Source: Lawsonibacter faecis (lineage in GTDB: Bacteria; Bacillota; Clostridia; Oscillospirales; Oscillospiraceae). Taken from it: 64,000 nucleotides of DNA. Position numbers and translations under genes: made by a program. Positions 1-64,000 of this stretch are shown one piece after another; the first letter of the stretch is position 1, and the number at the start of each line of letters is the position of its first letter. The DNA is taken from assembly GCF_014287675.1 (NCBI RefSeq), contig NZ_JACOPQ010000002.1, positions 168,649 through 232,648 on the forward strand. Reading direction: 5' to 3'. The notes beneath the pieces were generated by a model that was not told the DNA's origin, did no database searches, and was given only the letters and a program-made list of their open reading frames with translations.

Positions 1-623
1 GCGTAGTTCACCTGCATGCCGAAGAAATAGCGGATGACCGCGCCGTAAATGATGCAGCAGATGATCGCGCCGACAAAGCCGCCCACGGCCCCCTCCACCG
101 TCTTCTTGGGGGAGAGCTCGGGCGCCAGCTTGTGCTTGCCGAAGGCCATGCCCGCGAAGAGGGCGAAGGCGTCGCTGGTGAAGGCGGCCACCAGGGGGAG
201 GAGGATGAGATACCGCCCGATATTCACGTCCCCCGAATTCATGGCGTTGAGCCGCACGAAGGAGGAGAGGAAATAGGGGATCAGCATGGCAAAGAAGAAG
301 GAGCCGCCCATCTTCTCCAGCGTGACGGTGTAGTGGCTGGAGATGGCCACAGCAAAAATCAGCACAAAGTAGATGAAAATACCGCACAGGGCGGAGCGCA
401 TCCCCTCGCCGATGAAGACCCAGAAGGGGATCACGCCGGACAGGGCGATGGACAGGGCGGAGATTTTGGAGTTCTTCACAAAGCCCGTGGACCAGAGCAC
501 CTCATGGAGGGCGATCATGGAGAGGGCCGAGATCATAATGGGCAGGAAGATGGGCGGCAGGGCGAAGAACACCACGAAAATGAGCGGGATGCAGACCACC
601 GCCACCAGAATACGTTTACGCAT
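1..623 (-). CDS. cdsA: Phosphatidate cytidylyltransferase CdsA, N-terminal 207 aa; gene runs off the window start
   Basis: Reverse-strand translation starting at the ATG (623) gives MRKRILVAVVCIPLIF...SPKKTVEGAVGG, the CdsA signature motif. It overlaps the uppS stop by 8 nt, as usual for uppS-cdsA. Confidence 0.85.
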   Translation of the reverse strand, partial: MRKRILVAVVCIPLIFVVFFALPPIFLPIMISALSMIALHEVLWSTGFVKNSKISALSIALSGVIPFWVFIGEGMRSALCGIFIYFVLIFAVAISSHYTVTLEKMGGSFFFAMLIPYFLSSFVRLNAMNSGDVNIGRYLILLPLVAAFTSDAFALFAGMAFGKHKLAPELSPKKTVEGAVGGFVGAIICCIIYGAVIRYFFGMQVNY

Positions 624-1371
624 TTGTGACACCTCCGAATCTCCGCTGCCGGCGCTGGTAGGCGGCCAGCGCGCGGTGGAGCTCGTCTTTACTGAAATCG
701 GGCCAGAGCACGTCGGTATAGTAGAACTCGGAATAGGCCGACTGCCACAGCAGGAAATTGGAGATACGCAGCTCGCCGCTGGGGCGGATCACCAGATCCG
801 GATCGGGCACGCCCCGGGAGAAGAGATAGCCGGAAAACTGCCCCTCCGACAGGTGGTTGGGGTCCGCCCTGCCGGACGCGCAGTCCATGGCGAAGGCCTT
901 GGCCGCCCGGATCAGCTCGTCCCGGCCGCCGTAGTTGAGGCAGATGTTTACCTGCACGCCGTCGTAGTGCCTGGAGATCTCCCTGGTCTGCTCGCAGAGG
1001 AGCCGCAGGTCCTCCGGCAGGGGCGAGAGATCCCCGAAAAAGCACATCTTGACCCTGTCCCGCTCCATCTTCTCAATGGCCTCGATGAGGTATTTCTTCA
1101 AAAGGCCCATGATGGCGGCCACCTCGTCGGAGGGGCGCTTCCAGTTCTCGGTGGAGAAGGCGTACACTGTGAGATATTCTAACCCGATTTCCTTGCAGTA
1201 CGTGGCGATGGTCCGAAAATTCTCCGCGCCGGCCGCGTGGCCGGCGGTGCGGGGCAGGCCGCGCTTCTTGGCCCAGCGGCCGTTGCCGTCCATGATGATG
1301 GCGACGTGCCGGGGCAGACGGGTGAAATCCACCAGCGCGGCGGTATTTTCCCTAGGTTTGAAAAAAGGCAT
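616..1371 (-). CDS. uppS: Undecaprenyl-diphosphate synthase (isoprenyl transferase) UppS
   Basis: ORF 616..1461; motifs HVAIIMDGNGRWA, YAFSTENWKRP and RISNFLLWQ. Start chosen at the internal Met (MPFFKP), giving the usual 250-aa length. Confidence 0.9.
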   Translation of the reverse strand: MPFFKPRENTAALVDFTRLPRHVAIIMDGNGRWAKKRGLPRTAGHAAGAENFRTIATYCKEIGLEYLTVYAFSTENWKRPSDEVAAIMGLLKKYLIEAIEKMERDRVKMCFFGDLSPLPEDLRLLCEQTREISRHYDGVQVNICLNYGGRDELIRAAKAFAMDCASGRADPNHLSEGQFSGYLFSRGVPDPDLVIRPSGELRISNFLLWQSAYSEFYYTDVLWPDFSKDELHRALAAYQRRQRRFGGVTNA

Positions 1372-1500
1372 AACCGACTTCCTAAATATAAGATTGAGGT
1401 GCGGAACGCGAATGCGTTCCGCACCAATTTCGCGAAGCGAAACCAGGCTTAAGGGCCGCAAGCGGCAGAATTGCTCCTGCCGCTTACAGCCCCCGGAGGG

Positions 1501-2055
1501 TTAAACCGCCATCAGCTCGGCTTCCTTCTTCTCGCAGAGCTCGTCAATCTGCTTGCAGCGCCTGTCGGTCATATCCTGGAGTTCCTTCTCGTAGTCCTTC
1601 AGGTCGTCCTCGGTGATCTCGGCCTTCTTCTCCATGGCCTTGAACTTGTCCATGGCGTCCCGGCGGATGTTGCGCACGGCCACCTTGCCGCCCTCGGCGT
1701 ACTTCTTCACCTGCTTGGTGAGCTCCTTGCGGCGCTCCTCGGTGAGCTGGGGGAAGCTCAGGCGGATGATGCGCCCGTCGTTCTGGGGGTTGATGCCCAG
1801 GTCGGAGGTCTGGATGGCCTTCTCGATGGCCTTGAGGAGGGAGGCGTCCCAGGGCTGGATGGCCAGGGAGCGGGGATCGGGCGAGGAGATGCTGGCCACC
1901 TGGTTGAGGGGGGTGGGGCTGCCGTAGTAGTCCACGGTGATCCGGTCCAGCACGGCGGCGTTGGCGCGGCCGGCGCGGACGCTGGCGAAGTCGCTCATAA
2001 CCACGTCGATGGTCTTCTGCATCTTTGCGTCGTATTCCTTGTTGATCTCTTTCAT
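1501..2055 (-). CDS. frr: Ribosome recycling factor
   Basis: 184-aa ORF of typical Frr length and composition (coiled-coil KELTKQVKKYAEGGKVAVRNIRRDA); lies in the conserved pyrH-frr-uppS-cdsA order. Confidence 0.9.
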   Translation of the reverse strand: MKEINKEYDAKMQKTIDVVMSDFASVRAGRANAAVLDRITVDYYGSPTPLNQVASISSPDPRSLAIQPWDASLLKAIEKAIQTSDLGINPQNDGRIIRLSFPQLTEERRKELTKQVKKYAEGGKVAVRNIRRDAMDKFKAMEKKAEITEDDLKDYEKELQDMTDRRCKQIDELCEKKEAELMAV

Positions 2056-2059
2056 ATCC

Positions 2060-2779
2060 TTATGCCTCCTTCACAATGGTGCCGATTTTCTCACCCATGA
2101 CCACGCGGTAGATGTTCTCCGGGTCCTTGAGGGCGAAGAGGATGACGGGAATCTTGTTGTCCATGGACAGGGACGTGGCGGTGGAGTCCATGACCTCCAG
2201 GTGCTGGGCCAGGATCTCGTCGTAGGTGATGGTGTCGTATTTCACGGCGCTGGGGTCCTTGTTGGGGTCGGCGGAGTAGACGCCGTCGATGTTCTTGGCA
2301 AGCAGAATCGCGTCGGCGTCGATTTCGGCGGCCCGGAGGACGGCAGCGGTATCGGTGGAGAAGAAGGGGTTGCCGGTGCCGCAGCCGAAGATGACCACCC
2401 TCCCCTTCTCCAGGTGCCGGATGGCGCGGGAGCGGATGTAGGGCTCGGCGATGGCGCGCATCTCAATGGCGGTCTGGACCCGGACCTCCAGGCCGGCCTG
2501 CTCCATCACGTCGGCCAGGGCCAGACAGTTGAGGGTGGTGGCCAGCATGCCCATATGGTCGGCCCGGGTGCGCTCCATCTTGTCGCCCCCGTCCTTCACG
2601 CCCCGCCAAAAGTTGCCGCCGCCCACCACGACGCCCACCTGGACGCCCGCGTCGGCGCACTTCTTAATCACATGGCAGACCTCGCCGATGACGCCGAAGT
2701 CCAGGCCCCGGGAGGCAGCGCCGGCCAGCGCCTCGCCGCTGATTTTGATGAGCACGCGCTTATACTGAGGTTTCGTCAT
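2060..2779 (-). CDS. pyrH: UMP kinase PyrH
   Basis: [12 protein letters not shown] and GGGNFWRG amino-acid kinase motifs. Start set at MTKPQYKRV; an alternative upstream ATG is at 2815. Confidence 0.88.
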
Positions 2780-3007
2780 AAACTCGACCCTTTCGTTGCT
2801 GTATTTTGCTTCCATACTTCAGGCATTTTATATCCTCCCTATTTTAATATAAGTTTACCCTTTTGCATAGAGGTTCGGCCAAGTTTTTTCAAATTGTTCT
2901 TATTTCGCCCCGCCCGGCCCCGGCCCCCCGACATGCGGGCAGGGGCCGCCGCGCATACCGCGGCAGCCCCTGCTGCAATTCTTTGAAATTGTGGCCGGAG
3001 GCCCGGC

Positions 3008-6000
3008 CTATTCCCCGGGCTGCGCCGCCAGATGGCGGGCGAGAATCTGGGCAATCTGCGCGCGGGTGGCCGCGCCGCCCGGCATCAGGCAGAGCCTGCC
3101 GTCCGCACCCGCTCCGCCGCTGATAAGGCCCAGGCCCACCGCCCAGCACATTGCGTCGGCGGCATAGCCGGAGACCTCCCCCGCGTCCGTGAACGGCGCC
3201 AGCACGCCGCTCTCCCCGGGCTGCTCCGCGCCGGTATAGCGGTAGAGGATGAGCGCGATCTGCTCCCGGGTGATCGCGCCCTCCGGCCGGAAGCTGCCTC
3301 TGCCGTCGCCGGCGACCACGCCGTTCTCCGCCGCCCAGGCCACCGCGTCGGCGTACCAGAGGCCGGCCTCCACGTCGGCAAAGGGCTCCGCCCCGCCCTT
3401 CGGCGCGGGGCTGCCCGCCATGCGGTGCAGAATGGTCACCAGCTGGGCGCGGCTCAGCGTGCCGTCCGCGTCAAAGCGGCCCGCGCCGACGCCCTCCATG
3501 TATCCGCGCTCCAGCATCATGTCCACCGCGTCGTGGTACCAGGCGTTCCGCCCGACGTCGGTAAAGGCATCGCTCGGGCAGACCGCCGCCTCCAGCGCCG
3601 TCCTGGCCGCCTCCAGGGCGGCGTTGACCTTCGACTTGGCCGCCGCGGTCCGGACGGCCCTCTCGCCGTCGGAGAGGGCCTGCTCCAGGCGGGCCTTCCG
3701 GCAGGCGCAGGCGCCGGCCGGGTCCATGGACTCATAGATCTCCCGCAGCTCCCGCAGGGCCTTTTTCCGGGCGGTGGTCACGGCCGTGTCCCCCCAGACG
3801 GCGATCTCCCGCTCCAGGGCGCTCACCGCCGCATCCAGCGCGTCTGCCGCTGCGTCCAGCGTCTGCTGGTCCGCCTGCCCCTTCAAAAGCCGCTCCGCCG
3901 CGTCCAGCGCGGCCTGATAAACCTCCAGAGAGGCCTCGGTCATGCCGTCAAGCTCCGCCTTTTTCGCGTTCTCGACCGCTTTCTCCAGCTTTGTCCTGTC
4001 GGGCACGGGGGCGTCCGTATCCACCACGATGCTCCCCGCCGCCTCCGCCAGGACAGCCCCGTCCCGGCTCAGGAGCCGCGCGGTGACCCCGTGGGTCCCC
4101 CGGGGCAGGTAGTGGACCGTGTAGGACCACGCGCCGTCCCTGCTCAGCGCGGCGGTGTCCTCGTACCCCGCGAAGCTCAGCGCCACGCGGTCGCCGCTCC
4201 GGGCGGTCCCTGAGAGCGCAAAGGGGAAGGCGGTCACGGAGGAGGTAATCGACACATTGTCGTACTCCGCCCGCTGTCCGCTGGTGTACATGCCACAGGG
4301 CCCGGTCGTCAGTGCCGGGGACTTGCCGTCATCCTCCACATCCAGGATTTTGTCTCCGTCGATATACAGGACAAAGTGTTCGCCCTCAATCACCGCTTTA
4401 AAATGATAGGTCTGTCCAGCCGCCATTGTAAAGCTGCTGTCCGTGACATTCTGCTTAATTTCATTGTCCGCCCGTTTCAAGAAGCGGATGCCGGTCCCGG
4501 GCGTATAGACAAACAGGTAATTGTTGTTGCTGTCCTGATAGCGGAAGGTGAGTCCGAAGGTCTTCTTGTCAATCAGCTCCGTGGGCGTCACGTCCACCTC
4601 AATGGTATAGTCGTCGCCGATACCGGCCGCCGTCACAATGGTACCCCGCGCCCCGCCGTCGGTATTCAGATAGGTCAGCGTGCCGCCGGACACCGCATAG
4701 CCGCCCGTATGGTCGGTCCACCCGCTGAGATCGCCTCCGAAGTCCTCGGTTACCTCGGCCGCCGGGCTCAGGATTTCAACGGCGCTGGCGGCGACCTCCA
4801 CCGGGACCGCGTTGGAGACGACTGTGACGATGACGCCGCTGCGGTCCTCCAGCGTCACCTCCGCGGTGATCTCCGCCGTGCCCGCGGCCCTGGCGTCAAT
4901 GACGCCAGCGCCGTCCACGGCGGCCACGGCCTCGTCCGAGGAGCGGTAGCGCACGGCGGCCCCGTCCAGCTCCGCGAAGCCGCCGTCGTCCAGCCGGGCG
5001 CTCAGGGCGGTCCCGGCCCGCTCGCCAATCCAAAGCTCGGTTTTCTCCGCCTTGAGCGCGGCGGAGACCACGGCGCCCGTGCCCTCGCCGCCCCTCAGCT
5101 CGTAGCTGTGCCCCGCCTCAAAGGGGAACTTGATGGAGCCGTTGACCTCGTTGTACTCGAACTCCACGGTCTCCTCGGCGGTGACGTCGTACACCTCCAG
5201 CGTGGATACGGACCAGCCGTCGTTGCGGTTTGTAACGGTGGATTTGGTCGCGCCGTCCACGAAGGTGTACTCGTAGACCGAGCCCTTCCCCGCCACGGGG
5301 AACACCTCGGCGAAGTAGCTCCCCTTGTGCTCCATATCCTCGCCCACCAGGACGCCCTTGCCGCCGATGAAGGCGGGCATCTGGTCAATGGGCGCCTCGC
5401 GGTCCTTCAGGGTGACGGGGCCCTCGAACACCTCGCCGGTGTCGTACTGAATCCACCTGCCCTCGGGCAGGTAGACGTCCCGGCTGTGGGCGGTCAGGTG
5501 GTCGGTGCCGAAGAGGGGCGCGGCCAGCACGGACTCGCCCAGCATCCACTGGAACATCCGCTTTTCGCTGTTAATCATATCGTAGACCGCGTCGTCCTCA
5601 GGATAGGCGATGTAGAGGGGCGTCATGGAGAGGGGGTAGCCGGTCTCATAGCTCTTGAGGGCGGCGTCGTAGATGTAGGGCGCATAGGTGCTGTGCCAGT
5701 TGATGGCCTTGAAGGCGGCGTCCTTCTTCTCCTGGTCGTCCATCTTCAGCACGTTGACGCCCACGGACTGGCTGGGGCACAGGGCCGCCATATAGGCGTT
5801 GCGGACGATGTAGTTCTGATTGGCGGGATTGTGGACGTCCGCGCCGGTGCCGCCGATGATGTCCGGGTAGACGTTGGACTGGCCGCTGGCCGCGTAGGCG
5901 AGGGAGTTGATGACCATGCGGTCGGGGGAGTTGTTGAAGCTGTTGTTATTGGCTCCGTAGTTTGCGTCGTTGATGCGCAGGACGTCGCCGGGCAGGCAGT

Positions 6001-8653
6001 AGGAGGCGTTGCGGACGATGAGGCAGTTGTCCTTCTCCTCCGCCATATACTGCTGCAGCTTGTTCCAGTTGTCGTCGTGGTGGGTGGTCTGGAGCATCAT
6101 GCAGTCTTCCTTGAAGCCGTCCACACCCCAGAGGTCGGCATGGTCGGAGAACCACTTCACCGCCTCGGGGTTCTCCGCGTCAATAACGCCCACAGGGCCA
6201 CGGGGCTCGATGCCGCCGGTGGGGTACTTGGCGCTGACGGTGTACAGGCTGCCGTCGTCGTTGGTGAGGAAATAGCCCTTGTCCAGCGCCTCGTAGACGA
6301 AATCGCCGTCCACCGACGCATCCGATTTCCCGCCGTATCTGACGCCCTTGTAGCTTTCGGGCAGCTTGATGTGGTTGCGCAGGCCCACCAGGAGCTTCAT
6401 GCCGTTTTCGCTGAAAAACTGCTTGAGCCCGTCCGGGTCCGGGAAGCGGGGGTTGGGCAGGCCGTCCTTCCGCCCCGCCGGGTCCGCCGTGTCGTCCCAC
6501 ATGCCGAAGCTGGTGGTGGTTCCCTCCAGCCCCTTGCGGTCCCCCTTCCAGAAGCCGGAGCCGATGACGCCCCAGGTGAGGTTGTAGCCGCTCTCCAGGT
6601 AGTCGGTCAGGGTGTCCGTCACGGACGCCTGGTAGGCGTTCCAGCCCAGCGAGCCGAAGGCCTCCCACCCCAGGCCGAACATCTCGAAGTGGGGCTTGGC
6701 GTCCACATAGCCCAAAGCGTTGCGCACCTGCTTGTAGTCGCCGTAGATCTCCTCCATGGTGCCGAAGAAGTAGTAAAGCCCATCCACCTTTTTGGCCCGG
6801 CAGACCCCCAGGAGGGTCTGGTCCCCGGTGATGGCCACCCGCTTGTCGTCGCTCTCGAAGAGCACCTGGGCAAAGCCGAGCTGGGGCGCGACGGAGAAAT
6901 TGCTGATGAAGCGGGCGGTGCTGTTCTTGTTGGTGAAGTCCCCCTCCTTCAGGCGGTTGACGCCCACCACGTTGGAGGTCTCCCGCACGCCCATACCCGT
7001 GTTTCCGTGGGCGCCGTAGTCCCCCAGGCCGTACATATACTCGATGCCGCCGGCCAGCCGGGCGTCGATGACGTAGTAGTCTTCCGCAGGCTCCGGATCG
7101 GGCTGCGGCTCCTCCGTGCCGTCGGTCACTCTGCCGGAGCCGGCCACGGTCCAGTCGCCGCTCAAAGTCTCAGCCGCAAAATCGTCCCGGAAGAGCTCCC
7201 CGCCCGACGCGGAGGTCACCAGGAAGCTGTCCGTCAGGCTGGTGGAGTCCTTCGTGCGGACGCCGGCCAGGCCGGATGTGAAGGTGCCATCCGCCGCGGT
7301 GAGGACGGTCTCGCCGTCCAGGGAGCAGGTAATCTGTCCGTCCCTCATGGTGGCCGCCAGCACATAGCGCTTATCAAAGCCATAGGGCTTCGCCGCGGAT
7401 TGAACGACGGTCTCCACACCGTCCACGGTCTTGCAGAGGTACAGCGTCTCCTGCGCGCCGAAGCGGAAGTCGTAGTAATTGTTCTCGTCCTGATAGCCGA
7501 AAATCAGGCCGTGGGCGGTCTCCTCGTCCCCCTTGGCGAAGGACGTCCCCGCGCTGACGGTGTAGTCCCTCCAGTCCGCCTCGCCGGTCACGGCGGTGGA
7601 GAGGGAATTGCCCACCAGCTCCAGATAGCGCACTGCGGCGGGCGCACGGGTCAGCTCCAGGCGGTCCGCGCCCATCACATAGGCGAGGGACTTCCTGAGC
7701 TGCTCCACGTCGCCGCTCTCAAAGTCGTTCTCGTAGTAGACGGTCTGCCCGTCGTTGCTCGTCACCCGGAAGTCGTCGAACCAGGCGTCCATTTTGTCCG
7801 CCCGCAGGCCCGCCGTACCCGTCAGCAGCCCGGCGGACGCCGTTGTGTCCTCCACGTCCACCACAAGCTTACCGTCCACATAGCCCTGCAGCCGGCTGCC
7901 CGTGGAGACCAGCTTCAGGGCGTACCAGGTGCCTTTTTGAATATCGACGGGCGCGGAGACGCTGAAATCCACCGACGTACCGTCCTCATTCAGCCGCTTG
8001 AGCATCACCATGCCCGGCTTGATAAAGAAGAGGTGAAAGCCGTTTGCAGCGTTGAAATGGGAGTAGACGCCCGCCGAACGGGTGCCGTCCTCCGGCAGCT
8101 TTACCCTGGCCTCCACCGTATAGTCGCCGCCCGGCACAAGGCCGTCCGCCAGCTTCCAAACCGTGGCGTCCCCGCCGCTCAGGCTCCCCTTCACCAGCAG
8201 TGCGCCGCCTTCCCCGCCGGCGTCCAGCACCTCCGGCAGATTGGCCGCGGCCGGCTCCGCGCCGCCCGGCACGGGGAGAATTTCAAACTGCACATAGCGC
8301 TCGGACAAGTGGAGCTTTACCTCCGCCCTGCCGCCCTGCTCATTGGTCACGGCAAAGCAGGCGGTATCGCCCTCCATCCCAGTGTACTCGGACTCCGTCA
8401 CCGGGTAGGACACACCCCCGGCGCTGCCGAAGCATACGCCGGACTGGGTATGCGCGTCCACGATCACCGTGCCGTCCGGCCGGTAAAATCCATAGCGGAA
8501 GCCCGCCTTTTCAATCTGAATCGTGTAGTTCTCCCGCGCGATGGTCACGGTGGTCTCCGTCACGGTGACGCCCGGCTCCGCCCCCTGTGCGGGCAGCGCC
8601 AGCACTCCGAGCAGGATGGAGACCGTCAGCAGGATTGACAGCATTCTTTTCAT
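3008..8653 (-). CDS. Very large (1,881 aa) secreted glycoside hydrolase, GH31-like catalytic core, with lectin/Big-like modules, a coiled-coil spacer and three C-terminal SLH anchoring domains
   Basis: Signal peptide MKRMLSILLTVSILLGVLALPAQGA. GH31-like nucleophile region GVDGFKEDCMM and acid/base-like GTGADVHNP. Three SLH repeats at the C-terminus (FTDVGRNAWYHDAV..., FADVEAGLWYADAV..., FTDAGEVSGYAADAM...). RBS ggaggt lies 6 nt before the ATG. Confidence 0.7.
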   Translation of the reverse strand: MKRMLSILLTVSILLGVLALPAQGAEPGVTVTETTVTIARENYTIQIEKAGFRYGFYRPDGTVIVDAHTQSGVCFGSAGGVSYPVTESEYTGMEGDTACFAVTNEQGGRAEVKLHLSERYVQFEILPVPGGAEPAAANLPEVLDAGGEGGALLVKGSLSGGDATVWKLADGLVPGGDYTVEARVKLPEDGTRSAGVYSHFNAANGFHLFFIKPGMVMLKRLNEDGTSVDFSVSAPVDIQKGTWYALKLVSTGSRLQGYVDGKLVVDVEDTTASAGLLTGTAGLRADKMDAWFDDFRVTSNDGQTVYYENDFESGDVEQLRKSLAYVMGADRLELTRAPAAVRYLELVGNSLSTAVTGEADWRDYTVSAGTSFAKGDEETAHGLIFGYQDENNYYDFRFGAQETLYLCKTVDGVETVVQSAAKPYGFDKRYVLAATMRDGQITCSLDGETVLTAADGTFTSGLAGVRTKDSTSLTDSFLVTSASGGELFRDDFAAETLSGDWTVAGSGRVTDGTEEPQPDPEPAEDYYVIDARLAGGIEYMYGLGDYGAHGNTGMGVRETSNVVGVNRLKEGDFTNKNSTARFISNFSVAPQLGFAQVLFESDDKRVAITGDQTLLGVCRAKKVDGLYYFFGTMEEIYGDYKQVRNALGYVDAKPHFEMFGLGWEAFGSLGWNAYQASVTDTLTDYLESGYNLTWGVIGSGFWKGDRKGLEGTTTSFGMWDDTADPAGRKDGLPNPRFPDPDGLKQFFSENGMKLLVGLRNHIKLPESYKGVRYGGKSDASVDGDFVYEALDKGYFLTNDDGSLYTVSAKYPTGGIEPRGPVGVIDAENPEAVKWFSDHADLWGVDGFKEDCMMLQTTHHDDNWNKLQQYMAEEKDNCLIVRNASYCLPGDVLRINDANYGANNNSFNNSPDRMVINSLAYAASGQSNVYPDIIGGTGADVHNPANQNYIVRNAYMAALCPSQSVGVNVLKMDDQEKKDAAFKAINWHSTYAPYIYDAALKSYETGYPLSMTPLYIAYPEDDAVYDMINSEKRMFQWMLGESVLAAPLFGTDHLTAHSRDVYLPEGRWIQYDTGEVFEGPVTLKDREAPIDQMPAFIGGKGVLVGEDMEHKGSYFAEVFPVAGKGSVYEYTFVDGATKSTVTNRNDGWSVSTLEVYDVTAEETVEFEYNEVNGSIKFPFEAGHSYELRGGEGTGAVVSAALKAEKTELWIGERAGTALSARLDDGGFAELDGAAVRYRSSDEAVAAVDGAGVIDARAAGTAEITAEVTLEDRSGVIVTVVSNAVPVEVAASAVEILSPAAEVTEDFGGDLSGWTDHTGGYAVSGGTLTYLNTDGGARGTIVTAAGIGDDYTIEVDVTPTELIDKKTFGLTFRYQDSNNNYLFVYTPGTGIRFLKRADNEIKQNVTDSSFTMAAGQTYHFKAVIEGEHFVLYIDGDKILDVEDDGKSPALTTGPCGMYTSGQRAEYDNVSITSSVTAFPFALSGTARSGDRVALSFAGYEDTAALSRDGAWSYTVHYLPRGTHGVTARLLSRDGAVLAEAAGSIVVDTDAPVPDRTKLEKAVENAKKAELDGMTEASLEVYQAALDAAERLLKGQADQQTLDAAADALDAAVSALEREIAVWGDTAVTTARKKALRELREIYESMDPAGACACRKARLEQALSDGERAVRTAAAKSKVNAALEAARTALEAAVCPSDAFTDVGRNAWYHDAVDMMLERGYMEGVGAGRFDADGTLSRAQLVTILHRMAGSPAPKGGAEPFADVEAGLWYADAVAWAAENGVVAGDGRGSFRPEGAITREQIALILYRYTGAEQPGESGVLAPFTDAGEVSGYAADAMCWAVGLGLISGGAGADGRLCLMPGGAATRAQIAQILARHLAAQPGE

Positions 8654-8803
8654 CGTTTACCTCCCCGCGCCGTCCGGCGCTTCCTCAATGATTTGATACC
8701 GCCCTGATTGGAACCCCCAGGTCCTCTCTCCCCCTCTCCGGCCTCTGCGGACCGGGCGCATTTATCTGCACTGGCCCCATATGCACTGTACTATTTTTTC
8801 CAG

Positions 8804-8816
8804 ACAGTTTAACTGT
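8804..8816. promoter_or_regulatory. 13-bp perfect palindrome acagtttaactgt in the AT-rich region upstream of the GH31-SLH gene; putative regulator-binding site
   Basis: Direct reading of the sequence; it sits in an AT-rich intergenic stretch between the divergent GH and DegV genes. Confidence 0.3.
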
Positions 8817-9143
8817 TTCTTCCATCACTTTTGCAAAAAAGGACAAAATACCCCCTAAATTTGCAGGTATTGCTTTTTATTTTCCATTTTGTTTGTATGA
8901 GTATACCAAATACCGCCTCTGTTTGCCTTCATTTTTTGATACTGTATCTGGATAAATCAACACAGTTATAGAATTGTTTTCTCTTGATATCCGCCTCCGT
9001 CCGGCCGCGGCGGCCCGCTCCTCCGCCGGAGTCCTCCAAAGGCGGGGCTTGCTTCCCGGGAGATTTGGCATTACAATAAAGGATATCATACGATGGAATT
9101 CAAACCCCCGGCAGCGCCCCGCGCCGCCGGAAAGGAGCGCTTT

Positions 9144-9989
9144 ATGGCAGTCAAAATTACCTCCGACAGCACCTGCGACCTGACGGCGGACCTCGTCGCC
9201 GCCCATGATATTGAAATTGTCCCTCTGTCCATCGTCAAGGACGGCAGGCCCTACCGGGACGGGGTGGAGATTACTCCCGCCGATATCTTCCGCCATGTGG
9301 ACGCCGGGGGCGATATCACCACCACCGCCGCCGTCAGCGTGGGCGAGTACCACGACGTGTTCGAGCGCCTCTCCCCCCGGTACGAGGCGGTCATCCACAT
9401 CACCATCAGCGCCGATTTCTCCTCCTGCTTCCAAAACGCCTGCATCGCCGCGGGCGATTTCGACAACGTCTACGTGGTGGACTCCCGCAACCTCTCCTCC
9501 GGCCACGGCCATGTGGTGGTGGAGGCCGCGCTGGCCGCCGAGGCGGGCATGGAGGTGCGGGACATCGTCACCTTCCTCAACGGCCTCACCCCCCGGGTGG
9601 AGGCCAGCTTCATCATCGACCGGCTGGACTACATGGTCAAGGGCGGGCGCTGCAGCGCCGTGACCATGCTGGGGGCCAACCTGCTCAGGCTCAAGCCCTG
9701 CATTGAGGTGAGGGACGGAAAGATGGGCGTGGTGAAGAAATACCGCGGCTCCTTCCAGAAGTGCCTGACGGACTACGTGAGGGACCGGCTCCAGGGCCGG
9801 GACGATATTGAGACCGAGCGTATCTTCATCACACACCCCGACGCCCCCGCCGAGGCGGTGGAGGCCGTCCGGGCGGAGATTTCCAAGTACCGGTCCTTCC
9901 GGCGGGTCATCGAGACCAGGGCGGGCTGCACCGTCTCCTCCCACTGCGGCCCCAATACCCTGGGCATCCTCTTCATCCGCAGCAAATAG
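9144..9989 (+). CDS. DegV family fatty-acid-binding protein
   Basis: ORF 9093..9989; N-terminal ITSDSTCDL and typical DegV length. Start taken at MAVKITSDS. Confidence 0.85.
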   Translation: MAVKITSDSTCDLTADLVAAHDIEIVPLSIVKDGRPYRDGVEITPADIFRHVDAGGDITTTAAVSVGEYHDVFERLSPRYEAVIHITISADFSSCFQNACIAAGDFDNVYVVDSRNLSSGHGHVVVEAALAAEAGMEVRDIVTFLNGLTPRVEASFIIDRLDYMVKGGRCSAVTMLGANLLRLKPCIEVRDGKMGVVKKYRGSFQKCLTDYVRDRLQGRDDIETERIFITHPDAPAEAVEAVRAEISKYRSFRRVIETRAGCTVSSHCGPNTLGILFIRSK

Positions 9990-10000
9990 GCAAAAAGAGA

Positions 10001-10036
10001 GCGCCCCGGCGTCAATGATGTTGACGCCGGGGCGCT
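10001..10036 (+). terminator. Stem-loop terminator after the DegV gene
   Basis: gcgccccggcgtcaa...ttgacgccggggcgc inverted repeat immediately after the stop. Confidence 0.55.
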
Positions 10037-10075
10037 CGGGCTGTCTAAAAATTCTGCGCAGGGCAAGCCTCGCAG

Positions 10076-10210
10076 AGCTGCGCCGTCCGCGGACGGCGCA
10101 GTCAAATGAAACTCCGTTATTTCCGGGGACATGGGCCTGAGAAATTGACGCTTCTCATGACGGATGGGGCGGCTTTTTCCCGAGGAATCGAGCCCCAGAG
10201 GTCATGCAGC
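10076..10210. repeat. Copy 1 of a dispersed two-hairpin intergenic repeat; truncated where it abuts the HK gene end
   Basis: About 90% identical to the reverse complement of 31081..31210: gcgccgtccgcggacggcgc hairpin ... ggggacatgggcct.gagaaa.tgacgcttctcatgacgg.tggggcg.ctttttcc...gccccag.cgtcatg. Confidence 0.8.
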
Positions 10211-10214
10211 CCGT

Positions 10215-11540
10215 CTACACCCTTCCCTCCCCGGGCAGCTCCACCACAAAGGTCGCGCCGCCGCCCGGAGTATCCTCCGCGCGGATGGTCCCGCCGTGGA
10301 GGGAGATGATCTCCCGGGCGATGCACAGCCCCAGTCCGTAGTGCTCACGGTCGGTCCGGGCGCGGTCGGTCCGGTAGAACCGCTCGAAGACCCGCTCCTT
10401 CTCCCCGTCCGGGATGCCGGGGCCGGTGTCCGCCACGGTGAAGCGCACGCCGCTCCCCGCCCGCTCCACGCCCATCCCCAGGCTGCCGCCCGCCGGCGTA
10501 TAGGAAAGGCCGTTGTCCGTCAGAACGGTGAGCGCCTGGACCATCCGCTGCCGGTCCCACCGGAAGCGCCCCAGCGCCTTTTCGGGCAGCGCCACCGCCA
10601 GGCGGACGCCCTTCTCCCGGGCCGCGTGCTCGAAGCCCTCCGCCACGTCCAGCAGCAGGGTCTCCGGCTCCGCGTCCTCCAGGTACATGGTCCAGCTCCC
10701 GCTGTCGGCGTTGGCCAGGGCCAGCATATCCCCCACCAGGCGGGACATCCGCATACACTCGCCGTCCGCGAGCTGCGTAAAGTGCTCCGCCTTTTCAGGC
10801 GCAGCATCCTTCAGCGCCGACAGGCTGGCATGAATCACCGCCAGGGGCGAGCGCAGCTCATGGGAGGCCGCGGCGATAAACTCATTCTGCCGCCGCCTGC
10901 TCTCCGCCAGGGGACGGACGGCCCGCCCGGTGAAATACCACGCGAACAACGCCAGCAGCACCAGCGCCGCCAGGGTGAAGGCCCCAAAGGCCGTCCGCTG
11001 AACGGCGAGCTCCCGCTCCTCCTCCGCCATGGACTGGATGACCAGCGCCCCAATCCAACCCTTCTCCTGGGGGACCTTAGCCACGGCCGCCCGATAGCGC
11101 GCGAGCCCGCCGTCCTCAAAAAAGAAGGCGGTCTGGTCCGGCTGGCAGCGCAGATCCGGCTCCAGGCTCAGGTCGACGCCGTAGCCCTGCCACGCCGCCG
11201 CCCTGGCCCGCTCCACCAGCTCCCGCCGCCCGCCGCCGTCCGCCGCCGCGTAGAGGATGGGCTGTCCGGAGAGCTCCAGGTAGAGGGTCAGGTTCCCGCC
11301 CGCCTCCGTCTGGGAGATCCAGGTGTGGTCCACCACGGTCTGGCTGCGCAGGTGGTACAAAATGGCGTTCACGTCGCTCTGAAAGGCCGCCTCCGCCTTG
11401 GCGGTCAGCTGAATCTGGCTCACGGCCAGGGCCGCGCCGGACATGCCCAGGACAATCACCCCCGTGGCGGCGATGCAGAGGACCGTCAGCCGGAGGCGGA
11501 GGCGGCGGAAAAGGGCCTCCTCTCCCCCGTGCTCAGCCAT
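10215..11540 (-). CDS. Sensor histidine kinase (HisKA + HATPase_c), two transmembrane segments
   Basis: H-box ASHELRSPLAV; N/G boxes DTGPGIPDGEKERVFERFYR and GLGLCIAREII; its start overlaps the response-regulator stop by 8 nt. Confidence 0.9.
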   Translation of the reverse strand: MAEHGGEEALFRRLRLRLTVLCIAATGVIVLGMSGAALAVSQIQLTAKAEAAFQSDVNAILYHLRSQTVVDHTWISQTEAGGNLTLYLELSGQPILYAAADGGGRRELVERARAAAWQGYGVDLSLEPDLRCQPDQTAFFFEDGGLARYRAAVAKVPQEKGWIGALVIQSMAEEERELAVQRTAFGAFTLAALVLLALFAWYFTGRAVRPLAESRRRQNEFIAAASHELRSPLAVIHASLSALKDAAPEKAEHFTQLADGECMRMSRLVGDMLALANADSGSWTMYLEDAEPETLLLDVAEGFEHAAREKGVRLAVALPEKALGRFRWDRQRMVQALTVLTDNGLSYTPAGGSLGMGVERAGSGVRFTVADTGPGIPDGEKERVFERFYRTDRARTDREHYGLGLCIAREIISLHGGTIRAEDTPGGGATFVVELPGEGRV

Positions 11541-12213
11541 CGGCCTGCTCCAGGCGGTAGCCCACGCCCCGGACTGTTTTGACCTCCAGGCCGCCCCCCA
11601 CCTGATTCAGGCGGCGGCGGAGAAAGTAGACGTAGTTGTCCAAATTCCCCTCCTCCACCGGCGCGTCGGGCCCCCAGACCCGGGAGAGGAGCACGCTCCG
11701 TGGGAGGGTCTGGCCGGGATTGCGAAGCAAAGCCTCCATCAGGTCCCCCTCCCGGTGGGAGAGGGAGCACTCCCCCGCCGGACCGCTCAGAATGCGCTGG
11801 GCCGGGTCGAAGGTCACCCGGCCCAGGCGGAGCCGGGCGGCGCTCTCCCAGCCCCGGGGCCGCCGGCCCATGGCCCGGATGCGGGCGATCAGCTCCTCCA
11901 TGGCGAAGGGCTTGACCAGATAGTCGTCCGCCCCGGCCTCCAGCCCCTCCACCCGGTTGGCCACCGTGTCCAGGGCGGTGACAATCAGCACGGGGGTGGC
12001 AATGCCGTCGGCGCGCATCCGGCTGAGGACGGTGGTGCCGCTCATGGTGGGAAGCATCCGGTCCAGGATGACGAGGTCGTGGGCCTGCTGGCGGATCCAG
12101 CGCAGGCCGTCGTCCCCGTCGCTGCACACGTCCACGGTGAAGCCCTCCCGCTCCAGCTGGTAGCACACCGCCTCGCACAGCTTTCTGTCGTCCTCTACCA
12201 TTAAAATCCGCAT
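11533..12213 (-). CDS. OmpR-family response regulator
   Basis: MRILMVEDD receiver domain plus a winged-helix C-terminus (VGYRL). Start set at the internal Met of ORF 11533..12303. Confidence 0.9.
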   Translation of the reverse strand: MRILMVEDDRKLCEAVCYQLEREGFTVDVCSDGDDGLRWIRQQAHDLVILDRMLPTMSGTTVLSRMRADGIATPVLIVTALDTVANRVEGLEAGADDYLVKPFAMEELIARIRAMGRRPRGWESAARLRLGRVTFDPAQRILSGPAGECSLSHREGDLMEALLRNPGQTLPRSVLLSRVWGPDAPVEEGNLDNYVYFLRRRLNQVGGGLEVKTVRGVGYRLEQADG

Positions 12214-12487
12214 CGCCGCCACCTCCCGATTATGGTATGATTGTACCACAGTTATCTCTAAATTGTCTAAAAACCCGCCGCCCTCCCGCCCCGTCCTGTT
12301 CATAAAATCGAAAGAATCTTTCGAGGAAGGCTTAGAGATTTCCCTGCTATGCTCTATCCATCACATCGGCGCGGGCGGGAAAGCCCAAAGGACAATCACG
12401 CAGGGGCGGGAGCGGGCGGCACTGCGTTCTGCGCTCACCACCGTCTTAAGCGGTAAACTCTCCGCGTCATATTGGAGGCATTTTGAA

Positions 12488-14737
12488 ATGAAACCACACC
12501 TCAAGCGTCTCATTGCGCTCACGCTGGCCCTGGCCCTGCTTGGGGTCTCCGGCTGCACGGCCGGAGACCCCAAGTCCACCGCCCCCGCCATGGGCCGCTA
12601 TGTGGAGACCCCGGCGGCCCTGCCCGCCGACTTCGCCATGGTCCTGGGCCTCCACGCCGCCGACGACGGCTCCATCGAGCTGCTGGGCTACCCCCGCCCC
12701 ACCGACGGCAGCGGGCACATCTACCTGCGCGCCTACCGCTCCGCCGACGGCGGCTCCACCTGGACCGAGGAGCAGCACGCCTGGATTGACGACCTCAACC
12801 GGGACGACAATATCTACGCTCCCGAGACCGTGGCCTGGGACGGAGACGGCACGCTCTACTTCTACCTCAACATCTACTCCGAGGACGGCGAGAACGGCGA
12901 GTGCTTCGCCCGGCTGGACGGCGAGACGATGGTCCTCTACGACGGCGCGGTTCCCGCCTCCTCCGACGGCTCCGGCATCACCGGCTTCCAGGTGGCGGAA
13001 AACGGCGACTTCATCCTGGACTGCTGGACCGAATTTATCCAGGTGGACCCGGCCACGGGGTCCGTGAAGAACGTCTACACCGCCCCCACCGCCGACGGCG
13101 GCAGCTGGAACGACGGCTATGCCGTCAGCGGCAATACCCTGGCGGTCTCCGAGGCCGGGCGCATCGTCTTCTACGACCTGACCACCGGCAGGGAGACCGG
13201 CTCCCTCCCCGCCCAGGTCCCGCCCGTCGACACCTACGACGGCAATAAGTACCGGGTGATGTCCTACGGGTCCGACGGCTCCCTCTACTTCGCCGACCCC
13301 AAGGGCCTCTACCGCGCCGTGGACGGCAGCGACACCCTGGAGCGGCTGGCCGACGGCGCGCTCACCTCCCTCTCCACCCCCTCCATCTCCCGGATGGGCC
13401 TGGCGGTCCCCGACGGCGGCAGCTATCTGGTGCTGGGCTGGAGCAACCGGGAGTGGCTGCTCTACTCCTACGCCTACGACCCCGACGTACCCACCCTGCC
13501 AGACACGGAGCTGACCATCTACTCCCTGGAGGAGGACCCCCTCATCCTCCAGGCCATCTCCGCCTTCCAGGCCACCGACCCCGGCGTCCACGTCACCTAT
13601 CAGACCGGCATCCCCGCCGACGGCTCCGTCACCCGGGACGACGCCGTCCGGGCGCTGAACACCCAGCTTGTGGCGGGCAAGGGGCCGGACGTGCTGGTGC
13701 TGGACGGCCTGCCCATGGACTCCTACATCGACAAGGCCGTACTGGCCGACCTCTCCGCCCCGCTGGAGGAGCTGAGCGCGGCGGGCGGGCTGCTCACCAA
13801 CATCACCGTCTCCCTCGCCCGGCCCGGCGGCGAAATTTACGCCGTCCCCGCCCAGTTCCAGGTGCCCATGCTCCACGGGTCCGACGACGCCATGGGCGCC
13901 ATTCACGACCTCGCCTCCATGGCCGACTGGCTGGAGTCCAACAAGCCCTCCTTCCGCACTCCCTTTATCTTCGACTCCTCCAGAAACTACCTCAGCGTCC
14001 TCTACCCCGTCTGCGCCGCCTCCCTCCAGGACGGCGGGGGCAGGATGGACCGGGAAAAGCTCTCCGGCTTCCTGGAGCAGATCAAGCGCATCACCGACCT
14101 GCGGGACGACCCGGAGGAGGCGGAGTCGGAGAACGACTTCACCACCGACTTCGACTTCGGCCCCCTGGGCTGGACCGCCGGCTACAACGGCCTGGACTTG
14201 GGCAACCTCATCCATTTCCAGGGCCTCTACGCCGCCTGGACCGCCAGCGACGCCGCCGGGGACGGCAGTACGGACACACTCTTCGGCGGGGGCTCCTTCC
14301 TCCCCGTCACCATGCTGGGGGTCTCCGCCCAGTCGGGGCAGCAGGACCTGGCCTGGCGCTTCATCGAGGCCGCCCTCTCGGACGAGGTCCAGGGCAAGGC
14401 GGTGGGCAGGGGCATCCCCGTCTCCGCCGCCGCCTTCGAGGCCTCCACCCAGGACACCAAGGAGCGCACCGACGGCGTCTTCTCCACCTACGGCACCACC
14501 TTCTATGACGCGGAGGGGGCCACCGTCCCCGTCAACATGGCGGTCCTCTATCCCCCCGAGGAATACCGGGCGGCGATGGCGGAGCGGCTCAAGGCCCTGG
14601 ACAGCCCCATTCTCTACGACGAGACGGTGCTCGAGATCATCGTCGACGAGACCCGGGACTGCTGGAGCGGAAAGACCGGCCTGGATGCCGCCGTCAGCGC
14701 CATTATGGAGAAGCTTAAGCTCTACGAGGCGGAGTAG
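12488..14737 (+). CDS. Lipoprotein with N-terminal BNR/Asp-box repeats and a C-terminal extracellular solute-binding (SBP_bac_1-like) domain
   Basis: Lipobox LALLGVSGC after MKPHLKRLIALTLA; RBS ggagg 9 nt upstream. SxDxGxTW-type repeat (SADGGSTWT). C-terminal half is SBP-like (TIYSLEEDPLILQAISAFQATDPGVHVTY...GKGPDVLVLDG). Divergent from the two-component system. Confidence 0.7.
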   Translation: MKPHLKRLIALTLALALLGVSGCTAGDPKSTAPAMGRYVETPAALPADFAMVLGLHAADDGSIELLGYPRPTDGSGHIYLRAYRSADGGSTWTEEQHAWIDDLNRDDNIYAPETVAWDGDGTLYFYLNIYSEDGENGECFARLDGETMVLYDGAVPASSDGSGITGFQVAENGDFILDCWTEFIQVDPATGSVKNVYTAPTADGGSWNDGYAVSGNTLAVSEAGRIVFYDLTTGRETGSLPAQVPPVDTYDGNKYRVMSYGSDGSLYFADPKGLYRAVDGSDTLERLADGALTSLSTPSISRMGLAVPDGGSYLVLGWSNREWLLYSYAYDPDVPTLPDTELTIYSLEEDPLILQAISAFQATDPGVHVTYQTGIPADGSVTRDDAVRALNTQLVAGKGPDVLVLDGLPMDSYIDKAVLADLSAPLEELSAAGGLLTNITVSLARPGGEIYAVPAQFQVPMLHGSDDAMGAIHDLASMADWLESNKPSFRTPFIFDSSRNYLSVLYPVCAASLQDGGGRMDREKLSGFLEQIKRITDLRDDPEEAESENDFTTDFDFGPLGWTAGYNGLDLGNLIHFQGLYAAWTASDAAGDGSTDTLFGGGSFLPVTMLGVSAQSGQQDLAWRFIEAALSDEVQGKAVGRGIPVSAAAFEASTQDTKERTDGVFSTYGTTFYDAEGATVPVNMAVLYPPEEYRAAMAERLKALDSPILYDETVLEIIVDETRDCWSGKTGLDAAVSAIMEKLKLYEAE

Positions 14738-14751
14738 CTCAAAACCCAAAA

Positions 14752-14798
14752 GGCCCCGCCGCAGAATGAAAATTTCATTCTGCGGCGGGGCCTTTTAC
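14752..14798. terminator. Bidirectional rho-independent terminator between the convergent lipoprotein and folT genes
   Basis: ggccccgccgcagaatgaaaatttcattctgcggcggggcc perfect stem followed by a T-run. Confidence 0.8.
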
Positions 14799-14835
14799 CC
14801 CTTCATCCGCGGCGCAGGGGGCGTTTCCCACGCCC

Positions 14836-15354
14836 TCAGGCGTGCTGCGCCCTGCGCAGATACAGCGTGACCGGGTGCTGCATGAGGCGCAGGACGATAA
14901 ACTGGATGGGGATCATAATGAGGTTCTGCACAATCCGGGTGGGCAGAAGGGCCAGGAAGGGGCTGCCCGTCAGGATGGTGAGCCAGTAGGTGGACAGGCA
15001 CAGGCTGATGCCCAGGCAGTTGACCGCCACGGCCAGCGCCAGCCGGGGCCAGGCGGCCCTCTCCCTGTGGAGGAGCAGGCCGAAGACCACGCCGGTCAGG
15101 ACGGCGGAGAGGGTAAACCCGGGGAAATAGGCCCCGATGGGGAACAGCACCGCCCCCAGCAGATCGGCCGCGCCCCCGGCCACGCCGGCCCACACGGGGC
15201 CGTACAGCATGCCGCACACGGCGATGGGCACGAAGCCGAAGCCGATTTTGACGATGGGCGTGGCGATGGAACAGAAGCGGGAGAGGACGATTTCAATTGC
15301 AATCAGAGCGGCCACCTGTACCATGGCCCGGACATCCAGTTTCAACCTTTTCAA
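14836..15354 (-). CDS. folT: ECF transporter S component, folate family (FolT-like)
   Basis: Multi-TM roughly 175-aa protein immediately downstream of folC and under a THF riboswitch. The annotated GTG overlaps the RBS gaggagg, so a TTG 9 nt after the RBS was chosen; alternative starts are 15372 and 15324. Confidence 0.7.
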   Translation of the reverse strand: MKRLKLDVRAMVQVAALIAIEIVLSRFCSIATPIVKIGFGFVPIAVCGMLYGPVWAGVAGGAADLLGAVLFPIGAYFPGFTLSAVLTGVVFGLLLHRERAAWPRLALAVAVNCLGISLCLSTYWLTILTGSPFLALLPTRIVQNLIMIPIQFIVLRLMQHPVTLYLRRAQHA

Positions 15355-15385
15355 TCCGATATTCCTCCTCACAAGAGCGTATCAG

Positions 15386-16693
15386 TCAATACTCGCGGCC
15401 AAAGCAGGCGCGGACGGTCCCCGTCATGTAGAGGGAGCCCAAAGCGCAGACGAGGCCCTCCGGCCCCGCCGCCTCCCGCGCCGCGGCCACCCCCTCGGGG
15501 ACGCTGCCGCACACGCGCACGGGCAGGCCGCAGCCCCTCAGACAGTCCGCCAGCGCCTGGGCCGGTAGGGCGCGCGGATTCTCGGGCGCGACGGCCACGA
15601 AGCCCGCAGCCCTGGACGCCACCTGCTCAATCAGCCCCGCGTAGTCCTTGTCGGCCAGCACGCCCAGGAGGAAAACCGCCTTCTCCCCCGGGAAATAAGT
15701 ATCCAGATTGGCGGCCACCGTCCCCGCGCACTGGGGATTGTGTCCCCCGTCCACAACGAACCAGGGGGCTTCCCCCAGGATCTCAAACCGGCCGGGCCAG
15801 CGGGTCTCCTCCAGCCCCTGCCGCACCGCCCCGTCCGGAATGGTCCAGCCCCGGCCGCGCAGGGCCAGGACGGTCTCCAGCGCCACGGCGGCGTTGCGCT
15901 GCTGGTGGGCCCCCAGCAGGCCGATGCGCAGATCGCGGAAGGGCCCGTAGTCAAACCGCTGGCCCGCCCGGCTGTCCTCCAGCGTGCGCAGGGCGGAGAA
16001 GTCGGCCACCCGCAGGGGCACGCCCTCGGCCCGGCAGACCGCCGCCGCCACCTCCATCACGGAGGGCTTCTGCTGATACATCACGGCCACGCAGCCGCGC
16101 TTGATGACCGCGGCTTTCTCGGCGGCGATCAGCTCCACGGTGTCCCCCAGCTGCTGGGTGTGGTCCAGGCCGATGTTGGTCACCACCGCCGCCTCAGGCG
16201 GCGGGATGACGTTGGTGGAGTCCAGCCGTCCGCCCAGGCCCGCCTCCAGCACCACCGCGCCGCAGCCGCGGCGCCTGAAGTACTCCAGCGCGATGCAGGT
16301 GACCAGCTCGAACTCGGTGGGGTGGTCCTCCATCCCCTCGGCGTGCCGCCGGACAAAGGCGGCGACCTCCCCCAGCCCGGCGTCGGAGATCTCCTCCCCG
16401 TCCACCCGGATGCGCTCGTGGAAGCGCCGGAGATAGGGCGAGGTGTAAAGCCCCGTCCTCAGCCCCGACGCCCGCAGGATGGACGCCAGCATCGCGGCGG
16501 TGGAGCCCTTGCCGTTGGTGCCGACCACGTGGATGAATTTCAGGCCGCGCTCCGGGTTCCCCATCCGCTCCAGCAGCTCGAAGGTGCGGGAGAGGCCCGG
16601 CCTGCTCCCCAGCCAGTGATAGCTGTGGATGTAGTCGATGGCCTCCGCCCCCGTCATCGGTTCCGGGACCGGTTCTTCTGGTAAAATGGGCAC
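15386..16693 (-). CDS. folC: Bifunctional folylpolyglutamate synthase / dihydrofolate synthase FolC
   Basis: P-loop VVGTNGKGST and Mur-ligase-like core. GTG start preceded by ggagg with 8-nt spacing; ORF table 15386..16882. Confidence 0.88.
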   Translation of the reverse strand: MPILPEEPVPEPMTGAEAIDYIHSYHWLGSRPGLSRTFELLERMGNPERGLKFIHVVGTNGKGSTAAMLASILRASGLRTGLYTSPYLRRFHERIRVDGEEISDAGLGEVAAFVRRHAEGMEDHPTEFELVTCIALEYFRRRGCGAVVLEAGLGGRLDSTNVIPPPEAAVVTNIGLDHTQQLGDTVELIAAEKAAVIKRGCVAVMYQQKPSVMEVAAAVCRAEGVPLRVADFSALRTLEDSRAGQRFDYGPFRDLRIGLLGAHQQRNAAVALETVLALRGRGWTIPDGAVRQGLEETRWPGRFEILGEAPWFVVDGGHNPQCAGTVAANLDTYFPGEKAVFLLGVLADKDYAGLIEQVASRAAGFVAVAPENPRALPAQALADCLRGCGLPVRVCGSVPEGVAAAREAAGPEGLVCALGSLYMTGTVRACFGREY

Positions 16694-16786
16694 AAAAATA
16701 CCTCCTTCTGTTTTTGGCAGCCCGTCGCCCTTTTGATGACGGGAACGCCGCACAGAGGAGGTATTTTTGCAATAGCCCCGGTATGC
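16694..16786 (-). promoter_or_regulatory. Riboswitch expression platform: an anti-SD/SD sequestering helix
   Basis: aaaaatacctcctctg is complementary to cagaaggaggtattttt, the folC RBS; this suggests translational OFF control. Confidence 0.55.
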
Positions 16787-16908
16787 GGCAGCGGGATGCG
16801 GAACACGCACTGCAAGTACTCGGTACTTTTCGTCCGGCGGACAACTCCCCGTCCCGCCGGCACTGGGTCCCTTCCGGGACACTGCACGCGCATTCCTACT
16901 CTGCCTTT
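16787..16908 (-). ncRNA. THF (tetrahydrofolate, folT-motif) riboswitch aptamer in the folC-folT leader
   Basis: Minus strand reads GCAGAGUAGGAAUGCGCGUGCAGUG...GGAAGGGA...GGACGGGGAG...GCGUGUUCCGCAUCCCGCUGCC, matching the conserved THF-riboswitch blocks (AGAGUAG, CGCGU..AGUG, UUCCGCAUCCGCU). The gene context is folC/folT. Confidence 0.75.
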
Positions 16909-16917
16909 GTGAATCGT

Positions 16918-16946
16918 ATTATATATGCATCAAATGCAAAAAGCAA
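16918..16946 (-). promoter_or_regulatory. Sigma-A type promoter for the riboswitch-folC-folT transcript
   Basis: -35 TTGCTT, 17-nt spacer, -10 TATAAT on the minus strand, just upstream of the aptamer. Confidence 0.55.
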
Positions 16947-17051
16947 TAGGAATCAGACGAAAGCATTTCTTTTTTTCAGCTTCCATAAAATTATTTCTGC
17001 ACCATTCAAAACGATTGGAACCTCTGCGGCGCGGTACGGCGCATACGGCCC

Positions 17052-18887
17052 CTACTCCACCGTCACCGACTTGGCAAGGTTCCTGGGCTTATCGATATCG
17101 CACCCGCGCATCAGCGCCACATAGTAGGCGAACAGCTGCATGGGCACCACGTCCAGGGTGGGCAGCAGCATGGGGTGGGTGTCGGGTACGGCGATAACAT
17201 GGTCCACCGTCTTGGCCATCGCCTCCGCATGGGTCCGGGTGGTGAGGCCCAGCACGTCGGCCCCGCGGCTTTTGACCTCCACCACATTGCTCATCAGCTT
17301 CTCGTAGAGCTTGCCGTAGCTGGCCAGGGCCACCACCAGGGTGCCCGGCTCGATGAGGGAGATGGTGCCGTGCTTCAGCTCCCCTGCGGCGTAGGCCTCG
17401 GAGTGGATGTAGGAGATCTCCTTCAGCTTGAGGGAGCCCTCCATGCCCACGGCGTAGTCGATGTTCCGCCCGATGAAGAAGATGGAAGGGTGGTTGAAGT
17501 AGATGGACGCGAAGTACTGCACGTCCTCCCGGTGCTCCAGGATGCTCTCCAGCTTGGCGGGGATGCGCAGCAGCTCGGCCACAATCTCGTCGTACTCCGC
17601 CCGCCCGATGGTCCCCAGCAGATCCGCGAAGCAGAGCCCGATGAGGTACACCAGCGCGAGCTGGGTGGAGTAGGCCTTGGTGGTGGCCACGGCGATCTCC
17701 GGCCCGGCCCAGGTGTAGAGCACGTCGTCGCTCTCCCGGGCGATGGTGGAGCCCACCACGTTGACGATGGACAGCACCCTGGCCCCCAGCCTGCGGGCCT
17801 CCCGCAGGGCGGCCAGGGTGTCGATGGTCTCGCCCGACTGGGAGATGACCAGGGCCAGGGTCCTGTGGGTGACGATGGGGTCGCAGTAGCGGAACTCCGA
17901 GGCCAGCGTCACCTCCACATTCTTGCGCAGCAGCCGCTCCAGGGTATACTTGGCCGCCATGCCCACATGGTAGGAGGAGCCGCAGGCGATGATGCACACC
18001 TTATCCAGCCCCTCCAGGTACTCCCTCGTCACCGTCAGCTCGTCCAGCGCCACCCGCCCCTCGTGGATGCGGGGGAAGACGGTCTCCCGGAAGGCCTTGG
18101 GCTGCTCCATGATCTCCTTGGCCATGAAGTGCTCGTACCCGCCCTTCTCCGCGGCGGAGATCTCCCAGTCCACATGGTGCCGCTCCTTTTCGATGGGCTG
18201 GAGGTAGGGGTGGCTCATGACCTGGATGCCGTCCGCGGTGAGGACGGCGATCTCCCCGTCGTCCAGGTAGCAGACCTCCCTGGTGTACTTGATGACGGCG
18301 GTCACGTCGCTGGCGAGGAAGTTGAAGCCCTCCCCCACGCCCAAAATCAGCGGGCTGTCCTTCCGGGCGGCGATGAGCTTGTCCGGGCAGTCCGAGCAGA
18401 CCACCCCCAGCGCATAGGCCCCCTCGATGCGGTGGAGCACCTTGGTCAGCGCCTCCAGAATGTCCCCCCGGTAGTAGTACTCCAGGAGCTGGGCCACCAC
18501 CTCGGTATCGGTCTGGGAGGCGAAGGCCACCCCCCTGGACTGCAGAAATTCCTTAATCTCCACATAGTTTTCAATGATGCCGTTGTGGACCACCGCGATA
18601 TGGCCGCTCCGGCTCACATGGGGGTGGGAATTCACGTCGGAGGGCTCCCCATGGGTGGCCCAGCGCGTGTGGCCCAGGCCCACGGTCCCCCGGACGGCCC
18701 CGCCCCCCTCCACAAGGCCGGACAGCACCCGCAGCCGCCCCTTGGCCTTGACCACCTTCAGCCCCTCGTCCTCAGACCATACGGCGATGCCCGCCGAGTC
18801 ATAGCCGCGGTACTCCAGACGGCTCAAGCCGTCCAGCAGAATGGGGGCGGCCTCCTCCCTGCCGATGTATCCTACGATTCCGCACAT
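17052..18887 (-). CDS. glmS: Glutamine--fructose-6-phosphate aminotransferase GlmS
   Basis: MCGIVGYIG N-terminal Cys nucleophile, two SIS domains, C-terminal KSVTVE; RBS gggagga. Confidence 0.95.
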   Translation of the reverse strand: MCGIVGYIGREEAAPILLDGLSRLEYRGYDSAGIAVWSEDEGLKVVKAKGRLRVLSGLVEGGGAVRGTVGLGHTRWATHGEPSDVNSHPHVSRSGHIAVVHNGIIENYVEIKEFLQSRGVAFASQTDTEVVAQLLEYYYRGDILEALTKVLHRIEGAYALGVVCSDCPDKLIAARKDSPLILGVGEGFNFLASDVTAVIKYTREVCYLDDGEIAVLTADGIQVMSHPYLQPIEKERHHVDWEISAAEKGGYEHFMAKEIMEQPKAFRETVFPRIHEGRVALDELTVTREYLEGLDKVCIIACGSSYHVGMAAKYTLERLLRKNVEVTLASEFRYCDPIVTHRTLALVISQSGETIDTLAALREARRLGARVLSIVNVVGSTIARESDDVLYTWAGPEIAVATTKAYSTQLALVYLIGLCFADLLGTIGRAEYDEIVAELLRIPAKLESILEHREDVQYFASIYFNHPSIFFIGRNIDYAVGMEGSLKLKEISYIHSEAYAAGELKHGTISLIEPGTLVVALASYGKLYEKLMSNVVEVKSRGADVLGLTTRTHAEAMAKTVDHVIAVPDTHPMLLPTLDVVPMQLFAYYVALMRGCDIDKPRNLAKSVTVE

Positions 18888-18920
18888 AGTCTCGTCCTCC
18901 CGGAACTCAGTATGGGTGAT

Positions 18921-18949
18921 ATTATACTTGGTATTAAAAGGAATAACAA
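18921..18949 (-). promoter_or_regulatory. glmS promoter
   Basis: -35 TTGTTA, 17-nt spacer, -10 TATAAT (perfect) on the minus strand, about 35 nt upstream of the glmS ATG. Confidence 0.6.
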
Positions 18950-18953
18950 GGCA

Positions 18954-19063
18954 AAAAAACACAAAAAGAGGGCGGGCAACTGCCCACCCCCTTTGGCGGC
19001 TTTTTTCCGGGCGGCACTCCGTGCCGCGGCAAAACCACAGGTATGCCCGCACAGCGGGCATAC
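18954..19063 (-). terminator. Tandem terminator hairpins downstream of hprK
   Basis: gtatgcccgc-tgtg-cgggcatac + ctgtggtttt; gcggcac-ggag-tgccgc; gggtgggcagttgcccgccc + tctttttgtgttttttt. Confidence 0.6.
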
Positions 19064-19091
19064 GCCGCAAAAAACAGCGTGAAACGCCGAT

Positions 19092-20063
19092 TTACAGATT
19101 CTCCTGGGCCTCCATCTGCTGGCTCATGGCCTGGTCAAAGTGCTCGTTGATCTGCTTGGTGAACTCCAGCGCGGCGTTGTAGCCCATCTTCTTGTGGCGG
19201 TTGTTCATGGCCGCCACCTCGATGATCACCGCCAGATTCCGCCCGGGCTTCACCGGCACGGTGAGAGCGGGCACCTGGACGTCCAGGATGGTGGAATAGA
19301 GGTTCTCCAGGCCCAGGCGGTCGTACATGGCGCCGTCCTTCCACTGCTCCAGATTGACCACCAGATCGATGCTGGAGGCCTCCTTGATGGCGGACATGCC
19401 GAACAGCCGCCGCACGTCGATGACGCCGATGCCCCGCAGCTCGATATAGTGGCGGATGAGCTCCGGCGCGGTGCCGATGAGCCGCTTGTCGCTGGCCCGC
19501 TTGATCTCCACCGCGTCGTCTGCGATGAGGCGGTGGCCCCGCTTCACCAGCTCAATGGCGGTCTCGCTCTTGCCCACGCCGGACTCGCCCAGCAGGAGGA
19601 TGCCCTCGCCGTAGATCTCCACCAGCACGCCGTGGCGTGTGATGCGGGGGGACAGCTCGCTGCGCAGGTAGGCGATGAGCGCGCTCATAAAGGACGAGGT
19701 GGTCTCCTGGGTGCGCAGGATGGTGCGGTCGTACTTCTCCGCCATCTCCATGCACTCGGGGAAGGGCTCCATCTCCCGGGTGATCACCACGGCCGGGATA
19801 TCCTGGGCCAAAAGGCTGTCGAAGCAGGCCCGGCGGGCCTCCGCCGTCAGTCCCGACAGATAGGTGGTCTCCACCTTGCCCAGCACCTGGATGCGGGTGG
19901 GGTCGAAGTAGTCGAAAAAGCCGATGAGCTGAAGGCCGGGGCGGTTCACGTCCTCCGTTCGGATGGCGCGGCGCTCGTAGCCCCTGCCGCCCCGCAGCAC
20001 CTCCAGATTGAACTCCTGGATTAGTTTCTCCAGCGAAACGCTGTATAAGCTCTCCACAGGCAT
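19092..20063 (-). CDS. hprK: HPr kinase/phosphorylase
   Basis: P-loop GESGVGKSE and the HprK C-terminal domain. Start set at MPVESLY (alternative 20114). Confidence 0.85.
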   Translation of the reverse strand: MPVESLYSVSLEKLIQEFNLEVLRGGRGYERRAIRTEDVNRPGLQLIGFFDYFDPTRIQVLGKVETTYLSGLTAEARRACFDSLLAQDIPAVVITREMEPFPECMEMAEKYDRTILRTQETTSSFMSALIAYLRSELSPRITRHGVLVEIYGEGILLLGESGVGKSETAIELVKRGHRLIADDAVEIKRASDKRLIGTAPELIRHYIELRGIGVIDVRRLFGMSAIKEASSIDLVVNLEQWKDGAMYDRLGLENLYSTILDVQVPALTVPVKPGRNLAVIIEVAAMNNRHKKMGYNAALEFTKQINEHFDQAMSQQMEAQENL

Positions 20064-20243
20064 TCCCTCCCTGTTGTCATTAGTCCCCTTCAGTATACAC
20101 GCTCCGGCCTCCATTTACAATAAAAACCGTACCGCGCAGGCCCGGCCGGCCCCAATGCCGCCCCGTCCGCCGTCCCCCGCCAATCGGCCGCCCGCCCCCC
20201 ATGCAGCGCACAAAAATCTTCTGTCGCGTTTTGAAAAAAATAC

Positions 20244-20272
20244 TTGCTTTTTCTTTCTATTTCTGCTATCAT
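20244..20272 (+). promoter_or_regulatory. rpmB promoter
   Basis: -35 TTGCTT, 17-nt spacer, -10 TATCAT; followed by RBS gaggagg. Confidence 0.5.
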
Positions 20273-20322
20273 ATCACTCGATGCTTTGTAAGCAAACCTG
20301 ACGAGCGAGGAGGTTCAAGCGA

Positions 20323-20511
20323 ATGGCCAAATGTGAATTTTGCGATAAGGGCGTCGTATTCGGCATCCAGGTTTCCCACTCTCACCGCCGCTCTAATCGT
20401 CCCTGGAAGCCCAATGTGAAGCGCGTCAAGGCTATCGTGGACGGCGCGCCCAAGCACGTCCATGTGTGCACCAGATGCCTCCGTTCGGGTAAGGTCACCC
20501 GCGCCGTGTGA
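20323..20511 (+). CDS. rpmB: 50S ribosomal protein L28
   Basis: MAKCEFCDKGVVFGIQVSHSHRRSNRPWKPNVKRV is an L28 signature. Confidence 0.92.
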   Translation: MAKCEFCDKGVVFGIQVSHSHRRSNRPWKPNVKRVKAIVDGAPKHVHVCTRCLRSGKVTRAV

Positions 20512-20529
20512 TTGATAACGAACGCAAAT

Positions 20530-20572
20530 AAACCCCCAGAGCCGCGAAGGCTCTGGGGGTTTATTGTTTTTT
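20530..20572 (+). terminator. Rho-independent terminator of rpmB
   Basis: aaacccccagagcc-gcga-aggctctgggggttt followed by attgtttttt. Confidence 0.85.
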
Positions 20573-20691
20573 CACCGCGCCTTCATCCCCCAATGAGTTT
20601 CAGGGGCAGATTCACCGAATACCGGAGAGGCTTTCAGGCTACAATATTCCTTTATAAAGCAGCTTTTACAGCGCAAAAAGGAGACCGACTT

Positions 20692-21267
20692 ATGAAACAC
20701 CAGGTTTGGCTAATCCGGGCCCTCGCTTTGGGCGCCGTCTTTTTCCTTGCCGTTTTGCTGGCGAAGCCCATCGGCGTATCCACCCAGTTTTCCGTGCTCT
20801 CCGGCATTCTCCACAGCGCCGTGGACGAGACGGTTATCACGGAAAACCCCGAGCGCGGGACCGGGTATGAGAGCACAAACGCCTATTATGACAGGGGCGG
20901 CGGCAAGCTGGCGCAAGCCATCGCGAACCCTTGGAATTACGAGTTTGTATTTGTGTTGGCAATTCCGGTCGGCGCCTATGCCGCGTATGCGGCGAACGAT
21001 AAGAAGCGCCGCAGTCAGATGAGCGACGCCGGGCAGCTTCCGGGAGCACCACGCCAGAGCTTCTTGCGCCGGTACCTGCCGGCCTTTCTGGGCGGCTTCA
21101 TTATCCTGTACGGGGCAAGGATGGCGGACGGCTGCACCAGCGGCCACATGATGAGCGGGATGATGCAGGGAAGCGTCAGCGGTTATTTCTTCGCCGCCGC
21201 GGCTTTTGCCACGGCGATCCCCTCGGCGCTCATCGCCCGCCGGACGGCAATCAGGGGAGGGAAATAG
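20692..21267 (+). CDS. YeeE/YedE family protein (sulfur-compound transporter component), half-size, first of a pair
   Basis: Multi-TM protein with the conserved Cys motif (ADGCTSGH); RBS aaaggag. A homologous gene follows 1 nt after the stop. Confidence 0.7.
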   Translation: MKHQVWLIRALALGAVFFLAVLLAKPIGVSTQFSVLSGILHSAVDETVITENPERGTGYESTNAYYDRGGGKLAQAIANPWNYEFVFVLAIPVGAYAAYAANDKKRRSQMSDAGQLPGAPRQSFLRRYLPAFLGGFIILYGARMADGCTSGHMMSGMMQGSVSGYFFAAAAFATAIPSALIARRTAIRGGK

Positions 21268-21268
21268 A

Positions 21269-21832
21269 ATGGATATCGTTCTTGCGATTATTTCCGGACT
21301 TCTCTTTGGATATGCACTCTACCTGGTCGGCGCGACCTCCCCCAAAAAGATTGTCTCAATGCTGAGGCTGGAGGATTTGACGCTGATGAAGACCATCGTT
21401 TTGGCCATTGGGTTTGCCAGCATTCTGCTGTCCCTCTTCAGTATGCCGGGACTCTTGAATATCGGGCACCTGAGCGTAAAAACGATGAACCTCGGCGTAA
21501 TAACCGGAGGGCTGCTGTTCGGAATCGGATTTGGCACGGTCGGAACTTGTCCCGGCACCTGCGTGGCGGCCACCTCCAGCGGCGGCGCCCGAAAAGCCGT
21601 CAGCGCCGTGCTGGGCGGGCTTTTGGGCGCCTGGGCGTTTTCCATGACCTACGGGTGGTGGAGCAGCGTCGGACTGTTCTCCGTAATGGATTGGGGAAAG
21701 CTGACCCTCTTCCATATTTCAGATAAATTCCCGTCCGTCTTTTCTCTCGGTTACGCCGGACTGCTGATTGTCGGCATCCTGTTTGTCATTTCAGCGCTGA
21801 TTCTGCCGGGCGGACGCGGAGATCCCTCGTGA
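21269..21832 (+). CDS. YeeE/YedE family protein, second half-size paralog
   Basis: GFGTVGTCPGTCVA motif; RBS ggggaggg; translationally coupled to the preceding gene. Confidence 0.7.
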   Translation: MDIVLAIISGLLFGYALYLVGATSPKKIVSMLRLEDLTLMKTIVLAIGFASILLSLFSMPGLLNIGHLSVKTMNLGVITGGLLFGIGFGTVGTCPGTCVAATSSGGARKAVSAVLGGLLGAWAFSMTYGWWSSVGLFSVMDWGKLTLFHISDKFPSVFSLGYAGLLIVGILFVISALILPGGRGDPS

Positions 21833-22043
21833 TAGCCGCAGGGCCGGGATGATAAATCCCGGCCCTGCGGCATACTTGGGAGGTTATCAGCGGTGTGGGC
21901 GGCCTGCCCGAAGCGTCAGAGGCTGAGGCCGCAAAGCAAAAAGCGGCGGCCCAATCCGGGGGCATCCGGGGCGGCAGACAAATCCTGTTTCGCTCCCCCT
22001 CGAATCGGCATATCATGTGTTATACCGATTAGGAGGTGCCAAT

Positions 22044-22505
22044 ATGATCATGCAGGCCATCGTCATCGAGGTTCAGTTGGGGCGTCTGCTCGTGCTGGAT
22101 CTGGATACACGGCAACAGGTCATTGTAAATACATCAGAGTTTCGCCGTTTTCGTACCGGCGACCTCGTGAATATCTGGTATAACGGTGTTATGACAAAAA
22201 GCATTCCCCCGCAGATTACCGCTCTGGGGATTATTGCGGTGCAGGGCGAGATGCCCCCTCTGTTTCCCCCGGGCGTCGCGCCCTGTCCGCCGAACGTGTG
22301 TCCGCCGGTGGTCAGGCCGCCTATCATCGTCCCGCCCATTTTCCCGCCGTTCTTCCCGCCCATCGTCCGCCCGCCGGTAGGTCCCCGTCCACCGGTGGGT
22401 CCCCGTCCCCCGGCGGGCCCACGTCCACCGGTCGGCCCACGTCCCCCGGCGGGCCCACGTCCACCGGTCGGCCCACGTCCCCCGGCGGGCCCACGCCCCA
22501 GATAG
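22044..22505 (+). CDS. Small protein of unknown function (paralog 1 of 3): conserved roughly 65-aa N-domain plus a proline-rich (GPRPPV/A)n tail
   Basis: RBS aggagg 7 nt before ATG. N-domain MIMQAIVIEVQLGRLLVLDLDTRQQVIVNTSEFRRFRTGDLVNIWYNGVMTKSIPPQITA is shared with the ORFs at 22757 and 57714. The tail is PVVRPPIIVPPIFPPFFPPIVRPP(VGPRPPAGPRPP)3. Confidence 0.65.
   Translation: MIMQAIVIEVQLGRLLVLDLDTRQQVIVNTSEFRRFRTGDLVNIWYNGVMTKSIPPQITALGIIAVQGEMPPLFPPGVAPCPPNVCPPVVRPPIIVPPIFPPFFPPIVRPPVGPRPPVGPRPPAGPRPPVGPRPPAGPRPPVGPRPPAGPRPR
22378..22497 (+). repeat. Coding tandem repeat, 18-bp unit (xGPRPP), about 6.5 copies
   Basis: ggtccccgtccaccggtg / ggtccccgtcccccggcg ... direct repeats. Confidence 0.8.
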
Positions 22506-22756
22506 TCCGGCCATGCCGCCCCCGACCCGGGGAGGCTTTTTATCCTTTGCCGCAAAAACAGCGCGCAGCGTCCATGTTTATCCCTCCCGCTCCCGGCCGG
22601 ATATCATAATTCCCGACGGACAAACTCCCCGGGAGGTGCGTCGCGCCCCGGCGGATTGCCGGGCAGCTTTTTTTCCACACCGGGCGGTATTTTGACACCT
22701 CCATCATGCTTTCGACATAGTATGCCATGTATGAATGATGGATGGAGGTGTCTTTT

Positions 22757-22966
22757 ATGAATACGACAATGTGTGCAACCGTCTGCAGGGTTCGCAGCGG
22801 TTCGCTGCTCGTCTGCGACCACTGCACAAACCAATTTGTAGTCGTCCATACAAACCGCGCCCGCTGTTTCTGCCCCGGCAGCCACGTCTGTATACACTAC
22901 AACGGCGTGATGGCCCAGAGTATGCCGCCTCAAATCAACGCCGACTGCATCGAGTGCTGCCGCTGA
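22757..22966 (+). CDS. Small cysteine-rich protein (paralog 2 of 3), 69 aa with 9 Cys
   Basis: RBS ggatggaggtg. LLVCDHCTNQFVVVHTNRARCFCPGSHVCIHYNGVMAQSMPPQINADCIECCR aligns with the paralog-1 N-domain (YNGVM..S.PPQI). Confidence 0.6.
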   Translation: MNTTMCATVCRVRSGSLLVCDHCTNQFVVVHTNRARCFCPGSHVCIHYNGVMAQSMPPQINADCIECCR

Positions 22967-23100
22967 CGCTTTCCGCCTGCCCGCCCGGGCAGGCGTTACA
23001 TCTCCCGCCCCTTTCCTCCTCCCCCTCTTCTTGCGCCGGACGCCGCCCCCTCACGGCCCCTTCCCCCGCCGCATAGGATGGGCCGAAGGAGGCGAATCCC

Positions 23101-23574
23101 ATGTCCGATCATCCCGGCCGTATTCCCCGCGTGCTGCTGGAGGGCCAGCCCGCGGCCCGCGCCCTCGTCAAGGGGGACGGCTCCCACCCCGAGCTGCGGG
23201 GCGAGGTCCTCTTCTACCCCTATCAGGAGGGCAGCCTGCTGCTGGTCCGGGCGGCGGGCTTCCCCGCCGACGGCTTCTACGGCTTCCATATCCACGAGCT
23301 GGGGGACTGCTGCACCGGCGGCGACATCCCCTTCTACTGCGCCGGCGGGCACTATAACCCCCAGGGCCGGGAGCACCCGGACCACGCCGGGGACCTCCCG
23401 GTCCTCCTCGCCAGCGGCGGGCGGGCCTATACCATCCTCTACACCGGCCGCTTCCGCCCCTGGGAGGTGCTGGACCGCTCGGTGGTCTTCCACGACCACC
23501 CGGACGACTACCGCTCCCAGCCCGCCGGAGACAGCGGCGGACGCATCGCCTGCGGCCCCATCGAGGCGGTCTGA
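23101..23574 (+). CDS. Cu/Zn superoxide dismutase family protein (SodC-like), with no signal peptide
   Basis: GFHIHELGDC, HPDHAGDLP and GDSGGRIACG are the Cu/Zn-SOD metal-ligand motifs; RBS gaaggagg. Confidence 0.75.
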   Translation: MSDHPGRIPRVLLEGQPAARALVKGDGSHPELRGEVLFYPYQEGSLLLVRAAGFPADGFYGFHIHELGDCCTGGDIPFYCAGGHYNPQGREHPDHAGDLPVLLASGGRAYTILYTGRFRPWEVLDRSVVFHDHPDDYRSQPAGDSGGRIACGPIEAV

Positions 23575-23591
23575 TCCCTCTTCCACGGCAC

Positions 23592-23642
23592 AAAAAACGG
23601 GCCGGCCTCCAAAGTCAGGAGGCCGGCCCGTCCGCTTTTTAT
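23592..23642. terminator. Bidirectional terminator between the SodC-like and DMT genes
   Basis: aaaaaacgggccggcctcc-aaagtcagg-aggccggcccgtccgcttttt. Confidence 0.8.
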
Positions 23643-24559
23643 TCGGCGCTCTCCGGCGCGGGGCGGGGCTGCTCCGCGTGGGGCCTGTACTGGGACAGGA
23701 ACAGCCCCGCCAGGGTGAGGGCGGTCCCCGCCACCGCCGCGGCGGTAACGGGCTCGTGGAGGACGACGGCGGAGGTAATGACCGTGATGACGGGCACCAG
23801 GAAGATGTAGACGCTGGTCTTCACCGCCCCCAGCCGCCCCACCGCCGCGTTCCAGGTGACGAAGCACAGCGCGGAGGCGCCCAGGCCCAGATAGAGCAGG
23901 TTTGCCAGGTTCACGCCCTGGGCCAGGGCCGCGAAGTCGGGCCGGAAGCCCAGCAGCGGCAGGGCGGGCAGCATGAAAACAAGCCCGTAGAGGAAAATCC
24001 GGCGGGTGGACTGGACGGTGGAGTACCCGAAGCCCCCGATCCGCCGGGTGAGCAGGGAGTACAGCGACCAGACCAGGGCCGCCAGCAGGGCCAGCAGGTC
24101 CCCGACGGGGTTGAGCTCCAGCGCCGCACTCCCGCCCCAGGTGATGAGGGCCACGCCCCCCAGGGCGGCGGCCAGCCCGGCGAAGAAGGTGGGCCGCAGC
24201 TTCTCCCCCTCGGGCATCAGCCGGGAAATCAGGGCCGTGAAGAGGGGCGACACCGCCACGATGACCCCCACGTTGGAGGCCAGGGTGTAGGTGAGGGCGA
24301 TGTTCTCCAGCAGGAAGTAGAGCGTCACGCCGCAAAGCCCGGCGGCGGCGAAGGTCAGCTCCTGCCGCCGGTCGGTCAGCTTCAGCCGGCGGGGGCACAT
24401 CAGCGCCAGGGCCAGAAAGCCCAGCACAAAGCGCAGGAACAGTATCTCCACCGGCGCGAAGGCGCGCAGCAGCACCTTGGTGGAGATGAAGGTGGTCCCC
24501 CACACCAGGATGGAGAACAGGGCGGCGCCGTGGCCGGCCAGGGTCTCTTTTTCGGGCAT
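23639..24559 (-). CDS. DMT (EamA-like) family transporter
   Basis: 10-TM topology with two EamA repeats; 306 aa. Confidence 0.75.
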   Translation of the reverse strand: MPEKETLAGHGAALFSILVWGTTFISTKVLLRAFAPVEILFLRFVLGFLALALMCPRRLKLTDRRQELTFAAAGLCGVTLYFLLENIALTYTLASNVGVIVAVSPLFTALISRLMPEGEKLRPTFFAGLAAALGGVALITWGGSAALELNPVGDLLALLAALVWSLYSLLTRRIGGFGYSTVQSTRRIFLYGLVFMLPALPLLGFRPDFAALAQGVNLANLLYLGLGASALCFVTWNAAVGRLGAVKTSVYIFLVPVITVITSAVVLHEPVTAAAVAGTALTLAGLFLSQYRPHAEQPRPAPESAE

Positions 24560-24586
24560 CTCGTCACATCCTAAAATTGTCGTCGC

Positions 24587-25417
24587 TTACGCCCTGGGCG
24601 GGCAGCCTGTAAAACACGACTGATACTGCCGGGGGGTGAGCCCGATCAGGTTCTTGAAAAAATTGGTGAAGTGGCTCTGGTCGGAGAAGCCGGTCCGAAG
24701 CGCCACGTCCACCGGCCGCACCCCCTGCTCCAGAAGGCCCTTGGCCCGGTCCACCCGGACGGTCTCCAGATAGCGGTAGGGGGAAATCCCCTTCTGCCGG
24801 GTAAAGGAGCGCAGCAGATAGCATTTGGAGAGTCCCGCCACCCGGGCCAGCGCGTCCAGTGAAATGGTCTCGCCGTAGTGCTCCTCCAGGTAGGCGCACA
24901 CCGCCCGCACCTCGGGGCGGTCCCCCGTGTCCGGCTCGGGCGGAAAGCCGCCGCCGTTTTCCTCCAGGAGCTGTTCCACGAGCAGGAGGAAGCGCTCCTC
25001 CTTGCAGAACTCCCGCTCCTCCCCCGCCACCATCTCATAGACCTCCCGGACCAGTCCGGCCAGCTCGCTCCGGTAGAAGACACACTTGGAAAAGACGGGC
25101 AGGTAGGCCCGTCCGGTGATATTCTCCGTCACCCGCTCCATCACCGGCTCGGTCACGTTGACGCAGCGCCAGTCCAGCGGGTAGGCCCCCACCTGCTCGC
25201 AGGCGTGGGGCTGGCGGGGGTTGAAGATCACCAGGTCCCCCGGCTGGATGAGGTACTGCTGCCCGCCGCAGATGGCGAAGCGCTGGCCGCTCTCGATGAC
25301 GCCGATGACATAGTGCTCATGAAAATGGGTGGGGAACTTCTGTACCACGCCCTTGAAATAGTACGCCTCGACCCCCAGCTCCGGGTCGTAGTAGATCCGC
25401 CGCTCCTCTTTTTCCAT
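24587..25417 (-). CDS. AraC family transcriptional regulator with an N-terminal cupin sensor domain
   Basis: C-terminal HTH_AraC (ISPYRYLETVRVDRAKGLL...GFSDQSHFTNFFK). Start set at MEKEERR, preceded by ggagg. Confidence 0.8.
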   Translation of the reverse strand: MEKEERRIYYDPELGVEAYYFKGVVQKFPTHFHEHYVIGVIESGQRFAICGGQQYLIQPGDLVIFNPRQPHACEQVGAYPLDWRCVNVTEPVMERVTENITGRAYLPVFSKCVFYRSELAGLVREVYEMVAGEEREFCKEERFLLLVEQLLEENGGGFPPEPDTGDRPEVRAVCAYLEEHYGETISLDALARVAGLSKCYLLRSFTRQKGISPYRYLETVRVDRAKGLLEQGVRPVDVALRTGFSDQSHFTNFFKNLIGLTPRQYQSCFTGCPPRA

Positions 25418-25507
25418 GCCGCCCCCTCCTTCCATTGGTATTTTTGCCATTCTATCATACCCCCGCGCCGCGTTCTTGCAGAATATTGCCCTGTGCCGCT
25501 CCGGAGA

Positions 25508-26002
25508 TCACTCCCCCTCCGCCAGCCCGGCCAGGGACTCACCCGCGACGCGGTAGACGGTCCAATCGTCCATGGGCACGGCGCCCAGGGCGCGGTAGAA
25601 CTCAATGCTGGGCGTGTTCCAGTCCAGGCACGACCACTCCAGCCGTCCGCAGCCCCGCTCCGCCGCAATGGCGGCCAGGCGGCGCAGAAACGCCCTCCCA
25701 AAGCCCCGGCCCCGGTATTCCGGGCGCACGTAGAGGTCCTCCAAATAGACCCCCGCCCTGCCCTGGAAGGTCGAAAAATTATGAAAAAACAGCGCGAAGC
25801 CGACGGCCTCGCCGTCCACCTCGCCGATCAGCGCCTCAGCGGCGCCCTTTTCAAACATCCACTCCCGCAGCAGCTCCTCCGTCGCCACCACCTGCCCGGC
25901 CATCTTCTCATACTCCGCCAGCTCCCGGATAAAGGCCAGCACCGCCGCCAGGTCGGTCTGCACGGCGGGACGGATTGTCATTTTGCTCTCGTTTGCATTC
26001 AT
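25508..26002 (-). CDS. GNAT family N-acetyltransferase
   Basis: Acetyl-CoA-binding motif RGRGFGRAFL; 164 aa. Confidence 0.8.
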   Translation of the reverse strand: MNANESKMTIRPAVQTDLAAVLAFIRELAEYEKMAGQVVATEELLREWMFEKGAAEALIGEVDGEAVGFALFFHNFSTFQGRAGVYLEDLYVRPEYRGRGFGRAFLRRLAAIAAERGCGRLEWSCLDWNTPSIEFYRALGAVPMDDWTVYRVAGESLAGLAEGE

Positions 26003-26089
26003 CTGACAGATTTCCCCTTTTCATGGTTTCAATAAAGTATACCACAAGTGGAATACTAGAAGCATCTCTTTCTGAAAGGAGTTTTTACC

Positions 26090-26287
26090 ATGAATTCGCT
26101 TAACCCCATCGCGGACCTGCCCATGGGCCTGGGTATGGCGCTGGCGCAGAACGTGGACGCCATGGAGCAGTTCGCCTCCCTCTCCCCCGACGAGCAGCGC
26201 CAGATCATCGACCAGACCCACACCATCAACTCCAAGAGCGAGATGCAGTCCTTTGTCCAGCACCTGACCAACCAGTACGACCTGTAG
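26090..26287 (+). CDS. Small hypothetical protein (65 aa)
   Basis: RBS aaaggag and a strong terminator immediately downstream. Confidence 0.5.
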   Translation: MNSLNPIADLPMGLGMALAQNVDAMEQFASLSPDEQRQIIDQTHTINSKSEMQSFVQHLTNQYDL

Positions 26288-26331
26288 AGGGAATCCCCCT
26301 GTCTTTTTGGCAGGGGGATTCCCTCTACAGG
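26283..26331 (+). terminator. Rho-independent terminator (20-bp perfect stem)
   Basis: ctgtagagggaatccccctg-tctttttgg-cagggggattccctctacag. Confidence 0.8.
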
Positions 26332-26450
26332 TCAAAAGAAGCCTTCGGGGCTTCTTTTGACGGCAGACCGCATGACGGACGGTGCTCGATTTCTTGGGAA
26401 ACAGTCGCCCCATGCGCTGTGAGAAGTGTCATTTCTCACAGCGCGCTGTC
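26331..26450. repeat. Copy 2 of the dispersed intergenic repeat
   Basis: gtcaaaagaagccttcggggcttcttttgac hairpin + gaccgcatgacggacgg...gagaagtgtcatttc module, homologous to 31039..31145. Confidence 0.7.
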
Positions 26451-26562
26451 CGTCATCCCGTCCGGCCTCAACAGCCACCCGCGTTTCGGGACGCGGCGGC
26501 GGGAAAGGGCACCTTTCTCCCCCCTTTCCCGTAGAATGGGCAGAGAGGGGGTGGCGGAGCCT

Positions 26563-26784
26563 ATGGCTGCATGCGGCAGCGGACCGTCGGGGGAGTTTTT
26601 GCTTATCGTGGCCACCATCGTCTCCATTCAGCTCGGCCAGGGCAGGAGCGCGGAGGAGCTGGGACTCCTCGCCGCCTTTTTCACGGTGCTGGGGGACAAT
26701 CTGGCCCTGCTGGCCGTCACCCGGACCGCGCCGGAGGGCGGCGGCGCCTGCGCCGCGGGGGACGGCACGGACGCGCAGACGTAA
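26563..26784 (+). CDS. Possible small membrane protein (73 aa, two hydrophobic segments); weak call
   Basis: ORF 26419..26784 with an internal Met after an agaggggg RBS; GC-rich coding-like composition and no homology recognised. Confidence 0.3.
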   Translation: MAACGSGPSGEFLLIVATIVSIQLGQGRSAEELGLLAAFFTVLGDNLALLAVTRTAPEGGGACAAGDGTDAQT

Positions 26785-26869
26785 AGGTCTCGTAAAATAG
26801 ATTGATAACCGGACGGGAAGCGTATAAAATAAAGAGGAACATTTACGACGGAAGAAAGCGGGCGAGGCA

Positions 26870-27805
26870 ATGAAATGCGGCGTTGTGGACGTGGGGTCCA
26901 ACACCATCAGGCTGTCCATCTACCGGTGCGAGGGCGGGCGCATCAAGCTCCTCCTGAACAAAAAGGAGATGGCCGGGCTGGCCGGATACATCAGGGACGG
27001 GGTTCTCTCGGACGGCGGCATTCTTGTGGCCTGCCGGGTGCTGTCCGGCTTCCGCGCCCTGCTGGACAATTTCGATATCAGAGAGCTCTACGTCTTCGGC
27101 ACCGCTTCTCTGCGCAACATCGTCAACACCGAGGAGGCGCTGGAGACCATCCGGGAGGTCACCGGCCTGACGGTGGAGGTGCTCACCGGCGCGGAGGAGG
27201 CCCGGCTCTCCTTTCTGGGCGCGGCGACGGGCGGCGGGGCCAGCGCCGGACTGCTGGCCGACATCGGCGGCGGCTCCACGGAGCTGGTGGCCTACAGGGA
27301 CGGGGCGGTCGTCTCCGGGTGCAGCCTGCCCATGGGCTCCCTCTCCCTCTACTCCAGATACGTGGAGGGGCTGTTCCCCACCCAGGAGGAGACCAGGCGC
27401 ATCCGCTCGTTCGCGGCCGAGGAGCTGGAGAAGGCCAGGACCCCGGGCGGCACCTGCAGGCATCTGGTGGGCGTGGGCGGCACCATCCGGGCCGCCGCCA
27501 AGCTCTGCAACGACATCGCCGGGGCCGACCCGGACAACCGCCTCATCCCGGCGGCGGAGCTTCGGGACCTCTATAAGGGGCTGAAAAAGGGGGACAAGAA
27601 CACGCTGCGGCAGATCCTCCGCTCCGCCCCCGACCGGGTGCACACCATACTGCCCGGGCTTATCATCCTCAACACCGTGCTCAAGGCCTATGAGGTGGAG
27701 ACGGTGAGCGTCAGCTCCTGCGGGGTGCGGGAGGGATACCTGCTGGACAGGGTCGTCGGGCGGCAGAAGGACGCCGGCGGCGGCGGCGCGGGCACAGACG
27801 CATAG
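26870..27805 (+). CDS. ppx: Ppx/GppA family phosphatase (exopolyphosphatase)
   Basis: N-terminal VVDVGSNTIRL and ADIGGGSTE, the actin-like ATPase fold motifs of Ppx/GppA. Confidence 0.8.
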   Translation: MKCGVVDVGSNTIRLSIYRCEGGRIKLLLNKKEMAGLAGYIRDGVLSDGGILVACRVLSGFRALLDNFDIRELYVFGTASLRNIVNTEEALETIREVTGLTVEVLTGAEEARLSFLGAATGGGASAGLLADIGGGSTELVAYRDGAVVSGCSLPMGSLSLYSRYVEGLFPTQEETRRIRSFAAEELEKARTPGGTCRHLVGVGGTIRAAAKLCNDIAGADPDNRLIPAAELRDLYKGLKKGDKNTLRQILRSAPDRVHTILPGLIILNTVLKAYEVETVSVSSCGVREGYLLDRVVGRQKDAGGGGAGTDA

Positions 27806-27885
27806 AGGCGGGCGGGGCTTTGTGAACCGCCCCCGGGAGTGACGGAGGGGCGGCAAGGAGACCGCCCCCTATGGAGGTGGGCCGA

Positions 27886-30042
27886 ATGCCCGGACAGAAA
27901 AGCATCGACACGAGATACACCCAGGAGCGGGAGCTCTCCTGGCTGCGGTTTAACGAGCGGGTCATGGACGAGGCCTGGGACGAGAGCGTCCCTCTCTTCG
28001 AGCGGCTCAAGTTCGCCGCCATCTTTACCAGCAATCTGGACGAGTTCTTCATGATCCGCGTGGGGTCCATCTACGACATGACCCTCATCAAGCAGACCCA
28101 TGTGGATTCCAAGAGCGGCATGACCCCGGCGGAACAGCTCAGGGCCATCTTCAAGGCGGTGGCCCCCCTCTACAAGCAGCGGGATAAGCTCTTCTCCCAG
28201 CTGGAGGCCCGGCTGCGCTCCTGCAACATCTGCAGTCTGTCCATCGGCGAGCTGGATACGAAGGAGCGCAAGCAGGTGGAGCGGCATTTCCGGGACTACA
28301 TTCTGCCCGTCCTCTCCCCCCAGGTGGTGGACGCCCACCACCCCTTCCCCCACCTGCCGTCCAAATCCCTGAACATCGCCCTGGCCCTGCGCCGGGACGG
28401 GCAGAACTATTTCGGGCTGGTGCCCGTGCCCAAGGCCCTCTCCCCTTTCCTCACCCTGGAGGAGAGGGGCGTGCGGTATGTGATGACCGAGCAGATCGTC
28501 CTGCACTACGCCGACGCCCTCTTCGAGTCCTACGAGGTGCTGGGCAAATGCGTCGTCTCAGTCACCCGGAACGCCGACATCAGTCCGGAGGACGAGGACT
28601 GCGAGGTGGGCGACGACTTCCGCCAGCACATGAAGAAGGTGCTTAGAAAGCGATCCCGCCTGGCTCCGGTGCGGCTGGAGGTCCAGGGCGAGGCCCCGGA
28701 GTCGCTGACGGAGTACCTCCGCGTCCGGCTGGCGCTGACGGGCGAGCAGGTTTTCAGGACCAGGGCCCCCATCTCCATGGGGTACGTCTACGCCCTGGAG
28801 GGCAGGCTCCCGGCGGAGAGCGCCGCCGCCCTCTGTTACCCGCCCTATACCCCCCGCTGGCCCGCCGGGCTGGTACGGGGGGAGAAGATCATCCCCCAGG
28901 TGCTGCGGCGGGATCTGCTGCTCTACTACCCGTTCCACTCCATGGACCCCTTCCTCCAGATGGTGCGGGAGGCGGCAAACGACCCTGACGTGCTGTCCAT
29001 CAAGATTACCATCTACCGGCTGGCCTCCAAGGCCAAGCTCATCGAGTACCTGGCCGCCGCCGCCGAAAACGGCAAGGACGTGACGGTGCTCATGGAGCTG
29101 CGGGCGCGGTTTGACGAGCAGAACAACATCGCCTGGGCCGAGCGGCTGGAGGACGCGGGGTGCACGGTGCTCTACGGGTTCGAGGGGGTCAAGGTCCACT
29201 CGAAAATCTGCCTCATCACCCGGCGCGAGCGCACCCACATCCAGTACATCACCCAGATCGGCACGGGCAACTATAACGAGAAGACGGCGAAGCTGTACAC
29301 CGATTTCTGTCTCGTCACCGCCAACCCGGCCATCGGGGTGGACGCAGCCACCTTCTTTCAGAATATGTCCACCTCCAACCTGGACGGCGAGTACCGCCAG
29401 CTCCTGGTGGCCCCTCACAGCCTCAAGCCCAGGCTCACGGCCCTCATCGACGGCGAGATTGAGAAGGCCCGCCAGGGCAGGGACGCGGGCATCTTCATGA
29501 AGGTGAACTCGGTCACCGACCGGGCGCTCATCGACAAGCTGGCCGAGGCCAGCCAGGCGGGGGTGGACGTGACGCTCAACGTACGGGGCATCTGCTGCCT
29601 GCGGCCCGGGGTGCCGGGGCTCACCGACCGCATCCGGGTCTTCTCCGTGGTGGGGCGCTTTCTGGAGCACCCCAGGGTGTATGTCTTCGGCCGCGGGAAG
29701 GACGCAAAGGTCTACATCGGCTCCGCCGACCTGATGACCCGGAACACCGAGCGGCGGGTGGAGTTGGCCTGCCCCGTGCTGGACGAGGGCGTACGGCGGC
29801 AGATAGGCCACTATATGGAGCTGCTCACCGGGGACAACGTTAAGGCCAGGGTCATGGGGAGCGACGGGTGCTGCTTCCCTATCCCCCGGAAGGGGGACGC
29901 GCCCCTGGACGCCCAGCAGGCCATGATGGAGGAGGCCGTACGGGAGGAGCCCGGGGCCGCCGTCCCTGCCGGCCCGCCCCAGAGCGCCGGCAGGGGGTTT
30001 TCCTTTGCAGAGGTTCTGGCAAGGCTGCGGAGAAAGAAATAG
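27886..30042 (+). CDS. ppk: Polyphosphate kinase 1
   Basis: ELSWLRFNERV, FTSNLDEFFMIRV and two PLD-like HKD regions; RBS ggaggtg. Start set at the second ATG. Confidence 0.9.
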   Translation: MPGQKSIDTRYTQERELSWLRFNERVMDEAWDESVPLFERLKFAAIFTSNLDEFFMIRVGSIYDMTLIKQTHVDSKSGMTPAEQLRAIFKAVAPLYKQRDKLFSQLEARLRSCNICSLSIGELDTKERKQVERHFRDYILPVLSPQVVDAHHPFPHLPSKSLNIALALRRDGQNYFGLVPVPKALSPFLTLEERGVRYVMTEQIVLHYADALFESYEVLGKCVVSVTRNADISPEDEDCEVGDDFRQHMKKVLRKRSRLAPVRLEVQGEAPESLTEYLRVRLALTGEQVFRTRAPISMGYVYALEGRLPAESAAALCYPPYTPRWPAGLVRGEKIIPQVLRRDLLLYYPFHSMDPFLQMVREAANDPDVLSIKITIYRLASKAKLIEYLAAAAENGKDVTVLMELRARFDEQNNIAWAERLEDAGCTVLYGFEGVKVHSKICLITRRERTHIQYITQIGTGNYNEKTAKLYTDFCLVTANPAIGVDAATFFQNMSTSNLDGEYRQLLVAPHSLKPRLTALIDGEIEKARQGRDAGIFMKVNSVTDRALIDKLAEASQAGVDVTLNVRGICCLRPGVPGLTDRIRVFSVVGRFLEHPRVYVFGRGKDAKVYIGSADLMTRNTERRVELACPVLDEGVRRQIGHYMELLTGDNVKARVMGSDGCCFPIPRKGDAPLDAQQAMMEEAVREEPGAAVPAGPPQSAGRGFSFAEVLARLRRKK

Positions 30043-30111
30043 GCTGAAAAGAGGCCGCTGCATTCCGATGCAGCGGCCTCTTTTCAGCCTATGGACCCCA
30101 TGGGCCGACGC

Positions 30112-30942
30112 TCAAAGCGCCAGGGCGTTATAAAGCAGGACAGACCCGCCGAAGAGGAGGTAGACATGGGCGGGATAGAAGGCGTAGAAAAAGGCCTTCA
30201 TGCTTCTGCCCCGGCGGCCGTTGTAGAGGAGGAAAAAGACCCCGGCGAAGGCGGCCATCCACTCGTAGAAATCGGTGAAGAGGAGCATCCACGCGCCGCC
30301 CGCCATGGCCCAGACGGCGTACACGTTCCACCCCACATAGACCACGGCCAGGGCGGCGGCCTGGAGGCCCCGGCGGTTTTTCAGCAGATACATCAAAATG
30401 CCGCTGATGAGGAAGGGAATCCCGCCCTCGGTGAGGAAGGGCAGGGGGAACACGGTGCACTCCGCCAGGAAGGCCCAGCCCATCACCGTGGGCGGCAGGG
30501 GCACCCGGGTGAGCACGGCAAAGAGCGCGAAGGGCACGGCCAGGGCCAGGACGCCGGGAATCCACTTTCTGTCCCGCAGCCAGTCCATGCCCTGCCAGAG
30601 GACGATGAGCACCGCAAAGGTGGCGAAGATATTGTTCTGGGGGATAAAGCCGTCGGCCCGGCCAAAGCCGAAAACGGCCATGAAATAGTTTACCGCGCCC
30701 ATCACGGCGCCGATGGCCCAGCAGCGCAGAAAGTACTTCCTCTTGCTGCGGGTATGGGTATACCCCTCAATCACGATGAAGAGGAAGATGGGGGCGGAGA
30801 GCCGCCCCAGCATGCTGAAAAAGGTGGGGATAACGCCGGTGAAGTCAAAGAAATAGTGGATATGGTCCAGGACCATCAGGACCAGTGCGATGACCTTGAG
30901 CTGGAAGCCGGTCAGACCGAATCTGGATTGGGCGAGCTGCAT
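30112..30942 (-). CDS. TraX family membrane protein
   Basis: MQLAQSRFGLTGFQLKVIALVLMVLDHIHYFF is a TraX signature; RBS gggagga. Confidence 0.7.
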   Translation of the reverse strand: MQLAQSRFGLTGFQLKVIALVLMVLDHIHYFFDFTGVIPTFFSMLGRLSAPIFLFIVIEGYTHTRSKRKYFLRCWAIGAVMGAVNYFMAVFGFGRADGFIPQNNIFATFAVLIVLWQGMDWLRDRKWIPGVLALAVPFALFAVLTRVPLPPTVMGWAFLAECTVFPLPFLTEGGIPFLISGILMYLLKNRRGLQAAALAVVYVGWNVYAVWAMAGGAWMLLFTDFYEWMAAFAGVFFLLYNGRRGRSMKAFFYAFYPAHVYLLFGGSVLLYNALAL

Positions 30943-31035
30943 GATAATTCCTCCCTTGCTTGTTGCAGCAAGTATAGCAAGGGGGTATAAAGAAAGATTA
31001 AAGCAGGAGATAAAAAGAGGTAAAGCGCGCCCGGG

Positions 31036-31210
31036 CAGCTTGTCAGGGAAGCCCCAGGGGGCTTCCCTGACAAAAGGCCGCATGACGGCTGGGGCCCGAT
31101 TTTTAGGAAAAAGTCGCCCCAGCCGTCATGAGAAGCGTCATTTCCGAGGCCCATGTCCCCAGGAATGACGAATTTTAAATTGACTGCGTCGTCCGCGGAC
31201 GGCGCGGCTC
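31036..31210. repeat. Copy 3 (the most complete) of the dispersed two-hairpin intergenic repeat
   Basis: cttgtcagggaagcccc-aggg-ggcttccctgacaa hairpin; catgacggctggggc...gccccagccgtcatg 15-bp inverted repeat; gagaagcgtcatttc; cgtcgtccgcggacggcg hairpin. Confidence 0.8.
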
Positions 31211-31289
31211 CGCAAGGCTTGCTCTGCGGAGATTTTTGACAGTCCGGGGCGCGCCGCCGGAGGGTTCCGGCGGCGCGCCTCTCCGCGGG

Positions 31290-32711
31290 TCAGGTCTCGG
31301 GCTTCTCCTCAGGCGCGGGGGCGGGGGCCGCGGCCGCGGGCGCCTCGTCCTTCTTCTCGCCCAGGAACTTGGGCAGGTTCATGCCCGCCATGTCGAACAT
31401 CTCGCTCATGGGGGGGATGGACTTCATCAGGCCGGAGATATATCCGGCGGTGCCGGTCTTGCCGTCCTGGCTCTGGCCGCCGTCCCAGACGGTGACCTTG
31501 TCGATCTTCACGTTCTTGATGGCGTCCACCTGGATGCGCATGAGGGTCTCCATCTTGTCGGCCAGCAGGAGGCGGACGGCCTCGTCGGCGTCGCCGCCGG
31601 CGGCGGCCACGATCTCCCGGAGGCCTTCGGCCTGCTTGAGCAGAATGGCCTGGGCGCCCGCGGCCTCGGCCTCCATCTTGGCGCGGATGGCGTCGGCCTC
31701 GCCCTGGGCCTTGCGGCGGATCTGCTCGGCCTCGGCCTCGGCCTCCAGCTCCTTGCGGCGCTTGTCGATCTCGGTCTTGACGATAATGTCGGCCTCGGCG
31801 GTGGCCTTCTCACGGGCGGCACGGGCGGCCTCCGCCTTCTGCTCGGCGGCGTACGCCTCCTCCAGGGCCTGGGCGGCGGCGATCTTCTCGGCGGCGGTGG
31901 CGATGCGGGTGGCCTCGGCCTCCTTCTCACGGCGCTGGGCGTTGCTCATGGCGACCTCCACCTTGGAGGAGTTCTCGCCCTGGATGGCGGTGGCGTCGGC
32001 CTGGGCCACCTGGACGCGCTGGTCACGGTGGGCCTGGGCCTCGCCGATGGAGCCGTCGCGGTCGCGCTCGGCCACGTTCTTCTTCGCGTCGTTGATAGCC
32101 TTGGCGGCGGCCTCCTTGCCCAGGGCGTCGATGTAGCCGGACTCGTCGGAGATGTCGGTGACGTTCACGTTAATGAGGCGCAGGCCGATCTTCTTCAGCT
32201 CGCCCTCCACGTTGCGGGAGACGGCCTCCAGGAACTTGTCGCGGTCGGTGTTGATCTCCTCGATGTCCATGGTGGCGATCACGAGGCGCAGCTGGCCGAA
32301 GATGATGTCCTTCGCCAGCTCCTGGATCTCCTGCAGCCGCAGGCCCAGAAGCCGCTCGGCGGCGTTTTGCATGATGCCGGGCTCGGTGGACACGCCGACG
32401 GTGAAGCGGCTGGGCACGTTGATGCGGATGTTCTGGCGGGACAGGGCGCTCTCCAGGTCCACGGAGATGGACATGGGAGTCAGGTCCAGGAACTCATAGG
32501 CCTGGATGACGGGCCAGATGAAGGACGCGCCGCCGTGGATGCATCTGGCGGATTTGCTGGAGCCGTCCTTGTTGCTGCCCACCTTACCGTAGATCACCAT
32601 GACCTTGTCCGAGGGGCATTTCTTATAGCGCTTGATCAAAAACAGCAGCAGAGAAAATAGGATTACGGCTGCGACGCAGATTAAAATCAGGGTGATAATG
32701 TTGTTAGGCAT
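31290..32711 (-). CDS. Flotillin / SPFH (band-7) family protein with a long Ala/Glu-rich coiled coil
   Basis: N-terminal TM + SPFH core; EA-rich repeats (AEATRIATAAEKIAAAQALEEAYAAEQKAEAARAA...). Downstream of nfeD. Confidence 0.85.
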   Translation of the reverse strand: MPNNIITLILICVAAVILFSLLLFLIKRYKKCPSDKVMVIYGKVGSNKDGSSKSARCIHGGASFIWPVIQAYEFLDLTPMSISVDLESALSRQNIRINVPSRFTVGVSTEPGIMQNAAERLLGLRLQEIQELAKDIIFGQLRLVIATMDIEEINTDRDKFLEAVSRNVEGELKKIGLRLINVNVTDISDESGYIDALGKEAAAKAINDAKKNVAERDRDGSIGEAQAHRDQRVQVAQADATAIQGENSSKVEVAMSNAQRREKEAEATRIATAAEKIAAAQALEEAYAAEQKAEAARAAREKATAEADIIVKTEIDKRRKELEAEAEAEQIRRKAQGEADAIRAKMEAEAAGAQAILLKQAEGLREIVAAAGGDADEAVRLLLADKMETLMRIQVDAIKNVKIDKVTVWDGGQSQDGKTGTAGYISGLMKSIPPMSEMFDMAGMNLPKFLGEKKDEAPAAAAPAPAPEEKPET

Positions 32712-32809
32712 CGTGTTCCTCTCTTTCTTAATAACAGTGGGTGAAGGCTGCGGCGGGACGGTCCCGCCGCGCTATACGCTGCGGGCGGCTGGGGCGGAAC
32801 CGTTCTGCG

Positions 32810-33550
32810 TCACGGCTCCCCGGCGACGGACTCCACCACCAGGGTATCGCCGCCGGTGACGCCGGTGACCAGCACGTCCGCGCCGGTGGGGATGGGACGC
32901 TCCTCGTCGGTGACGGCCTCGAACTCCCGCAGCTGCTCCTGCACCAGAACGTTCACCTTGCCCGGGCCCATGCGCCCGGCGGGGACGGTGAGATAGACGC
33001 TGCCGGTCCGCCCCAGGGCGTTGCGGATGTCCAGAGTGCCGTCCGACTGGAGGCGCAGGGCCTCCCGCAGGATGACGGCCACGCTTACCATGCCGATGAC
33101 GCCGATCTGAACGGCCAGGAACAGCGCGATCAGCGGATGCATGCCCAGGGTGCAGAACAGCAGGCCGCTCCAGCCGAAGAGGGTGAAGAAGGTGACGAAG
33201 CCGCGGACGGTGAAGACGTTGAGGCCGGAGAAAAGTCCGGGCCCGTGGGCCTCGCCGCCGTCGGGCGCGTCCGCGTGGAGCTCCAGATGGTCGGGCACGC
33301 CGTCCCCGTCCAGGTCCAGGGATAGGCCGTCGGGCACGCCGTCCCCGTCCAGGTCCAGGGATAGGTCGTCGGGGACGCCGTCCCCGTCCAGGTCGGCGCC
33401 CTCCGCCCCGTCCGGGCCGTCGGCATCGTGGCCGCCGCCCAGCCCGATGAGCAGGAGCACCGTCTGGATGAGCAGGATGAGCGTCGCGGGAACTGCGACG
33501 TAGAGCAGCACACGCTCCAGCGCTGTCAGGGATTCCAGCCAGATGAGCAT
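32810..33550 (-). CDS. NfeD-family membrane protein (flotillin partner) with an inserted acidic DxDGDGVPD repeat loop
   Basis: C-terminal OB-fold (GRTGSVYLTVPAGRMGPGKVNVLV...VLVTGVTGGDTLVVE), two TM regions, and three DLDGDGVPDxLSL repeats. Confidence 0.75.
   Translation of the reverse strand: MLIWLESLTALERVLLYVAVPATLILLIQTVLLLIGLGGGHDADGPDGAEGADLDGDGVPDDLSLDLDGDGVPDGLSLDLDGDGVPDHLELHADAPDGGEAHGPGLFSGLNVFTVRGFVTFFTLFGWSGLLFCTLGMHPLIALFLAVQIGVIGMVSVAVILREALRLQSDGTLDIRNALGRTGSVYLTVPAGRMGPGKVNVLVQEQLREFEAVTDEERPIPTGADVLVTGVTGGDTLVVESVAGEP
33289..33395 (-). repeat. 39-bp coding tandem repeat (about 2.7 copies) encoding DGDGVPDxLSLDL
   Basis: cgtccccgtccaggtccagggataggccgtcgggcacgc repeated. Confidence 0.75.
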
Positions 33551-33659
33551 CGGCGCTCCCCTCCTTTCATATGGTTCATGGGGTATCCGCTCCTCTCCGG
33601 TGAGACGCTTCTGAAGAGATACCGTTTGACGCTTCTAGTTTGTGACAGATTCTTCCGAT

Positions 33660-34235
33660 TTATTTTAAAACAGCCGGGGCGTCCAGCTCCGCCAGCAGGC
33701 TCTCGGCCTCCTGCCTGTAGCGGGCGGCCATCAGCGCGGTGAGAATGACCGCCATGCTCCGGCTCACCCTGGTCCGGGCGCCCGGGCAGGGCTCGCCGTA
33801 GCCGTCCAGCGCATCGCTGCACCACTGCTCCAGCTCCGCCGTGTCCGGCATGGCCTCCCCCTCCAGCCGTCCGACCAGGCGGACAATGCAGGTATAGAGG
33901 TAGGAGTCGTCGATGAGGTCGTCGGACTCGTCCGAGAGGCTGCCGTTGAAGTAGGACAGCAGCTTGCAGATCTTATCCAGCTGGAGCGCATCCTTGAGCA
34001 TATTGATGATGAGGATGCGGCAGAACTGTCTGCGGCTGTATTTTTTGTGCTGGGGCGGGGAGAGAAACCCGCGCTTCACCCAGTTCTGGATGGTGTGGGT
34101 CTCCAGTCCGGTGAGCTGCACCACCTGGGACAGGGTCAGCCCCCCTGTGAGGAACAGCGGTGAGAGCAGCGCGTCAGCCGCGTCGGGCCGGCTGAGCTCG
34201 GTCTCCACCGTGGTTCCGGGCAGGTATTGCTTCAT
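33660..34235 (-). CDS. DUF1836-like protein with a MerR-type HTH
   Basis: LTLSQVVQLTGLETHTIQNWVKRGFL helix-turn-helix; RBS ggaggg. Confidence 0.6.
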   Translation of the reverse strand: MKQYLPGTTVETELSRPDAADALLSPLFLTGGLTLSQVVQLTGLETHTIQNWVKRGFLSPPQHKKYSRRQFCRILIINMLKDALQLDKICKLLSYFNGSLSDESDDLIDDSYLYTCIVRLVGRLEGEAMPDTAELEQWCSDALDGYGEPCPGARTRVSRSMAVILTALMAARYRQEAESLLAELDAPAVLK

Positions 34236-34409
34236 ATCATCCCTCCTATCGGCTTTGACGTCAGGGCGACGAGGCATTCAAAGTCGGCGGTCCGCCTCTT
34301 GTTTGTCGCCCCCCTTAAGGTAATTAGAGTATATCATACAGTCATTTGACTGTCAATAGAGTTTGATAAACTTTTGCCAATATTTTTTGGATACGGAAAC
34401 AGATATCAG

Positions 34410-34506
34410 GATGGAGGCGGAATGGGGCGGCTTTTCCCAAGAAACCGGGCTCCATCCGTCATACAGCCTGCTGTCAAAGAAGCCCCGCGGGGCTTTCTTG
34501 GCAAGC
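34410..34506. repeat. Copy 4 of the dispersed intergenic repeat
   Basis: atggggcggcttttcccaagaaaccgggctccatccgtcat + ctgtcaaagaagcccc-gcg-gggctttcttggcaag. Confidence 0.7.
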
Positions 34507-34561
34507 TGAACGCCCGCCCGGCGCAAATGCGCCGGGCGGGCGTTGGGTGCTCGTTTTGGAT

Positions 34562-36670
34562 TTATTCGCCGGTCACGGCGTTCTGGGCGGCCACACGGCC
34601 GTAGTAGACGGCGGAGCCGATGGCCATGCCGCAGCAGGGGTACTCGGCGTCGAAGAGGCCGGTGAAGGCCACCTCGCCCGCGGCGTACAGGCCGGGGATG
34701 GGCTGGTCGTTGGTATCCAGCACGTGGGCGCCGGTGTCGATCTCCAGGCCGCCGAAGGTGACGGAGGAGCCGGGGGTCATGCGGAAGGCGTAGTAGGTGT
34801 CGCCCTCCACGGGGATCATATACTCGGCGGGCTTGCCGAAGTCGTCGTCGCTGCCCTTGGCGCACAGCTCATTGTAGCGGTCCACGGTGGCCTTGAGGGC
34901 GGCGCCGTCCATGCCGATCTGGGCGGCCAGCTCCTCGATGGTGGCGGCGTGGGGCACGGACTCAATCTGAATGCCGCCGGCCAGGGTGGGATAGGGCTCC
35001 ACGCACTTGCCGTCCTTGGAGGCGGTGATGTAGTAGCCGCAGGTGCTGTCCGCGTCGGCCAGGGCCTGGGCCACATGGGACTGGTAGGTCCACTCGTCCA
35101 CCACGCGGTCGCCGTCCTCGGAGACGATGAGGCCGGACTCCTCGTTGATGCCGCAGTAGCAGTCGTAGCTGACGTAGACCAGCTGGAGGCCGGGGGCGTC
35201 GAAGTTCTTGGCGCCCACCGCCACGGCCATGTTCAGGCCGTCGCCCACATTGGTCATGGGCACGCCGGAGTAGACGTTGGTGGGCAGGAAGTCGTTGTAC
35301 TTGGCCAGCATCTCCTCGTTGTGGGCATAGCCACCGGTGGCGAGGATGACGGCGGGGGCGTTGACGGTAATCTTGCTGCCGTCGGCCTTCTCGGCCTTCA
35401 CGCCGACCACGGCGCCGGCGGCGTCGGTGATAAGCTCGGTGGCGGGGCAGTTATAGAGGATCTGGCCGCCGGCGTCCTCATAGGTCTTGGTGAGGGGCAC
35501 GCAGAACTGGCCGCCGTGGCCGCTGGTCTGGCCGCCGCCGCCCTTGACGTTGTGGACGCGCCAGGGGGTCAGGGAGGAGTGGATGGGCTCCACGTCCTGG
35601 ATCTGGACGCCCCGGTCCACCAGCCACTGGATGTTCTCGGCGGAGGCGTCGCAGAAGGTGCGGACCAGGTCCTCGTTCATAATGCCGTCCCGGTCGTAGC
35701 TCATGAGGAAGTCGTACATCATGTCGGGGGTGTCGGTGAAGTTCTGGGCCTCCTGGGTCGAGGTGCCCGCGCCCAGAATCTTGCCGCCGCTGCGGGTGGT
35801 GGAGCCGCCGGTGACGCCGGTCTTCTCCAGCACTAGGACGTTGGCCCCCGCCTCCCTGGCGGTGACGGCGGCAGACAGGCCGGCCGCGCCGGCGCCCACG
35901 ACGACCACGTCCACGTCGAAGGTCTCGTCGGCGGGGGCGCTCTTCTCCACCACGGCGCTCTTCAGGGCCTCGGCGTCGCCGCCGGCCTTGGTGACGCACT
36001 CAGCCACGGCCTGCTTGATGGCGTTGCTGGTGACGGTGGCGCTGGTGACGCTGTCCACCGCCAGGGACTGAGCCTCCACGATAGCGGGGCCCATGGTCTC
36101 CACGGGGGAGGTCTTCAGGCCGTAGCCCAGGCCGTAGGTCTCCGTGTGGTCCTTCACCTGCACGTCGGTGATGGAGGCGTCGTCAAAGGTGACGGCCACG
36201 GTCATCTCGCCGTTGTGGCCCTTGACGGAGGCCTCGTAGGTGCCTGCCTGGTAGCCGGCGGCCTCGGGGGCCTCCTTCCCCATGGCCTCGTCCAGGCACT
36301 TCTGGACGGCGGCCTTGATGGCGTTGCAGGTGAGGGTGGCGCCGCTCTCCGTGTCCACCTCGGTGGACTGGGCGTCCAGGATCTTGGTCTTCATGGGGTC
36401 GGCGGCCACGCCGCCGATGCTCTCGGTCTCCACGGACGCGTCGATCTGGATGTCGGTGATGGCGGTGCCGCTGACGGTGACCTCCACCTTCACGGGGCCG
36501 TTCATGCCCAGGGACTCGGCGGTATAGGTACCGGCCTTGTAGACCGCCTCGGCAGCGGGGGTCTGGCTGGGCGTCTCGGACGGCTTCGTGTCGTCGCCGC
36601 CGCAGGCTGCCAGGGAGAGTACCATAGCCCCGGCCAGCGCAAGGGACAGGAGCTTCTTTGTGTGCTTCAT
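34562..36670 (-). CDS. Lipoprotein flavoprotein reductase: two FMN-binding domains plus a fumarate-reductase/urocanate-reductase-like FAD domain; likely extracytoplasmic
   Basis: Lipobox LSLAACG. Rossmann motif VVVVGAGAAGLSAAV...GANVLVLEK...GGST in an FRD/SDH-flavoprotein-like fold. Tandem FMN_bind-like N-terminal domains. RBS aacggaggtg. Confidence 0.75.
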   Translation of the reverse strand: MKHTKKLLSLALAGAMVLSLAACGGDDTKPSETPSQTPAAEAVYKAGTYTAESLGMNGPVKVEVTVSGTAITDIQIDASVETESIGGVAADPMKTKILDAQSTEVDTESGATLTCNAIKAAVQKCLDEAMGKEAPEAAGYQAGTYEASVKGHNGEMTVAVTFDDASITDVQVKDHTETYGLGYGLKTSPVETMGPAIVEAQSLAVDSVTSATVTSNAIKQAVAECVTKAGGDAEALKSAVVEKSAPADETFDVDVVVVGAGAAGLSAAVTAREAGANVLVLEKTGVTGGSTTRSGGKILGAGTSTQEAQNFTDTPDMMYDFLMSYDRDGIMNEDLVRTFCDASAENIQWLVDRGVQIQDVEPIHSSLTPWRVHNVKGGGGQTSGHGGQFCVPLTKTYEDAGGQILYNCPATELITDAAGAVVGVKAEKADGSKITVNAPAVILATGGYAHNEEMLAKYNDFLPTNVYSGVPMTNVGDGLNMAVAVGAKNFDAPGLQLVYVSYDCYCGINEESGLIVSEDGDRVVDEWTYQSHVAQALADADSTCGYYITASKDGKCVEPYPTLAGGIQIESVPHAATIEELAAQIGMDGAALKATVDRYNELCAKGSDDDFGKPAEYMIPVEGDTYYAFRMTPGSSVTFGGLEIDTGAHVLDTNDQPIPGLYAAGEVAFTGLFDAEYPCCGMAIGSAVYYGRVAAQNAVTGE

Positions 36671-36703
36671 TGCGCACCTCCGTTAGTTTTGTCAACATCG
36701 TCA

Positions 36704-36724
36704 AAATGTTAACATTATGTTAAA
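36704..36724. promoter_or_regulatory. Overlapping palindromes (aatgttaacatt / ttaacattatgttaa) at the -10/TSS of the flavoprotein gene; putative repressor operator
   Basis: Read directly from the sequence; located between -10 TACAAT (36724..36729, minus) and the RBS. Confidence 0.4.
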
Positions 36725-36751
36725 ATTGTAACAGAATAGCGTTAAAAGTCA
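36724..36751 (-). promoter_or_regulatory. Promoter of the flavoprotein reductase gene
   Basis: -35 TTGACT, 16-nt spacer, -10 TACAAT on the minus strand. Confidence 0.5.
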
Positions 36752-36969
36752 AGATTACGTTTTTACAGTTCATCCAAAAATTAGTTGGTTTTCCAGTTGA
36801 ACCGTATGGGAGGGAGACGGGCGCGGATCGGCGTATCCGGGATACGTCCCCCCCTTGGGGACATCCCGGCCCGCCAGTCCGCGCCCGTGTCTTTTTCCAG
36901 TTAAATTTTCTCTTTTCCGCCCCATGGGCGGTCCCGCAGTGACCTTTGCCGCCGCGCCGGCGGCAAAGG

Positions 36970-37830
36970 TCACTCCTGCCCGCTGAAAAACCGGCGGATT
37001 TCGTCCAGGCGGGCCACCGTCTGGTCGTACCCGTCCTGGTAGAGCGCCTTTATCTTCTCCACGTCCCGCTCGGTGCGGGAGAAGCCCTTGGTGTTTTTGG
37101 GGGAGATCAGCATGACCCGCCCCTCCCGCTCCAGCTGGAACAGCCGGGCGCGGCAGGCGTTGTAGGTGTCCGCCCGGCGGCGCATGGTGTCGCAGAAATT
37201 GGGGTACTTCCTGTACCAGCGCTCCAGCAGGGGCTGGAGCTTCTCCGGCTCCCGCCAGTACCCCCGCTCCCGGGTCTCAATCACCAGCACTCTGTCGCAG
37301 CCCCTGGCGAAGGCCCGCTCATAGGGGATGGCGTCGGCCGCGCCGCCGTCCATATAGGGCTTGTTGTTGATGCGGTAGACGGGGAACAGAAAGGGCAGCG
37401 CGCAGGTGGCCTGGAGGAGGACGAAATTGTCGTCGTACCGGGGCACGGGGAGATATTCCGCCGCGCCGGTATCCAGGTTGGTCACCACCGCCTCCACCTC
37501 CCCGGGGTAGGCGGCGAAGGCGTCGTAATCAAAGGGGATGAGCTGGTTGGGGATGGTGTCGTATGTAAATTCCAGCCCGAAATAGCAGTGGTGGTTGCCG
37601 GGCTTGGCCATGTTGCGCGGACCCATATAGCGCTTGTCGTTGGCGAAGCGGGTCAGAATCTCCAGGTTGCGCCCGCTCTGCCCGGAGAGGTAGCTCACGC
37701 CGTAGGCGATGCCCGCGGACACGCCGATGCAGTAGTCGGGCAGAATACCGCCCGCCAGCAGGCCGTCGCACGCGCCGCTGGAGAAGATGGTGCGGAAGGC
37801 GCCGCCCTCCAGAACCAATCCTGTTTTCAT
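36970..37830 (-). CDS. Patatin-like phospholipase
   Basis: GGAFRTIFSSG oxyanion motif, GVSAG nucleophile elbow (GxSxG) and DGG catalytic Asp. Confidence 0.85.
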   Translation of the reverse strand: MKTGLVLEGGAFRTIFSSGACDGLLAGGILPDYCIGVSAGIAYGVSYLSGQSGRNLEILTRFANDKRYMGPRNMAKPGNHHCYFGLEFTYDTIPNQLIPFDYDAFAAYPGEVEAVVTNLDTGAAEYLPVPRYDDNFVLLQATCALPFLFPVYRINNKPYMDGGAADAIPYERAFARGCDRVLVIETRERGYWREPEKLQPLLERWYRKYPNFCDTMRRRADTYNACRARLFQLEREGRVMLISPKNTKGFSRTERDVEKIKALYQDGYDQTVARLDEIRRFFSGQE

Positions 37831-37952
37831 AGGTCATCACTTCCTTGGCCTTTATTATAGCCTTTTTGACTGGAAATGTAAATTGAAGTTTGGCGGCGGC
37901 GGCGAGGGCGGGCCCGCCGGGCGCGGGGATGGAGGGGGCGGCCGCGCACCGC

Positions 37953-37980
37953 TTGACAATTTTGCGCGGAGGGCTATAAT
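37953..37980 (+). promoter_or_regulatory. Promoter of the marR-tauE operon
   Basis: -35 TTGACA, 16-nt spacer, -10 TATAAT. Confidence 0.6.
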
Positions 37981-38027
37981 AGTTCTCAATTCAATCGTTC
38001 TATTTTCAACCATTCGGAGGTGCGCCC

Positions 38028-38468
38028 ATGCCGCAGCCCATCGACTTCATGCGGATGATCCAGCAGATCCGGCGGCGCTACGCCGAGAGCCTCCGGCCGC
38101 TGGAGCGGCGCTGGATGCTGACCGGGAACGAGATCGACGTGCTCCTCTTCCTCGCCAACAACCCCGGGTACGACACGGCCCGGGACGCCGTGGAGATGCG
38201 GGGGCTGAGCAAGTCCCACGTGTGCAAGTCGGTGGACGCCCTCACCAGGAGGGGCTGGCTGGCGGGCGAGCAGGACAAGAGGGACCGGCGGTGCGTCCAC
38301 CTGCGCCTACTCCCCCCCGCCGTCCAGGCGGTGGAGGAGTGCCGCCTCGCCCAGCGGGCGTTTCTCGGCACGCTCTACGGCGGCGTCACCGACGATGAGC
38401 TGGAGACCATGGAGCGGGTGCTGCACAAGCTGGAACACAATATAAAGGGTGGTTCATCATGGCGCTGA
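38028..38468 (+). CDS. MarR family transcriptional regulator
   Basis: Winged-helix region LTGNEIDVLLFLANN...LSKSHVCKSVDALTRRGWL...DRR. Confidence 0.8.
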   Translation: MPQPIDFMRMIQQIRRRYAESLRPLERRWMLTGNEIDVLLFLANNPGYDTARDAVEMRGLSKSHVCKSVDALTRRGWLAGEQDKRDRRCVHLRLLPPAVQAVEECRLAQRAFLGTLYGGVTDDELETMERVLHKLEHNIKGGSSWR

Positions 38469-39229
38469 GTATGATCGTCTATATCATCGCGGGCCTGGGG
38501 GCCGGCATCGGCACGGGGCTGGCGGGCCTTTCCGCCGCCGCGGTCATCTCCCCCATGCTCATTACCTTCCTGGGATTCGACGCCTACGAGGCGGTGGGCA
38601 TCGCCCTGGCCTCCGACGTGCTGGCCTCGGCCATCTCGGCCTATACCTACGGCAGAAACAAGAATCTGGATGTGAAAAACGGCCTCATCATGCTGTGCAC
38701 GGTGCTGGTCTTCACCCTCTTCGGCTCCTGGGCCGCGTCCCTGGTGCCCAACACCATGATGGGCGGCTTCTCGGTGGTGATGACCTTCCTGCTGGGCGTG
38801 AAGTTCATCGCCCGGCCCGTCATGACCACCAAGGAGGTCCAGGCCGGAAAGAGCCCCAGGACCAAGCTCGTCCAGTCCCTGGCGTGCGGCACGGTCATCG
38901 GCTTTATCTGCGGCTTCATCGGCGCGGGGGGCGGCATGATGATGCTCCTCATCCTCACCAGCGTGCTGGGCTACGAGCTGAAGACCGCCGTGGGCACCAG
39001 CGTGTTCATCATGGCCTTCACCGCGTTCACCGGGGCGGCCTCCCACATGGTCATCGGCGGCTTCCCTGACCCGCTGGCCCTGGCGGTGTGCGTCATCGCC
39101 ACCCTGGCGGGGGCGCGGGGCTCCGCCCTCTTCGCCAATAAGGCCGACCCCAAGACCCTCAACCGCATCACCGGCGCGGTGCTGGCCGTGCTGGGCCTGG
39201 CGATGATGGCCGTGAAATTCTTCGGATAG
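38459..39229 (+). CDS. TauE/SafE family sulfite/anion exporter
   Basis: 8-TM protein with duplicated halves (GAGIGTGLAG... / GFIGAGGGMMM); overlaps the marR stop by 10 nt. Confidence 0.8.
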   Translation: MALSMIVYIIAGLGAGIGTGLAGLSAAAVISPMLITFLGFDAYEAVGIALASDVLASAISAYTYGRNKNLDVKNGLIMLCTVLVFTLFGSWAASLVPNTMMGGFSVVMTFLLGVKFIARPVMTTKEVQAGKSPRTKLVQSLACGTVIGFICGFIGAGGGMMMLLILTSVLGYELKTAVGTSVFIMAFTAFTGAASHMVIGGFPDPLALAVCVIATLAGARGSALFANKADPKTLNRITGAVLAVLGLAMMAVKFFG

Positions 39230-39248
39230 AGAAACAGGAGGCGGGCAT

Positions 39249-39554
39249 ATGGCCGATTTGGAAAAAGCCTTTACCCAGGAGCTGCTGGACAAGTGCGCGC
39301 AGGCAGAACGGGCGTGCGGGTACAACCCCGCCCGCCTCGTGCAGGCGCTCACGAAATACGGCGGGGTGCGCGCCGCAAGGGAGCTGCTCCGCAGGAACGG
39401 CGCTTCGGACGGATTCGCCAGGCTGCAGGCGTGCGGCCGCCTGGACTTGACGCTGGAGGCCACGGTGGCGGACCGGAAATACGCGGCGCTCTTCACCGAC
39501 GATGAGGTCAACGCCTGCTTCGCACTGCTGTGCGAGTATGGCTTTTTCGGGTGA
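39249..39554 (+). CDS. Hypothetical protein (101 aa)
   Basis: ORF with coding-like composition; no motif recognised. Confidence 0.45.
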   Translation: MADLEKAFTQELLDKCAQAERACGYNPARLVQALTKYGGVRAARELLRRNGASDGFARLQACGRLDLTLEATVADRKYAALFTDDEVNACFALLCEYGFFG

Positions 39555-39558
39555 GGGT

Positions 39559-39837
39559 ATGGTATACTGGGTCTACATCCTCCGCTGCGGCGACGGCAGC
39601 CTCTACACCGGCATCGCCCATGACGTGGAGCGCCGCCTGGCGGCCCACGCCGGCGGCAGGGGCGCCAAGTACACCCGGGGCCGGGGGCCGCTGGCGGTGG
39701 TCTACCGGGAGGCCTGCCCCGACAAGTCCGCCGCCCTGCGGCGGGAGCTGGCCATCAAGGCCATGACCCGGGCGGAGAAGCTCCGGCTCATCGAAGCCGG
39801 GGCCCCTGATGAAACCACAAGAGAACGGGACGGTTAA
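39559..39837 (+). CDS. GIY-YIG nuclease family protein (UPF0213)
   Basis: VYWVYILRCGDGSLYTGIAHDVERRLAAH...YT; GIY-YIG core. Confidence 0.75.
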   Translation: MVYWVYILRCGDGSLYTGIAHDVERRLAAHAGGRGAKYTRGRGPLAVVYREACPDKSAALRRELAIKAMTRAEKLRLIEAGAPDETTRERDG

Positions 39838-39838
39838 C

Positions 39839-40813
39839 ATGCGCTACTACATGGCCCCCATGGAGGGGGTGACCGGCTGGGTCTACCGCAATGCCTTCCA
39901 CCGGCATTTCACCGGCCCGGACAAGTACTATATGCCCTTCCTCTCCCCCAGGGCGGAGCACCATTTTTCCAAAAAGGAGCTTCAGGACGTGCTGCCCGAG
40001 CACAACGAGGGGCTCAGCGCCGTCCCCCAGCTCATGACCCGCTCCGCGGAGGATTTCGTCTGGGCGGCGGGCGAGCTGGGGCGGATGGGCTACCGGGAGG
40101 TGAACCTCAACCTGGGCTGTCCCTCGGGCACGGTGGTCGCCAAGGGGAAGGGCTCCGGCCTGCTGGCCAGTCCGGAGGAGCTGGACGCCTTTCTGGACGG
40201 AATTTACTCCGCGCCTCTGGACGTCTCCGTCACGGTGAAGACCCGCCTGGGGCTCCGGGCGCCGGAGGAGTTTGAGGCCCTGCTGGAGGTCTTTGGCAAA
40301 TACCCCATCCCGGAGCTCACAGTCCACCCCAGGGTCCAGAAGGACTTTTACAAAAACCGCGCGAGGCCGGAGTGGTTTGCGCGGGCCTGGGAGGTATCCT
40401 CCGCCCCCCTTTGCTACAACGGCGACCTGGTGAGCCTGGCGGACTGCCGGGCGGCTGCCGCCCGCTTTCCCGGAATTGAGGCGCTGATGCTGGGCCGGGG
40501 GCTGATTGCCAATCCCGGCCTTATCTCCCGGCTCAGGGGCGGGCCGGGGACGGACAGGGACGCCCTGCGCGGGTTCCACGACGAGCTCTACCAGGGCTAC
40601 TGCGAGACCTTCCGCAGCCGCCGCAACGCCGTCATGCGGATGAAGGAGGTCTGGTTCTACCTCATCCACCTGTTCCGCGACAGCGAAAGGCACGCCAAGA
40701 AGCTGCGCAAGGCCGCCGACCCGGCGGAGTACGAGGCCCGGGCCGCGGCCATCTTTCGGGATTTGGAGCTGCTGGAGGACCCCACGCTTTTTCAGACGGA
40801 TACCGGATGGTAA
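39839..40813 (+). CDS. tRNA-dihydrouridine synthase (Dus family)
   Basis: YMAPMEGVTGWVYR N-terminal Dus signature and a TIM-barrel core. Confidence 0.8.
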   Translation: MRYYMAPMEGVTGWVYRNAFHRHFTGPDKYYMPFLSPRAEHHFSKKELQDVLPEHNEGLSAVPQLMTRSAEDFVWAAGELGRMGYREVNLNLGCPSGTVVAKGKGSGLLASPEELDAFLDGIYSAPLDVSVTVKTRLGLRAPEEFEALLEVFGKYPIPELTVHPRVQKDFYKNRARPEWFARAWEVSSAPLCYNGDLVSLADCRAAAARFPGIEALMLGRGLIANPGLISRLRGGPGTDRDALRGFHDELYQGYCETFRSRRNAVMRMKEVWFYLIHLFRDSERHAKKLRKAADPAEYEARAAAIFRDLELLEDPTLFQTDTGW

Positions 40814-40854
40814 ACGGCAATATGATGCGTCCGCGCCCATGGGCGCGGACGCAT

Positions 40855-40915
40855 TTATGCTTGTCAGGAAAGCTCCGAGGGGCTTCCCTGACAGAGGGCT
40901 GCATGGCGGATGCTT
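40855..40915. repeat. Copy 5 (partial) of the dispersed intergenic repeat
   Basis: cttgtcaggaaagctccgaggggcttccctgacag hairpin + gctgcatggcggatgc. Confidence 0.6.
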
Positions 40916-41024
40916 ATTTGATTCCGCCGCCCGCGGGCGGCGGCTCTGCGGGGCTTTCTCCGGGGAGGGCTTTTTGGCAGCCTGGATGCATCCGCACTTG
41001 CATTTTCCCGGAATCCGTATTATG

Positions 41025-41043
41025 ATATTTTTACTAAAAATAT
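41025..41043. promoter_or_regulatory. AT-rich palindrome ATATTTTTAcTAAAAATAT upstream of galR; putative GalR autoregulatory operator
   Basis: 19-bp perfect inverted repeat around a central c; a related palindrome lies in the galK promoter. Confidence 0.5.
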
Positions 41044-41057
41044 GGAGCGGATGCACT

Positions 41058-42101
41058 ATGGCAACCCTGAAGGAACTGGCCGCCCGGACGGGCTACTCCC
41101 CCGCCACCATCTCCCGCATCCTCACAGGAGACCCGGATCTGGCCGTCTCGGAGGAGACCCGCCGCCGGGTGCTGGAGGCCGCCGGCGACCTGAACTACGC
41201 CGCCACCAAGAGCCGCCGGGGCCGGGCACCCAAGCGGCTGCTGCGCCTGGGCATCGCCGAGATGCTCACCCCCGCCGAGCAGCTGGACGACCCCTACTAC
41301 CTCTACCTGCGCAACTTTCTGGAGCAGGCCTGCCTGGATCAGAAGCTCTCCCCCATGCCCCTGCGGCGGCACGGAGCGCTCTTCCTCCCGCCGGAGGACG
41401 GCGGCGTGGACGCGGTGGCGGCCATCGGCATCTTCACCCCCGCCCAGATCCAGAGCCTGCGCACGGTGAGCGGCAATCTGGTCTTTCTGGACTCCTCCCC
41501 GGACGAGGCACACTGCGACTCCGTGGTGCTCAATTACGCGCTGGGCATCTCCCAGGCGCTGGAGTACCTGCTGGGCCTGGGCCACACCCGCGTGGGCTTC
41601 ATCGGCCCCACCATGAAGCTGGACGACTGGAAGCAGCCCGCGCCCGAGGAGCGCTGCCGCATCTTCCGCGCCTACATGGCGGAGCGGGGCCTCTTCGACC
41701 CCGCCCTCCTCATCGACGGCCCCATGGACGCCCGGCAGACGGCCCAGGCCCTGGAAGCCTTCCTCGCCTCCGGCCGCCCCCGGCCCACCGCCCTGCTGGC
41801 CGCCAACGAGGAAAATGCCCTGGGCGCGGTGCGCGCCCTCTCCCGCGCGGGGCTCTGCGTCCCGGGGGACATCTCCCTGGTCTCCTTCAACGACACCCCC
41901 CTCTCCGAGCTGGCGGAGCCGCCCCTCACGTCGGTCTCCACCCATGTGCGGGAGATGGCCCGCACCGCCGTGCGCCTGCTCTGCGAGCGCGCGTCCCTGG
42001 GGGACAGGCCCCCGGTGCGCACCCTGCCGCAGAAGGTGGTCGTCCCCCCCACGCTGGTGGTGCGGGAGAGCACCGCGCCGCCAAGGGCAAGAGAGGGGTG
42101 A
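41058..42101 (+). CDS. galR: LacI-family transcriptional regulator (GalR-like)
   Basis: MATLKELAARTGYSPATISRIL HTH and a periplasmic-binding-like core; immediately upstream of galKETM. Confidence 0.85.
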   Translation: MATLKELAARTGYSPATISRILTGDPDLAVSEETRRRVLEAAGDLNYAATKSRRGRAPKRLLRLGIAEMLTPAEQLDDPYYLYLRNFLEQACLDQKLSPMPLRRHGALFLPPEDGGVDAVAAIGIFTPAQIQSLRTVSGNLVFLDSSPDEAHCDSVVLNYALGISQALEYLLGLGHTRVGFIGPTMKLDDWKQPAPEERCRIFRAYMAERGLFDPALLIDGPMDARQTAQALEAFLASGRPRPTALLAANEENALGAVRALSRAGLCVPGDISLVSFNDTPLSELAEPPLTSVSTHVREMARTAVRLLCERASLGDRPPVRTLPQKVVVPPTLVVRESTAPPRAREG

Positions 42102-42219
42102 GCGGGAAGGGGCGCGGCTCCCGCCCTTCATTTCAATCCCCTTCTCCCCGCCAAATGCACAAGGTAACGACGCTTTTTTTGTGGGGATTCACAAAGTTTT
42201 CCGACTGTGGAAATAGCCG

Positions 42220-42248
42220 TTGAATTTTTAGTAAAAATTAAATATACT
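42220..42248 (+). promoter_or_regulatory. gal operon promoter with an embedded operator palindrome AATTTTTAgTAAAAATT (42223..42239)
   Basis: -35 TTGAAT, 17-nt spacer, -10 TATACT; the spacer is the 17-bp palindrome. Confidence 0.55.
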
Positions 42249-42279
42249 GTAGCCAAGAAAATGGATTGGAGTGACTTCC

Positions 42280-43581
42280 ATGCTCACCTGCCAAACGCTC
42301 ACGCAGCAGCTTTTGTCCGGCGCTCACGACGCCCGCCTGGAGCGGGTCTACTGCTGCCGGGACGCCGCCGCCCTTGACAGCGTCCGCGCCCGGGCCGTCC
42401 GGGCCGTGGACCGGTTCCGGGAGCTCTTCGCCGCCGGGGAGGCCCCCGCCGCCCTCTTCAGCGGTCCGGGGCGCACCGAGATCGGCGGCAACCACACCGA
42501 CCACCAGCACGGCCGTGTGCTGTGCGCCAGCGTCAATATGGATATGCTCGCCTGCGCCGCCCCCAACGGCACCGGGCTGGTGCGCGTCCACTCCGAGGGC
42601 TACCCCACCCTGACGGTGGACCTCGCCTCCCTGGTCCCCCACCCCGAAGAGCGCGACACCTCCGCCGCCCTGGTCCGGGGCGTGGCGGCGCGGATGGCCG
42701 ACCTGGGCTTCTCCCCCCGGGGGTTCGACGCCTACGTCTGCTCCTCCGTCCCCGCCGGGTCGGGCCTCTCCTCCTCCGCCGCCTACGAGGTGCTGGTGGG
42801 GACCATTTTCAATTCCTTTTTCTGCGGTGGTGCCCTCTCCCCGGTGCAGATTGCCCAGATCGGCCAGTACGCCGAGAACGTCTATTTCGGCAAGCCCTGC
42901 GGCCTGATGGACCAGATGGCCTCCGCCGTGGGCGGCACCGTGGCCATCGACTTCCGGGACCCCCAAGCCCCCGCGGTGCGGAAGATTCCATACGACTTCG
43001 CCCGCTCCGGCCATACCCTTTGCATCATCGACTCGGGCGCGGACCACGCCGACCTCACAAGCGAGTACGCCGCCATCACCAGCGAGATGGGGGCGGTGGC
43101 CGCCCACCTCGGCAAGGCCGTCCTGCGGGACGTGGCGGAGGGCGATTTCCGCGCCGCCGTCCCCGCCCTGCGCGGGGCGCTGGGGGACCGGGCGGTGCTC
43201 CGGGCCATCCACTTCTACGCCGACGACCGCCGGGCCGGGGAGGAGGCCCGGGCGCTGGAGGCGGACGACTTCGGCCGCTTCCTGGCCCTGGTGCGGGAGT
43301 CGGGCCGCTCCTCCAGCCTCTGTCTGCAAAACACCTTTGCCGCCTCCAACCCCCGTCAGCAGGCCATCCCCCTGGCCCTGTGCCGGGCGGAGGAGCTGCT
43401 GGGCGGCGCGGGGGCCGTCCGGGTCCACGGCGGCGGCTTCGCCGGGACCATCCAGGCCTTCGTACCCAACGGGCTGCTGGAGCCCTTCCTCACCGGGATG
43501 GAGGAGCTGCTGGGCAGGGATATGTGCCACATTCTCGCCATCCGCCCGGAGGGCGGGTGTCTGCTGGCGGGAGAAGTATAA
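42280..43581 (+). CDS. galK: Galactokinase
   Basis: GRTEIGGNHTDHQHG and PAGSGLSSSAA GHMP-kinase motifs; RBS ggattggag. Confidence 0.9.
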   Translation: MLTCQTLTQQLLSGAHDARLERVYCCRDAAALDSVRARAVRAVDRFRELFAAGEAPAALFSGPGRTEIGGNHTDHQHGRVLCASVNMDMLACAAPNGTGLVRVHSEGYPTLTVDLASLVPHPEERDTSAALVRGVAARMADLGFSPRGFDAYVCSSVPAGSGLSSSAAYEVLVGTIFNSFFCGGALSPVQIAQIGQYAENVYFGKPCGLMDQMASAVGGTVAIDFRDPQAPAVRKIPYDFARSGHTLCIIDSGADHADLTSEYAAITSEMGAVAAHLGKAVLRDVAEGDFRAAVPALRGALGDRAVLRAIHFYADDRRAGEEARALEADDFGRFLALVRESGRSSSLCLQNTFAASNPRQQAIPLALCRAEELLGGAGAVRVHGGGFAGTIQAFVPNGLLEPFLTGMEELLGRDMCHILAIRPEGGCLLAGEV

Positions 43582-43594
43582 AGGAGGTTTTCTT

Positions 43595-44587
43595 ATGGCG
43601 ATTCTGGTATTGGGGGGAGCCGGCTACATCGGCTCCCACACGGTATACGAGCTCATCGACGCGGGGCGGGACGTGGTGGTGGCCGACAATCTGCAGACCG
43701 GCTTCCGCGCCGCCGTCCACCCCAAGGCCCGGTTCTACGAGCTGGACATCCGCGACCGCCCGGCCCTGGACGCCCTCTTTGAGCGGGAGTCCATCGAGGG
43801 GGTCATCCACTTCGCCGCCTCCTCCCAGGTGGGCGAGAGCATGACCGACCCCCTGAAGTACTACGACAACAACCTCTGCGGCACCATGGTCCTTCTCCAG
43901 TCCATGGTGGCCCACCAGGTCGGTAAAATCGTCTTCTCCTCCACCGCCGCCACCTACGGCGAGCGGTCGCAGATGCCCATTCTGGAGAGCGACCGGACCG
44001 AGCCCACCAACTGCTACGGGGAGACCAAGCTCTCCATGGAGCGGATGATGGGCTGGGTCTCCCGGGCCCACGGCCTGCGGTACGTGGCCCTGCGCTACTT
44101 CAACGCCTGCGGCGCCCACCCCTCGGGCAGCATCGGCGAGGCCCACGACCCGGAGACCCATCTGGTGCCCGTCATCCTCCAGGTCCCCAACGGCCGGCGC
44201 GCCGCCGTCTCGGTCTTCGGCGGCGACTACCCCACCAAGGACGGCACCTGCGTGCGGGACTACATCCACGTCACCGACCTGGCCCAGGCCCACATCCTGG
44301 CGCTGGACTATCTGCTCCGGGGCGGTGAGAACAATGTCTTCAATCTGGGCAACGGTGTGGGCTTCACGGTGAGGGAGGTCATTGAGTGCGCCCGCGCCGT
44401 CACCGGCCACCCCATCCCCGCCGAGCTCTCACCCCGCCGGGCAGGTGACCCGGCCCAGCTGGTGGCCTCGTCGGAGAAGGCCAAAGCAGTCCTGGGCTGG
44501 AGGCCCAGATACAACGACCTGGAGACCATCGTGGCCTCCGCCTGGAACTGGCATAAAAATCACCCCAACGGCTATCAGGAGGGCTAA
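43595..44587 (+). CDS. galE: UDP-glucose 4-epimerase
   Basis: ILVLGGAGYIGSH Rossmann fold; YGETK catalytic YxxxK; RBS aaaggagg. Confidence 0.92.
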   Translation: MAILVLGGAGYIGSHTVYELIDAGRDVVVADNLQTGFRAAVHPKARFYELDIRDRPALDALFERESIEGVIHFAASSQVGESMTDPLKYYDNNLCGTMVLLQSMVAHQVGKIVFSSTAATYGERSQMPILESDRTEPTNCYGETKLSMERMMGWVSRAHGLRYVALRYFNACGAHPSGSIGEAHDPETHLVPVILQVPNGRRAAVSVFGGDYPTKDGTCVRDYIHVTDLAQAHILALDYLLRGGENNVFNLGNGVGFTVREVIECARAVTGHPIPAELSPRRAGDPAQLVASSEKAKAVLGWRPRYNDLETIVASAWNWHKNHPNGYQEG

Positions 44588-44589
44588 CC

Positions 44590-46095
44590 ATGAAGGACAT
44601 CAACACCGCCGTCGCCCAGCTCGCGGCCTACGCCGAGCGCACCGGCCTCATCGAGCCCTGCGAGAGAACCTGGGCCGTAAACACGCTGCTGGAGGGCCTG
44701 GGCCTTAGCTCCTACGCGCCCCCGGAGGGACCCGTGTCCGGGGACGCGGACCTGAACGAGCTTCTCAACGCCCTGATGGACGACGCCCACGCCCGGGGCG
44801 TGCTCCCGGAGGACTCCATCGCCTACCGGGACCTCTTCGACACCGCCCTCATGGGCCGCCTCACCCCCCGGCCCGCCCAGGTGGCGGAGAGGTTCCGCGC
44901 ACTCTACGCCCAGAGCCCCGAGGCGGCCACCGACTGGTACTACAAGTTCAGCCAGGACACCAACTATATCCGCCGCGACCGCATCGCCAGGGACATGAAG
45001 TGGGTCACCTCCACGCCCTACGGCGACCTGGACATCACCATCAACCTCTCCAAGCCGGAGAAGGACCCCAAGGCCATCGCCGCCGCCCGGAACCTGCCCG
45101 CCTCGGCCTACCCCCGCTGCCAGCTCTGCGCCGAGAACGAGGGTTACGCGGGCCGCCTGGACCACCCCGCCCGGGGGAACCACCGCATCGTGCCCATCAC
45201 CATCAATTCCTCCCCCTGGTTCCTGCAGTACTCCCCCTATGTGTACTATAATGAGCACTGCATCTGCCTCAATGCCGAGCACACCCCCATGAAAATCGAC
45301 CGGGCCTGCTTTGCAAAGCTATTAGACTTTACAGCCCAGTTCCCCCACTACTTCGTCGGCTCCAACGCCGATCTGCCCATCGTGGGCGGTTCCATCCTGG
45401 CCCACGACCACTTCCAGGGGGGGCGGTTCACCTTCGCCATGGAGAAGGCCCCCGTGGAGCGGGCGGTCTCCTTCCCCGGCTTTGAGGACGTGGAGGCTGG
45501 CATCGTCAAGTGGCCCATGTCGGTCATCCGCATCGCCTGCGCCGACCGGGCTCGGCTGGTGGAGCTGGCGGACAAAATCCTGACCTCCTGGCGGGGCTAC
45601 ACCGACGCGGACGCCTTCGTCTTCGCCGAGACGGTCGGCGAGCCCCACAACACCGTCACCCCCATCGCCCGGAAGCGCCGCGGCAGGTTCGAGCTGGATC
45701 TGGTGCTGCGCAACAACATCACCACCGCCGAGCACCCCATGGGCCTCTACCACCCCCACGCCGAGCTGCACCACATCAAGAAGGAGAACATCGGCCTCAT
45801 CGAGGTGATGGGCCTGGCCGTCCTCCCCGCCCGGCTCAAGGACGAGCTGAGCGCCGTGGCGGACTGTCTGGCGGCGGGGGTTGACCTCCGGGCCGACGAG
45901 CGGACCGCCAAGCACGCAGACTGGGCGGAGGGCTTCCGTGTAAAGTATCCCTCCATTACAGCAGAAAACGCCATGGATATCGTAAAGGAGGAGACCGGCC
46001 TCGTGTTCGCCCAGGTGCTGGAGCACGCCGGGGTCTACCGCCGCAGCGAGGCCGGACAGGCCGCGTTCCTGAAATTTATAGGGCAGGTGAACTGA
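44590..46095 (+). CDS. galT: UDP-glucose--hexose-1-phosphate uridylyltransferase (type 2 GalT)
   Basis: About 500-aa Firmicutes-type GalT (e.g. YPRCQLCAENEG, HDHFQGG); position in the gal operon. Confidence 0.85.
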   Translation: MKDINTAVAQLAAYAERTGLIEPCERTWAVNTLLEGLGLSSYAPPEGPVSGDADLNELLNALMDDAHARGVLPEDSIAYRDLFDTALMGRLTPRPAQVAERFRALYAQSPEAATDWYYKFSQDTNYIRRDRIARDMKWVTSTPYGDLDITINLSKPEKDPKAIAAARNLPASAYPRCQLCAENEGYAGRLDHPARGNHRIVPITINSSPWFLQYSPYVYYNEHCICLNAEHTPMKIDRACFAKLLDFTAQFPHYFVGSNADLPIVGGSILAHDHFQGGRFTFAMEKAPVERAVSFPGFEDVEAGIVKWPMSVIRIACADRARLVELADKILTSWRGYTDADAFVFAETVGEPHNTVTPIARKRRGRFELDLVLRNNITTAEHPMGLYHPHAELHHIKKENIGLIEVMGLAVLPARLKDELSAVADCLAAGVDLRADERTAKHADWAEGFRVKYPSITAENAMDIVKEETGLVFAQVLEHAGVYRRSEAGQAAFLKFIGQVN

Positions 46096-46096
46096 C

Positions 46097-47143
46097 TTGA
46101 CAGAGCTTACTTCCCGCCCCTTCGGGGCGACTGCAGAGGGGACTTTTGTGGAGTGCTGGACCCTCGATAACCATAACGGCATGACCGCCGAAATTCTGAC
46201 CTACGGCGGCATCCTGCGCACTCTGACCGTCCCCTCCCCCACCGGCCCCCGGGACGTGGTGCTGGGCCTGGACACCGTGGCCGACTACGAGGCCAACCCC
46301 GGCCCCCATCTGGGCGCGCTGGTGGGCCGGGTGGCGGGCCGCATCAGCGGCGCGTCCTTCGCGCTCAACGGCAAGGAATATCACTTGACAGCCAACGCCC
46401 CCCACACCTGTCTCCACGGCGGGGCCAAGGGCTACGCCAAGCAGGTGTGGCAGGCCGAGGCCGTGGACGGCAAGCTGGTCCTGACCTACTTCAGCCCCGA
46501 CGGCGAGGAGCATTTCCCCGGGAATCTGAAGGTAAGGGTCGTCTACGCCCTCACCGCCAACAATTCTCTCACCATCGAGTACTTCGCCGAGACTGACGGG
46601 TCGACCATCGTGAACCTCACCAACCACAGCTATTTCAATCTGGAGGGGCACGGCGCGGGCACGGTGGACGGCCATACCGCCCAGTTCTTCGCCGACTATA
46701 TCACTGAGAACAACGCCGAGAAGGTCCCCACCGGGGTGCTCATCGGCGTGACGGGCACCCCCTTCGACCTCCGGGAGCCCAAGCTCCTGGGTCCCGGCCT
46801 CATAAGCGGCCATCCCCAGATCGCGGCGGCCCACGGGTACGACCATAACTTTGTCCTCAAGTCCCAGCTGGACGGCGTGTTCCAGACCGCCGCCGTCCTG
46901 GAGGCGGGGGGCGTGCGCATGGAGTGCGAGACCACCCAGCCCGGCGTGCAGTTCTATACCGCCAACTTCCTGGATGTGCCCCGGGGCAAGGACGGCGCGG
47001 CCTACGGCGTTCACTCCGGCCTCTGCCTGGAGACCCAGGGCTGGCCCGACGCCGTCCACCACCCGGACTTCCCCTCCCCCGTCCTCAAGCCCGGCGAGAC
47101 GTACCACCACCTGACGGTGTACCGGTTTACAAGCGCGAAGTGA
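46097..47143 (+). CDS. galM: Aldose 1-epimerase (galactose mutarotase)
   Basis: Aldose_epim fold motifs (NHSYFNL, HGG); TTG start 1 nt after the galT stop. Confidence 0.8.
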   Translation: MTELTSRPFGATAEGTFVECWTLDNHNGMTAEILTYGGILRTLTVPSPTGPRDVVLGLDTVADYEANPGPHLGALVGRVAGRISGASFALNGKEYHLTANAPHTCLHGGAKGYAKQVWQAEAVDGKLVLTYFSPDGEEHFPGNLKVRVVYALTANNSLTIEYFAETDGSTIVNLTNHSYFNLEGHGAGTVDGHTAQFFADYITENNAEKVPTGVLIGVTGTPFDLREPKLLGPGLISGHPQIAAAHGYDHNFVLKSQLDGVFQTAAVLEAGGVRMECETTQPGVQFYTANFLDVPRGKDGAAYGVHSGLCLETQGWPDAVHHPDFPSPVLKPGETYHHLTVYRFTSAK

Positions 47144-47183
47144 CCTCCGGTGGCGGGGAAACGCCATTCAAAATCAAGATATA

Positions 47184-47230
47184 CAGCGGGGACCCGCAGG
47201 CCTTTGGCCTGCGGGTCCCCGCTGTTTTTC
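47184..47230 (+). terminator. Strong rho-independent terminator ending the gal operon
   Basis: cagcggggacccgcaggcc-tttg-gcctgcgggtccccgctg + tttttc. Confidence 0.85.
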
Positions 47231-47306
47231 GCCTATAGACGGAACAAGAGCCGAACGCCCGCTCCTGACGTTCGGCTCCCGCACCAAGGAAAGAGGATAC
47301 AATGAA

Positions 47307-47456
47307 ATGAAGAAAGCTGTCTCTTGCAAGTGTTATGATACAGGTAAGTTGTTACGGATTCACTCCTCAAATGTTACAAGGACTTTAAATCTTTTTGGAC
47401 AGTCTGTAAAGCCCGGCGGGAGATGTTCAAATCCACCAGATTGTGCTATACTATGA
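47307..47456 (+). CDS. Candidate small ORF (49 aa, 4 Cys) in the AT-rich leader of the radical-SAM operon; uncertain
   Basis: aggaaagagga RBS 9 nt before ATG; MKKAVSCKCYDTGKLLRIHSSNVTRTLNLFGQSVKPGGRCSNPPDCAIL. Codon usage is AT-rich and atypical for this genome, and a predicted promoter overlaps its 3' end. Confidence 0.25.
   Translation: MKKAVSCKCYDTGKLLRIHSSNVTRTLNLFGQSVKPGGRCSNPPDCAIL
47426..47452 (+). promoter_or_regulatory. Possible extended -10 promoter for the acyltransferase/radical-SAM operon
   Basis: TTCAAA, 15-nt spacer, TGcTATACT. Confidence 0.35.
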
Positions 47457-47489
47457 CAAAGTTTACCTTTTGGAGAGGGCGTGCGGGCC

Positions 47490-48572
47490 ATGGAACTGCG
47501 CTATGCGAACACCCGGCGGGAGCAGGGGGACTACCTGCGCTTTCTTGAGTCGGTCTACCGGGGCGACCCCTGCTTCCGCAGCGCCAATTCCTACCTCCTC
47601 CGCCGGCTCTTCCGCGGCGCCTCCCCCTTCTGCGAGGACCGGGAGATTCTGCCCGCGATGGTGTATGACGGCGGGAGACCGGCGGCCCAGGCGGTGTTCA
47701 TCGCCGCGGGGACGGAGTATCCCGCGCTGCAGCTCGCCTTCTTTGAGGCCCTGCCGGGGCAGGAGGCCGCGGTGGATCTGCTGCTTGCGGAGGGGCGCGC
47801 CCTCTGCCGGGCCAGGGGCCTGCACCGAATCACCGTGGGGCTCAACGGCCATGTGAACTACGGCCTGGGACTGCTGCTGGACGCTCCGGACGCCCCGCCG
47901 GTCTTCGGCTGCGGGTACAACCCCGGCTACTACGCGGACTACTTCGCCCGGCCGGGGCTGCGGGAGGTCCCCATGACCTCCTACCGCTGGAGCATGCCCG
48001 CCGCGGCCCTGGCGCGGTACGGTCCCTACTGCCGCCGCCTGGAGGGGAGATACACCCTGCGCACCGTGTCCGCCCGGACCCTGCGCCGGGACGCGGCCCT
48101 CTACGCGGACCTGTGCAACCGCTGCTTCGAGGGCCACCCCTTCTACTACCCCCGCCGGGCGGAGGAGGACTATGAGATGCTGAGGGAGCTGCTCCTCCTG
48201 GCCGGGCCGGAATTTCTGATACTAGCCTTCCAGGGGGACGCCCTCTGCGGCCTGGCGCTGTGGTACCCCGATTTCAACGAGCTGATTTCCCCCGGCGGCG
48301 GGATAGGCCCCGCCGCCCTGCTGCGCATCAAGCTCCTCCCCCGCAGGATAAGGCAGATGAAGCTGGCCCAGCTGGCCGTCCTGCCGGAGCACAGCCGCAG
48401 GGGCCTCCCCCTGCTCCTGCTGCGGGAGGTGAGCCGCCGGTGCGCCGGGCGGTTCACCGGCGGCGAATCCTCCTGGATACTGGACGGAAACAGCCTCTCC
48501 GCCGATCTCACAACGGCCCTGGGCGGCGCGCCGTACCGCCGCTACGCGGCCTGGGAAATGGATGTGGACTGA
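47490..48572 (+). CDS. Tandem-GNAT (FemAB-like) acyl/aminoacyl transferase family protein 1
   Basis: About 360-aa two-lobe protein with a C-terminal GNAT-like region (LAQLAVLPEHSRRGLPLLLL); RBS ggagaggg; first gene of a coupled five-gene operon. Confidence 0.55.
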   Translation: MELRYANTRREQGDYLRFLESVYRGDPCFRSANSYLLRRLFRGASPFCEDREILPAMVYDGGRPAAQAVFIAAGTEYPALQLAFFEALPGQEAAVDLLLAEGRALCRARGLHRITVGLNGHVNYGLGLLLDAPDAPPVFGCGYNPGYYADYFARPGLREVPMTSYRWSMPAAALARYGPYCRRLEGRYTLRTVSARTLRRDAALYADLCNRCFEGHPFYYPRRAEEDYEMLRELLLLAGPEFLILAFQGDALCGLALWYPDFNELISPGGGIGPAALLRIKLLPRRIRQMKLAQLAVLPEHSRRGLPLLLLREVSRRCAGRFTGGESSWILDGNSLSADLTTALGGAPYRRYAAWEMDVD

Positions 48573-49563
48573 TATGGAGGAGTGCAGGCATACCGTTCTG
48601 CCCGCCCCCACGCCGGAGCTTTTATCCGCCCTGCCGGGCATCGGCCCCCTGGGGGACCCCCGGCTCTGGGCGGGCGCGGCACGGGGCAGCGGCGTTGCCG
48701 TGGAGTGCCATCTGCTGGAGCGGGGCGGGGAGCGCGCCTTCTGCTCCGTCTACCCCCTGCGGCTCAATCTGCTGACCTACAGCCGGGCGCGCCTCTCGTG
48801 GCCGGTCCGGCTGTGCGCCCTCCCCTGCTCGGTCGGCGCGCCGGGGTACTGGGCCTCCTCCCCCGGGATGCGTGAGCTGCTCTTCCGCTACCTCGCCGCC
48901 CTCCCCGGCGGGCTGCTGGTGCTGAATACGGAGGAGTTTCAGGACACGCCCGGCTTCGTCCGGGGCCGCACCCTGCCCGCCTGCGTGCTGGATCTGCGCT
49001 GGGACAGCTTTGAGGCGTATATGGGCAGCCTCCGCGCCCCCTACCGCCGCAGGCTCCGGCTGGCGCGGGCGGCCCTGCCGGGGCTTGCGATCCGGGATTT
49101 GCCCCGGCGGGAGTTCACCCAGGGGCACTACGCCCTCTATGAGAATATCTACCGGCGGTCCGCCTTCCCCGTGGAGAAGCTGACCATCGACTTCTTCCGG
49201 GACCTGCCCGGCGAGCTGGTGGAGTTCTCCCTGGACGGAGAGTGCGTGGGCTTCGTCCAGCTCCTGGGCCGGGGGGACACCCTCTGGTTCTTCTTCTGCG
49301 GCATGGCGGACGGCCTGCCGTGGCGGGCGGACCTCTACTATCTGATGCTCTGCGAGATTGTCCGCCGGGGCATCGAGGGCGGCTACCGGACCGTCGACCT
49401 GGGCCAGACCACCGAGGAGACCAAGACCCGCTTCGGCGCCCGCATTGAGGAGCGGGGCTTCTATGCCCGCCACGCCAACCCCCTCGTGCACAGGCTGCTC
49501 GCCGCCGGAAAGGGGCTGCTGGAGTACCGGGACGTCCCCGCAGCGCACAGACCATTCAAATAG
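48562..49563 (+). CDS. Tandem-GNAT (FemAB-like / Acetyltransf_6-like) acyltransferase family protein 2
   Basis: C-terminal half LYENIYRRSAFPVEKLTIDFFRDL...GECVGFVQLLGRGDTLWFFFCGMADG...YYLMLCEIVRRGIEGGYRTVDLGQT...KTRFGA matches the FemAB-like GNAT fold; overlaps the upstream stop (alternative start 48574). Confidence 0.6.
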   Translation: MWTDMEECRHTVLPAPTPELLSALPGIGPLGDPRLWAGAARGSGVAVECHLLERGGERAFCSVYPLRLNLLTYSRARLSWPVRLCALPCSVGAPGYWASSPGMRELLFRYLAALPGGLLVLNTEEFQDTPGFVRGRTLPACVLDLRWDSFEAYMGSLRAPYRRRLRLARAALPGLAIRDLPRREFTQGHYALYENIYRRSAFPVEKLTIDFFRDLPGELVEFSLDGECVGFVQLLGRGDTLWFFFCGMADGLPWRADLYYLMLCEIVRRGIEGGYRTVDLGQTTEETKTRFGARIEERGFYARHANPLVHRLLAAGKGLLEYRDVPAAHRPFK

Positions 49564-49574
49564 AGGAGGTCTCC

Positions 49575-50888
49575 ATGAAAATTCTGCTTGTCCGCCCCAA
49601 ATTCTTCTCCCTGGTCGCCAACCTGGAGCCCTTGGGGCTGGAATACCTGGGCGGGGCCCTCCGGGAGGAGGGCATCCCCTACGAGATATGGGACGAGTTT
49701 CAGGCCCCCTTCGCCCTCCGCTTCACCCGGCTGCGGCGGAAAATCCGCCGGGAGCGCTTTACCGCGGTGGGCTTCAGCGTGAACGCCAACACCGCCGACG
49801 AGGTGCGGGAGAAGGCCCGCGCCCTCAAGGCGGAGTTTCCCCGGCTCACCGTTCTGGTGGGCGGGCCGGAGGCGGAGGTCAACTACCGGGACTTCTGCAC
49901 CGAGGGCGTGGACTTCGTCTGCTACGACTACGGCGTGGAGACCTTCCGCGCCATGTGCGCCTCCGGGTTTGACCCGGCGGCAGCAGCCGCCCTGCCCGGA
50001 CTGGCCCGGCGGACGGGGGACGGCTGGGTGTGCAATCCCCCGGCGCCGCCCGTCTCCAACTTCACCGTCCAGCCCGACCGGGAGCCCATGCGCCGGAGCT
50101 GGAGGCGCAACTTCATCTTCGGCAAGGGGCCCCACGCCCTGGTGAAGGCCTCCTTCAGCTGTCCCTTCCGCTGCGCCTTCTGCTACTGCACCATGATGAA
50201 CGGCGGGGTTTACACGCAGCGGCCCCTCAGCGACGTGCTGGCCGACATCGAGGCGCTGGAGGCGGAGCGCATCTGGCTGGTGGACGACGATTTTCTCCTG
50301 AACCGGGAACGGGTGGTGGAATTCTGCGATCTGGTGCTGAAAAGGGGCGTCCGAAAGCAGTTCATGGCCTACGCCCGGGCCGACTTCCCGGCGGAGCACC
50401 CGGACCTCCTCCCCCTGCTCTACCGGGCGGGCTTCCGGGACATTCTGGTGGGGCTGGAGGCCGCCGACGACGCCACCCTGGACGCCTACCACAAGGAGAC
50501 GGGCAGGGCGGTCAACGAGGCGGCCATCCGCAATCTCCGGGCCGCGGGGCTGGTGTGCAACGGCCTTTTCGTGGTGAGCCACGCCGCCACCCGGGAGGAT
50601 TTCCGCAATCTCCTGGACTTTATCCGCAAAAACAGGCTCCTATGGGTGGTCTTCGGCATCTTCACGCCCTACAAGGGGAGCGACGCCTATGAGGAATACC
50701 GGGACAGGCTGCTCACCCGCAAAGCCAAAAAGCTGGACGGCCTCCATGTGACCATCCGGCCCGAGCATATGTCCAAGCTCATGTTCTACCTGCGGGTCGT
50801 CCTGCTCCACGCCGCCACCTACCCCAAGCTCCTCTTCCGCATCCTCCGGGGCACCGCCTACGATACGGAGAAGGACGGGTGGTGGTGA
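49575..50888 (+). CDS. Cobalamin-binding radical SAM protein (class B) 1
   Basis: N-terminal B12-binding-like domain (MKILLVRPKF...LGLEYLGGAL). CxxxCxxC motif SFSCPFRCAFCYC. RBS gaggagg. Confidence 0.8.
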   Translation: MKILLVRPKFFSLVANLEPLGLEYLGGALREEGIPYEIWDEFQAPFALRFTRLRRKIRRERFTAVGFSVNANTADEVREKARALKAEFPRLTVLVGGPEAEVNYRDFCTEGVDFVCYDYGVETFRAMCASGFDPAAAAALPGLARRTGDGWVCNPPAPPVSNFTVQPDREPMRRSWRRNFIFGKGPHALVKASFSCPFRCAFCYCTMMNGGVYTQRPLSDVLADIEALEAERIWLVDDDFLLNRERVVEFCDLVLKRGVRKQFMAYARADFPAEHPDLLPLLYRAGFRDILVGLEAADDATLDAYHKETGRAVNEAAIRNLRAAGLVCNGLFVVSHAATREDFRNLLDFIRKNRLLWVVFGIFTPYKGSDAYEEYRDRLLTRKAKKLDGLHVTIRPEHMSKLMFYLRVVLLHAATYPKLLFRILRGTAYDTEKDGWW

Positions 50889-50889
50889 G

Positions 50890-52248
50890 ATGAACGTGCT
50901 GCTCCTCCGCCCCAGACCCCACAGGGAGACCATCGGACTGCAGAACGTGATGATCTGCGAGCCGCTGGAGCTGGAGTACCTGGCCGCCGCGCTCCTGGAG
51001 GCGGGACACCGGGTGGAGATCGTGGATCTGATTCTGGACCGCCGCCCCCTGGAGCGGATTACGGCGCAGTTCCAGCCCCGGCTGGTGGGCATCACAGGGT
51101 ACGTCGCCCATGTGAACGTGGTGAAGGCCCTGGCGGCCCGGGTCAAGGCGCTGGTCCCGGGCGTATGGGTGGCGGTGGGCGGCGTCCACGCCGAGGTGGT
51201 TCCCCGGGACTGGGAGGACCCCGCCGTCGACTTCATCCTCACCGCCGGGGGCGGGCGTACCCTGACCGCCCTGGCCGACGCCCTGGAGCAGGGCTGCGCG
51301 CCCCCGGCGGAGGGCGTCTGGAACCCGGAAGACCCCGTCCGGCGGCCCAACGCCCCGGATCTCTCCGCCCCCCTCCCCTGGCGGGAGGGCGTGGCGCGCT
51401 ACCGCAGGCGCTATTACTACATGTTCCACCGGGACTGCGCCCTGGTGAAGACCTCCTACGGCTGCCCCTACGAGTGCTCCTTCTGCTTCTGCCGGCAGGT
51501 GACCGGATACGCCGCCCGGCCTGTGGCGGACGTGCTGGACGAGCTGGAGACCATCCCCCAGAAGGAAATCTATCTGGTGGACGACGATTTTCTCTTCAAC
51601 GAGGCCCGGCTGGCCGCCTTCTGCGGCGCTCTGGAGGCGCGGGGCATCCGCAAGCGGTACCTGGTCTACGGCCGGGCCGACTTCATAGCCGCCCACGAGA
51701 GCCTCATCGACCGGCTGCGGAGAAACGGACTGAGGGCGGTGATCATCGGCCTGGAGTCCGCCGACGACCGGGAGCTGGACCGCTATCAGAAGCACTCCAC
51801 CGCCCAGACCAACGAGGACGCGGTGCGCATTCTGCAAAGGTGCGGCGTGGAGTGTTACGGAGCCTTCGTCCTGGGCCCGGACTGGGGGAAGGACGAGTTT
51901 CGCGCCCTGGCCCGGTGGATAAAGCGCCTGGGCATCACCTTCGTCAATCTGCAGCCCCTGACGCCCCTGAAGGGCACGCCGGAGTTCGGGGCCTGGCGGG
52001 ACAGGCTCATCGTCCCGGCGGAGGAATTTGAAAAGTGGGACATGGCCCATCTGGTGGTGCGGCCGGGAAAGCTCAGCGTGCGGCAGTACTATTGGCAGAT
52101 GACCCTGCTCTACTGGAAGACCATGGCCAACCCCGCCCGGGCCTGGGGCATGGCGAGGCGTTACGGCTTTTTAGAGACCCTGAAGCTCTCCCTGGGGGCC
52201 ATGAGGGTCAACTGGCAGTACATCAAAAAGATAGTCAGGGGGAAATGA
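50890..52248 (+). CDS. Cobalamin-binding radical SAM protein (class B) 2
   Basis: B12-binding-like N-domain (MNVLLLRPRP...LELEYLAAAL); CxxxCxxC SYGCPYECSFCFC; the start lies 1 nt after the preceding stop. Confidence 0.8.
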   Translation: MNVLLLRPRPHRETIGLQNVMICEPLELEYLAAALLEAGHRVEIVDLILDRRPLERITAQFQPRLVGITGYVAHVNVVKALAARVKALVPGVWVAVGGVHAEVVPRDWEDPAVDFILTAGGGRTLTALADALEQGCAPPAEGVWNPEDPVRRPNAPDLSAPLPWREGVARYRRRYYYMFHRDCALVKTSYGCPYECSFCFCRQVTGYAARPVADVLDELETIPQKEIYLVDDDFLFNEARLAAFCGALEARGIRKRYLVYGRADFIAAHESLIDRLRRNGLRAVIIGLESADDRELDRYQKHSTAQTNEDAVRILQRCGVECYGAFVLGPDWGKDEFRALARWIKRLGITFVNLQPLTPLKGTPEFGAWRDRLIVPAEEFEKWDMAHLVVRPGKLSVRQYYWQMTLLYWKTMANPARAWGMARRYGFLETLKLSLGAMRVNWQYIKKIVRGK

Positions 52249-52250
52249 AC

Positions 52251-53564
52251 ATGAAACTGCTCCTCATCCAGTCCACCCCCTACGACCTGGAGCGCAGGCC
52301 GGTGAAGAAAAAGCGGCTCTACTTCGTGGGGCTGGCCTTCCCCATTCTGGCGGCTCTGACGCCGGCGGACTGGGAGGTGGAGGTCTGCCTGGAGACCATT
52401 GAGGACATCCCCTGGGATACCGACGCGGACCTCGTGGGCATCAGCAGCATGGGCCACGCCGTCATCCGCTCCATCGATATCGCGGCGGAGTTTCGCCGCC
52501 GGGGGAAAACGGTGGTGATGGGCGGGTACATGACCAGCCTCATGCCCGGGGAGGCCGCCAAGCACTGCGACAGCGTCATCGTGGGGGACGGCGAGACGGT
52601 CTGGGCGGAGATGCTCTCAGACTTCGCGCGGGGAGAGCTGAAGCCCCGGTACGAGAGGCCGGTGGAAGCCCTCACCTGGCCCCTGCCCCGGTACGAGCTG
52701 CTGCTCGGCAAGAAAATCGGCAGCTTTCTCCCGGTCCAGGCGGGCCGGGGCTGCCCCCACAGCTGCTCCTTCTGCTCGGTCTACTGCCTGTACCATAACC
52801 GCTACCTCCAGCGGCCGCTGGAGGAGGTGGTCCGGGACATCAGGCGTGTCAGGGAGCTGGGCTTTCGCCGCTTCCTCCTCCTGGACGACAACATCTGCGC
52901 CAACCCCGGCTATATGTCCGCCCTCTGCGACGAGATTAAGAAGCTCGGCATGACCTGGTTCTCCCAGTGCTCCATCAACATCGCCAGGCAGCCGGAGCTT
53001 CTCAGAAAGGCCGCGGAGAGCGGGTGCATCGCCCTCTCCTTCGGGCTGGAGAGTATCTCCAGGGAGAGCCTGGAGGCCATGGACAAGGGCTGGGAGGACC
53101 CGGGGGAATACCGGCGGCTGCTCGGCATCATCGCCGACGCGGGGATCGACATCTCCACCGAGATGGTGGTGGGGGCCGACGGGGACACCCTGGAGTCCAT
53201 CGCCGCCACCGCCGCCTTCATCGAGGAGAGCGGCGCGGTGGTCCCCCGGTTTTACATTCTCACCCCCATCCCGGGCACCCTGTTCCACAAGCAGATGGAG
53301 GAGCAGGGGCGGATTTGGAACCACGATATGTACTCCTACAACGCCGCCGAGGCCGTCCACATCCCCAGGCATATGACCCCGGAGGAGCTGACCAAGGCCT
53401 ACTGGGATCTCTACGAGGCGGTTTTTGCCTACAAGAGCATCTTTAAACGCACGGTGCTGCACCGCCGCTTCTGGCGCAGGCCCTTCATGTACCTCTTCTA
53501 CCTGGGGGTGAACCTCTTTTACAGGGGGCAGATCAAACGGCGGATTACGCCGAATATTATTTGA
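52251..53564 (+). CDS. Cobalamin-binding radical SAM protein (class B) 3
   Basis: B12-binding-like N-domain; CxxxCxxC GRGCPHSCSFCSV; the start lies 2 nt after the preceding stop. Confidence 0.8.
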   Translation: MKLLLIQSTPYDLERRPVKKKRLYFVGLAFPILAALTPADWEVEVCLETIEDIPWDTDADLVGISSMGHAVIRSIDIAAEFRRRGKTVVMGGYMTSLMPGEAAKHCDSVIVGDGETVWAEMLSDFARGELKPRYERPVEALTWPLPRYELLLGKKIGSFLPVQAGRGCPHSCSFCSVYCLYHNRYLQRPLEEVVRDIRRVRELGFRRFLLLDDNICANPGYMSALCDEIKKLGMTWFSQCSINIARQPELLRKAAESGCIALSFGLESISRESLEAMDKGWEDPGEYRRLLGIIADAGIDISTEMVVGADGDTLESIAATAAFIEESGAVVPRFYILTPIPGTLFHKQMEEQGRIWNHDMYSYNAAEAVHIPRHMTPEELTKAYWDLYEAVFAYKSIFKRTVLHRRFWRRPFMYLFYLGVNLFYRGQIKRRITPNII

Positions 53565-53569
53565 CGCCG

Positions 53570-53612
53570 GCAAAGAAGGGGCATTTGGCTCAGCCAAATG
53601 CCCCTTCTTTGC
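53570..53612. terminator. Bidirectional terminator between the radical-SAM operon and vanY-like gene
   Basis: gcaaagaaggggcatttggct-c-agccaaatgccccttctttgc 21-bp stem. Confidence 0.85.
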
Positions 53613-53614
53613 GA

Positions 53615-54427
53615 TTATCGGGCCGTTTCGCTCTCAAGGTATTCCTCCAGGCAGAGGCCCTGCGTATAAATCTCCCGGGCCGCGGCCTGTCCCACGTAGC
53701 GGTAGTGCCAGGGCTCGTAGATGATGCCGGTGGTTTCGCTCTTCCCGCCGGGGTAGCGGAGGATGAAGCCGTACTCCCAGCTGTGGTCCATCAGCCACTT
53801 CTGGACGGCGGTCTCCTCCTGGCTCTCGTTCAGGTTCTGGTTATTGAGGTCCACAATATCCACCGCAAGGCCCAGCTGGTGCTCGCTGGTGCCGGGCACA
53901 GCCACGGCCTTGGCGGCCTCGGTCTCCGCCTCCGCCCGCGCATACCCCAGGGCGAGGAGCTTGTCCACCTGGTTATTGTAGAGCCGCTCCTGCCTGTCCG
54001 TCGAGCGGTAGGCGGAGCAGATCACCGGCGAGAGGCCCGCCGCCCGGCAGTCGTCCATCATCTCCTGGAGGGCGGGATAGCAGCGCTCGTCCACGAAGAG
54101 GCCGTTTTTCAGCTTCACCAGGGTCGCCTCGTACCCTTCGGGGAGGGGGTTCCAGGGGTTGACCAGAAGCAGCCGCCAGTCGTCGGCGGCGGGCTTGTCC
54201 GCCGCCGGATCGGACGCCGGGGGAGAAACGGCGTCCGGGGACACGGGCTGCGCCTCCTCCTGTACCACAAGCGTATCAATGCCGCCGGACGGCCATTCGG
54301 CCACCCAGCGGGCCCCCATGAGCAGCAGTCCCACCGCCACCGCCCCGGCCACCGCCAGCCGTGTACCTACGGTCCGCCGCCTGCGCCGCCGCGCGCGTAC
54401 CATGCCGTTTCCGTCTCTGCGTCCCAT
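53615..54427 (-). CDS. D-alanyl-D-alanine carboxypeptidase, VanY / peptidase M15B family, membrane-anchored
   Basis: SAYRSTDRQERLY, SEHQLGLAVD and EPWHYRYVG zinc-peptidase motifs; N-terminal Arg-rich + TM anchor. Start set at Met37 of ORF 53615..54535. Confidence 0.8.
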   Translation of the reverse strand: MGRRDGNGMVRARRRRRRTVGTRLAVAGAVAVGLLLMGARWVAEWPSGGIDTLVVQEEAQPVSPDAVSPPASDPAADKPAADDWRLLLVNPWNPLPEGYEATLVKLKNGLFVDERCYPALQEMMDDCRAAGLSPVICSAYRSTDRQERLYNNQVDKLLALGYARAEAETEAAKAVAVPGTSEHQLGLAVDIVDLNNQNLNESQEETAVQKWLMDHSWEYGFILRYPGGKSETTGIIYEPWHYRYVGQAAAREIYTQGLCLEEYLESETAR

Positions 54428-54513
54428 ATGAAAAATCACCCTTCTTTCTGTTGATGACAACAGGATAGAGGGGTGATTCCTCATGCCGGCAACGCTCCGG
54501 CATCCAAACGGCA

Positions 54514-55209
54514 TCAGAGGTTGAAATAAATCCATTCGCCCCGCAGGCGCAGGGCGGCCGACCGCCCGGAGGCCTCGCCCTCCGCCGCTTTAAAGAAGGT
54601 AAGGAGATAATCGCCGGACCCCTCCCCGTGGGCCTCCAGCGCGGCACTCACCTCATCCACGGGGTAATTGGTGCGGCAGTACTCCGCCACGGCCATGACG
54701 GACTCCTGGTACGGGCTTTTCACAAAGCTCACCGTGGGGACCCCCACCCGGATCTGGAGGGCCACCATCAGGCCGCTGCCGTCGTCCAGCCAGAGGGTTT
54801 CCCGGACGCCTGCGTCATCCGTCCACACGCAGCGCCAGTAGACGGCGCAGAGGCCCGGGTCCTCCCGGCTGGTGATGAGTACCGGCGTGACTGCGGGGAC
54901 GGTATAGACCATCCCCAGGGCCGACAGCTTGACCATCGTATCGGTGGCGGCGGCCCGGACCTCCTCCGCCGTCATCCGGCGGCCCCCGGCCAGCTCCACC
55001 TGGGACTGCCCCAGGTCGAAGAACGCCAGGGCCTCAAGGACGTCCATGTCCTGGGTCAGTACCAGCGAGACCTGGACGTCCTCCCGCTGGGAGATCTCCC
55101 CCAGCAGCCGCCGGTCCAGGGCCAGCGCGGTGATGCGCGGCAGGGCCGCGCCCACGCACAGAAGCAGGAGCGTGAGGAGGATGGGTATCAGCTTAGCAGC
55201 CCGCTTCAT
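54514..55209 (-). CDS. Secreted/membrane hypothetical protein co-transcribed with the two-component system
   Basis: Signal/TM N-terminus MKRAAKLIPILLTLLLLCVGA; overlaps the HK stop. Confidence 0.55.
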   Translation of the reverse strand: MKRAAKLIPILLTLLLLCVGAALPRITALALDRRLLGEISQREDVQVSLVLTQDMDVLEALAFFDLGQSQVELAGGRRMTAEEVRAAATDTMVKLSALGMVYTVPAVTPVLITSREDPGLCAVYWRCVWTDDAGVRETLWLDDGSGLMVALQIRVGVPTVSFVKSPYQESVMAVAEYCRTNYPVDEVSAALEAHGEGSGDYLLTFFKAAEGEASGRSAALRLRGEWIYFNL

Positions 55210-56606
55210 GCCGCGCCCCCTCTCAGCTCCGCCGTTACGGTGGTCCCCTGCCCCGGCGCGCTCTCAAAGCGGAGGGCTCCGCCGTGGAGCGCCGCGATCT
55301 CCCGGCACAGGGCCAGGCCCAGCCCCGCGCCCCCCTGCTCCCGGGAGCGGGATTTGTCCACCCGGTAAAAGGCGTCGGTCAGGTGCTCCAGGGCCTGGGG
55401 CGGAATACCCCGCCCGCTGTCCCGCACGGTAATGCGGCAGCCGCCGGGCAGCATTTCGGAGCGGACGCGGATCTCGCCCCCCCGGCCGTCCATGGCCTTG
55501 AGGGCGTTGTCCCAGAGGTTGACCAGCAGAGACTTGACGAGGTCCGGCTCCATGAGGCAGACCCCCTCGGCGCAGATGCAGGTGAGCGCCACCCCCTGCC
55601 GCGCGTAAATCGGCCCCAGATGGGCGGCCAGGCCCCGGATCAGGGCGGCGGGCCGGACCGGGACGAGGGACGCCCCGCCCCGCCTCAGCACCAGCAGGTC
55701 CATCAGCTTCTGGGAGAGGTTCTCCAGCCGCTTGCCCTCGGCCACGATATAGTTTGCGGCCTCGGCCTGCTCCTGGGGGCTCAGGGTCTGGCCCCGGAGC
55801 AGATCGGCATAGCCGATGATGGAGGTCATGGGGGTCTTCATCTCGTGGGCAAAGCTGCCCAAAAAACGCTCCTGCCGTTCCACCGCCTCCTCCAGCTGGG
55901 AGATGGTGCCCTCCAGCGCTTCGGCCATGGTGTTGAAATCCCGGGCGACGAGGCCAATCTCGTCCTCAGAGCGGACCCGCACCCGGCTGGAGAGCCGCCC
56001 GGAGGCCAGAGCCCGGGACGCCCCGGAGAGGCTCACCAGGGGCTTTGTGAGCACATGGGAGATGCTGTACGAGAGCAGGGCGCACAGGCCGGCGGTCAGA
56101 AGGAAGACCCACAGGTAGGTCTGCTGCTGCATCCGGCGGGTCTCGAAGAGGGACGAGATGTCCCGGGCCAGGTCCAGGCGGAGCGTCTCTCCCCCCGCCT
56201 CCAGGGCGCCGGTCAGGGCCAGGGCGTACCCGCCGCCGTCCGTGGGCACATAGCGCATCACGCACCGGCCGGGCTGCACGGGCTGCGGGGAAACGGCCAG
56301 CGCGGCGGGGCCGAACGCATAGACGCTCTCCCCGCCGGCGGAGAGGCGCAGGGCCGTCCAGGCCCCCCCGTTCCGGCCCGAGAGCTGCTCCAGCGTGGAG
56401 GAGATATCGGCGTAATCGGACTGGCCGGCGGCGCTGTTGACGATGCGCAGGGTGCCCACCACCATCTGGTAGGCGTTGTACGCCGCCTGCTGCTCCCGCT
56501 CCAGCGTGTTCTGAAACGAGATGGAGATGAGCAGGCTGCCCCCCACGCCGAACAGAACCGACAGCAGCCCCAGCATACAGAGGGTCATCTTCAGGCGAAA
56601 CTTCAT
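55206..56606 (-). CDS. Sensor histidine kinase (HAMP-HisKA-HATPase)
   Basis: H-box SFAHEMKTPMTSIIGYADLL; G-box GGAGLGLALCREIAALHGG; two TM segments. Confidence 0.9.
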   Translation of the reverse strand: MKFRLKMTLCMLGLLSVLFGVGGSLLISISFQNTLEREQQAAYNAYQMVVGTLRIVNSAAGQSDYADISSTLEQLSGRNGGAWTALRLSAGGESVYAFGPAALAVSPQPVQPGRCVMRYVPTDGGGYALALTGALEAGGETLRLDLARDISSLFETRRMQQQTYLWVFLLTAGLCALLSYSISHVLTKPLVSLSGASRALASGRLSSRVRVRSEDEIGLVARDFNTMAEALEGTISQLEEAVERQERFLGSFAHEMKTPMTSIIGYADLLRGQTLSPQEQAEAANYIVAEGKRLENLSQKLMDLLVLRRGGASLVPVRPAALIRGLAAHLGPIYARQGVALTCICAEGVCLMEPDLVKSLLVNLWDNALKAMDGRGGEIRVRSEMLPGGCRITVRDSGRGIPPQALEHLTDAFYRVDKSRSREQGGAGLGLALCREIAALHGGALRFESAPGQGTTVTAELRGGAA

Positions 56607-56607
56607 C

Positions 56608-57261
56608 CTATACCTCCAGGCGGTAGCCCACCTTGTTCACCGCCTGGAGCTGCTTCTCCCAGCCCACCTTTTTCCGCAGGCGCTGCACGTGCAGGTCCAC
56701 CGTCTTGCTGCCGAACTGGTACTCCTCGCCCCAGACCCGCTCGTAGATGGTCTCCCGGAACAGGGCCCGGCGGGGGTTCCGGGCGAAGAGGAGCAGCAGG
56801 TCGTACTCCTTTTTGGTCAGGGCAATCTCCGCGCCGTCCCGGCGCACCTGCATGGCGCAGGGGTCAATCTCCAGGCCGCCCACCCGGAGCACCGCCTCGT
56901 TCTTCCGCCAGCGGCGCAGCACCACGTCCACCCGGGCCAGCAGCTCCACAATTTCAAAGGGCTTGACGATATAGTCCTCAGCCCCGGCCCGGAGGCCCCG
57001 CACCCGGTCGTTCACCGCGTTTTTCGCCGTGATGAAGATGACCGGCATCTCCATGGGGCGGATGTACTCCATCAGCTCAAAGCCGTCGATCTCGGGGAGC
57101 ATCACGTCCAGCAGGACGAGGTCATAGCGGCCCCGCTCCAGCAGATCGGCGGCCTCCGCCCCGTCAAAGGCGCAGGTACAGGCGTAGCCCTCCTTGGTCA
57201 GGCTGAGGCGAAGCAGATTGGAGATGGGCTTCTCGTCCTCCACAATCAGGATTCTTATCAT
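56608..57261 (-). CDS. OmpR/VanR-like response regulator
   Basis: MIRILIVEDEKPI receiver domain; winged-helix C-terminus VGYRLEV; RBS aaggaggg. Confidence 0.9.
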   Translation of the reverse strand: MIRILIVEDEKPISNLLRLSLTKEGYACTCAFDGAEAADLLERGRYDLVLLDVMLPEIDGFELMEYIRPMEMPVIFITAKNAVNDRVRGLRAGAEDYIVKPFEIVELLARVDVVLRRWRKNEAVLRVGGLEIDPCAMQVRRDGAEIALTKKEYDLLLLFARNPRRALFRETIYERVWGEEYQFGSKTVDLHVQRLRKKVGWEKQLQAVNKVGYRLEV

Positions 57262-57391
57262 GCTATCCCTCCTTACCGCCGCCCAGCATACATCGTTCCG
57301 GCATCAAAACGGCAACGGTTCTGAGGTATTGTACCGGATTTCGGCCCGCGCCGCAACTGCGCGGGCCGATGAAATGTAAGAGGTGTCATGA

Positions 57392-57428
57392 CAAAAAGAA
57401 AACCGCCCCGGAACGGGGCGGCGGGCGG
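57392..57428 (-). terminator. Terminator after the paralog-3 small protein gene
   Basis: ccgccccgttccggggcgg + ttttc on the minus strand. Confidence 0.6.
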
Positions 57429-57429
57429 G

Positions 57430-57714
57430 TCATCTGCGGCGGGGCGGGCGGCAGCCGCGGCACCCGAAGGGCGGGCGCACCACGGGCGGGAGCACCGTGG
57501 GCGGAAATACCGCCGGTATCAGCTCAATTCTCTGGGCGCTGATCTGCGGCGGAATGCTGTTGGTCATCACGCCGTTATACCAGATACGTACCAGGTCGCC
57601 GGGCTGAAACCGGTTGGCGGCGGGCGTATGGACCACCACTCTCTGCCGGGTCTCCCGGTCCAGTACCAGCAGACGCCCCCACTGCACGTCGAGCACGGCT
57701 GCATGCATTATCAT
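57430..57714 (-). CDS. Small protein of unknown function (paralog 3 of 3): conserved N-domain plus a short Pro/Cys/Arg tail
   Basis: MIMHAAVLDVQWGRLLVLDRETRQRVVVHTPAANRFQPGDLVRIWYNGVMTNSIPPQISA is about 60% identical to paralog 1; RBS ggaggtg. Its 5' region is near-identical to that of paralog 1. Confidence 0.65.
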   Translation of the reverse strand: MIMHAAVLDVQWGRLLVLDRETRQRVVVHTPAANRFQPGDLVRIWYNGVMTNSIPPQISAQRIELIPAVFPPTVLPPVVRPPFGCRGCRPPRRR

Positions 57715-58081
57715 GTCGGGCACCTCCAATCACTACAACACAGGATATGTCGGGAGAGGGCGGCGTGTGACGAATCCCGTCAGACGCCGCCGGAGGCGTG
57801 CAGAAAGACCGCCTGAGAGGGCCGCGGCCCTCTCAGGCGGTCTTTCATGATTTTTCCCCGTGCCCGGCGCTCATGCTGTGCCGGAAGTGCTCGCCAATCT
57901 GCATAAGCTCCCCGTAGGTGGAGATCTCCACGCCGGAGCGGTTGATATAGCTCTTCACCGCCGGCGGCAGAGAGGAGAAGTACCGCTCCATGGCCGGTTC
58001 CCTGTATTTCAAATTCATCACCCCGCTTAGTATGCCGCGAAACGACGGCCAGGGAGATGGTGGATGCTGGCAGCGGCGGCG

Positions 58082-58548
58082 TCAGCGGTTCAGGAGCCAG
58101 ACGCCGAAGTTGAGATAGGCCGCAAAGACCGACCACGCCAGATACGGAACCTGAAGCCAGGCGGCGGGCCTGTCGATTTTATAATAGGCCCGGATCATAA
58201 GCCCGACGGCGGCGGCCAGGGCGAGCAGCCACACAAAGGCGAAGAGGCGCAGCCCCAGAGCGAAGAACCACACGCTCCACAGGAGATGGCGAGCTGAAGG
58301 CCGTAGAGCGCAAGCGCCGCGCCGCGCCCCCTCCCGCGGGTCAGCCAGACCCGCGCCGCCCCGGCGCCCATGAGAATATACAAAATGCCCCAGACCACGG
58401 GAAAGGCCGCGGAGGGCGGCGTCAGCGGCGGCTTGGCGAGCCGCTCGTAGGCGGGCAGCCCTCTCATGACGGCAATGGCCGACAGTCCGCCGGCCGCAAG
58501 GGATATCAGGATAAACACAAGGTAGGGCATATATTTTTTCCATCTCAT
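58082..58548 (-). pseudogene. tspO: TspO/MBR family protein interrupted by a 1-nt frameshift
   Basis: N-terminal part (MRWKKYMPYLVFILISLAAGGL...ALALYGLQLAIS) is in the frame of ORF 58195..58548; C-terminal part (LWSVWFFALGL...WLQVPYLAWSVFAAYLNFGVWLLNR) is in the frame of ORF 58082..58558. The join is near 58278..58290 in a short C-run. Confidence 0.7.
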
Positions 58549-58946
58549 ACTTTATCACCCGTGGATAGTATGCCTGCCGGGAGGCGAAGTATGAACCCGA
58601 AGGTCCGCAAATCCTCCGCGTTCATTCGGCCCGGGCGGATGAGATGCAGGGCGCGGAACAAAAAAAGGGGGCCGCCCACGAAATCAACGTCTTTCGGTAA
58701 AGCGTTTTCCCGTTCATCTGTCATTCAGAACTGGGCCGCGCAGCGGCGGACCGAAGGGAACCGCGCGGCCAACGAAAGCGCGGCCCCACAGCCTGGCGCG
58801 CCCCGGGGCGGTCTCTCTTGCCCCTGCGGGACAATTCACCTCCCAGAATCCCTTTTCATAGGAGTAGCAGCCCCTGAATTTCCCTCTGAATCCTTTGGTC
58901 AGAGGTTTTTTGTCAAACGGAGGCGGCCCAGCGCGGCTGCGCCTTC

Positions 58947-61565
58947 CTATCCATCTGATTGGACGCTTTCGGCGATCTCGTCATTGCCGACGACTACAAT
59001 GTCGTCGCTGTCAAACTCACATTCCGCCAGCCCGGGGTTGATTCCCTTGTCCACCCGGTTGTATTTATTGTCCAAAGCGGTCAGGCATTCGTTTTTCCAG
59101 CTGATGCGGCCGCAGTAATCCGAAAACTTTTTAACAATGCTCGGCCCCAGCCTGTCGCTGTAGACGTCTGGCATCCGCAAAAGGAGCTGCGCCATATTCA
59201 GCAGCGCAGCATCCGATATTCCCTCACCGCTGGCCGAATGGTATTTTATTATCATATCCACGTACGTATGAACGGAATATGCAAAATAGCGGTAGGACGC
59301 CTTTTCAATCAGCTCCTCAATCTGCTTTTTTCCTATGTCAAAATAATACTGCGCATGCTGCGGCTCATTGTAAACGCCCCATACCCCCCAGGTCATATAA
59401 TTTTTGGCCTGCGCATGCTTTACATGGTAAGAGGTATTATTGCGAATCGCCGCCGCCTCGGAAAACGCATTGTTCGCCTCTTCAAAATGTTCCATGTCCC
59501 GGTGCAGGATACCCCGCTGCACCCAATAATAGCTTAGATGCTTACACACCTTCTCAATCTGCAAAAACAGGTTGAGCATCATGGAATCGTCGAGCTGCAA
59601 TTGTTTGCGCAGGCTTTTAATCTTAAGCAGCTTTTGGAATATTTCGTTTTGAACCGTCTCCTCCTGCTCGCTGAGGTTCCGGGCGAGGAAGCGCACGGCA
59701 AAGTTGATCCAGGACAAAAGCTCGTCCCGGTCCAGCTGCGTTTGCACCGACGCCCACAGAAGCCGGGAGCACCGTATGGAAATCCGGTCGTCCTGCAGGC
59801 GGATTAGGTCGGCGTAGTCCAGCGCGAATGTGTGCATGTCCACCTCCAGCCCGCAGCCGGAGAGAATATTGGAAAAAAGCGCTGCGGAAATCTCTGATAT
59901 GTCCAGAGCGCCAAACGTGCTGAGGATGAGAAAGGCCGTCTTGTTTTGGGACGCCTGCATGCGCTCAATCATGTCGGAAAAATAGCTGACAAACTGGCGC
60001 CCCTCCTGCGCCGTATAAAGCACGTCAATCAGGTCGTTCAGCTTCCGGATATAGTCGATGCACTCCTTCCGCGTGTTCCCGTAAAGCCGCAGTTTGTTCA
60101 GGTGATTTGTCTCCTCCAGCTTGTCGTAGATATTGGCCGCCTGGCGCCCGTCTTTTGTCTTTTCGGAAATATAGACCTCTTCCAGGCTCTCGTAGGAATC
60201 CAATAAATATTTCTTTGAATTGTGGTCCTGCAGACTGCCCGTACAGATAAAGATCAGGCTGCTGACGTTAGGCGGGCATTTATTGAGGATATCCTTTACA
60301 CGATTGTAGTAGTACGACATCCTCTCCGCCAGAATCGCCACCTTTGCCCCCTCGGGGAGGACCTCCAGATATTCGATAATCCGCTCCTGGTATGCGGTCG
60401 CGTTCATGGAATAGGGGAGGTTGAAGACGGAAAACTCATAGTCAAGCCGCATCAAATCCACGCCAAGCCGAATGGCCGCGCATGTTTTCCCCACATACGC
60501 CTCGCCATAAATCGCCACCAGATGATGCTTCCCTTTGGACGCGAGGGCCTTGGCCCTCCCGTCCACCTGCGGCCTTATGATATCAATATTCTTGATGAAG
60601 TCGTACGGCCGCGGCGGCGCCCCCATGTATAATTCGCTCATGTATTGATTGAGCTTGTTCTCATCCGCCGGGACCTGCTCGTCATAGAAAACCATTCCAT
60701 AATCGCGCATTTTCCGCCGCGCCTCGCCCACCGCTGCAATGCGGTCTTTGATCGTGGTCAAGAATTTCTGCGCCGTCCAGGGGATAAAGTGCATGTTCCG
60801 CTTTTCCTCAATTTTGCGCACAAGCTTCCGATTGTTGATCTTGGGCGAGACAAAGAAATAATGGGGCGGCTGGACAATTTCAACCATGGAATTGAGCTGC
60901 TGGATGATAAGCTGCAGGTCCTCCTCCTGAAATTCCGTCCCCAGAAAGACGACGTCATTGGTCAGGGAGAGATATCCGAACGTGTTCAGCGCCCAGCTGG
61001 GGATCGCTTCATAGTTTCTGTATTCGGCGGAGTCAAAGACGAAGCCCAAATCCGGTCTGTTTACAGAGCCGTGCAGCTTGTACAGCTCCAGCGAAGTCCC
61101 GTTGTGCAGCGTGGAGCATTGCTTGACATGGACAAGAGGGCGCTGCTTCGCCGGCACGTTTGAATAAATGGCCTCGACCAGATCGTCAATATTCAGTGTA
61201 AAAATATGCCGCCACGGGTAGTCCAGCAGGAACATATGAAAATCGCCGCTTAAGCAGCGGCAGCCCGAAAAGCGCTTTTGCAGGAAGCGGTCCCTCTGCT
61301 CCACTAGGTGTTCCATCTCAATGTTGTCGCAGGTTTTCTTCAAATCGGAGCGTTCGGCCCAGTAATCCTCCAAATCCTCCTTCTTAACCGTCTTGCTTTT
61401 GGCCAAGACTTCGTCAAACAGTTCTCCGGCCAACTCGCTGCCGGCCGGCAGCGGTTTGCCGTCCTGGCTCTGGATACCCTTGGAAAAGCCGGCGCCCAAA
61501 ACAAGGATTGGCGTGCGGATCGACATTCTATCAATCAAAAGCTGTTCATCGCCGACAAGATACAT
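58947..61565 (-). CDS. SIR2_2 (sirtuin-like, DHS-like NAD-binding) domain + P-loop NTPase + C-terminal helical-repeat protein; Avs5-like (SIR2-STAND) antiphage defence candidate
   Basis: SIR2_2 blocks ILVLGAGFSKG...PLP, IFTLNIDDLVE and LYKLHGS...FDSAEYRNY. Walker A GEAYVGKT. Long alpha-helical C-terminal region. Start at MYLVGDEQ after ggagga; alternatives are 61580 and 61670. The region has lower GC than its flanks. Confidence 0.7.
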   Translation of the reverse strand: MYLVGDEQLLIDRMSIRTPILVLGAGFSKGIQSQDGKPLPAGSELAGELFDEVLAKSKTVKKEDLEDYWAERSDLKKTCDNIEMEHLVEQRDRFLQKRFSGCRCLSGDFHMFLLDYPWRHIFTLNIDDLVEAIYSNVPAKQRPLVHVKQCSTLHNGTSLELYKLHGSVNRPDLGFVFDSAEYRNYEAIPSWALNTFGYLSLTNDVVFLGTEFQEEDLQLIIQQLNSMVEIVQPPHYFFVSPKINNRKLVRKIEEKRNMHFIPWTAQKFLTTIKDRIAAVGEARRKMRDYGMVFYDEQVPADENKLNQYMSELYMGAPPRPYDFIKNIDIIRPQVDGRAKALASKGKHHLVAIYGEAYVGKTCAAIRLGVDLMRLDYEFSVFNLPYSMNATAYQERIIEYLEVLPEGAKVAILAERMSYYYNRVKDILNKCPPNVSSLIFICTGSLQDHNSKKYLLDSYESLEEVYISEKTKDGRQAANIYDKLEETNHLNKLRLYGNTRKECIDYIRKLNDLIDVLYTAQEGRQFVSYFSDMIERMQASQNKTAFLILSTFGALDISEISAALFSNILSGCGLEVDMHTFALDYADLIRLQDDRISIRCSRLLWASVQTQLDRDELLSWINFAVRFLARNLSEQEETVQNEIFQKLLKIKSLRKQLQLDDSMMLNLFLQIEKVCKHLSYYWVQRGILHRDMEHFEEANNAFSEAAAIRNNTSYHVKHAQAKNYMTWGVWGVYNEPQHAQYYFDIGKKQIEELIEKASYRYFAYSVHTYVDMIIKYHSASGEGISDAALLNMAQLLLRMPDVYSDRLGPSIVKKFSDYCGRISWKNECLTALDNKYNRVDKGINPGLAECEFDSDDIVVVGNDEIAESVQSDG

Positions 61566-61859
61566 CAGAATTTCCTCCATATGTATATTTGAATACACGA
61601 ATGTGTCAAATATACATATTATACGACAGGGCAAATCATGTTGCAATCGAAATTTGGCGATTTTTCTCAAAAGGCGGAAATCAATTCACTGGTTATTTGT
61701 GCGTTATTCCGGCAGTACAAGGAAAGCTCTGCTCCCAAAAACAGAAAGCCCTTGCAATCACTAGCTTTTCTAGCAATTGCAAGGGCTCCAAGAGTGTAAC
61801 ACACAAACAAAATAGATGCCACGCAGTCTTGCCCAACCGTTTGAATAACTAAAAAATAA

Positions 61860-62347
61860 AGGGAGACGGTTTAACAATATTTTCAAGCTTAGAGAATACT
61901 GCCTCAATATATGGGAACAGTTCCCTGTTGTCAAATTGTAGTCGTTCCTCTACTGCATCTGCCTGGCAAACTAGCTTTGCACATCCTTAGCATTGCTTGG
62001 GTAGTCTGCTTCACCAAGCTTAATTTTATAATGACAACTTCGCTTTAACTCCTCCATCTCCGAATACTGGAAGCATCCGTAGTTAATGTTGCATGGGTAT
62101 TCCTTTTCAAACTGGACGTCCATATAAGTGGTCAAGCCAACCATAGGATGTACTTCGCACTGGCCAACAGTTCATCCACCGCCGCCCTGATCCATCTGAG
62201 GTTACCGGTTGGAGAGGGGATTCCCTTCTCGCAAAGCATATCCACTGCCTTGCCCAAGCTGGCTCCAACGAGGTAATAAGCAAAGATACTGCGGACGGTT
62301 TCCCCCTTTTCGTCACCCACCAAAATGTATCCATAGGGTATCCTCAT
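61860..62347 (-). pseudogene. Remnant of a large serine recombinase (recombinase-domain fragment)
   Basis: ORF 62132..62347 (-) VRSIFAYYLVGASLGKAVDMLCEKGIPSPTGNLRWIRAAVDELLASAKYI matches the Recombinase domain of large serine recombinases (IFxLYxxGxSxxxIAxxLNxxGIPxPxGxxWxxxxVxxIL). No intact resolvase catalytic domain. Low GC. Confidence 0.45.
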
Positions 62348-62484
62348 ATTTACCGCCTCACTTCCTTAAACATAAATAAAAGCAGGTTTGAATGAGAACC
62401 GACTCACTCAAATCTGCTTAGCAATTCTTCTGATATAGTGATGATAACTAATTTAGAACCCACACTTTAATGCAAATTCAACAC

Positions 62485-62530
62485 TAAATAGCAAAATCTG
62501 CGTATAACGATAGTTATACGCAGATTTTGT
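62485..62530 (-). terminator. Terminator downstream of tRNA-Ser
   Basis: aaaatctgcgtataac-tatc-gttatacgcagatttt perfect stem + U-run. Confidence 0.8.
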
Positions 62531-62536
62531 CTGCTT

Positions 62537-62627
62537 TGGCGGAGAGAGAGGGATTCGAACCCTCGGTACGCTATCAACGTACACACGATTTCCAATCGTG
62601 CGCCTTCGTCCACTCAGCCATCTCTCC
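62537..62627 (-). tRNA. tRNA-Ser (anticodon GGA), class II with a long variable arm, encoded CCA
   Basis: Minus strand GGAGAGAUGGCUGAGUGGACGAAGGCGCACGAUUGGAAAUCGUG...GGUUCGAAUCCCUCUCUCUCCGCCA; acceptor stem GGAGAGA/UCUCUCC. Confidence 0.85.
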
Positions 62628-62686
62628 ATGGCAGTTGACAAACAGCAAACCGCGATTCAATTGTTTGCTGCCGAAGCAACGTTGAT

Positions 62687-62715
62687 TATTATAACCACTT
62701 TTCCTGTTCGAGTCA
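62687..62715 (-). promoter_or_regulatory. Promoter of tRNA-Ser
   Basis: -35 TTGACT, 17-nt spacer, -10 TATAAT on the minus strand, about 55 nt upstream of the tRNA 5' end. Confidence 0.55.
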
Positions 62716-62745
62716 AGAGAAAAATGAAAATTAAAAGGAAATTTT

Positions 62746-62786
62746 TGCGCCCGGCGGCGGAGGCCGGAAGCCTCCGCCGCCGGGCG
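62746..62786 (-). terminator. Terminator hairpin after the AIM24-family gene
   Basis: gcgcccggcggcggaggcc-gga-agcctccgccgccgggcgc. Confidence 0.6.
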
Positions 62787-62796
62787 CATCGGGCAA

Positions 62797-63474
62797 TTAT
62801 TTGCTGCCCGTGTTGAAGAAGGGCGCCAGCGCCGAGGCGAAGCCGCTGACCGGCATGGTCTGAAGCACCACCCTGCCCGGGCCGCTGACCACGGTGTTGA
62901 ACATCCCCTCCCCGCCGAAGAGCACATTCTTCACGCCCTTGACGGTCTGGATATCGATGGAGCAGGTGGCGTCAATCATAGCCAGATTCCCCGTGTCCAC
63001 CACAATCTGCTGTCCGGCCTGGAGCTCGTACTCCACGGCGTAGCCGTCCACCTCCAGGAAGGCCGTCCCATGGCCGGAGAGCTTCTGCATGATAAAGCCC
63101 TCGCCGCCGAAGAAGCCCGCGCCCGCCTTCTTCTGGAAGAAGACCGAAAGCTCCACCCCGGACTCGGAGGCCAGGAAGCCGCTCTTCTGGACGACCACCG
63201 GCCGGTCGGGGGTAATCTCCACGGCCTTGATGGAGCCGGGAAAGCTGGAGGCGAAGGCGATCATGCCCGCGCCCTTGGCCGTATAGATATTCTGGAACAT
63301 GGACTCGCCGGAGAACATCCGCCCGAAGGCCTTGCCGAATCCGCCCGCCGAGGTCTGCATCTCCATATTGGGACTCATCCAGCACATGGAGCCCCGCTCG
63401 GTGATCATGGACTCCCCGCCCTCCAGCTCGCACACCACAACGGGCATCGGCTCGCCGATTACTTGATACTTCAT
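62797..63474 (-). CDS. TIGR00266 / AIM24 (DUF124) family protein
   Basis: MKYQVIGEPMPVVVCELEGGESMITE...FGGEGFIMQKLSGHG... pattern; RBS aggagg 8 nt before the internal Met chosen as the start. Confidence 0.65.
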   Translation of the reverse strand: MKYQVIGEPMPVVVCELEGGESMITERGSMCWMSPNMEMQTSAGGFGKAFGRMFSGESMFQNIYTAKGAGMIAFASSFPGSIKAVEITPDRPVVVQKSGFLASESGVELSVFFQKKAGAGFFGGEGFIMQKLSGHGTAFLEVDGYAVEYELQAGQQIVVDTGNLAMIDATCSIDIQTVKGVKNVLFGGEGMFNTVVSGPGRVVLQTMPVSGFASALAPFFNTGSK

Positions 63475-63662
63475 CTCTCCAACCTCCTGTTTCATTTTGA
63501 TTTTAATATGGGGTTCTTTGTACAATTATACTACGGAAAGCGAAATACCACAAGTAAAACCGCCTTCCATTGCAGATGCGGTTAGGTGTTGACCTGGGCG
63601 GGAAAAGCGTCTAAACTATTGCATTATACCAAATGCCAAACCTTATGAATGGAGCGATAATA

Positions 63663-64000
63663 ATGGAACTGACCCGCGCGCAGGCGCTGGACCTGCTGAA
63701 AGAGTACAACAAGGAACCCTTCCACCGCCGCCACGCCCTCACCGTGGAGGCCGTCATGCGCTGGTACGCCAATGAGCTGGGTTACGGCGGCGAGGCCGAC
63801 TTCTGGGCCGCGGTGGGTCTGCTCCACGACCTGGACTTCGAGCTGTGGCCCGACGAGCACTGCGTCAAGGTGCGGGAGCTGATGGAGGCGCAGGGCCTGG
63901 ACGAGGCCCTCATCCGCGCCGTGGTGAGCCACGGCTGGGGTATGACCGGCGCGGACGTGAAGCCGGAGCACGAGATGGAGAAGGTCCTCTTCGCCGCCGA
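63663..64000 (+). CDS. HD-domain phosphohydrolase, N-terminal part; runs off the window end
   Basis: HRRHALTVEAV...LLHDLD is an HD motif; RBS ggagcg. Confidence 0.6.
   Translation, partial: MELTRAQALDLLKEYNKEPFHRRHALTVEAVMRWYANELGYGGEADFWAAVGLLHDLDFELWPDEHCVKVRELMEAQGLDEALIRAVVSHGWGMTGADVKPEHEMEKVLFAA

Follow-up and report, generated by a model that had tools for sequence, protein, structure and literature searches.

The small gene P3 and its paralogue P1 share a block of sequence immediately upstream of their start codons that is probably a promoter of the sigma-K type followed by a short leader. The same type of box precedes a second paralogue, P2, and a Cu/Zn-superoxide-dismutase-like (SOD-like) gene in the window (the whole 64-kb stretch of DNA that was analysed), and it recurs in front of most members of an uncharacterised protein family from Oscillospirales and related genomes. 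On this reading the genes would be independently transcribed late mother-cell genes, and their products are most likely proteins of the spore coat or another outer layer of the spore.

P3 and its paralogues

The window encodes three members of the family:

57430..57714, minus strand: P3, 94 amino acids plus stop (ORF and translation)
22044..22505, plus strand: P1, 153 amino acids, with an N-domain as in P3 and an 87-residue tail that is 45% proline
22757..22966, plus strand: P2, 69 amino acids, consisting of the domain only, with no tail

The P3 reading frame starts with an ATG at 57714 and stops with a TGA at 57430-57432 on the minus strand. Its translation, MIMHAAVLDVQWGRLL...PPVVRPPFGCRGCRPPRRR, comprises an OB-fold, DUF3221-like domain (residues 1-66) and a disordered tail of proline, arginine and cysteine (residues 67-94, PPVVRPPFGCRGCRPPRRR). 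When P3 was used as a tblastn query against the 64-kb window, exactly two further copies were recovered, P1 with an E-value of 1e-28 and P2 with an E-value of 1e-15, and the description of P3 as a third paralogue in the initial annotation is therefore upheld. The figure of about 60% identity to P1 that was given there is a fair one, since 42 of 63 residues of the N-domain are identical (67%; 71% at the nucleotide level) and identity over the whole tblastn alignment is 55%.

Proline accounts for 32% of the tail of P3, as against 45% in P1, where the tail includes PPVGPRPPAGPR-type tandem repeats (22374..22495) with repeat units of 18 and 36 nt. The tailless P2 has ten cysteines, which make up 14.5% of its residues. 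In L081, a locus from a metagenomic relative whose genome is 96% identical, the orthologue of P3 (4001..4315) has a 10-residue insertion, PVIVPPVFFP, in its proline-rich tail, and only a single base differs between L081 and the window over the 118 nt upstream of P3. From the tail insertion on the one hand and the one changed upstream base on the other, it follows that the tail alters its length rapidly while the promoter stays fixed.

A mosaic arrangement was seen in P0002, a protein of 99 residues from a Logan contig of 948 nt. Its N-domain is identical to that of P0006 (Lawsonibacter celer-type) over approximately 60 residues, whereas it shares its C-terminal part (QRIELIPAVFPP...FGCRGCRPPRRR) with P3. 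P0002 is either the product of recombination or gene conversion between paralogues or an assembly chimera.

A conserved block upstream of P1 and P3

It had been noted initially that the 35 nt before the ATG are nearly identical in P1 and P3, and our alignment agrees with this. The P3 block cgaCATATCCTGTGTTGTAGTGATT-GGAGGTGCC and the P1 block cggCATATCATGTGTTATACCGATTAGGAGGTGCC are identical at 29 of 35 positions with one gap, and the block extends from three bases before CATATC through GGAGGTGCC. The 60-nt upstream regions of the two genes align with a local score of 23, where the maximum reached by 5000 shuffles was 15. When the Shine-Dalgarno sequence was left out the score was 15, a value that was equalled in one of the 5000 shuffles. 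The 15-nt core of the block, ATATCMTGTGTTRTA, is present at exactly two places in the 64 kb, against an expectation of 0.03 when up to two mismatches are allowed. A third match to the core at 9072..9086 (minus strand), with two mismatches, reads GATATCC, lacks the C of CATA and has no Shine-Dalgarno sequence and start codon, and was set aside as a chance occurrence.

Beyond the block the similarity ends abruptly. The box and leader are identical in 20 of 25 positions, as opposed to 6/17 in the 17-nt spacer just upstream, and the next segments give 10/20 and 6/20. Because third codon positions of P1 and P3 are only 49% identical and identity upstream drops in this way, the block is conserved above the level of neutral sites. 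It might still be supposed that the similarity is a neutral remnant of the duplication that has no common regulatory meaning, and P1 and P3 do share bases beyond the family consensus (TGTGTT, GATT), as fits common descent of the cassette. However, the divergence of synonymous sites and of the spacer, set against the preserved box and leader, speaks against such a remnant, as does the distribution of the box across the family described below.

Anatomy of the promoters in the window

The elements at the four genes, together with the features that delimit P3, are as follows:

57721..57727, minus strand: P3 Shine-Dalgarno sequence GGAGGTG, 6 nt before the ATG (sequence and coordinates checked)
57734..57736, minus strand: predicted P3 start region, placed at +13 to +15 from the C of CATA, which would give a leader of about 20 nt
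57741..57749, minus strand: P3 -10 element CATATCCTG, of the form CATAnnnT(G/A) (coordinates checked)
57767..57768, minus strand: P3 -35 element AC, 17 nt upstream of the -10 box
57402..57422, minus strand: P3 intrinsic terminator, a 9-bp GC-rich hairpin (GCCGCCCCG-TTC-CGGGGCGGT) followed by a T-run
57803..57846: 20-bp hairpin that terminates the 58-amino-acid gene preceding P3
21990..22017, plus strand: P1 promoter, with TC at -19/-18, a 17-nt spacer and CATATCATG at 22009..22017
22697..22724, plus strand: P2 promoter, with AC, a 17-nt spacer and CATAGTATG at 22716..22724
23053..23080, plus strand: promoter of the SOD-like gene, with AC, a 17-nt spacer and CATAGGATG at 23072..23080
23101..23574, plus strand: Cu/Zn-SOD-like gene, 157 amino acids (Pfam Sod_Cu, E=1.4e-24)

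At P3 the -10 box is separated from GGAGGTG by 13 nt. The box is non-coding, because in-frame TAG and TGA codons lie 6-7 codons upstream of the ATG, and the 20-bp hairpin confines the P3 promoter to 57715..57802. A scan of 57250..57950 for promoters of the sigma-70 type returned no sites. When the strict motif was sought in the 64-kb window in combination with a Shine-Dalgarno sequence and a start codon, it was plausible only at P1, P2, P3 and the SOD-like gene. A further carrier of the strict motif is an antisense ORF and is not credible. Looser CATA matches before a flavoprotein gene (34562..36670) and a response-regulator gene (11533..12213) lack the -35 C, stand in front of ordinary genes and were ascribed to chance.

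The promoter motif across the family

A word-indexed protein search yielded 23 close relatives of P3, all of them unnamed or "hypothetical". Scanning one genome per GTDB species extended this to at least 215 encoded relatives, for which 80 loci were fetched, with hosts in the Oscillospiraceae, Ruminococcaceae, Butyricicoccus, Christensenellales and similar taxa. Start codons were re-called for 84 family genes, drawn from about 80 genomes of Oscillospirales and related groups, and 329 ORFs with a good ribosome-binding site from the same loci were used as controls. CATAnnnT is present 20-50 nt before the start codon of 74/84 family genes and of 6.7% of the 329 controls, and the longer motif C-N17-CATAnnnT is found at 62/84 family genes and 3.6% of the controls. 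An unanchored k-mer comparison gave the same picture: CATA is the most enriched 4-mer, occurring at 78/83 family genes as against 54/329 controls (P=1.6e-41).

Alignment of 73 non-redundant promoters on CATA produced the following family profile, in which positions are relative to the C of CATA:

-22: G in 43/73
-21: G or T in 59/73
-19: A in 36/73 (49%)
-18: C in 61/73 (84%)
-17: C or A in 63/73
+8: G or A only (56 G, 17 A)
+12: T in 53/73 (73%)
+13: A in 49/73 (67%)

It can be seen that bases are conserved on both sides of a spacer whose length is kept and whose sequence is not. The signature persists even in AT-rich Ruminococcus loci (for example CATATAATA), in which nothing else resembles the window sequence. 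The likeness between P1 and P3 is thus neither limited to the Shine-Dalgarno sequence nor private to these two genes, as the CATA box is present at the great majority of family genes in other genomes. The -10 element, the start-site region and the ribosome-binding site have been retained in dozens of genera despite divergence of the spacer and of synonymous sites, and this bears out the earlier suggestion of a shared regulatory site under selection. With the same box at the same distance in so many genera, AT-rich Ruminococcus included, a neutral duplication remnant is a most improbable explanation of what P1 and P3 have in common.

At four loci (L013, L019, L020 and L038) the -35 position is immediately preceded by an exact GGACAAGC, approximately 21-28 nt upstream of the CATA box. 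This sequence agrees with the idealised site bound by SpoIIID, a regulator of the mother cell. It is absent upstream of the three window copies, P1, P2 and P3.

Comparison with sigma-K promoters

Sporulation promoters have been mapped in C. difficile by Saujet et al. [quoted passage not shown] From Table S7 of that study we parsed the 22 mapped sigma-K promoters with a placeable -10 box as a reference set. These promoters read gtAACa, a spacer with a mode of 17 (mostly 15-18) and CATAnnnTA, and their transcripts start at +13 from the C of CATA in 16/22 cases, typically at the A of a TA.

The family promoters are like the sigma-K promoters of C. difficile and B. subtilis in their -35 AC, their 17-nt spacer, their CATAnnnT-purine box and a weak upstream G-T/G, and also in having short leaders in front of small monocistronic genes. 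In addition, the TA at +12/+13 of the family profile falls where C. difficile transcripts start. They are unlike them in the last base of the -10 box, which is mostly G in the GC-rich genomes of the family and A in the sigma-K consensus. Within the window, a box of the CATAnnnT(G/A) type was found at P3, P1, P2 and the SOD-like gene. The -35 AC, rather than ATA, was sought 16-18 nt upstream of the box and was found behind a 17-nt spacer at P3, P2 and the SOD-like gene, whereas P1 departs from the sigma-K pattern with TC.

We found no mapped sporulation promoters for the Oscillospiraceae (the window has a G+C content of 64%), and Pfam annotation of 30 window genes, in which we sought an internal control, included neither sigK nor a canonical sporulation gene. 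The assignment of a sigma factor is therefore based on motif geometry from C. difficile and B. subtilis, and by the consensus of those organisms the block has sigma-K-type geometry.

Since the -10 sequences of sigma-E and sigma-K are very similar (PMC3789822), the main alternative is that the promoter is used by sigma-E, early in the mother cell, or by both sigma-E and sigma-K, in which case these would still be mother-cell sporulation genes, expressed earlier. The sole discriminator here is the -35 AC, which is a short element and which P1 replaces with TC. We nevertheless consider the involvement of sigma-E unlikely. AC at a spacer of 16-18 nt is present in 48/74 family promoters, as against 4/74 with ATA at a suitable spacing, the C at -18 is 84% conserved, and the fixed 17-nt spacer is the modal geometry of mapped sigma-K promoters. 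These features point to sigma-K as the factor that would use the family promoters. A point against any sporulation reading is that some host taxa in the match list are not known spore-formers.

The genomic neighbourhood of P3

The initial annotation placed P3 next to a VanRS-like/VanY-like cell-wall module, and a regulator, a kinase and a carboxypeptidase are indeed annotated beside it:

56608..57261: OmpR-type regulator, with P3 directly upstream
55206..56606: HAMP/HisKA histidine kinase (Pfam annotation of window genes)
54514..55209, minus strand: protein of 231 amino acids that matches nothing in Pfam or NCBIfam, encoded between the kinase and carboxypeptidase genes
53615..54535: VanY-family carboxypeptidase (Pfam annotation of window genes)

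The ends of the gene for the 231-amino-acid protein overlap both neighbouring ORFs as called, and the gene is also present in L081 and L082. Its product is probably an uncharacterised membrane partner of the VanRS/VanY-like module.

This adjacency raises the question of whether the shared block is the target of a regulator other than a sporulation sigma factor, be it the VanRS-like system next to P3, an ECF sigma factor, or a leader RNA that is structured or regulatory. The regulator, kinase and carboxypeptidase genes do follow P3 directly, and a regulator of 60% identity also stands beside a family gene in two related MAGs (L007 and L008; 2/80 loci). In those two loci, however, the genes are divergently oriented, and regulator adjacency overall is confined to about 4 of about 80 loci. 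The same arrangement of P3 and module was found only in L081/L082, from the 96%-identical metagenomic relative; there is no VanRS/VanY linkage in the remaining fetched loci, and none at P1 or P2, which carry the same block with no two-component system nearby. P3 is moreover bracketed by two hairpin terminators, one of which separates it from the regulator gene. ECF promoters have AAC at -35 and CGT at -10, and the GGnAC of the family loosely resembles ECF -35 elements, but the box is CATA and not CGT(A/C), and the A at -20 is not conserved. As for a regulatory leader, the three predicted leaders fold no better than shuffled sequences (z of +1.15, +0.51 and -0.05), and no Rfam family matches the region. 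We regard control by any of these three as very unlikely. We found no evidence of a functional link between P3 and the VanRS/VanY genes, and nothing that would place P3 in a cell-wall regulon.

Clustering of the ORFs across the 80 loci disclosed no operon partner of wide recurrence, apart from the SOD-like gene in four loci. Given that no neighbour recurs widely, we conclude that the family genes are stand-alone units.

Several other features of the window were recorded. The TspO/MBR gene at 58082..58558 (minus strand) has an apparent frameshift at approximately 58280..58294: compared with the 150-residue protein of L081, residues 1-84 are encoded in frame -2 and residues 81-150 in frame -1, so that it is either a pseudogene or the result of a sequencing error. 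The segment 58620..62535 has a lower G+C content, adjoins a tRNA (62540..62627) and encodes a SIR2_2-domain protein of 907 amino acids (gene 58947..61670). L081 has HATPase and Sigma70_r4_2 genes in its place, and the segment looks like a variable island that is possibly related to defence. A scan of the whole window against Rfam returned only a tRNA and a THF riboswitch (RF01831, 75.8 bits) at 16787..16905 (minus strand), and nothing near any of the paralogues. The riboswitch lies upstream of a FolC-like Mur-ligase-family gene (15386..16882) and an ECF transporter S-component gene (14836..15372).

The SOD-like gene and other carriers of the motif

The SOD-like gene adjoins P2 and has a promoter of the same type, and its product, judged by eye, lacks an N-terminal hydrophobic stretch of the signal-peptide kind. 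In four more loci, L028, L030, L036 and L060, a Sod_Cu gene comes immediately after the family gene. It has its own CATA-type box in the first three of these, and in L060 the start codon could not be placed. A superoxide dismutase, SodA, is a component of the C. difficile coat (bioRxiv 10.1101/2022.02.25.481979); that enzyme is of the Mn/Fe type, whereas the window SOD is of the Cu/Zn type (Sod_Cu).

The other genes with the strict motif in the fetched loci encode a leaderless Amidase_3+SH3 protein, an S8 subtilase and a 67-residue proline-rich protein that neighbours a family gene. Late mother-cell genes typically encode products of these kinds: leaderless Amidase_3 enzymes (CwlC of B. subtilis is one), proteases, and small proteins of low complexity. 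In L037 an extremely proline-rich ORF of 67 residues with PPKPPGPP repeats (2659..2862, plus strand), which has its own C-N17-CATATGCTG box, shortly precedes the family gene and is possibly a further coat-like gene of a small cluster.

Fold and relatives of the P3 protein

The three window proteins were compared with Pfam DUF3221, for which the cut-off is 26.4 bits. P3 scored 28.3, P1 21.3 and P2 16.0, with matches that span profile positions of approximately 40-81 out of 82. AlphaFold2, run with the family alignment, predicted a five-stranded barrel for residues 2-66 of P3, with a pLDDT of about 95-97 over residues 1-60 that drops to about 55 in the tail. Since the first strand of the barrel begins at residue 2, P3 has no signal peptide. 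The best PDB match to the model in a Foldseek search was B. subtilis YobA (2JQO; E=3e-3, TM 0.58), followed by OB-fold and cold-shock domains, and all of the E-values are weak (at least 3e-3). On the evidence of this model P3 contains an OB-fold barrel of the YobA type. A search of NCBIfam and a profile search of PDB sequences with the family gave no matches, and a literature search on DUF3221 turned up a single paper, which is unrelated.

The P3 family and YobA/DUF3221 have in common a small five-stranded OB-type barrel and a C-terminal region with a conserved motif of the YNG-MT-S-PPQI type, although at the sequence level only about the last 35 domain residues match. They differ in other respects. 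The solved YobA construct covers residues 21-120, whereas the window proteins begin at the first strand, without a signal peptide, and, unlike YobA, they have an extension or composition that is rich in proline or cysteine.

An exhaustive profile search recovered 698 clusters (50% identity) at E≤1e-3, many of them with 2-5 tandem copies of the domain, and some consisting of long secreted proteins with signal peptides. In P0033, P0034, P0119, P0132 and P0168, for instance, the domain is present in 3-5 tandem copies in secreted proteins that have signal peptides. Judged by eye, some of these five end in a sequence similar to the copper-amine-oxidase N-terminal-like 'stalk' domain of Firmicutes surface proteins. 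Given how many of the more distant relatives are secreted, with several repeats and a signal peptide, the domain cannot be regarded as spore-specific.

CdeC and CdeM of C. difficile are cysteine- or proline-rich proteins of the coat or exosporium, and the window proteins are likewise small, leaderless, of low complexity and rich in cysteine or proline. They also have a promoter of the late mother-cell type and are accompanied by an SOD-like enzyme. There is no sequence homology between the two groups.

A model for the family

We propose that sigma-K would recognise a cassette made up of a -35 AC, a 17-nt spacer and CATAnnnT(G/A), with transcription predicted to start about 13-15 nt past the C of CATA. 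The resulting leader of some 20 nt would hold only a strong Shine-Dalgarno sequence. P3, P1, P2 and the SOD-like gene would each be transcribed alone in late sporulation, and their products, having no signal peptide, would be made in the mother cell. There the small OB-fold domain, mostly with a disordered proline- or cysteine-rich extension, would assemble onto the spore surface. Localisation to the coat is probable in view of the type of promoter, the missing signal peptide and the disordered tails rich in proline or cysteine; a point against it is that OB folds also bind nucleic acids.

More tentatively, the family may represent structural spore-surface proteins specific to a lineage, that of the Oscillospiraceae, Ruminococcaceae and other gut Clostridia. 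The OB fold would here serve as an 'anchor' for fast-evolving proline- or cysteine-rich tails, expressed from sigma-K promoters, and a dedicated cytoplasmic partner, the Cu/Zn-SOD-like enzyme, might for instance help to cross-link the outer spore layer oxidatively. We put this forward as a possibility that is somewhat less than even.

Beyond Bacillus and C. difficile, very little is known of the proteins that make up spore coats. The Oscillospiraceae and Ruminococcaceae are abundant in the gut, and their spores are thought to be important for transmission from host to host. The regulation described here is of a textbook kind, and it is the protein family that is uncharacterised. A promoter signature transferable from C. 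difficile would make prediction of late-sporulation regulons practical in uncultured genomes, and the family, with its at least 215 genomic relatives, supplies concrete candidate spore-surface proteins. If the more tentative reading is correct, it would provide a first handle on the composition of the coat in a major and poorly cultured group of gut spore-formers.

What the first reader, a model, noticed from the sequence alone, without database searches (positions are those of the whole stretch)
58900..62536. Low-GC genomic islet integrated next to tRNA-Ser(GGA), with a decayed large serine recombinase
From about 58.9 to 62.5 kb the GC content drops to roughly 45-50%, against about 65% in the flanks, with intergenic segments near 35%. 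The segment begins right after the 3' end and terminator of tRNA-Ser and contains only the SIR2-STAND gene plus a recombinase-domain fragment (62132..62347) with no intact catalytic domain. The flanking genes, tspO on one side and an AIM24-family gene on the other, have normal GC. This looks like an old integrative element whose mobility functions have eroded while the defence cargo was retained.
Basis: partly seen in the sequence, partly recalled or inferred. Interest (0 to 1): 0.55.

Follow-up and report, generated by a model that had tools for sequence, protein, structure and literature searches.

The report
Decayed tRNA-end defence cassette with SIR2-STAND
The low-GC segment is a real 3.65-kb insertion behind tRNA-Ser that carries an intact SIR2-type anti-phage gene, and its "recombinase fragment" is a broken copy of a small conserved gene that marks a widespread, apparently undescribed family of mobile defence-gene cassettes in gut Clostridia.

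Summary
Window 58880..62534 has 49.5% GC against 65.4% upstream. It sits directly behind tRNA-Ser(GGA) and is missing from one conspecific contig (L097), which keeps the native tRNA terminator.

The 71-aa "recombinase fragment" is not the stump of a large serine recombinase (LSR) that decayed at this locus. Its closest relatives are stand-alone ~116-aa proteins made of the LSR DNA-binding "recombinase domain" (RD) alone. 78 of 80 copies are intact, and median dN/dS is 0.11.

These genes follow a conserved ~185-nt leader. The leader begins with a covarying hairpin that abuts tRNA-CCA+NN at 12 or more different tRNAs. The full unit is: left end, RD gene, KilA-N gene, variable defence cargo (Gabija, Lamassu, Olokun and others), right end. 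One 3.2-kb cassette occurs at 96-98% identity at nine loci with different left flanks. The right-end motif also lies just 3' of LSR gene triads in ICE-like loci.

The window copy keeps the left end, leader and two thirds of a frameshifted RD gene. It has lost the KilA-N gene, the right end and 62 bp of host flank, so it is probably immobile. Its 872-aa SIR2-STAND payload is intact.

Mobilisation in trans by LSRs is inferred, not shown.

The parts
62537..62627 (-). tRNA-Ser(GGA). Its encoded 3' CCA (62537-62539) is the left target arm (B) of the insertion.
   Evidence: ARAGORN; Rfam tRNA 56.8 bits.
62535..62536 (-). Junction dinucleotide AA (TT on the + strand) between tRNA-CCA and the element. 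It is also present in the empty site, so it is the putative crossover core.
   Evidence: Window vs L097 junctions. All 29 tRNA-linked junctions in the family read CCA+NN (AA 21, TT 5, TA 3)+GTAGACA.
62492..62534 (-). Left end (LE) of the cassette: GCAGACAAAATCTGCGTATAACTATCGTTATACGCAGATTTTG. It forms a perfect 17-bp hairpin and now serves as the terminator behind the tRNA.
   Evidence: Inverted repeat I2; terminator scan. The sequence is homologous to the LE of L108 and the L115-L194 loci. The hairpin covaries: 7 of 17 pairs have compensatory changes and 0 of 500 shuffles reach the observed score.
62348..62491 (-). Conserved leader, with a second hairpin plus T-run at 62387..62412 and an RBS (GGAAGTGAGG) before the RD start codon.
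   Evidence: About 80% identical to the leader in L108, which lies behind tRNA-Met. Terminator-like site. tRNA-end-to-ATG spacing is 183-190 nt for 14 of the 15 tRNA-adjacent loci (176 in L119), and 189 here.
62132..62347 (-). Broken RD-only gene, 71-aa ORF. It lacks 6 codons (18 bp) relative to L107/P0068 and stops after a 1-bp deletion near 62148.
   Evidence: PF07508 E 7.6e-8. Homologs P0068-P0107. DNA alignments with L107, L108 and type-B contigs.
61971..62147 (-). Frameshifted continuation of the RD gene (57-aa ORF). Homology to the RD family ends at 62079, so this is the breakpoint with unrelated DNA.
   Evidence: tblastn places RD residues 74-96 at 62147..62079. The ORF is continuous in L098 and L107.
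61566..62077 (-). AT-rich spacer with no homolog outside conspecific contigs. It holds a 20-bp-stem terminator-like hairpin (61745..61789), a promoter-like site for the SIR2 gene (61618..61646, TTGCAA-17-TATAAT) and a 14-bp palindrome (61579-61592 / 61606-61619).
   Evidence: blastn coverage; scans.
58947..61565 (-). Intact SIR2-STAND gene (872 aa), the defence payload. It has GAGFS (24-28), N125 (TLNID), H165 (KLHGS), Walker A GEAYVGKT (354-361) and a helical/TPR-like C-terminal half.
   Evidence: Pfam; PADLOC Avs5/ThsA/Dsr2 N-terminal hits; motifs. An identical protein was read on 24 contigs. It equals WP_186918435.1 of Lawsonibacter faecis. Homologs carry the nSTAND Pfam domains PF25199 and PF20720.
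58880..58946 (-). 3' tail of the insert, with the right junction between 58880 and 58879. There is no canonical right-end (RE) motif. A hairpin plus T-run (58883..58911) is oriented for the opposite strand.
   Evidence: Junction alignment with L097, compared with canonical RE sequences. In L097 a different 62 bp, including the native tRNA terminator, occupy this place.

Best explanation
Window 58880..62534 is a degenerate and probably immobilised copy of a family of small integrative defence cassettes from gut Clostridia. These cassettes insert exactly between the encoded CCA end of a tRNA gene and its terminator.

An intact cassette has this order:
1. A left end (NN|GTAGACAAAACC...) with a conserved hairpin that replaces the displaced tRNA terminator.
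2. A ~185-nt leader.
3. A 116-aa gene encoding only the DNA-binding recombinase domain (RD) of large serine recombinases.
4. A coiled-coil/KilA-N gene.
5. Variable anti-phage cargo.
6. A right end (hairpin ... GCATCTTTTTTGTCAACACnnGACA|NN).

The cassettes encode no catalytic recombinase. The junctions share only CA+NN. The same right-end motif lies just downstream of LSR gene triads in ICE-like loci, and cassettes stack in tandem there. The inference is that they are non-autonomous units moved in trans by those LSRs, much like CIME or pseudo-SCC elements. The RD and KilA-N proteins would then be DNA-binding accessory or regulatory factors.

In this genome (Lawsonibacter faecis / Pseudoflavonifractor lineage) the left junction is canonical. 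The RD gene is a pseudogene. The KilA-N gene, the right end and 62 bp of host flank are gone. What remains functional is an 872-aa SIR2-STAND gene with its own promoter. By homology it is predicted to sense phage infection through its NTPase/repeat module and deplete NAD+ through its SIR2 domain.

Shown here: the insertion, family membership of the left module, erosion of that module, and intactness of the payload. Inferred: trans-mobilisation by LSRs, the role of RD/KilA-N, and NADase-based defence.
For: Insertion:
- Empty-site contig L097 reads tRNA-CCA|AA|AAGAAAGACATTCC(terminator). The window reads CCA|AA|GCAGACAAAATC....
- Census of 23 conspecific contigs: 18 like the window, 4 with a variant left end, 1 empty.

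Family:
- The nearest homologs of the fragment are ~116-aa PF07508-only proteins.
- 80 metagenome loci were retrieved. 78 have intact 113-117-codon ORFs, and median dN/dS is 0.11 over 1137 pairs.
- The AF2 model matches the RD of the SPbeta and LI integrases, TMq 0.62-0.74.
- Leader and LE are conserved and abut 12 or more different tRNAs at CCA+NN.
- The LE hairpin covaries.
- The KilA-N partner is present in 64 of 80 loci.
- Cargo includes GajA/B, LmuA/B, OloA/B, PDC-M38, FRG, UvrD and OLD proteins. About 100 clusters are found among 134 cargo ORFs.

Mobility:
- One 3.19-kb cassette is 96-98.5% identical at nine loci: behind tRNA-Thr, tRNA-Leu, tRNA-Gly and tRNA-Arg, behind tRNA fragments, and inside arrays. 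Wherever the contig reaches the right end, the cassette ends at the RE motif and is followed by a different terminator hairpin, presumably the native one.
- In L177 a cassette splits an LSR gene exactly between ...FKN and IMNEYYARD.

Link to LSRs:
- The RE lies 160-2000 bp 3' of LSR triads in L130, L134, L135 and L151.
- These triads include their own catalytic-domain-less RD protein.

Window decay:
- RD homology covers only 62347..62079. There is no KilA-N remnant and no RE.
- L107 carries a less decayed 131-aa version upstream of the same SIR2 gene.

Payload:
-.
Against: - No recombination event, circular intermediate or helper LSR was observed, and the 64-kb window contains no LSR.
- Only one empty site was found, so the insertion polarity rests on the presence of a native-looking terminator in L097.
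- LE and RE arms show no clear dyad symmetry of the kind typical of LSR att sites.
- One recombinase recognising a dozen different tRNA ends would be unusually permissive.
- More distant SIR2-STAND homologs (51-67% identity) are not in RD cassettes. The SIR2 gene may therefore have joined the remnant by a secondary rearrangement rather than arriving as original cargo.
- STAND and Avs5 assignments are weak at the sequence level: nSTAND3 E 0.045, and the Avs5 model matches only residues 26-174.
Confidence: 0.7

Rival explanations
1. A classical integrative element encoding a full-length large serine recombinase integrated next to tRNA-Ser. The recombinase later lost its catalytic and zinc-ribbon domains at this locus.
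For: - The PF07508 match has no catalytic domain.
- The ORF is visibly damaged relative to L107.
- Composition is foreign.
Against: - The closest relatives are 116-aa stand-alone genes with their own RBS and leader, intact in 78 of 80 loci, with dN/dS 0.11.
- Co-resident full-length LSRs are only 33-42% identical to them.
- The same leader abuts many different tRNAs at a fixed 183-190 nt, leaving no space for a 140-aa catalytic domain.
- The truncated state therefore predates arrival at this locus.
Confidence: 0.07
2. The RD + KilA-N pair is not a mobility module. It is a conserved transcriptional regulator or sensor pair placed upstream of diverse defence systems, comparable to the WYL/BrxR-type regulators found in front of many defence systems (own knowledge). 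The units would spread mainly by homologous recombination within hotspots. The tRNA association would reflect a few ancient insertions.
For: - Both proteins are DNA-binding folds without catalytic residues.
- The leader carries promoter-like and attenuator-like elements.
- Cargo turns over behind a constant 5' module.
- Recombinase genes co-transcribed with defence genes but dispensable for defence are described in PMC13552941.
Against: - A near-identical cassette sits at nine loci with unrelated left flanks and sharp junctions at both ends.
- One insertion lies inside an LSR ORF with exact restoration of the reading frame across the insert.
- These observations require site-specific insertion, not only homologous exchange.
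- A regulatory role for RD/KilA-N is compatible with the best explanation and is not excluded.
Confidence: 0.15
3. The segment is ancestral to the species, and the low GC reflects only the AT-rich composition of a fast-evolving defence gene. L097 would then represent a deletion.
For: 22 of 23 conspecific contigs carry it. Gene order on both sides is otherwise constant.
Against: - L097 does not simply lack the segment. It has 62 bp of different sequence forming a proper tRNA terminator, the same CCA|AA|A-rich+hairpin layout seen at the right flanks of cassettes elsewhere.
- The left 460 bp are homologous to mobile cassettes found behind other tRNAs in other taxa.
Confidence: 0.05

Closest known systems
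CIMEs (cis-mobilizable elements) and tandem accretion of ICE/IME derivatives; by analogy, pseudo-SCC cassettes moved by CcrAB large serine recombinases
   Same: Both are small integrated units without their own integrase that keep both attachment-site halves. Both stack in tandem next to elements that do encode the recombinase, and both carry accessory cargo. The CIME definition and accretion model are from PMC5704250. The SCC/CcrAB comparison is from my own knowledge.
   Different: The target here is the CCA end of many different tRNA genes, not one gene. Each unit keeps a conserved, selected RD-only gene plus a KilA-N gene. The cargo is anti-phage defence. Trans-mobilisation is not demonstrated. 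The window copy has lost its right end, so it does not meet even the CIME definition.
Large serine recombinase integrative elements (SPbeta SprA, Listeria LI integrase, Tn4451 TnpX)
   Same: The small protein has the RD fold of these enzymes. Junctions share only about 2 nt, as in serine-recombinase att sites (2-bp identity for Tn4451, PMC5704250).
   Different: There is no resolvase catalytic domain, no zinc ribbon and no coiled coil, either in the window or in intact family members. tRNA 3' ends are not typical LSR targets (own knowledge).
Small serine recombinases as markers of defence loci (RADS; PMC13552941)
   Same: A recombinase-family gene sits immediately upstream of, and may be co-transcribed with, highly diverse defence systems, and can be used as bait to find them.
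   Different: RADS proteins are catalytic resolvase/invertase-type enzymes of the Gin/EF_B0058 type. The protein here is the non-catalytic RD of large serine recombinases, paired with a KilA-N protein and bounded by defined element ends.
Avs5 / SIR2-STAND antiviral proteins (EfAvs5; PMC11897194, abstract seen)
   Same: An N-terminal SIR2 effector with conserved Asn and His, a central P-loop NTPase, a C-terminal helical repeat region, and a single-gene system.
   Different: The PADLOC Avs5 model matches only residues 26-174. No sequence-level hit to solved Avs5 structures was found. The NTPase assignment is weak for this protein.
Integron gene cassettes carrying defence genes (own knowledge)
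   Same: Arrays of promoter-proximal, single-function cassettes lie next to a recombinase platform, each delimited by a structured recombination site, with very high cargo diversity.
   Different: There is no tyrosine IntI and no attC core (GTTRRRY). Each unit carries two conserved genes of its own. Chromosomal copies sit behind tRNA genes.

Membership tests
Large serine recombinase (integrase) | N-terminal resolvase catalytic domain with serine nucleophile (PF00239) | tested here: not met
   Pfam finds only PF07508. Only 189 nt lie between the ORF start and the tRNA, and that stretch is a conserved non-coding leader. tblastn with LSRs hits only the RD region.
Large serine recombinase (integrase) | Recombinase domain (RD, PF07508) fold | tested here: met
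   E 7.6e-8 for the window ORF. The family model matches 9dxh/9y66 and 4kis RD with TMq 0.62-0.74.
Large serine recombinase (integrase) | Zinc-ribbon domain with coiled coil (PF13408) | tested here: not met
   No hit in the window ORFs or in 116-aa family members. By contrast, the LSR fragment in L130 shows PF13408.
Classical tRNA-integrated genomic island (tyrosine integrase type) | Direct repeat of the tRNA 3' segment at the distal end, and an integrase gene | tested here: not met
   No copy of the tRNA 3' end with up to 3 mismatches anywhere in the window. No relevant direct repeat. No integrase ORF.
RD/KilA-N defence cassette family (defined here) | LE hairpin directly after tRNA-CCA+NN, followed by the conserved leader | tested here: met
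   CCA|AA|GCAGACAAAATCTGCG... The window aligns with the L108/L166-type LE.
RD/KilA-N defence cassette family (defined here) | Intact ~116-aa RD-only gene | tested here: not met
   A 71-aa ORF with an 18-bp deletion and a 1-bp frameshift. Homology ends at residue ~96.
RD/KilA-N defence cassette family (defined here) | KilA-N partner gene downstream of RD | tested here: not met
   tblastn with three G2 proteins finds nothing in the insert.
RD/KilA-N defence cassette family (defined here) | Right-end motif (hairpin ... GCATCTTTT(T/C)TGT(C/A)AACAC..GACA|NN) followed by the native tRNA terminator | tested here: not met
   The right junction at 58880 lacks the motif. 62 bp of flank, including the native terminator, are absent.
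Avs5 / SIR2-STAND | SIR2 effector domain with catalytic Asn/His | tested here: met
   SIR2_2 E 2.7e-13. TLN125ID and KLH165GS motifs. ThsA/Sir2 PDB hits.
Avs5 / SIR2-STAND | STAND/NOD NTPase module and C-terminal sensor | tested here: inconclusive
   Walker A at 354-361. nSTAND3 E 0.045 and TPR_2 E 0.011. Homologs P0007 and P0043 carry PF25199/PF20720. The Avs5 HMM covers only residues 26-174.
Avs5 / SIR2-STAND | Phage-triggered NAD+ depletion and protection | not testable with these tools
   Requires expression, phage challenge and NAD+ measurement.
CIME / pseudo-SCC-like non-autonomous element | Both att halves retained, no own recombinase, mobilised by a helper | tested here: inconclusive
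   Intact family members have LE and RE and no catalytic gene. Helper dependence is untested. The window copy has only the left half.

The most novel reading that the evidence does not exclude
Gut Clostridia may harbour an integron-like or SCC-like cassette system driven by large serine recombinases. ICE-borne LSR triads would capture, stack and redistribute single defence systems as 3-6-kb cassettes. Each cassette would be tagged by a domesticated catalytic-domain-less RD protein plus a KilA-N protein, and would dock either at the ICE end or at the CCA end of almost any tRNA gene. The window would hold a fossil of one such cassette.
Probability: 0.35. Interest if true: 0.8.

Novelty: new variant of a known kind. 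Interest (0 to 1): 0.6.

Why it matters
At the level of this genome the result is modest. A tRNA-adjacent defence islet is confirmed, dated as an insertion, and shown to be immobilised while its SIR2-STAND gene stays intact in about 95% of the conspecific contigs sampled.

The wider value is the marker. A conserved leader plus a 116-aa RD-only gene delimits cassettes with sharp ends and very diverse cargo. Known systems such as Gabija, Lamassu, Olokun and PDC-M38 sit beside many unannotated genes, for example a recurrent 606-aa protein.

That gives a practical bait for defence-gene discovery in under-studied gut Firmicutes. It also offers a testable case of non-autonomous cassettes that may be moved by large serine recombinases to tRNA CCA ends. 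Such permissive, tRNA-end-directed integration could interest genome engineers.

Tried and rejected
- Related species through AIM24 in genome contigs: best 78% identity, with no tRNA-Ser/TspO synteny, so uninformative for att sites.
- Contexts of more distant SIR2-STAND homologs (P0002, P0005, P0007, P0009, P0024): other defence neighbourhoods with no RD module, so the cargo-module link is lineage-specific.
- Rfam on 58-64 kb: only the tRNA reaches threshold, and there is no known RNA family in the leader.
- Plasmid collection: only distant full-length recombinases.
- Phage collection: one 5.2-kb 'Bacteriophage sp.' record (L202). It proved to be a tRNA-adjacent two-cassette array, not a circular form.
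- Viral contigs: one partial hit.
- IS200/IS605-like single-strand transposition: considered because of the subterminal hairpins, and rejected. The LE and RE hairpins are unrelated to each other and there is no HUH gene.
- Integron attC: rejected. There is no GTTRRRY core and no IntI.
- A split recombinase gene reconstituted on excision: rejected for the window, because nothing resolvase-like lies at the right end.
- A 13-nt resemblance between the window's right tail (TTTTTTGTCAAAC, opposite strand) and the RE core: left unexplained, possibly chance.
- Literature searches found no description of this cassette family. The library is incomplete, so this is not proof of novelty.

Full report
**Observation**

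The composition drop is real and is the most extreme in the window. 58900..62536 is 49.5% GC against 65.4% for the preceding 58.9 kb. No other 3.6-kb stretch is as low. The only tRNA in the window, tRNA-Ser(GGA), lies at 62537..62627 on the minus strand, so its 3' end faces the segment.

The segment holds one long gene, 58947..61565(-). It encodes 872 aa with a SIR2_2 domain (E 2.7e-13), a Walker A motif and weak nSTAND3 and TPR signals. It also holds a 71-aa ORF, 62132..62347(-), matching the first half of Pfam 'Recombinase' PF07508 (E 7.6e-8). AIM24 and TspO flank it with host-like GC.

**Is it an insertion?**

Exact-protein look-ups with the flanking AIM24 and response-regulator proteins returned conspecific contigs. 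Of the 23 read, 22 carry the segment and one (L097) has AIM24, tRNA-Ser and TspO directly adjacent.

Alignment gives flanks of 98.7% and 96.4% identity and places the insert at 58880..62534, 3655 bp. In L097 the tRNA is followed by CCA|AA|AAGAAAGACATTCCTTCGGGAATGTCTTTCTTTTT, a normal terminator, within 62 bp that the window lacks. In the window the tRNA is followed by CCA|AA|GCAGACAAAATCTGCG....

So the segment is an insertion combined with a 62-bp loss of flank. The exact SIR2 protein is WP_186918435.1 of Lawsonibacter faecis and also occurs in Pseudoflavonifractor isolates.

**The 'recombinase fragment'**

A type-B conspecific haplotype (L098) reads straight through from the end of the 71-aa ORF into the 57-aa ORF 61971..62144. 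L107 carries the whole gene as one 131-aa ORF. The window therefore has a 1-bp deletion near 62148.

Searching the repaired 125-aa sequence did not return large serine recombinases. It returned about 40 clusters of small proteins, mostly 116 aa, with PF07508 only and 54-82% identity. One of them (P0068, 131 aa) sits upstream of the same SIR2 gene on L107 and lacks both the 18-bp deletion and the frameshift of the window copy.

A profile of the family retrieved 80 metagenome loci. 78 carry an intact 113-117-codon ORF, and median pairwise dN/dS is 0.11. Against 1.84 billion representatives, the best 150 matches are almost all 55-200-aa proteins whose match starts at residue 1. An AlphaFold model (pLDDT 77.6) superposes on the recombinase domain of the SPbeta and Listeria LI integrases, TMq 0.62-0.74. 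Full-length LSRs on the same contigs are only 33-42% identical.

The small RD-only protein is therefore a selected gene in its own right. The window holds a broken copy of it.

**A cassette family with defined ends**

The DNA between the tRNA and the RD start codon is about 80% identical between the window (tRNA-Ser) and L108 (tRNA-Met). Homology begins immediately after CCA+2 nt.

Across the 80 loci the gene is preceded by the same ~185-nt leader, which starts with GTAGACAAAACCTGCGTGTAACGATAGTTATACGCAGGTTTTG. All 29 tRNA-linked junctions read CCA+NN+GTAGACA, with NN being AA 21 times, TT 5 and TA 3. They involve Ser, Met, Thr, Gly, Leu (three isoacceptors), Cys, Arg, Val and Ala genes or their displaced 3' fragments. 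The hairpin is maintained by compensatory changes: 7 of 17 pairs, 89.6% of cells paired, and 0 of 500 shuffles reach the observed score.

Downstream of RD, 64 of 80 loci encode a ~190-213-aa protein with a KilA-N domain. Highly variable cargo follows, about 100 clusters among 134 ORFs. It includes GajA/GajB, LmuA/LmuB, OloA/OloB, PDC-M38A/B, FRG-domain proteins, UvrD-type helicases and OLD-type ATPases.

The unit ends with a hairpin of the CCGTTGC...GCAACGG type followed by GCATCTTTT(T/C)TGT(C/A)AACAC..GACA|NN.

**Evidence of movement**

One 3.19-kb cassette, with a 606-aa cargo gene, is 96-98.5% identical in nine loci. Its left flanks are tRNA-Thr, tRNA-Leu, tRNA-Gly, tRNA-Arg, tRNA fragments or a preceding cassette. 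Wherever the contig reaches the right end, the right flank is a different terminator hairpin, presumably the native one.

In L177 a 5.7-kb unit interrupts a full-length LSR gene exactly between codons ...FKN and IMNEYYARD. The target reads TTCAAAA|AT|ATCATGAAC. The two junctions of a unit share only CA plus two nucleotides, with no longer direct repeat. This matches the 2-bp crossover of serine recombinases (PMC5704250). It does not match tyrosine-integrase islands.

**Who moves them? (inference)**

The cassettes encode no catalytic recombinase. In L130, L134, L135 and L151 the right-end motif lies 160-2000 bp downstream of triads of LSR genes, and cassettes follow as RE|NN|LE tandems. These triads themselves contain a catalytic-domain-less RD protein of 253-282 aa. 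L141 continues from a tRNA-adjacent cassette into Fic and DUF3991/Toprim genes, which I recall as typical of conjugative elements.

The simplest reading is that cassettes carry the two ends of an LSR-type ICE and are mobilised in trans, as CIMEs or pseudo-SCC elements are. RD and KilA-N would be DNA-binding accessory or regulatory proteins.

This is not shown. No circle junction or helper was observed. The att arms lack clear dyad symmetry, and a recombinase accepting a dozen tRNA ends would be unusually permissive. A purely regulatory role for RD/KilA-N is a live alternative for those two proteins. It does not explain the junctions.

**State of the window copy**

Homology to the family covers only 62534..62079, that is the LE, the leader and RD residues 1-96. 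62077..61566 matches nothing outside conspecific contigs. There is no KilA-N remnant and no right-end motif, and 62 bp of host flank are missing.

Four of 23 conspecific contigs carry a further variant (type B). In it the LE, the leader and the 5' part of RD are replaced by about 250 bp that start with a different hairpin. The left module is thus decaying in the population, and without a right end the unit should no longer be excisable.

The SIR2-STAND ORF, in contrast, is identical on the 24 contigs read from many different samples. It has a promoter-like site at 61618..61646 and an RBS. It keeps the GAGFS, TLN125ID and KLH165GS motifs and Walker A.

Homologs at 51-67% identity stand alone in other defence neighbourhoods. 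The gene therefore works as a single-gene system, and it may have been joined to the cassette remnant secondarily.

By analogy with Avs5, ThsA and DSR proteins, it most likely depletes NAD+ on phage sensing. PADLOC matches are limited to the N-terminal SIR2 region, with E-values from 7.9e-13 to 4.5e-6, so I do not file it as a bona fide Avs5.

**Comparison with what is known**

The islet works like a decayed CIME or pseudo-SCC-type unit with defence cargo. The concept of a recombinase-family gene marking defence loci exists (RADS, PMC13552941), but it concerns catalytic small serine recombinases. Five full-text searches found no description of RD-only/KilA-N cassettes at tRNA CCA ends. The library is incomplete, so prior description cannot be excluded.

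**Verdict**

- The window feature itself is an ordinary fossil. The family it reveals is the interesting part.

Noticed in passing
window 58082..58558 (-), deletion near 58287: tspO is a pseudogene here. A 4-bp deletion (CTGA) splits it into two frames. The same deletion is in L095 and in other contigs with a 111-aa call, whereas L092, L097 and others have an intact 150-aa gene. It is a real polymorphism, not a sequencing error.
   Followed up: yes
L091, L093, L094, L098 (conspecific), equivalent to window 62165..62534: A type-B haplotype. The LE, the leader and the 5' part of the RD gene are replaced by about 250 bp. The replacement begins right after tRNA-CCA-AA with a hairpin, GAAACCCGTTGCAATTGCTG..CAGTGATTGCAACGGGTTTC, plus a T-run. 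It resembles both the cassette right-end hairpins and the window hairpin at 61745..61789. Its origin is unresolved.
   Followed up: partly
window 61579..61619: A perfect 14-bp inverted repeat (ATATGTATATTTGA / TCAAATATACATAT) spans the region between the predicted -10 box and the RBS of the SIR2-STAND gene. It could be an operator or a 5'-UTR structure. Type-B contigs carry three substitutions in this stretch.
   Followed up: no
window 58883..58911: Inside the insert's right tail there is a hairpin plus T-run oriented for the + strand, the wrong way for the SIR2 gene. Its T-run and following bases (TTTTTTGTCAAAC) resemble the cassette right-end core in inverted orientation. This may be chance or a relic of a rearrangement.
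   Followed up: partly
L177 7218..12885; also L160, L175, and L117, L120, L192: Cassettes are inserted inside large-serine-recombinase genes. In L177, L160 and L175 the site is after ...DFTPF(K/L)N of the catalytic domain. In L117, L120 and L192 the insertion is in inverse orientation within the RD-coding part (...FENTHEAI...). In L140 and L146 the target is an IS3-like transposase gene. Recombinase genes seem to be recurrent targets.
   Followed up: partly
P0110/P0111 (Pseudoflavonifractor phocaeensis): In one isolate the same SIR2-STAND gene is annotated as two proteins (463 + 418 aa). The payload is apparently disrupted in some strains.
   Followed up: no
L094 / L101 19732..20678 (conspecific), between the VanY-like and B12-radical-SAM genes (window about 53.5 kb): One conspecific contig carries an extra two-gene insert (581 aa with HATPase_c_3, plus 147 aa) that is absent from the window and the other contigs. 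This is a second variable spot, possibly another defence pair.
   Followed up: no
P0126 (847 aa), P0181 (940 aa), P0185 (801 aa): A few long proteins match the RD-only profile in 5-8 separate stretches. They may be tandem RD repeats or mis-called ORFs across cassette arrays.
   Followed up: no
L138 3068..4888 and ten other loci: The commonest cargo is a 606-aa protein (MRYEYFKIIDPAFVQSLLDGNL...). It has no PADLOC hit and only a weak TPR signal, and it is carried by the recently mobile 3.19-kb cassette. It is a candidate uncharacterised defence gene.
   Followed up: partly
window 20001..21000 and 8001..9000: Two further local GC dips (0.55 and 0.58) occur elsewhere in the window. They were not examined.
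   Followed up: no

What the first reader, a model, noticed from the sequence alone, without database searches (positions are those of the whole stretch)
58947..61565. Single-gene SIR2-STAND (Avs5-like) antiphage defence candidate
The 872-aa protein has an N-terminal SIR2_2-type domain (GAGFS...PLP, TLNIDDLVE, KLHGS...FDSAEYRNY). In defence systems such as Thoeris ThsA, DSR and Avs5, this domain acts as an NADase effector. It is followed by a Walker-A P-loop (GEAYVGKT) and a long helical, TPR-like sensor region, which is the STAND/AVAST layout. The gene is on a low-GC islet next to a tRNA and a decayed recombinase, a typical defence-island context. No partner genes are present, so it would be a single-gene system.
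Basis: partly seen in the sequence, partly recalled or inferred. Interest (0 to 1): 0.75.

Follow-up and report, generated by a model that had tools for sequence, protein, structure and literature searches.

The report
Single-gene SIR2–STAND NADase defence candidate
This gut-bacterium gene encodes a three-part protein (NAD-destroying SIR2 head, ATP-binding STAND switch, helical-repeat sensor) that most likely acts as a one-gene anti-phage suicide switch like Avs5, but it belongs to a separate, uncharacterised sequence family that current defence-system profiles do not recognise.

Summary
An intact 872-aa ORF lies at 58947-61565 (-), and every quoted motif is present. It sits on a ~3.6-kb low-GC islet that abuts tRNA-Ser(GGA) and a serine-recombinase remnant. 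The protein is WP_186918435.1 of Lawsonibacter faecis, annotated only as "SIR2 family protein".

- The SIR2_2 domain is significant, and its catalytic Asn125 and His165 align with ThsA N112 and H152.
- The middle domain is a full STAND NTPase, with Walker A GxxxxGK[T/S], a Walker B acidic residue (Glu414), a helical domain and a winged helix.
- The C-terminus is TPR-like.
- The AlphaFold model (pLDDT 88) finds the Avs5 cryo-EM structures and human SAMD9 as its best full-length matches.

The Avs5 HMMs (PADLOC, NCBIfam) match only the SIR2 part, at 43 bits against a cut-off of 1000. The NTPase groups with Pfam nSTAND5, whereas the EfAvs5 paper assigns that protein's NTPase to nSTAND3. This subclade has also lost the canonical sensor-1 arginine.

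The family has about 430 clusters at 50% identity, mostly in gut Bacillota. It has no conserved partner gene, is usually lower in GC than its flanks, and is sometimes found on prophages.

Verdict: a plausible Avs5-like abortive-infection NADase from an uncharacterised sister family. It is a new variant of a known kind and of moderate interest.

The parts
58947..61565 (-). SIR2-STAND-TPR gene, 872 aa (WP_186918435.1, Lawsonibacter faecis)
   Evidence: ORF. Exact match to the NCBI record. Homologues. AlphaFold model with pLDDT 88 and pTM 0.80.
60696..61565 (-). SIR2_2 NADase effector domain (aa 1-~290). Contains the Rossmann motif G24-A-G26-F-S and catalytic N125, D127 and H165.
59736..60560 (-). 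STAND NTPase module (aa ~336-610), made of a nucleotide-binding domain, a helical domain and a winged helix. Walker A is G354-EAYV-G359-K360-T361. Walker B is VAILA-E414-R415. The sensor-1 strand is LIFICT442-G-S444, with no Arg.
59046..59735 (-). C-terminal all-helical TPR-like putative sensor (aa ~611-840). It has a conserved patch: S678-Y-x-W681-x-Q683-x-G685, H717..K721-N722 and S764-x-H766.
58950..59045 (-). Poorly conserved, low-confidence C-terminal tail (aa 841-872)
   Evidence: pLDDT below 50 for residues 842-872. Lowest conservation of any segment.
61566..61646 (-). Putative 5' region. It has a sigma-70-like promoter (TTGCAA-17-TATAAT, 61646..61618) and an inverted repeat (61579-61592 / 61606-61619) that overlaps the -10 box. 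A GGAGG ribosome-binding site lies 8 nt before the ATG.
   Evidence: These are consensus matches only.
61971..62347 (-). Remnant of a large serine recombinase. It has part of the Recombinase domain only and no catalytic resolvase domain.
   Evidence: PF07508 E=7.6e-8, profile positions 2-55 of 102. Most of it is replaced by unrelated sequence in sister strains.
62537..62627 (-). tRNA-Ser(GGA). Its 3' end is the right-hand junction of the islet.
   Evidence: ARAGORN. Rfam tRNA, 56.8 bits. Strain-to-strain similarity breaks at 62534.

Best explanation
The gene encodes a single-polypeptide, NLR-like (antiviral STAND) immune sensor with a SIR2 NADase effector.

Proposed mechanism:
1. At rest the protein is an autoinhibited monomer. 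A nucleotide is bound in the STAND pocket by Walker A K360/T361 and Walker B E414.
2. During phage infection the C-terminal TPR-like solenoid binds a phage-derived protein or another infection cue, probably through its conserved W681-x-Q683 / H717 / H766 patch.
3. Binding releases autoinhibition. The NOD and SIR2 domains then drive oligomerisation; in Avs5 this takes the form of filaments.
4. Oligomerisation assembles active SIR2 sites (N125, D127, H165). These hydrolyse NAD+ and deplete the pool, which stops phage replication through growth arrest or abortive infection.

Shown here: the three-domain anatomy, the conservation of the catalytic and nucleotide-binding residues, the absence of any partner gene, the mobile and horizontally acquired context, and the closest structural relatives.

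Inferred by analogy with EfAvs5, PaAvs5, ThsA and DSR2: NADase activity, the trigger, oligomerisation, and the anti-phage outcome.
For: SIR2 effector:
- Pfam SIR2_2 E=2.7e-13.
- The family profile hits the ThsA, KomC and SIR2-HerA-type NADases. N125 aligns with ThsA N112 and H165 with ThsA H152.
- G24, G26 and N125 are invariant, and H165 is kept in 89 of 96 representatives down to 17% identity.

STAND module:
- K360 is kept in 96 of 96 and the Walker B acidic residue in 95 of 96.
- The model shows beta1 / P-loop / beta3-Walker B / beta4 / beta5, then a helical domain and a winged helix.
- hhalign gives 100% probability over 791 columns to bona fide nSTAND5 proteins.

Whole protein:
- The top Foldseek PDB hits are EfAvs5 9jap_A (E=6e-23) and PaAvs5 9nc9. 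These alignments span ~850-910 columns, about the full length of the query.
- The single-acidic Walker B 'E-R' matches PaAvs5-1 IIFIE410-R411, and the Walker A position (354-361 here, 357-364 there) is nearly the same.

Published mechanism of relatives:
- Avs5 NADase is activated by filamentation or a phage protein, and Walker A/B are required.

Context:
- No conserved neighbour in 25 loci, and gene GC is below flank GC in 24 of 25.
- Relatives sit next to integrases, IS elements, TIR/ThsB genes and a Schlafen-like gene, and on prophage or IMG/VR contigs.
- The gene is intact in all 12 copies from sister strains and metagenomes that were checked. Five of these differ from the window, giving dN/dS 0.05-0.5. 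The adjacent recombinase is decaying over the same comparison.
Against: - There is no experimental evidence for this family.
- The Avs5 HMMs do not recognise the STAND or sensor regions. The mechanistic analogy therefore rests on fold and architecture.
- This protein and most of its subclade (members at least ~27% identical) lack the sensor-1 arginine. That residue is 'TTR' in EfAvs5 and 'T-S-R' in more distant members. Nucleotide handling may therefore differ.
- The sensor is about as conserved as the NTPase domain. This fits recognition of a conserved fold, but it also fits a non-phage ligand.
- In this genome the islet holds no other defence gene and is fixed in every sampled strain. That is weaker 'defence island' evidence than usual.
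- Full-length relatives are absent from the sequenced phage and plasmid collections.
Confidence: 0.7

Rival explanations
1. It is a SIR2-STAND conflict protein aimed at something other than phage. It might act against plasmids or conjugative elements. It might be an addiction or exclusion module of the mobile islet that carried it. It might sense a host stress signal or a small molecule rather than a phage protein. The biochemistry (NAD+ depletion) would be the same, but the trigger and biological role would differ.
For: - The sensor carries an unusually well conserved patch: W681 in 87 of 96, Q683 in 84 of 96 and H766 in 81 of 96 representatives. The sensor as a whole is about as conserved as the NTPase.
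- The gene travels with integrases, transposases and IS elements.
- It is fixed in the species.
Against: - Every characterised SIR2_2-STAND protein (EfAvs5, PaAvs5) is anti-phage and is triggered by phage proteins.
- Several relatives sit at prophage ends and beside Thoeris-like TIR genes, which is typical placement for anti-phage cargo.
- Conserved Avs sensors are known to recognise conserved phage folds.
Confidence: 0.15
2. The SIR2 domain is not an NAD+ glycohydrolase. It would instead be an NAD-dependent protein or nucleic-acid modifying enzyme (deacylase or ADP-ribosyltransferase). The protein would then be a STAND-regulated signalling or regulatory enzyme rather than an NAD-depleting effector.
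For: - SIR2-fold enzymes include deacylases and ADP-ribosyltransferases.
- Catalytic His165 is retained, as in classical sirtuins.
- Activity cannot be read from sequence.
Against: - The domain belongs to SIR2_2 (PF13289). All of its nearest solved relatives are defence NADases: ThsA, KomC, DSR2, Avs5 and SIR2-HerA.
- No hit to classical sirtuins was returned.
- In published examples the fusion of SIR2_2 to a STAND sensor is an NADase effector.
Confidence: 0.08
3. The gene is a decaying passenger of a dead mobile element and no longer functions.
For: - The islet's recombinase is a fragment.
- No att repeat survives.
- The neighbouring TspO gene carries a 4-bp frameshift in this strain.
- The sensor-1 Arg is missing.
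- Close relatives are split in Pseudoflavonifractor phocaeensis and in L141.
Against: - The ORF is intact and the same length in all 12 strain and metagenome copies examined. dN/dS is 0.05-0.5, and no substitution falls at a catalytic or P-loop residue.
- All catalytic residues are kept.
- A promoter-like site and a strong ribosome-binding site are present.
- The loss of the sensor-1 Arg is shared by most of a large subclade in which the ORFs remain intact. It is a lineage trait, not a private lesion.
Confidence: 0.07

Closest known systems
Avs5 / AVAST type 5 (SIR2-STAND; EfAvs5 PDB 9jap, PaAvs5 PDB 9nc9)
   Same: - Same three-module order, SIR2 then NOD (nucleotide-binding, helical and winged-helix domains) then helical sensor, in one polypeptide of ~770-870 aa.
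- Walker A sits at nearly the same residue number. Walker B is the single-acidic 'E-R' form, as in PaAvs5-1.
- It is a single-gene system.
   Different: - Only 13-15% identity.
- The Avs5 HMMs (PADLOC PDLC02170, NCBIfam NF041814) match only the SIR2 part. The NCBIfam score is 42.9 bits against a cut-off of 1000, and no family member does better.
- The NOD groups with Pfam nSTAND5. EfAvs5's NOD is assigned to nSTAND3 by its authors.
- The sensor-1 'TTR' Arg is absent (S444).
- The catalytic His is kept where EfAvs5 has Asn180.
- Hosts are gut Bacillota and some Bacteroidota, whereas the characterised Avs5 proteins come from Proteobacteria.
- Global TM-score is only 0.27. The solved structures are active filaments and the model is a monomer.
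Human SAMD9/SAMD9L and the bacterial 'SAMD9-like STAND' group (Avs5, Avs6, Avs9)
   Same: - It shares a SIR2-like domain, a P-loop NTPase and TPR-like repeats in the same order.
- The literature already groups the Avs5 sensor with SAMD9.
   Different: - No SAM domain, no AlbA_2 nuclease effector and no OB fold. The model has no strands after residue 597.
- Here the SIR2 domain keeps its catalytic residues and is the presumed effector. In SAMD9 and Avs9 the effector is the AlbA_2 nuclease.
Thoeris ThsA (SIR2-SLOG NADase)
   Same: It is the closest sequence relative of the SIR2 domain. The profile gives E=2.8e-12 to 6lhx, and catalytic N112 and H152 align with N125 and H165. PADLOC ThsA scores E=6.9e-11.
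   Different: - No SLOG/STALD cyclic-ADPR-binding domain.
- No ThsB TIR partner in the window.
- The regulatory module is a STAND NTPase plus TPR repeats.
DSR2 (defence-associated sirtuin 2)
   Same: It is a single-gene SIR2 NADase with a long helical sensor that binds a phage protein. PADLOC Dsr2 scores E=6.4e-10 on the SIR2 part, and Foldseek hits are around 1e-7.
   Different: - No P-loop NTPase was detected in DSR2's matched region, and DSR2 proteins are ~1,000-1,200 aa.
- NCBIfam Dsr2 scores 29.2 bits against a cut-off of 1400.
Pfam nSTAND_NTPase5 (PF25199) SIR2-STAND proteins of conflict systems (nSTAND nomenclature; the eLife 2021 paper PMC8195603 was listed but not read)
   Same: - hhalign of the family against SIR2-nSTAND5 proteins gives probability 100% and E=6.8e-62 over 791 columns, including the C-terminal W-x-Q motif.
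- Family members P0061, P0196 and P0200 pass the PF25199 cut-off.
   Different: - The window protein itself does not reach any STAND Pfam threshold. Its best hit is nSTAND3 at E=0.045.
- Its subclade has replaced the invariant sensor-1 Arg (R455 in P0064).
- I found no experimental study of this Pfam family in the paper searches.

Membership tests
SIR2_2 (PF13289) defence-type sirtuin domain | Significant match to the family profile above the gathering threshold | tested here: met
   50.7 bits against a cut-off of 24.5, residues 120-260. All 50 aligned family members match.
SIR2_2 (PF13289) defence-type sirtuin domain | NAD-binding GxG motif and catalytic Asn and His equivalent to ThsA N112 and H152 | tested here: met
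   G24-A-G26, N125 and H165 align with the ThsA residues. The N112A mutant entry 8bto has Ala in that column. N125 is kept in 96 of 96 and H165 in 89 of 96 representatives.
SIR2_2 (PF13289) defence-type sirtuin domain | NAD+ glycohydrolase activity | not testable with these tools
   Needs an enzyme assay.
STAND NTPase (NLR-like / Avs superfamily) | P-loop nucleotide-binding domain with Walker A GxxxxGK[ST] and a Walker B acidic residue | tested here: met
   G354..G359-K360-T361 and hhhh-E414. K360 is kept in 96 of 96 and the acidic residue in 95 of 96.
STAND NTPase (NLR-like / Avs superfamily) | Nucleotide-binding domain followed by a helical domain and a winged helix (NOD module) | tested here: met
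   [not shown]
STAND NTPase (NLR-like / Avs superfamily) | Sensor-1 arginine after beta4 ('TT/SR' motif) | tested here: not met
   The window has C441-T442-G443-S444. hhalign aligns the invariant R455 of nSTAND5 protein P0064 with S444. Arg is present at this column in 52 of 96 representatives, nearly all of them distant ones.
STAND NTPase (NLR-like / Avs superfamily) | Match to a curated STAND Pfam family | tested here: inconclusive
   The window protein scores only nSTAND3 E=0.045, which is below threshold. Relatives pass nSTAND_NTPase5 (P0061 43.4, P0196 50.9 and P0200 46.8 bits against a cut-off of 34). The profile-profile link has 100% probability.
Avs5 (AVAST type 5) | SIR2 - STAND - helical sensor in one polypeptide, with no partner gene | tested here: met
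Avs5 (AVAST type 5) | Full-length match to the Avs5 family profiles (NCBIfam NF041814 equivalog, PADLOC PDLC02170) | tested here: not met
   NCBIfam gives 42.9 bits against a cut-off of 1000. Both profiles match only residues ~21-169, about positions 26-168 of models 763 and 771 long. None of 20 relatives tested matched Avs5 outside the SIR2 domain.
Avs5 (AVAST type 5) | NOD of the nSTAND3 type, as reported for EfAvs5 | tested here: inconclusive
   Family members hit nSTAND5 (8 of 50, best 3.8e-11) slightly more often and more strongly than nSTAND3 (6 of 50, best 2e-5). Only nSTAND5 passes its cut-off. The EfAvs5 assignment is taken from PMC11897194.
Avs5 (AVAST type 5) | Closest structural neighbour is Avs5 | tested here: met
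   [not shown]
Avs5 (AVAST type 5) | Phage-triggered NAD+ depletion and anti-phage protection that depend on the SIR2 and Walker motifs | not testable with these tools
   Needs experiments. This is established only for EfAvs5 and PaAvs5.
Thoeris (ThsA/ThsB) | SLOG/STALD ligand-binding domain in ThsA and an adjacent TIR-domain ThsB | tested here: not met
   The ThsA profiles match only the SIR2 part, positions 95-229 of 478. No TIR ORF lies in the flanks of the window.
DSR2 | Full-length match to the Dsr2 profile | tested here: not met
   NCBIfam Dsr2 gives 29.2 bits against a cut-off of 1400, on the SIR2 part only. A P-loop NTPase is present here.
SAMD9 / Avs9 | AlbA_2 nuclease effector (plus an OB fold in SAMD9) | tested here: not met
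   No AlbA_2 hit in Pfam. The model has no beta structure after residue 597.
tRNA-integrated genomic islet | Abuts a tRNA 3' end, has deviant GC and carries a recombinase | tested here: met
   The strain-variable segment starts exactly at the tRNA 3' end.
tRNA-integrated genomic islet | Flanking direct repeat (att) and an empty site in related genomes | tested here: not met
   No repeat of the tRNA 3' end lies in 57000-62450. All 8 distinct same-species places carry the islet. More distant relatives have no synteny.

The most novel reading that the evidence does not exclude
This would be the founding, testable member of a separate antiviral STAND family: SIR2 effector, nSTAND5-type NOD and a TPR sensor with a conserved W-x-Q / H / H pocket. 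The family is common in gut Bacillota and invisible to PADLOC and NCBIfam defence models. In this subclade the canonical sensor-1 arginine has been lost. Activation would then rely on nucleotide binding without canonical gamma-phosphate sensing, or on a substitute residue such as H448, K451 or R598. The trigger would differ from those known for Avs5 (T7 gp1.7, jumbo-phage JADA).
Probability: 0.4. Interest if true: 0.55.

Novelty: new variant of a known kind. Interest (0 to 1): 0.42.

Why it matters
SIR2-STAND proteins are bacterial counterparts of NLR and SAMD9-type immune sensors. So far only proteobacterial Avs5 proteins have been characterised.

This family is large: about 430 clusters at 50% identity with E<=1e-30, found in Oscillospiraceae, Lachnospiraceae, Selenomonadales, Christensenella and Muribaculaceae. 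NCBI annotates it only as "SIR2 family protein", and the PADLOC Avs5 model does not detect it. Defence-system censuses of the human gut microbiome therefore probably undercount it.

It offers a natural comparison with Avs5. The fold is the same, but the NOD belongs to a different subfamily, the sensor-1 arginine is missing and the sensor is different. That comparison could show which features of STAND activation are essential. It could also reveal a new phage trigger in gut Firmicutes.

It is not a new kind of system.

Tried and rejected
1. Empty-site test. I fetched 80 metagenome loci through the neighbouring AIM24 protein. None shared synteny or the tRNA, so the result is uninformative. I then looked up contigs that encode the identical response regulator. 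All 8 distinct places carry the islet, so no empty site was found.
2. att repeats. The repeat finder and a 16-mer scan with up to 2 mismatches, using the tRNA 3' end as query, found nothing.
3. A shared hotspot with Flavonifractor sp. L019. It shares only a paralogous-looking HK/RR pair ~5 kb away, in a different arrangement and next to a different tRNA. Rejected.
4. A conserved partner gene. All-against-all BLASTP of flanking ORFs in 25 loci found no family present in more than 2 loci. Rejected.
5. Phage or plasmid carriage in reference collections. There was no tblastn hit in 50,697 phage records. Plasmids gave only SIR2-domain hits. BFVD gave only generic AAA+ hits.
6. Alternative effector fusions among odd-length hits (P0197, P0144 and others). 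These look like fragments or chimeric gene calls.
7. The afdb50 fold library was unavailable. I therefore could not compare the model with monomeric predicted Avs5 models.
8. I could not obtain Avs5 sequences for a direct profile-profile comparison. The relationship to Avs5 rests on HMM scans and fold search.
9. An Rfam scan of 57-64 kb found only the tRNA.
10. The longer TTG start at 61670 was rejected in favour of ATG 61565. The ATG has the ribosome-binding site, matches the NCBI record and fits the homologue N-termini.
Full report

Yes. One search lists one long ORF on the minus strand, 58947..61670 (907 aa from a TTG).

That start is the right one, for three reasons:
- The sequence reads ...ATATGGAGGAAATTCTGATGTATCTT... 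on the coding strand, so GGAGG lies 8 nt before the ATG.
- The identical 872-aa protein is NCBI WP_186918435.1, "SIR2 family protein [Lawsonibacter faecis]".
- The homologues begin at the same place.

All the quoted motifs (GAGFS...PLP, TLNIDDLVE, KLHGS...FDSAEYRNY, GEAYVGKT) are in the translation.

The context claims hold as well:
- GC drops from 0.62-0.72 to 0.40-0.54 between about 58.9 and 62.7 kb.
- tRNA-Ser(GGA) is at 62537-62627 (-).
- The 71-aa ORF at 62132-62347 (-) matches only the first half of Pfam Recombinase (PF07508, E=7.6e-8). It has no resolvase domain, so it is a serine-recombinase remnant.

**2. Anatomy of the protein**

*(a) SIR2 domain, residues 1 to ~290.*
- Pfam SIR2_2 scores E=2.7e-13.
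- A profile built from 50 family members hits the solved ThsA, KomC and related defence NADases, with E down to 2.8e-12.
- That alignment places N125 (FTLNIDDLVE) on ThsA N112. The N112A mutant entry 8bto has Ala in exactly that column. H165 (KLHGS) falls on ThsA H152.
- Across 96 full-length representatives, down to 17% identity, G24, G26 and N125 are invariant. H165 is kept in 89. Five representatives have Asn there, the residue EfAvs5 has at its position 180.

*(b) STAND NTPase, residues ~336-610.*
- Walker A is G354-x4-G359-K360-T/S361, and K360 is kept in 96 of 96.
- Walker B is hhhh-E414, acidic in 95 of 96.
- The AlphaFold2 model (pLDDT 88.1, pTM 0.80) shows a nucleotide-binding domain whose five beta-strands alternate with helices. 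A helical domain and a winged helix with a beta-hairpin follow it.
- The window protein alone reaches no STAND Pfam threshold; its best hit is nSTAND3 at E=0.045. Relatives do pass nSTAND_NTPase5, PF25199 (P0061 43.4 bits, P0196 50.9, P0200 46.8, cut-off 34).
- hhalign links the family to bona fide SIR2-nSTAND5 proteins with 100% probability over 791 columns.

*(c) C-terminal domain, residues ~611-840.*
- It consists of thirteen helices and no strands.
- It is about as conserved as the NTPase.
- It carries a sharply conserved patch: S678-Y-x-W681-x-Q683-x-G685, H717...N722 and S764-x-H766.
- Residues 842-872 are low-confidence and unconserved.

The N-domain is inside SIR2_2, and the NTPase fold is complete.

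**3. One real deviation**

STAND proteins normally have a sensor-1 arginine after strand beta4. It is 'TTR' R453 in EfAvs5, and it is the invariant R455 in the nSTAND5 relatives.

hhalign aligns that Arg with S444 of the window protein, in the strand ...LIFICTGS.... Among the 96 representatives, Arg occupies this column in 52. Nearly all of those are distant members carrying 'T-S-R'. Most of the subclade at least ~27% identical to the window protein has lost it, while H448 stays conserved.

The ORFs of that subclade remain intact, so this is a lineage trait and not decay. It does mean nucleotide handling may differ from the canonical pattern. EfAvs5 itself binds ATP without hydrolysing it. PaAvs5-1 has the same single-acidic Walker B, 'IIFIE410-R411', as the window's 'VAILAE414-R415'.

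**4. Relatives and context**

The family is sizeable.
- One search gave 67 proteins.
- An exhaustive profile search of 1.84 billion representatives gave 430 with E<=1e-30. Most of the top 150 are ~800-875 aa and match from end to end; the rest are shorter partial sequences.
- Among GTDB species representatives it occurs in Oscillospiraceae, Flavonifractor, Oscillibacter valericigenes, Lachnospiraceae, Selenomonas, Propionispira and Christensenella. It occurs at ~24% identity in Muribaculaceae and Porphyromonadaceae.

There is no partner gene, and the context is that of a mobile gene.
- All-against-all comparison of flanking ORFs in 25 loci found no family shared by more than two loci.
- The gene's GC is below that of its flanks in 24 of 25 loci, often by 10-25 points.
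- Neighbours include tyrosine and serine recombinases, IS elements and a Schlafen/AlbA_2 gene. In L008 the gene sits at the accessory end of a prophage, followed by DUF1883-TIR and ThsB-TIR genes.
- Six full-length relatives lie on IMG/VR viral contigs. One of them sits beside a CI repressor, an integrase and a transposase.
- A tRNA gene lies within ~1 kb in the window and in L010, L019 and L022.
- No full-length relative is present in the reference phage or plasmid collections.

**5. This locus within its species**

The same arrangement recurs at 98-99.6% identity in Pseudoflavonifractor sp. BIOML-A6 and in many gut metagenomes. The order is AIM24 - tRNA-Ser - recombinase remnant - SIR2-STAND - TspO - DUF3221 - RR - HK - VanY.

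All 8 distinct places that encode the identical response regulator carry the gene.

The twelve copies examined are all intact and 872 codons long. Five of them differ from the window copy and give dN/dS of 0.05-0.5. Their substitutions avoid all catalytic and P-loop residues.

The integration module, by contrast, is decaying. Window 62167-62533, which covers most of the recombinase fragment, is replaced by an unrelated 240 bp in some strains. The break falls exactly at the tRNA 3' end. No att repeat survives.

The islet therefore looks like an old, immobilised insertion whose cargo gene is being maintained.

**6. Comparison with known systems**

At the sequence level the protein is not Avs5.
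- PADLOC Avs5 (E=7.8e-13) and NCBIfam Avs5 (42.9 bits, cut-off 1000) cover only residues ~21-169.
- None of 20 relatives scanned matched Avs5 beyond the SIR2 domain, and several matched nothing at all.
- EfAvs5's NOD is assigned to nSTAND3. This family scores better on nSTAND5.

ThsA, DSR2, SIR2-HerA and SAMD9/Avs9 each lack, or require, a module that does not fit; the membership table gives the details.

Recent literature describes Avs5 as spanning three clades, all from Proteobacteria-type hosts. It also describes at least 90 structurally distinct defence-associated STAND families. I could not determine whether this family is one of those 90.

**7. Most likely mechanism** (confidence about 0.7)

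I propose an Avs5-like, single-polypeptide immune sensor.
- *Shown here:* domain anatomy, residue conservation, the lack of partners, the mobile context and the structural neighbours.
- *Inferred from EfAvs5 and PaAvs5 and from ThsA and DSR2:* the TPR-like domain binds a phage protein. Nucleotide-dependent oligomerisation of the NOD and SIR2 domains then activates the SIR2 site. NAD+ is hydrolysed, and infection aborts.

The rivals are a non-phage trigger or role (0.15), a non-NADase SIR2 chemistry (0.08), and a dead passenger gene (0.07).

**8. Verdict**

"Avs5-like" should be read as "built like Avs5 and probably working like it", not "an Avs5".

It is a new variant of a known kind. It belongs to an uncharacterised SIR2-nSTAND5-TPR family of gut anaerobes with a degenerate sensor-1 motif and a conserved sensor pocket. 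The PADLOC and NCBIfam defence models tested here do not detect the family.

A specialist would find it useful rather than surprising, so I score interest at 0.42.

Noticed in passing
window 58082-58558 (-), lesion near 58287: The TspO/MBR gene just downstream of the SIR2-STAND gene is split over two reading frames. Compared with the intact 150-aa gene of sister strains (L155:13035-13487), the window has a 4-bp deletion (CTCA). In this strain the gene is a frameshifted pseudogene, or the sequence has an error.
   Followed up: yes
window 62167-62533, compared with L155:9160-9399 and L158:4426-4665: The 367 bp immediately 3' of tRNA-Ser hold most of the recombinase remnant and the tRNA's hairpin. 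In some strains of the same species they are replaced by an unrelated 240-bp segment. Similarity breaks exactly at the tRNA 3' end.
   Followed up: partly
window 61579-61592 / 61606-61619 and 61618-61646: A perfect 14-nt inverted repeat (ATATGTATATTTGA / TCAAATATACATAT) overlaps the -10 box of a promoter-like site just upstream of the gene. It could be an operator, but no regulator gene is adjacent.
   Followed up: no
L154:4134-4150 (joins window 58659 to window 22281): One JGI metagenome contig joins the region 290 bp downstream of the gene's stop codon to a point 36 kb away in the window. This is either a structural variant or an assembly chimera.
   Followed up: no
L008:10864-12980: A 30%-identical homologue lies at the accessory end of a P2-like prophage, after the lysis genes, a Dam methylase and an HTH gene. 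It is followed directly by DUF1883-TIR and ThsB-TIR genes and a 211-aa ORF. That looks like a Thoeris-like system next door, so the site may be a prophage defence hotspot.
   Followed up: no
L141:7998-10469; also Pseudoflavonifractor phocaeensis WP_256285590/91: Some copies of the family are interrupted. L141 is split into 212-aa and 607-aa pieces beside a prophage CI repressor, an integrase and a transposase. A copy more than 90% identical is split into 463-aa and 418-aa pieces in P. phocaeensis.
   Followed up: partly
L010:10681-10768, L019:7784-7868, L022:7642-7726: In three other high-GC Oscillospiraceae-type genomes, family members at 31-57% identity each sit within ~300 bp of a different tRNA-Leu gene. 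This suggests repeated tRNA-targeted insertion of small islets that carry this gene.
   Followed up: partly
cluster member P0214 (KAB4860933.1): A 133-aa fragment more than 90% identical to this protein is deposited as Bacteroides thetaiotaomicron on a 1.1-kb contig. It is probably contamination of that assembly.
   Followed up: no
L001:4842-7346 and L001:13727-18160; L003:983-2422: Neighbours of homologues include an SMC_N/AAA_15-type ATPase, a 1,477-aa FRG-domain protein and a Schlafen/AlbA_2-HATPase_c_4 protein. All are domain types often seen in defence islands. None was examined further.
   Followed up: no
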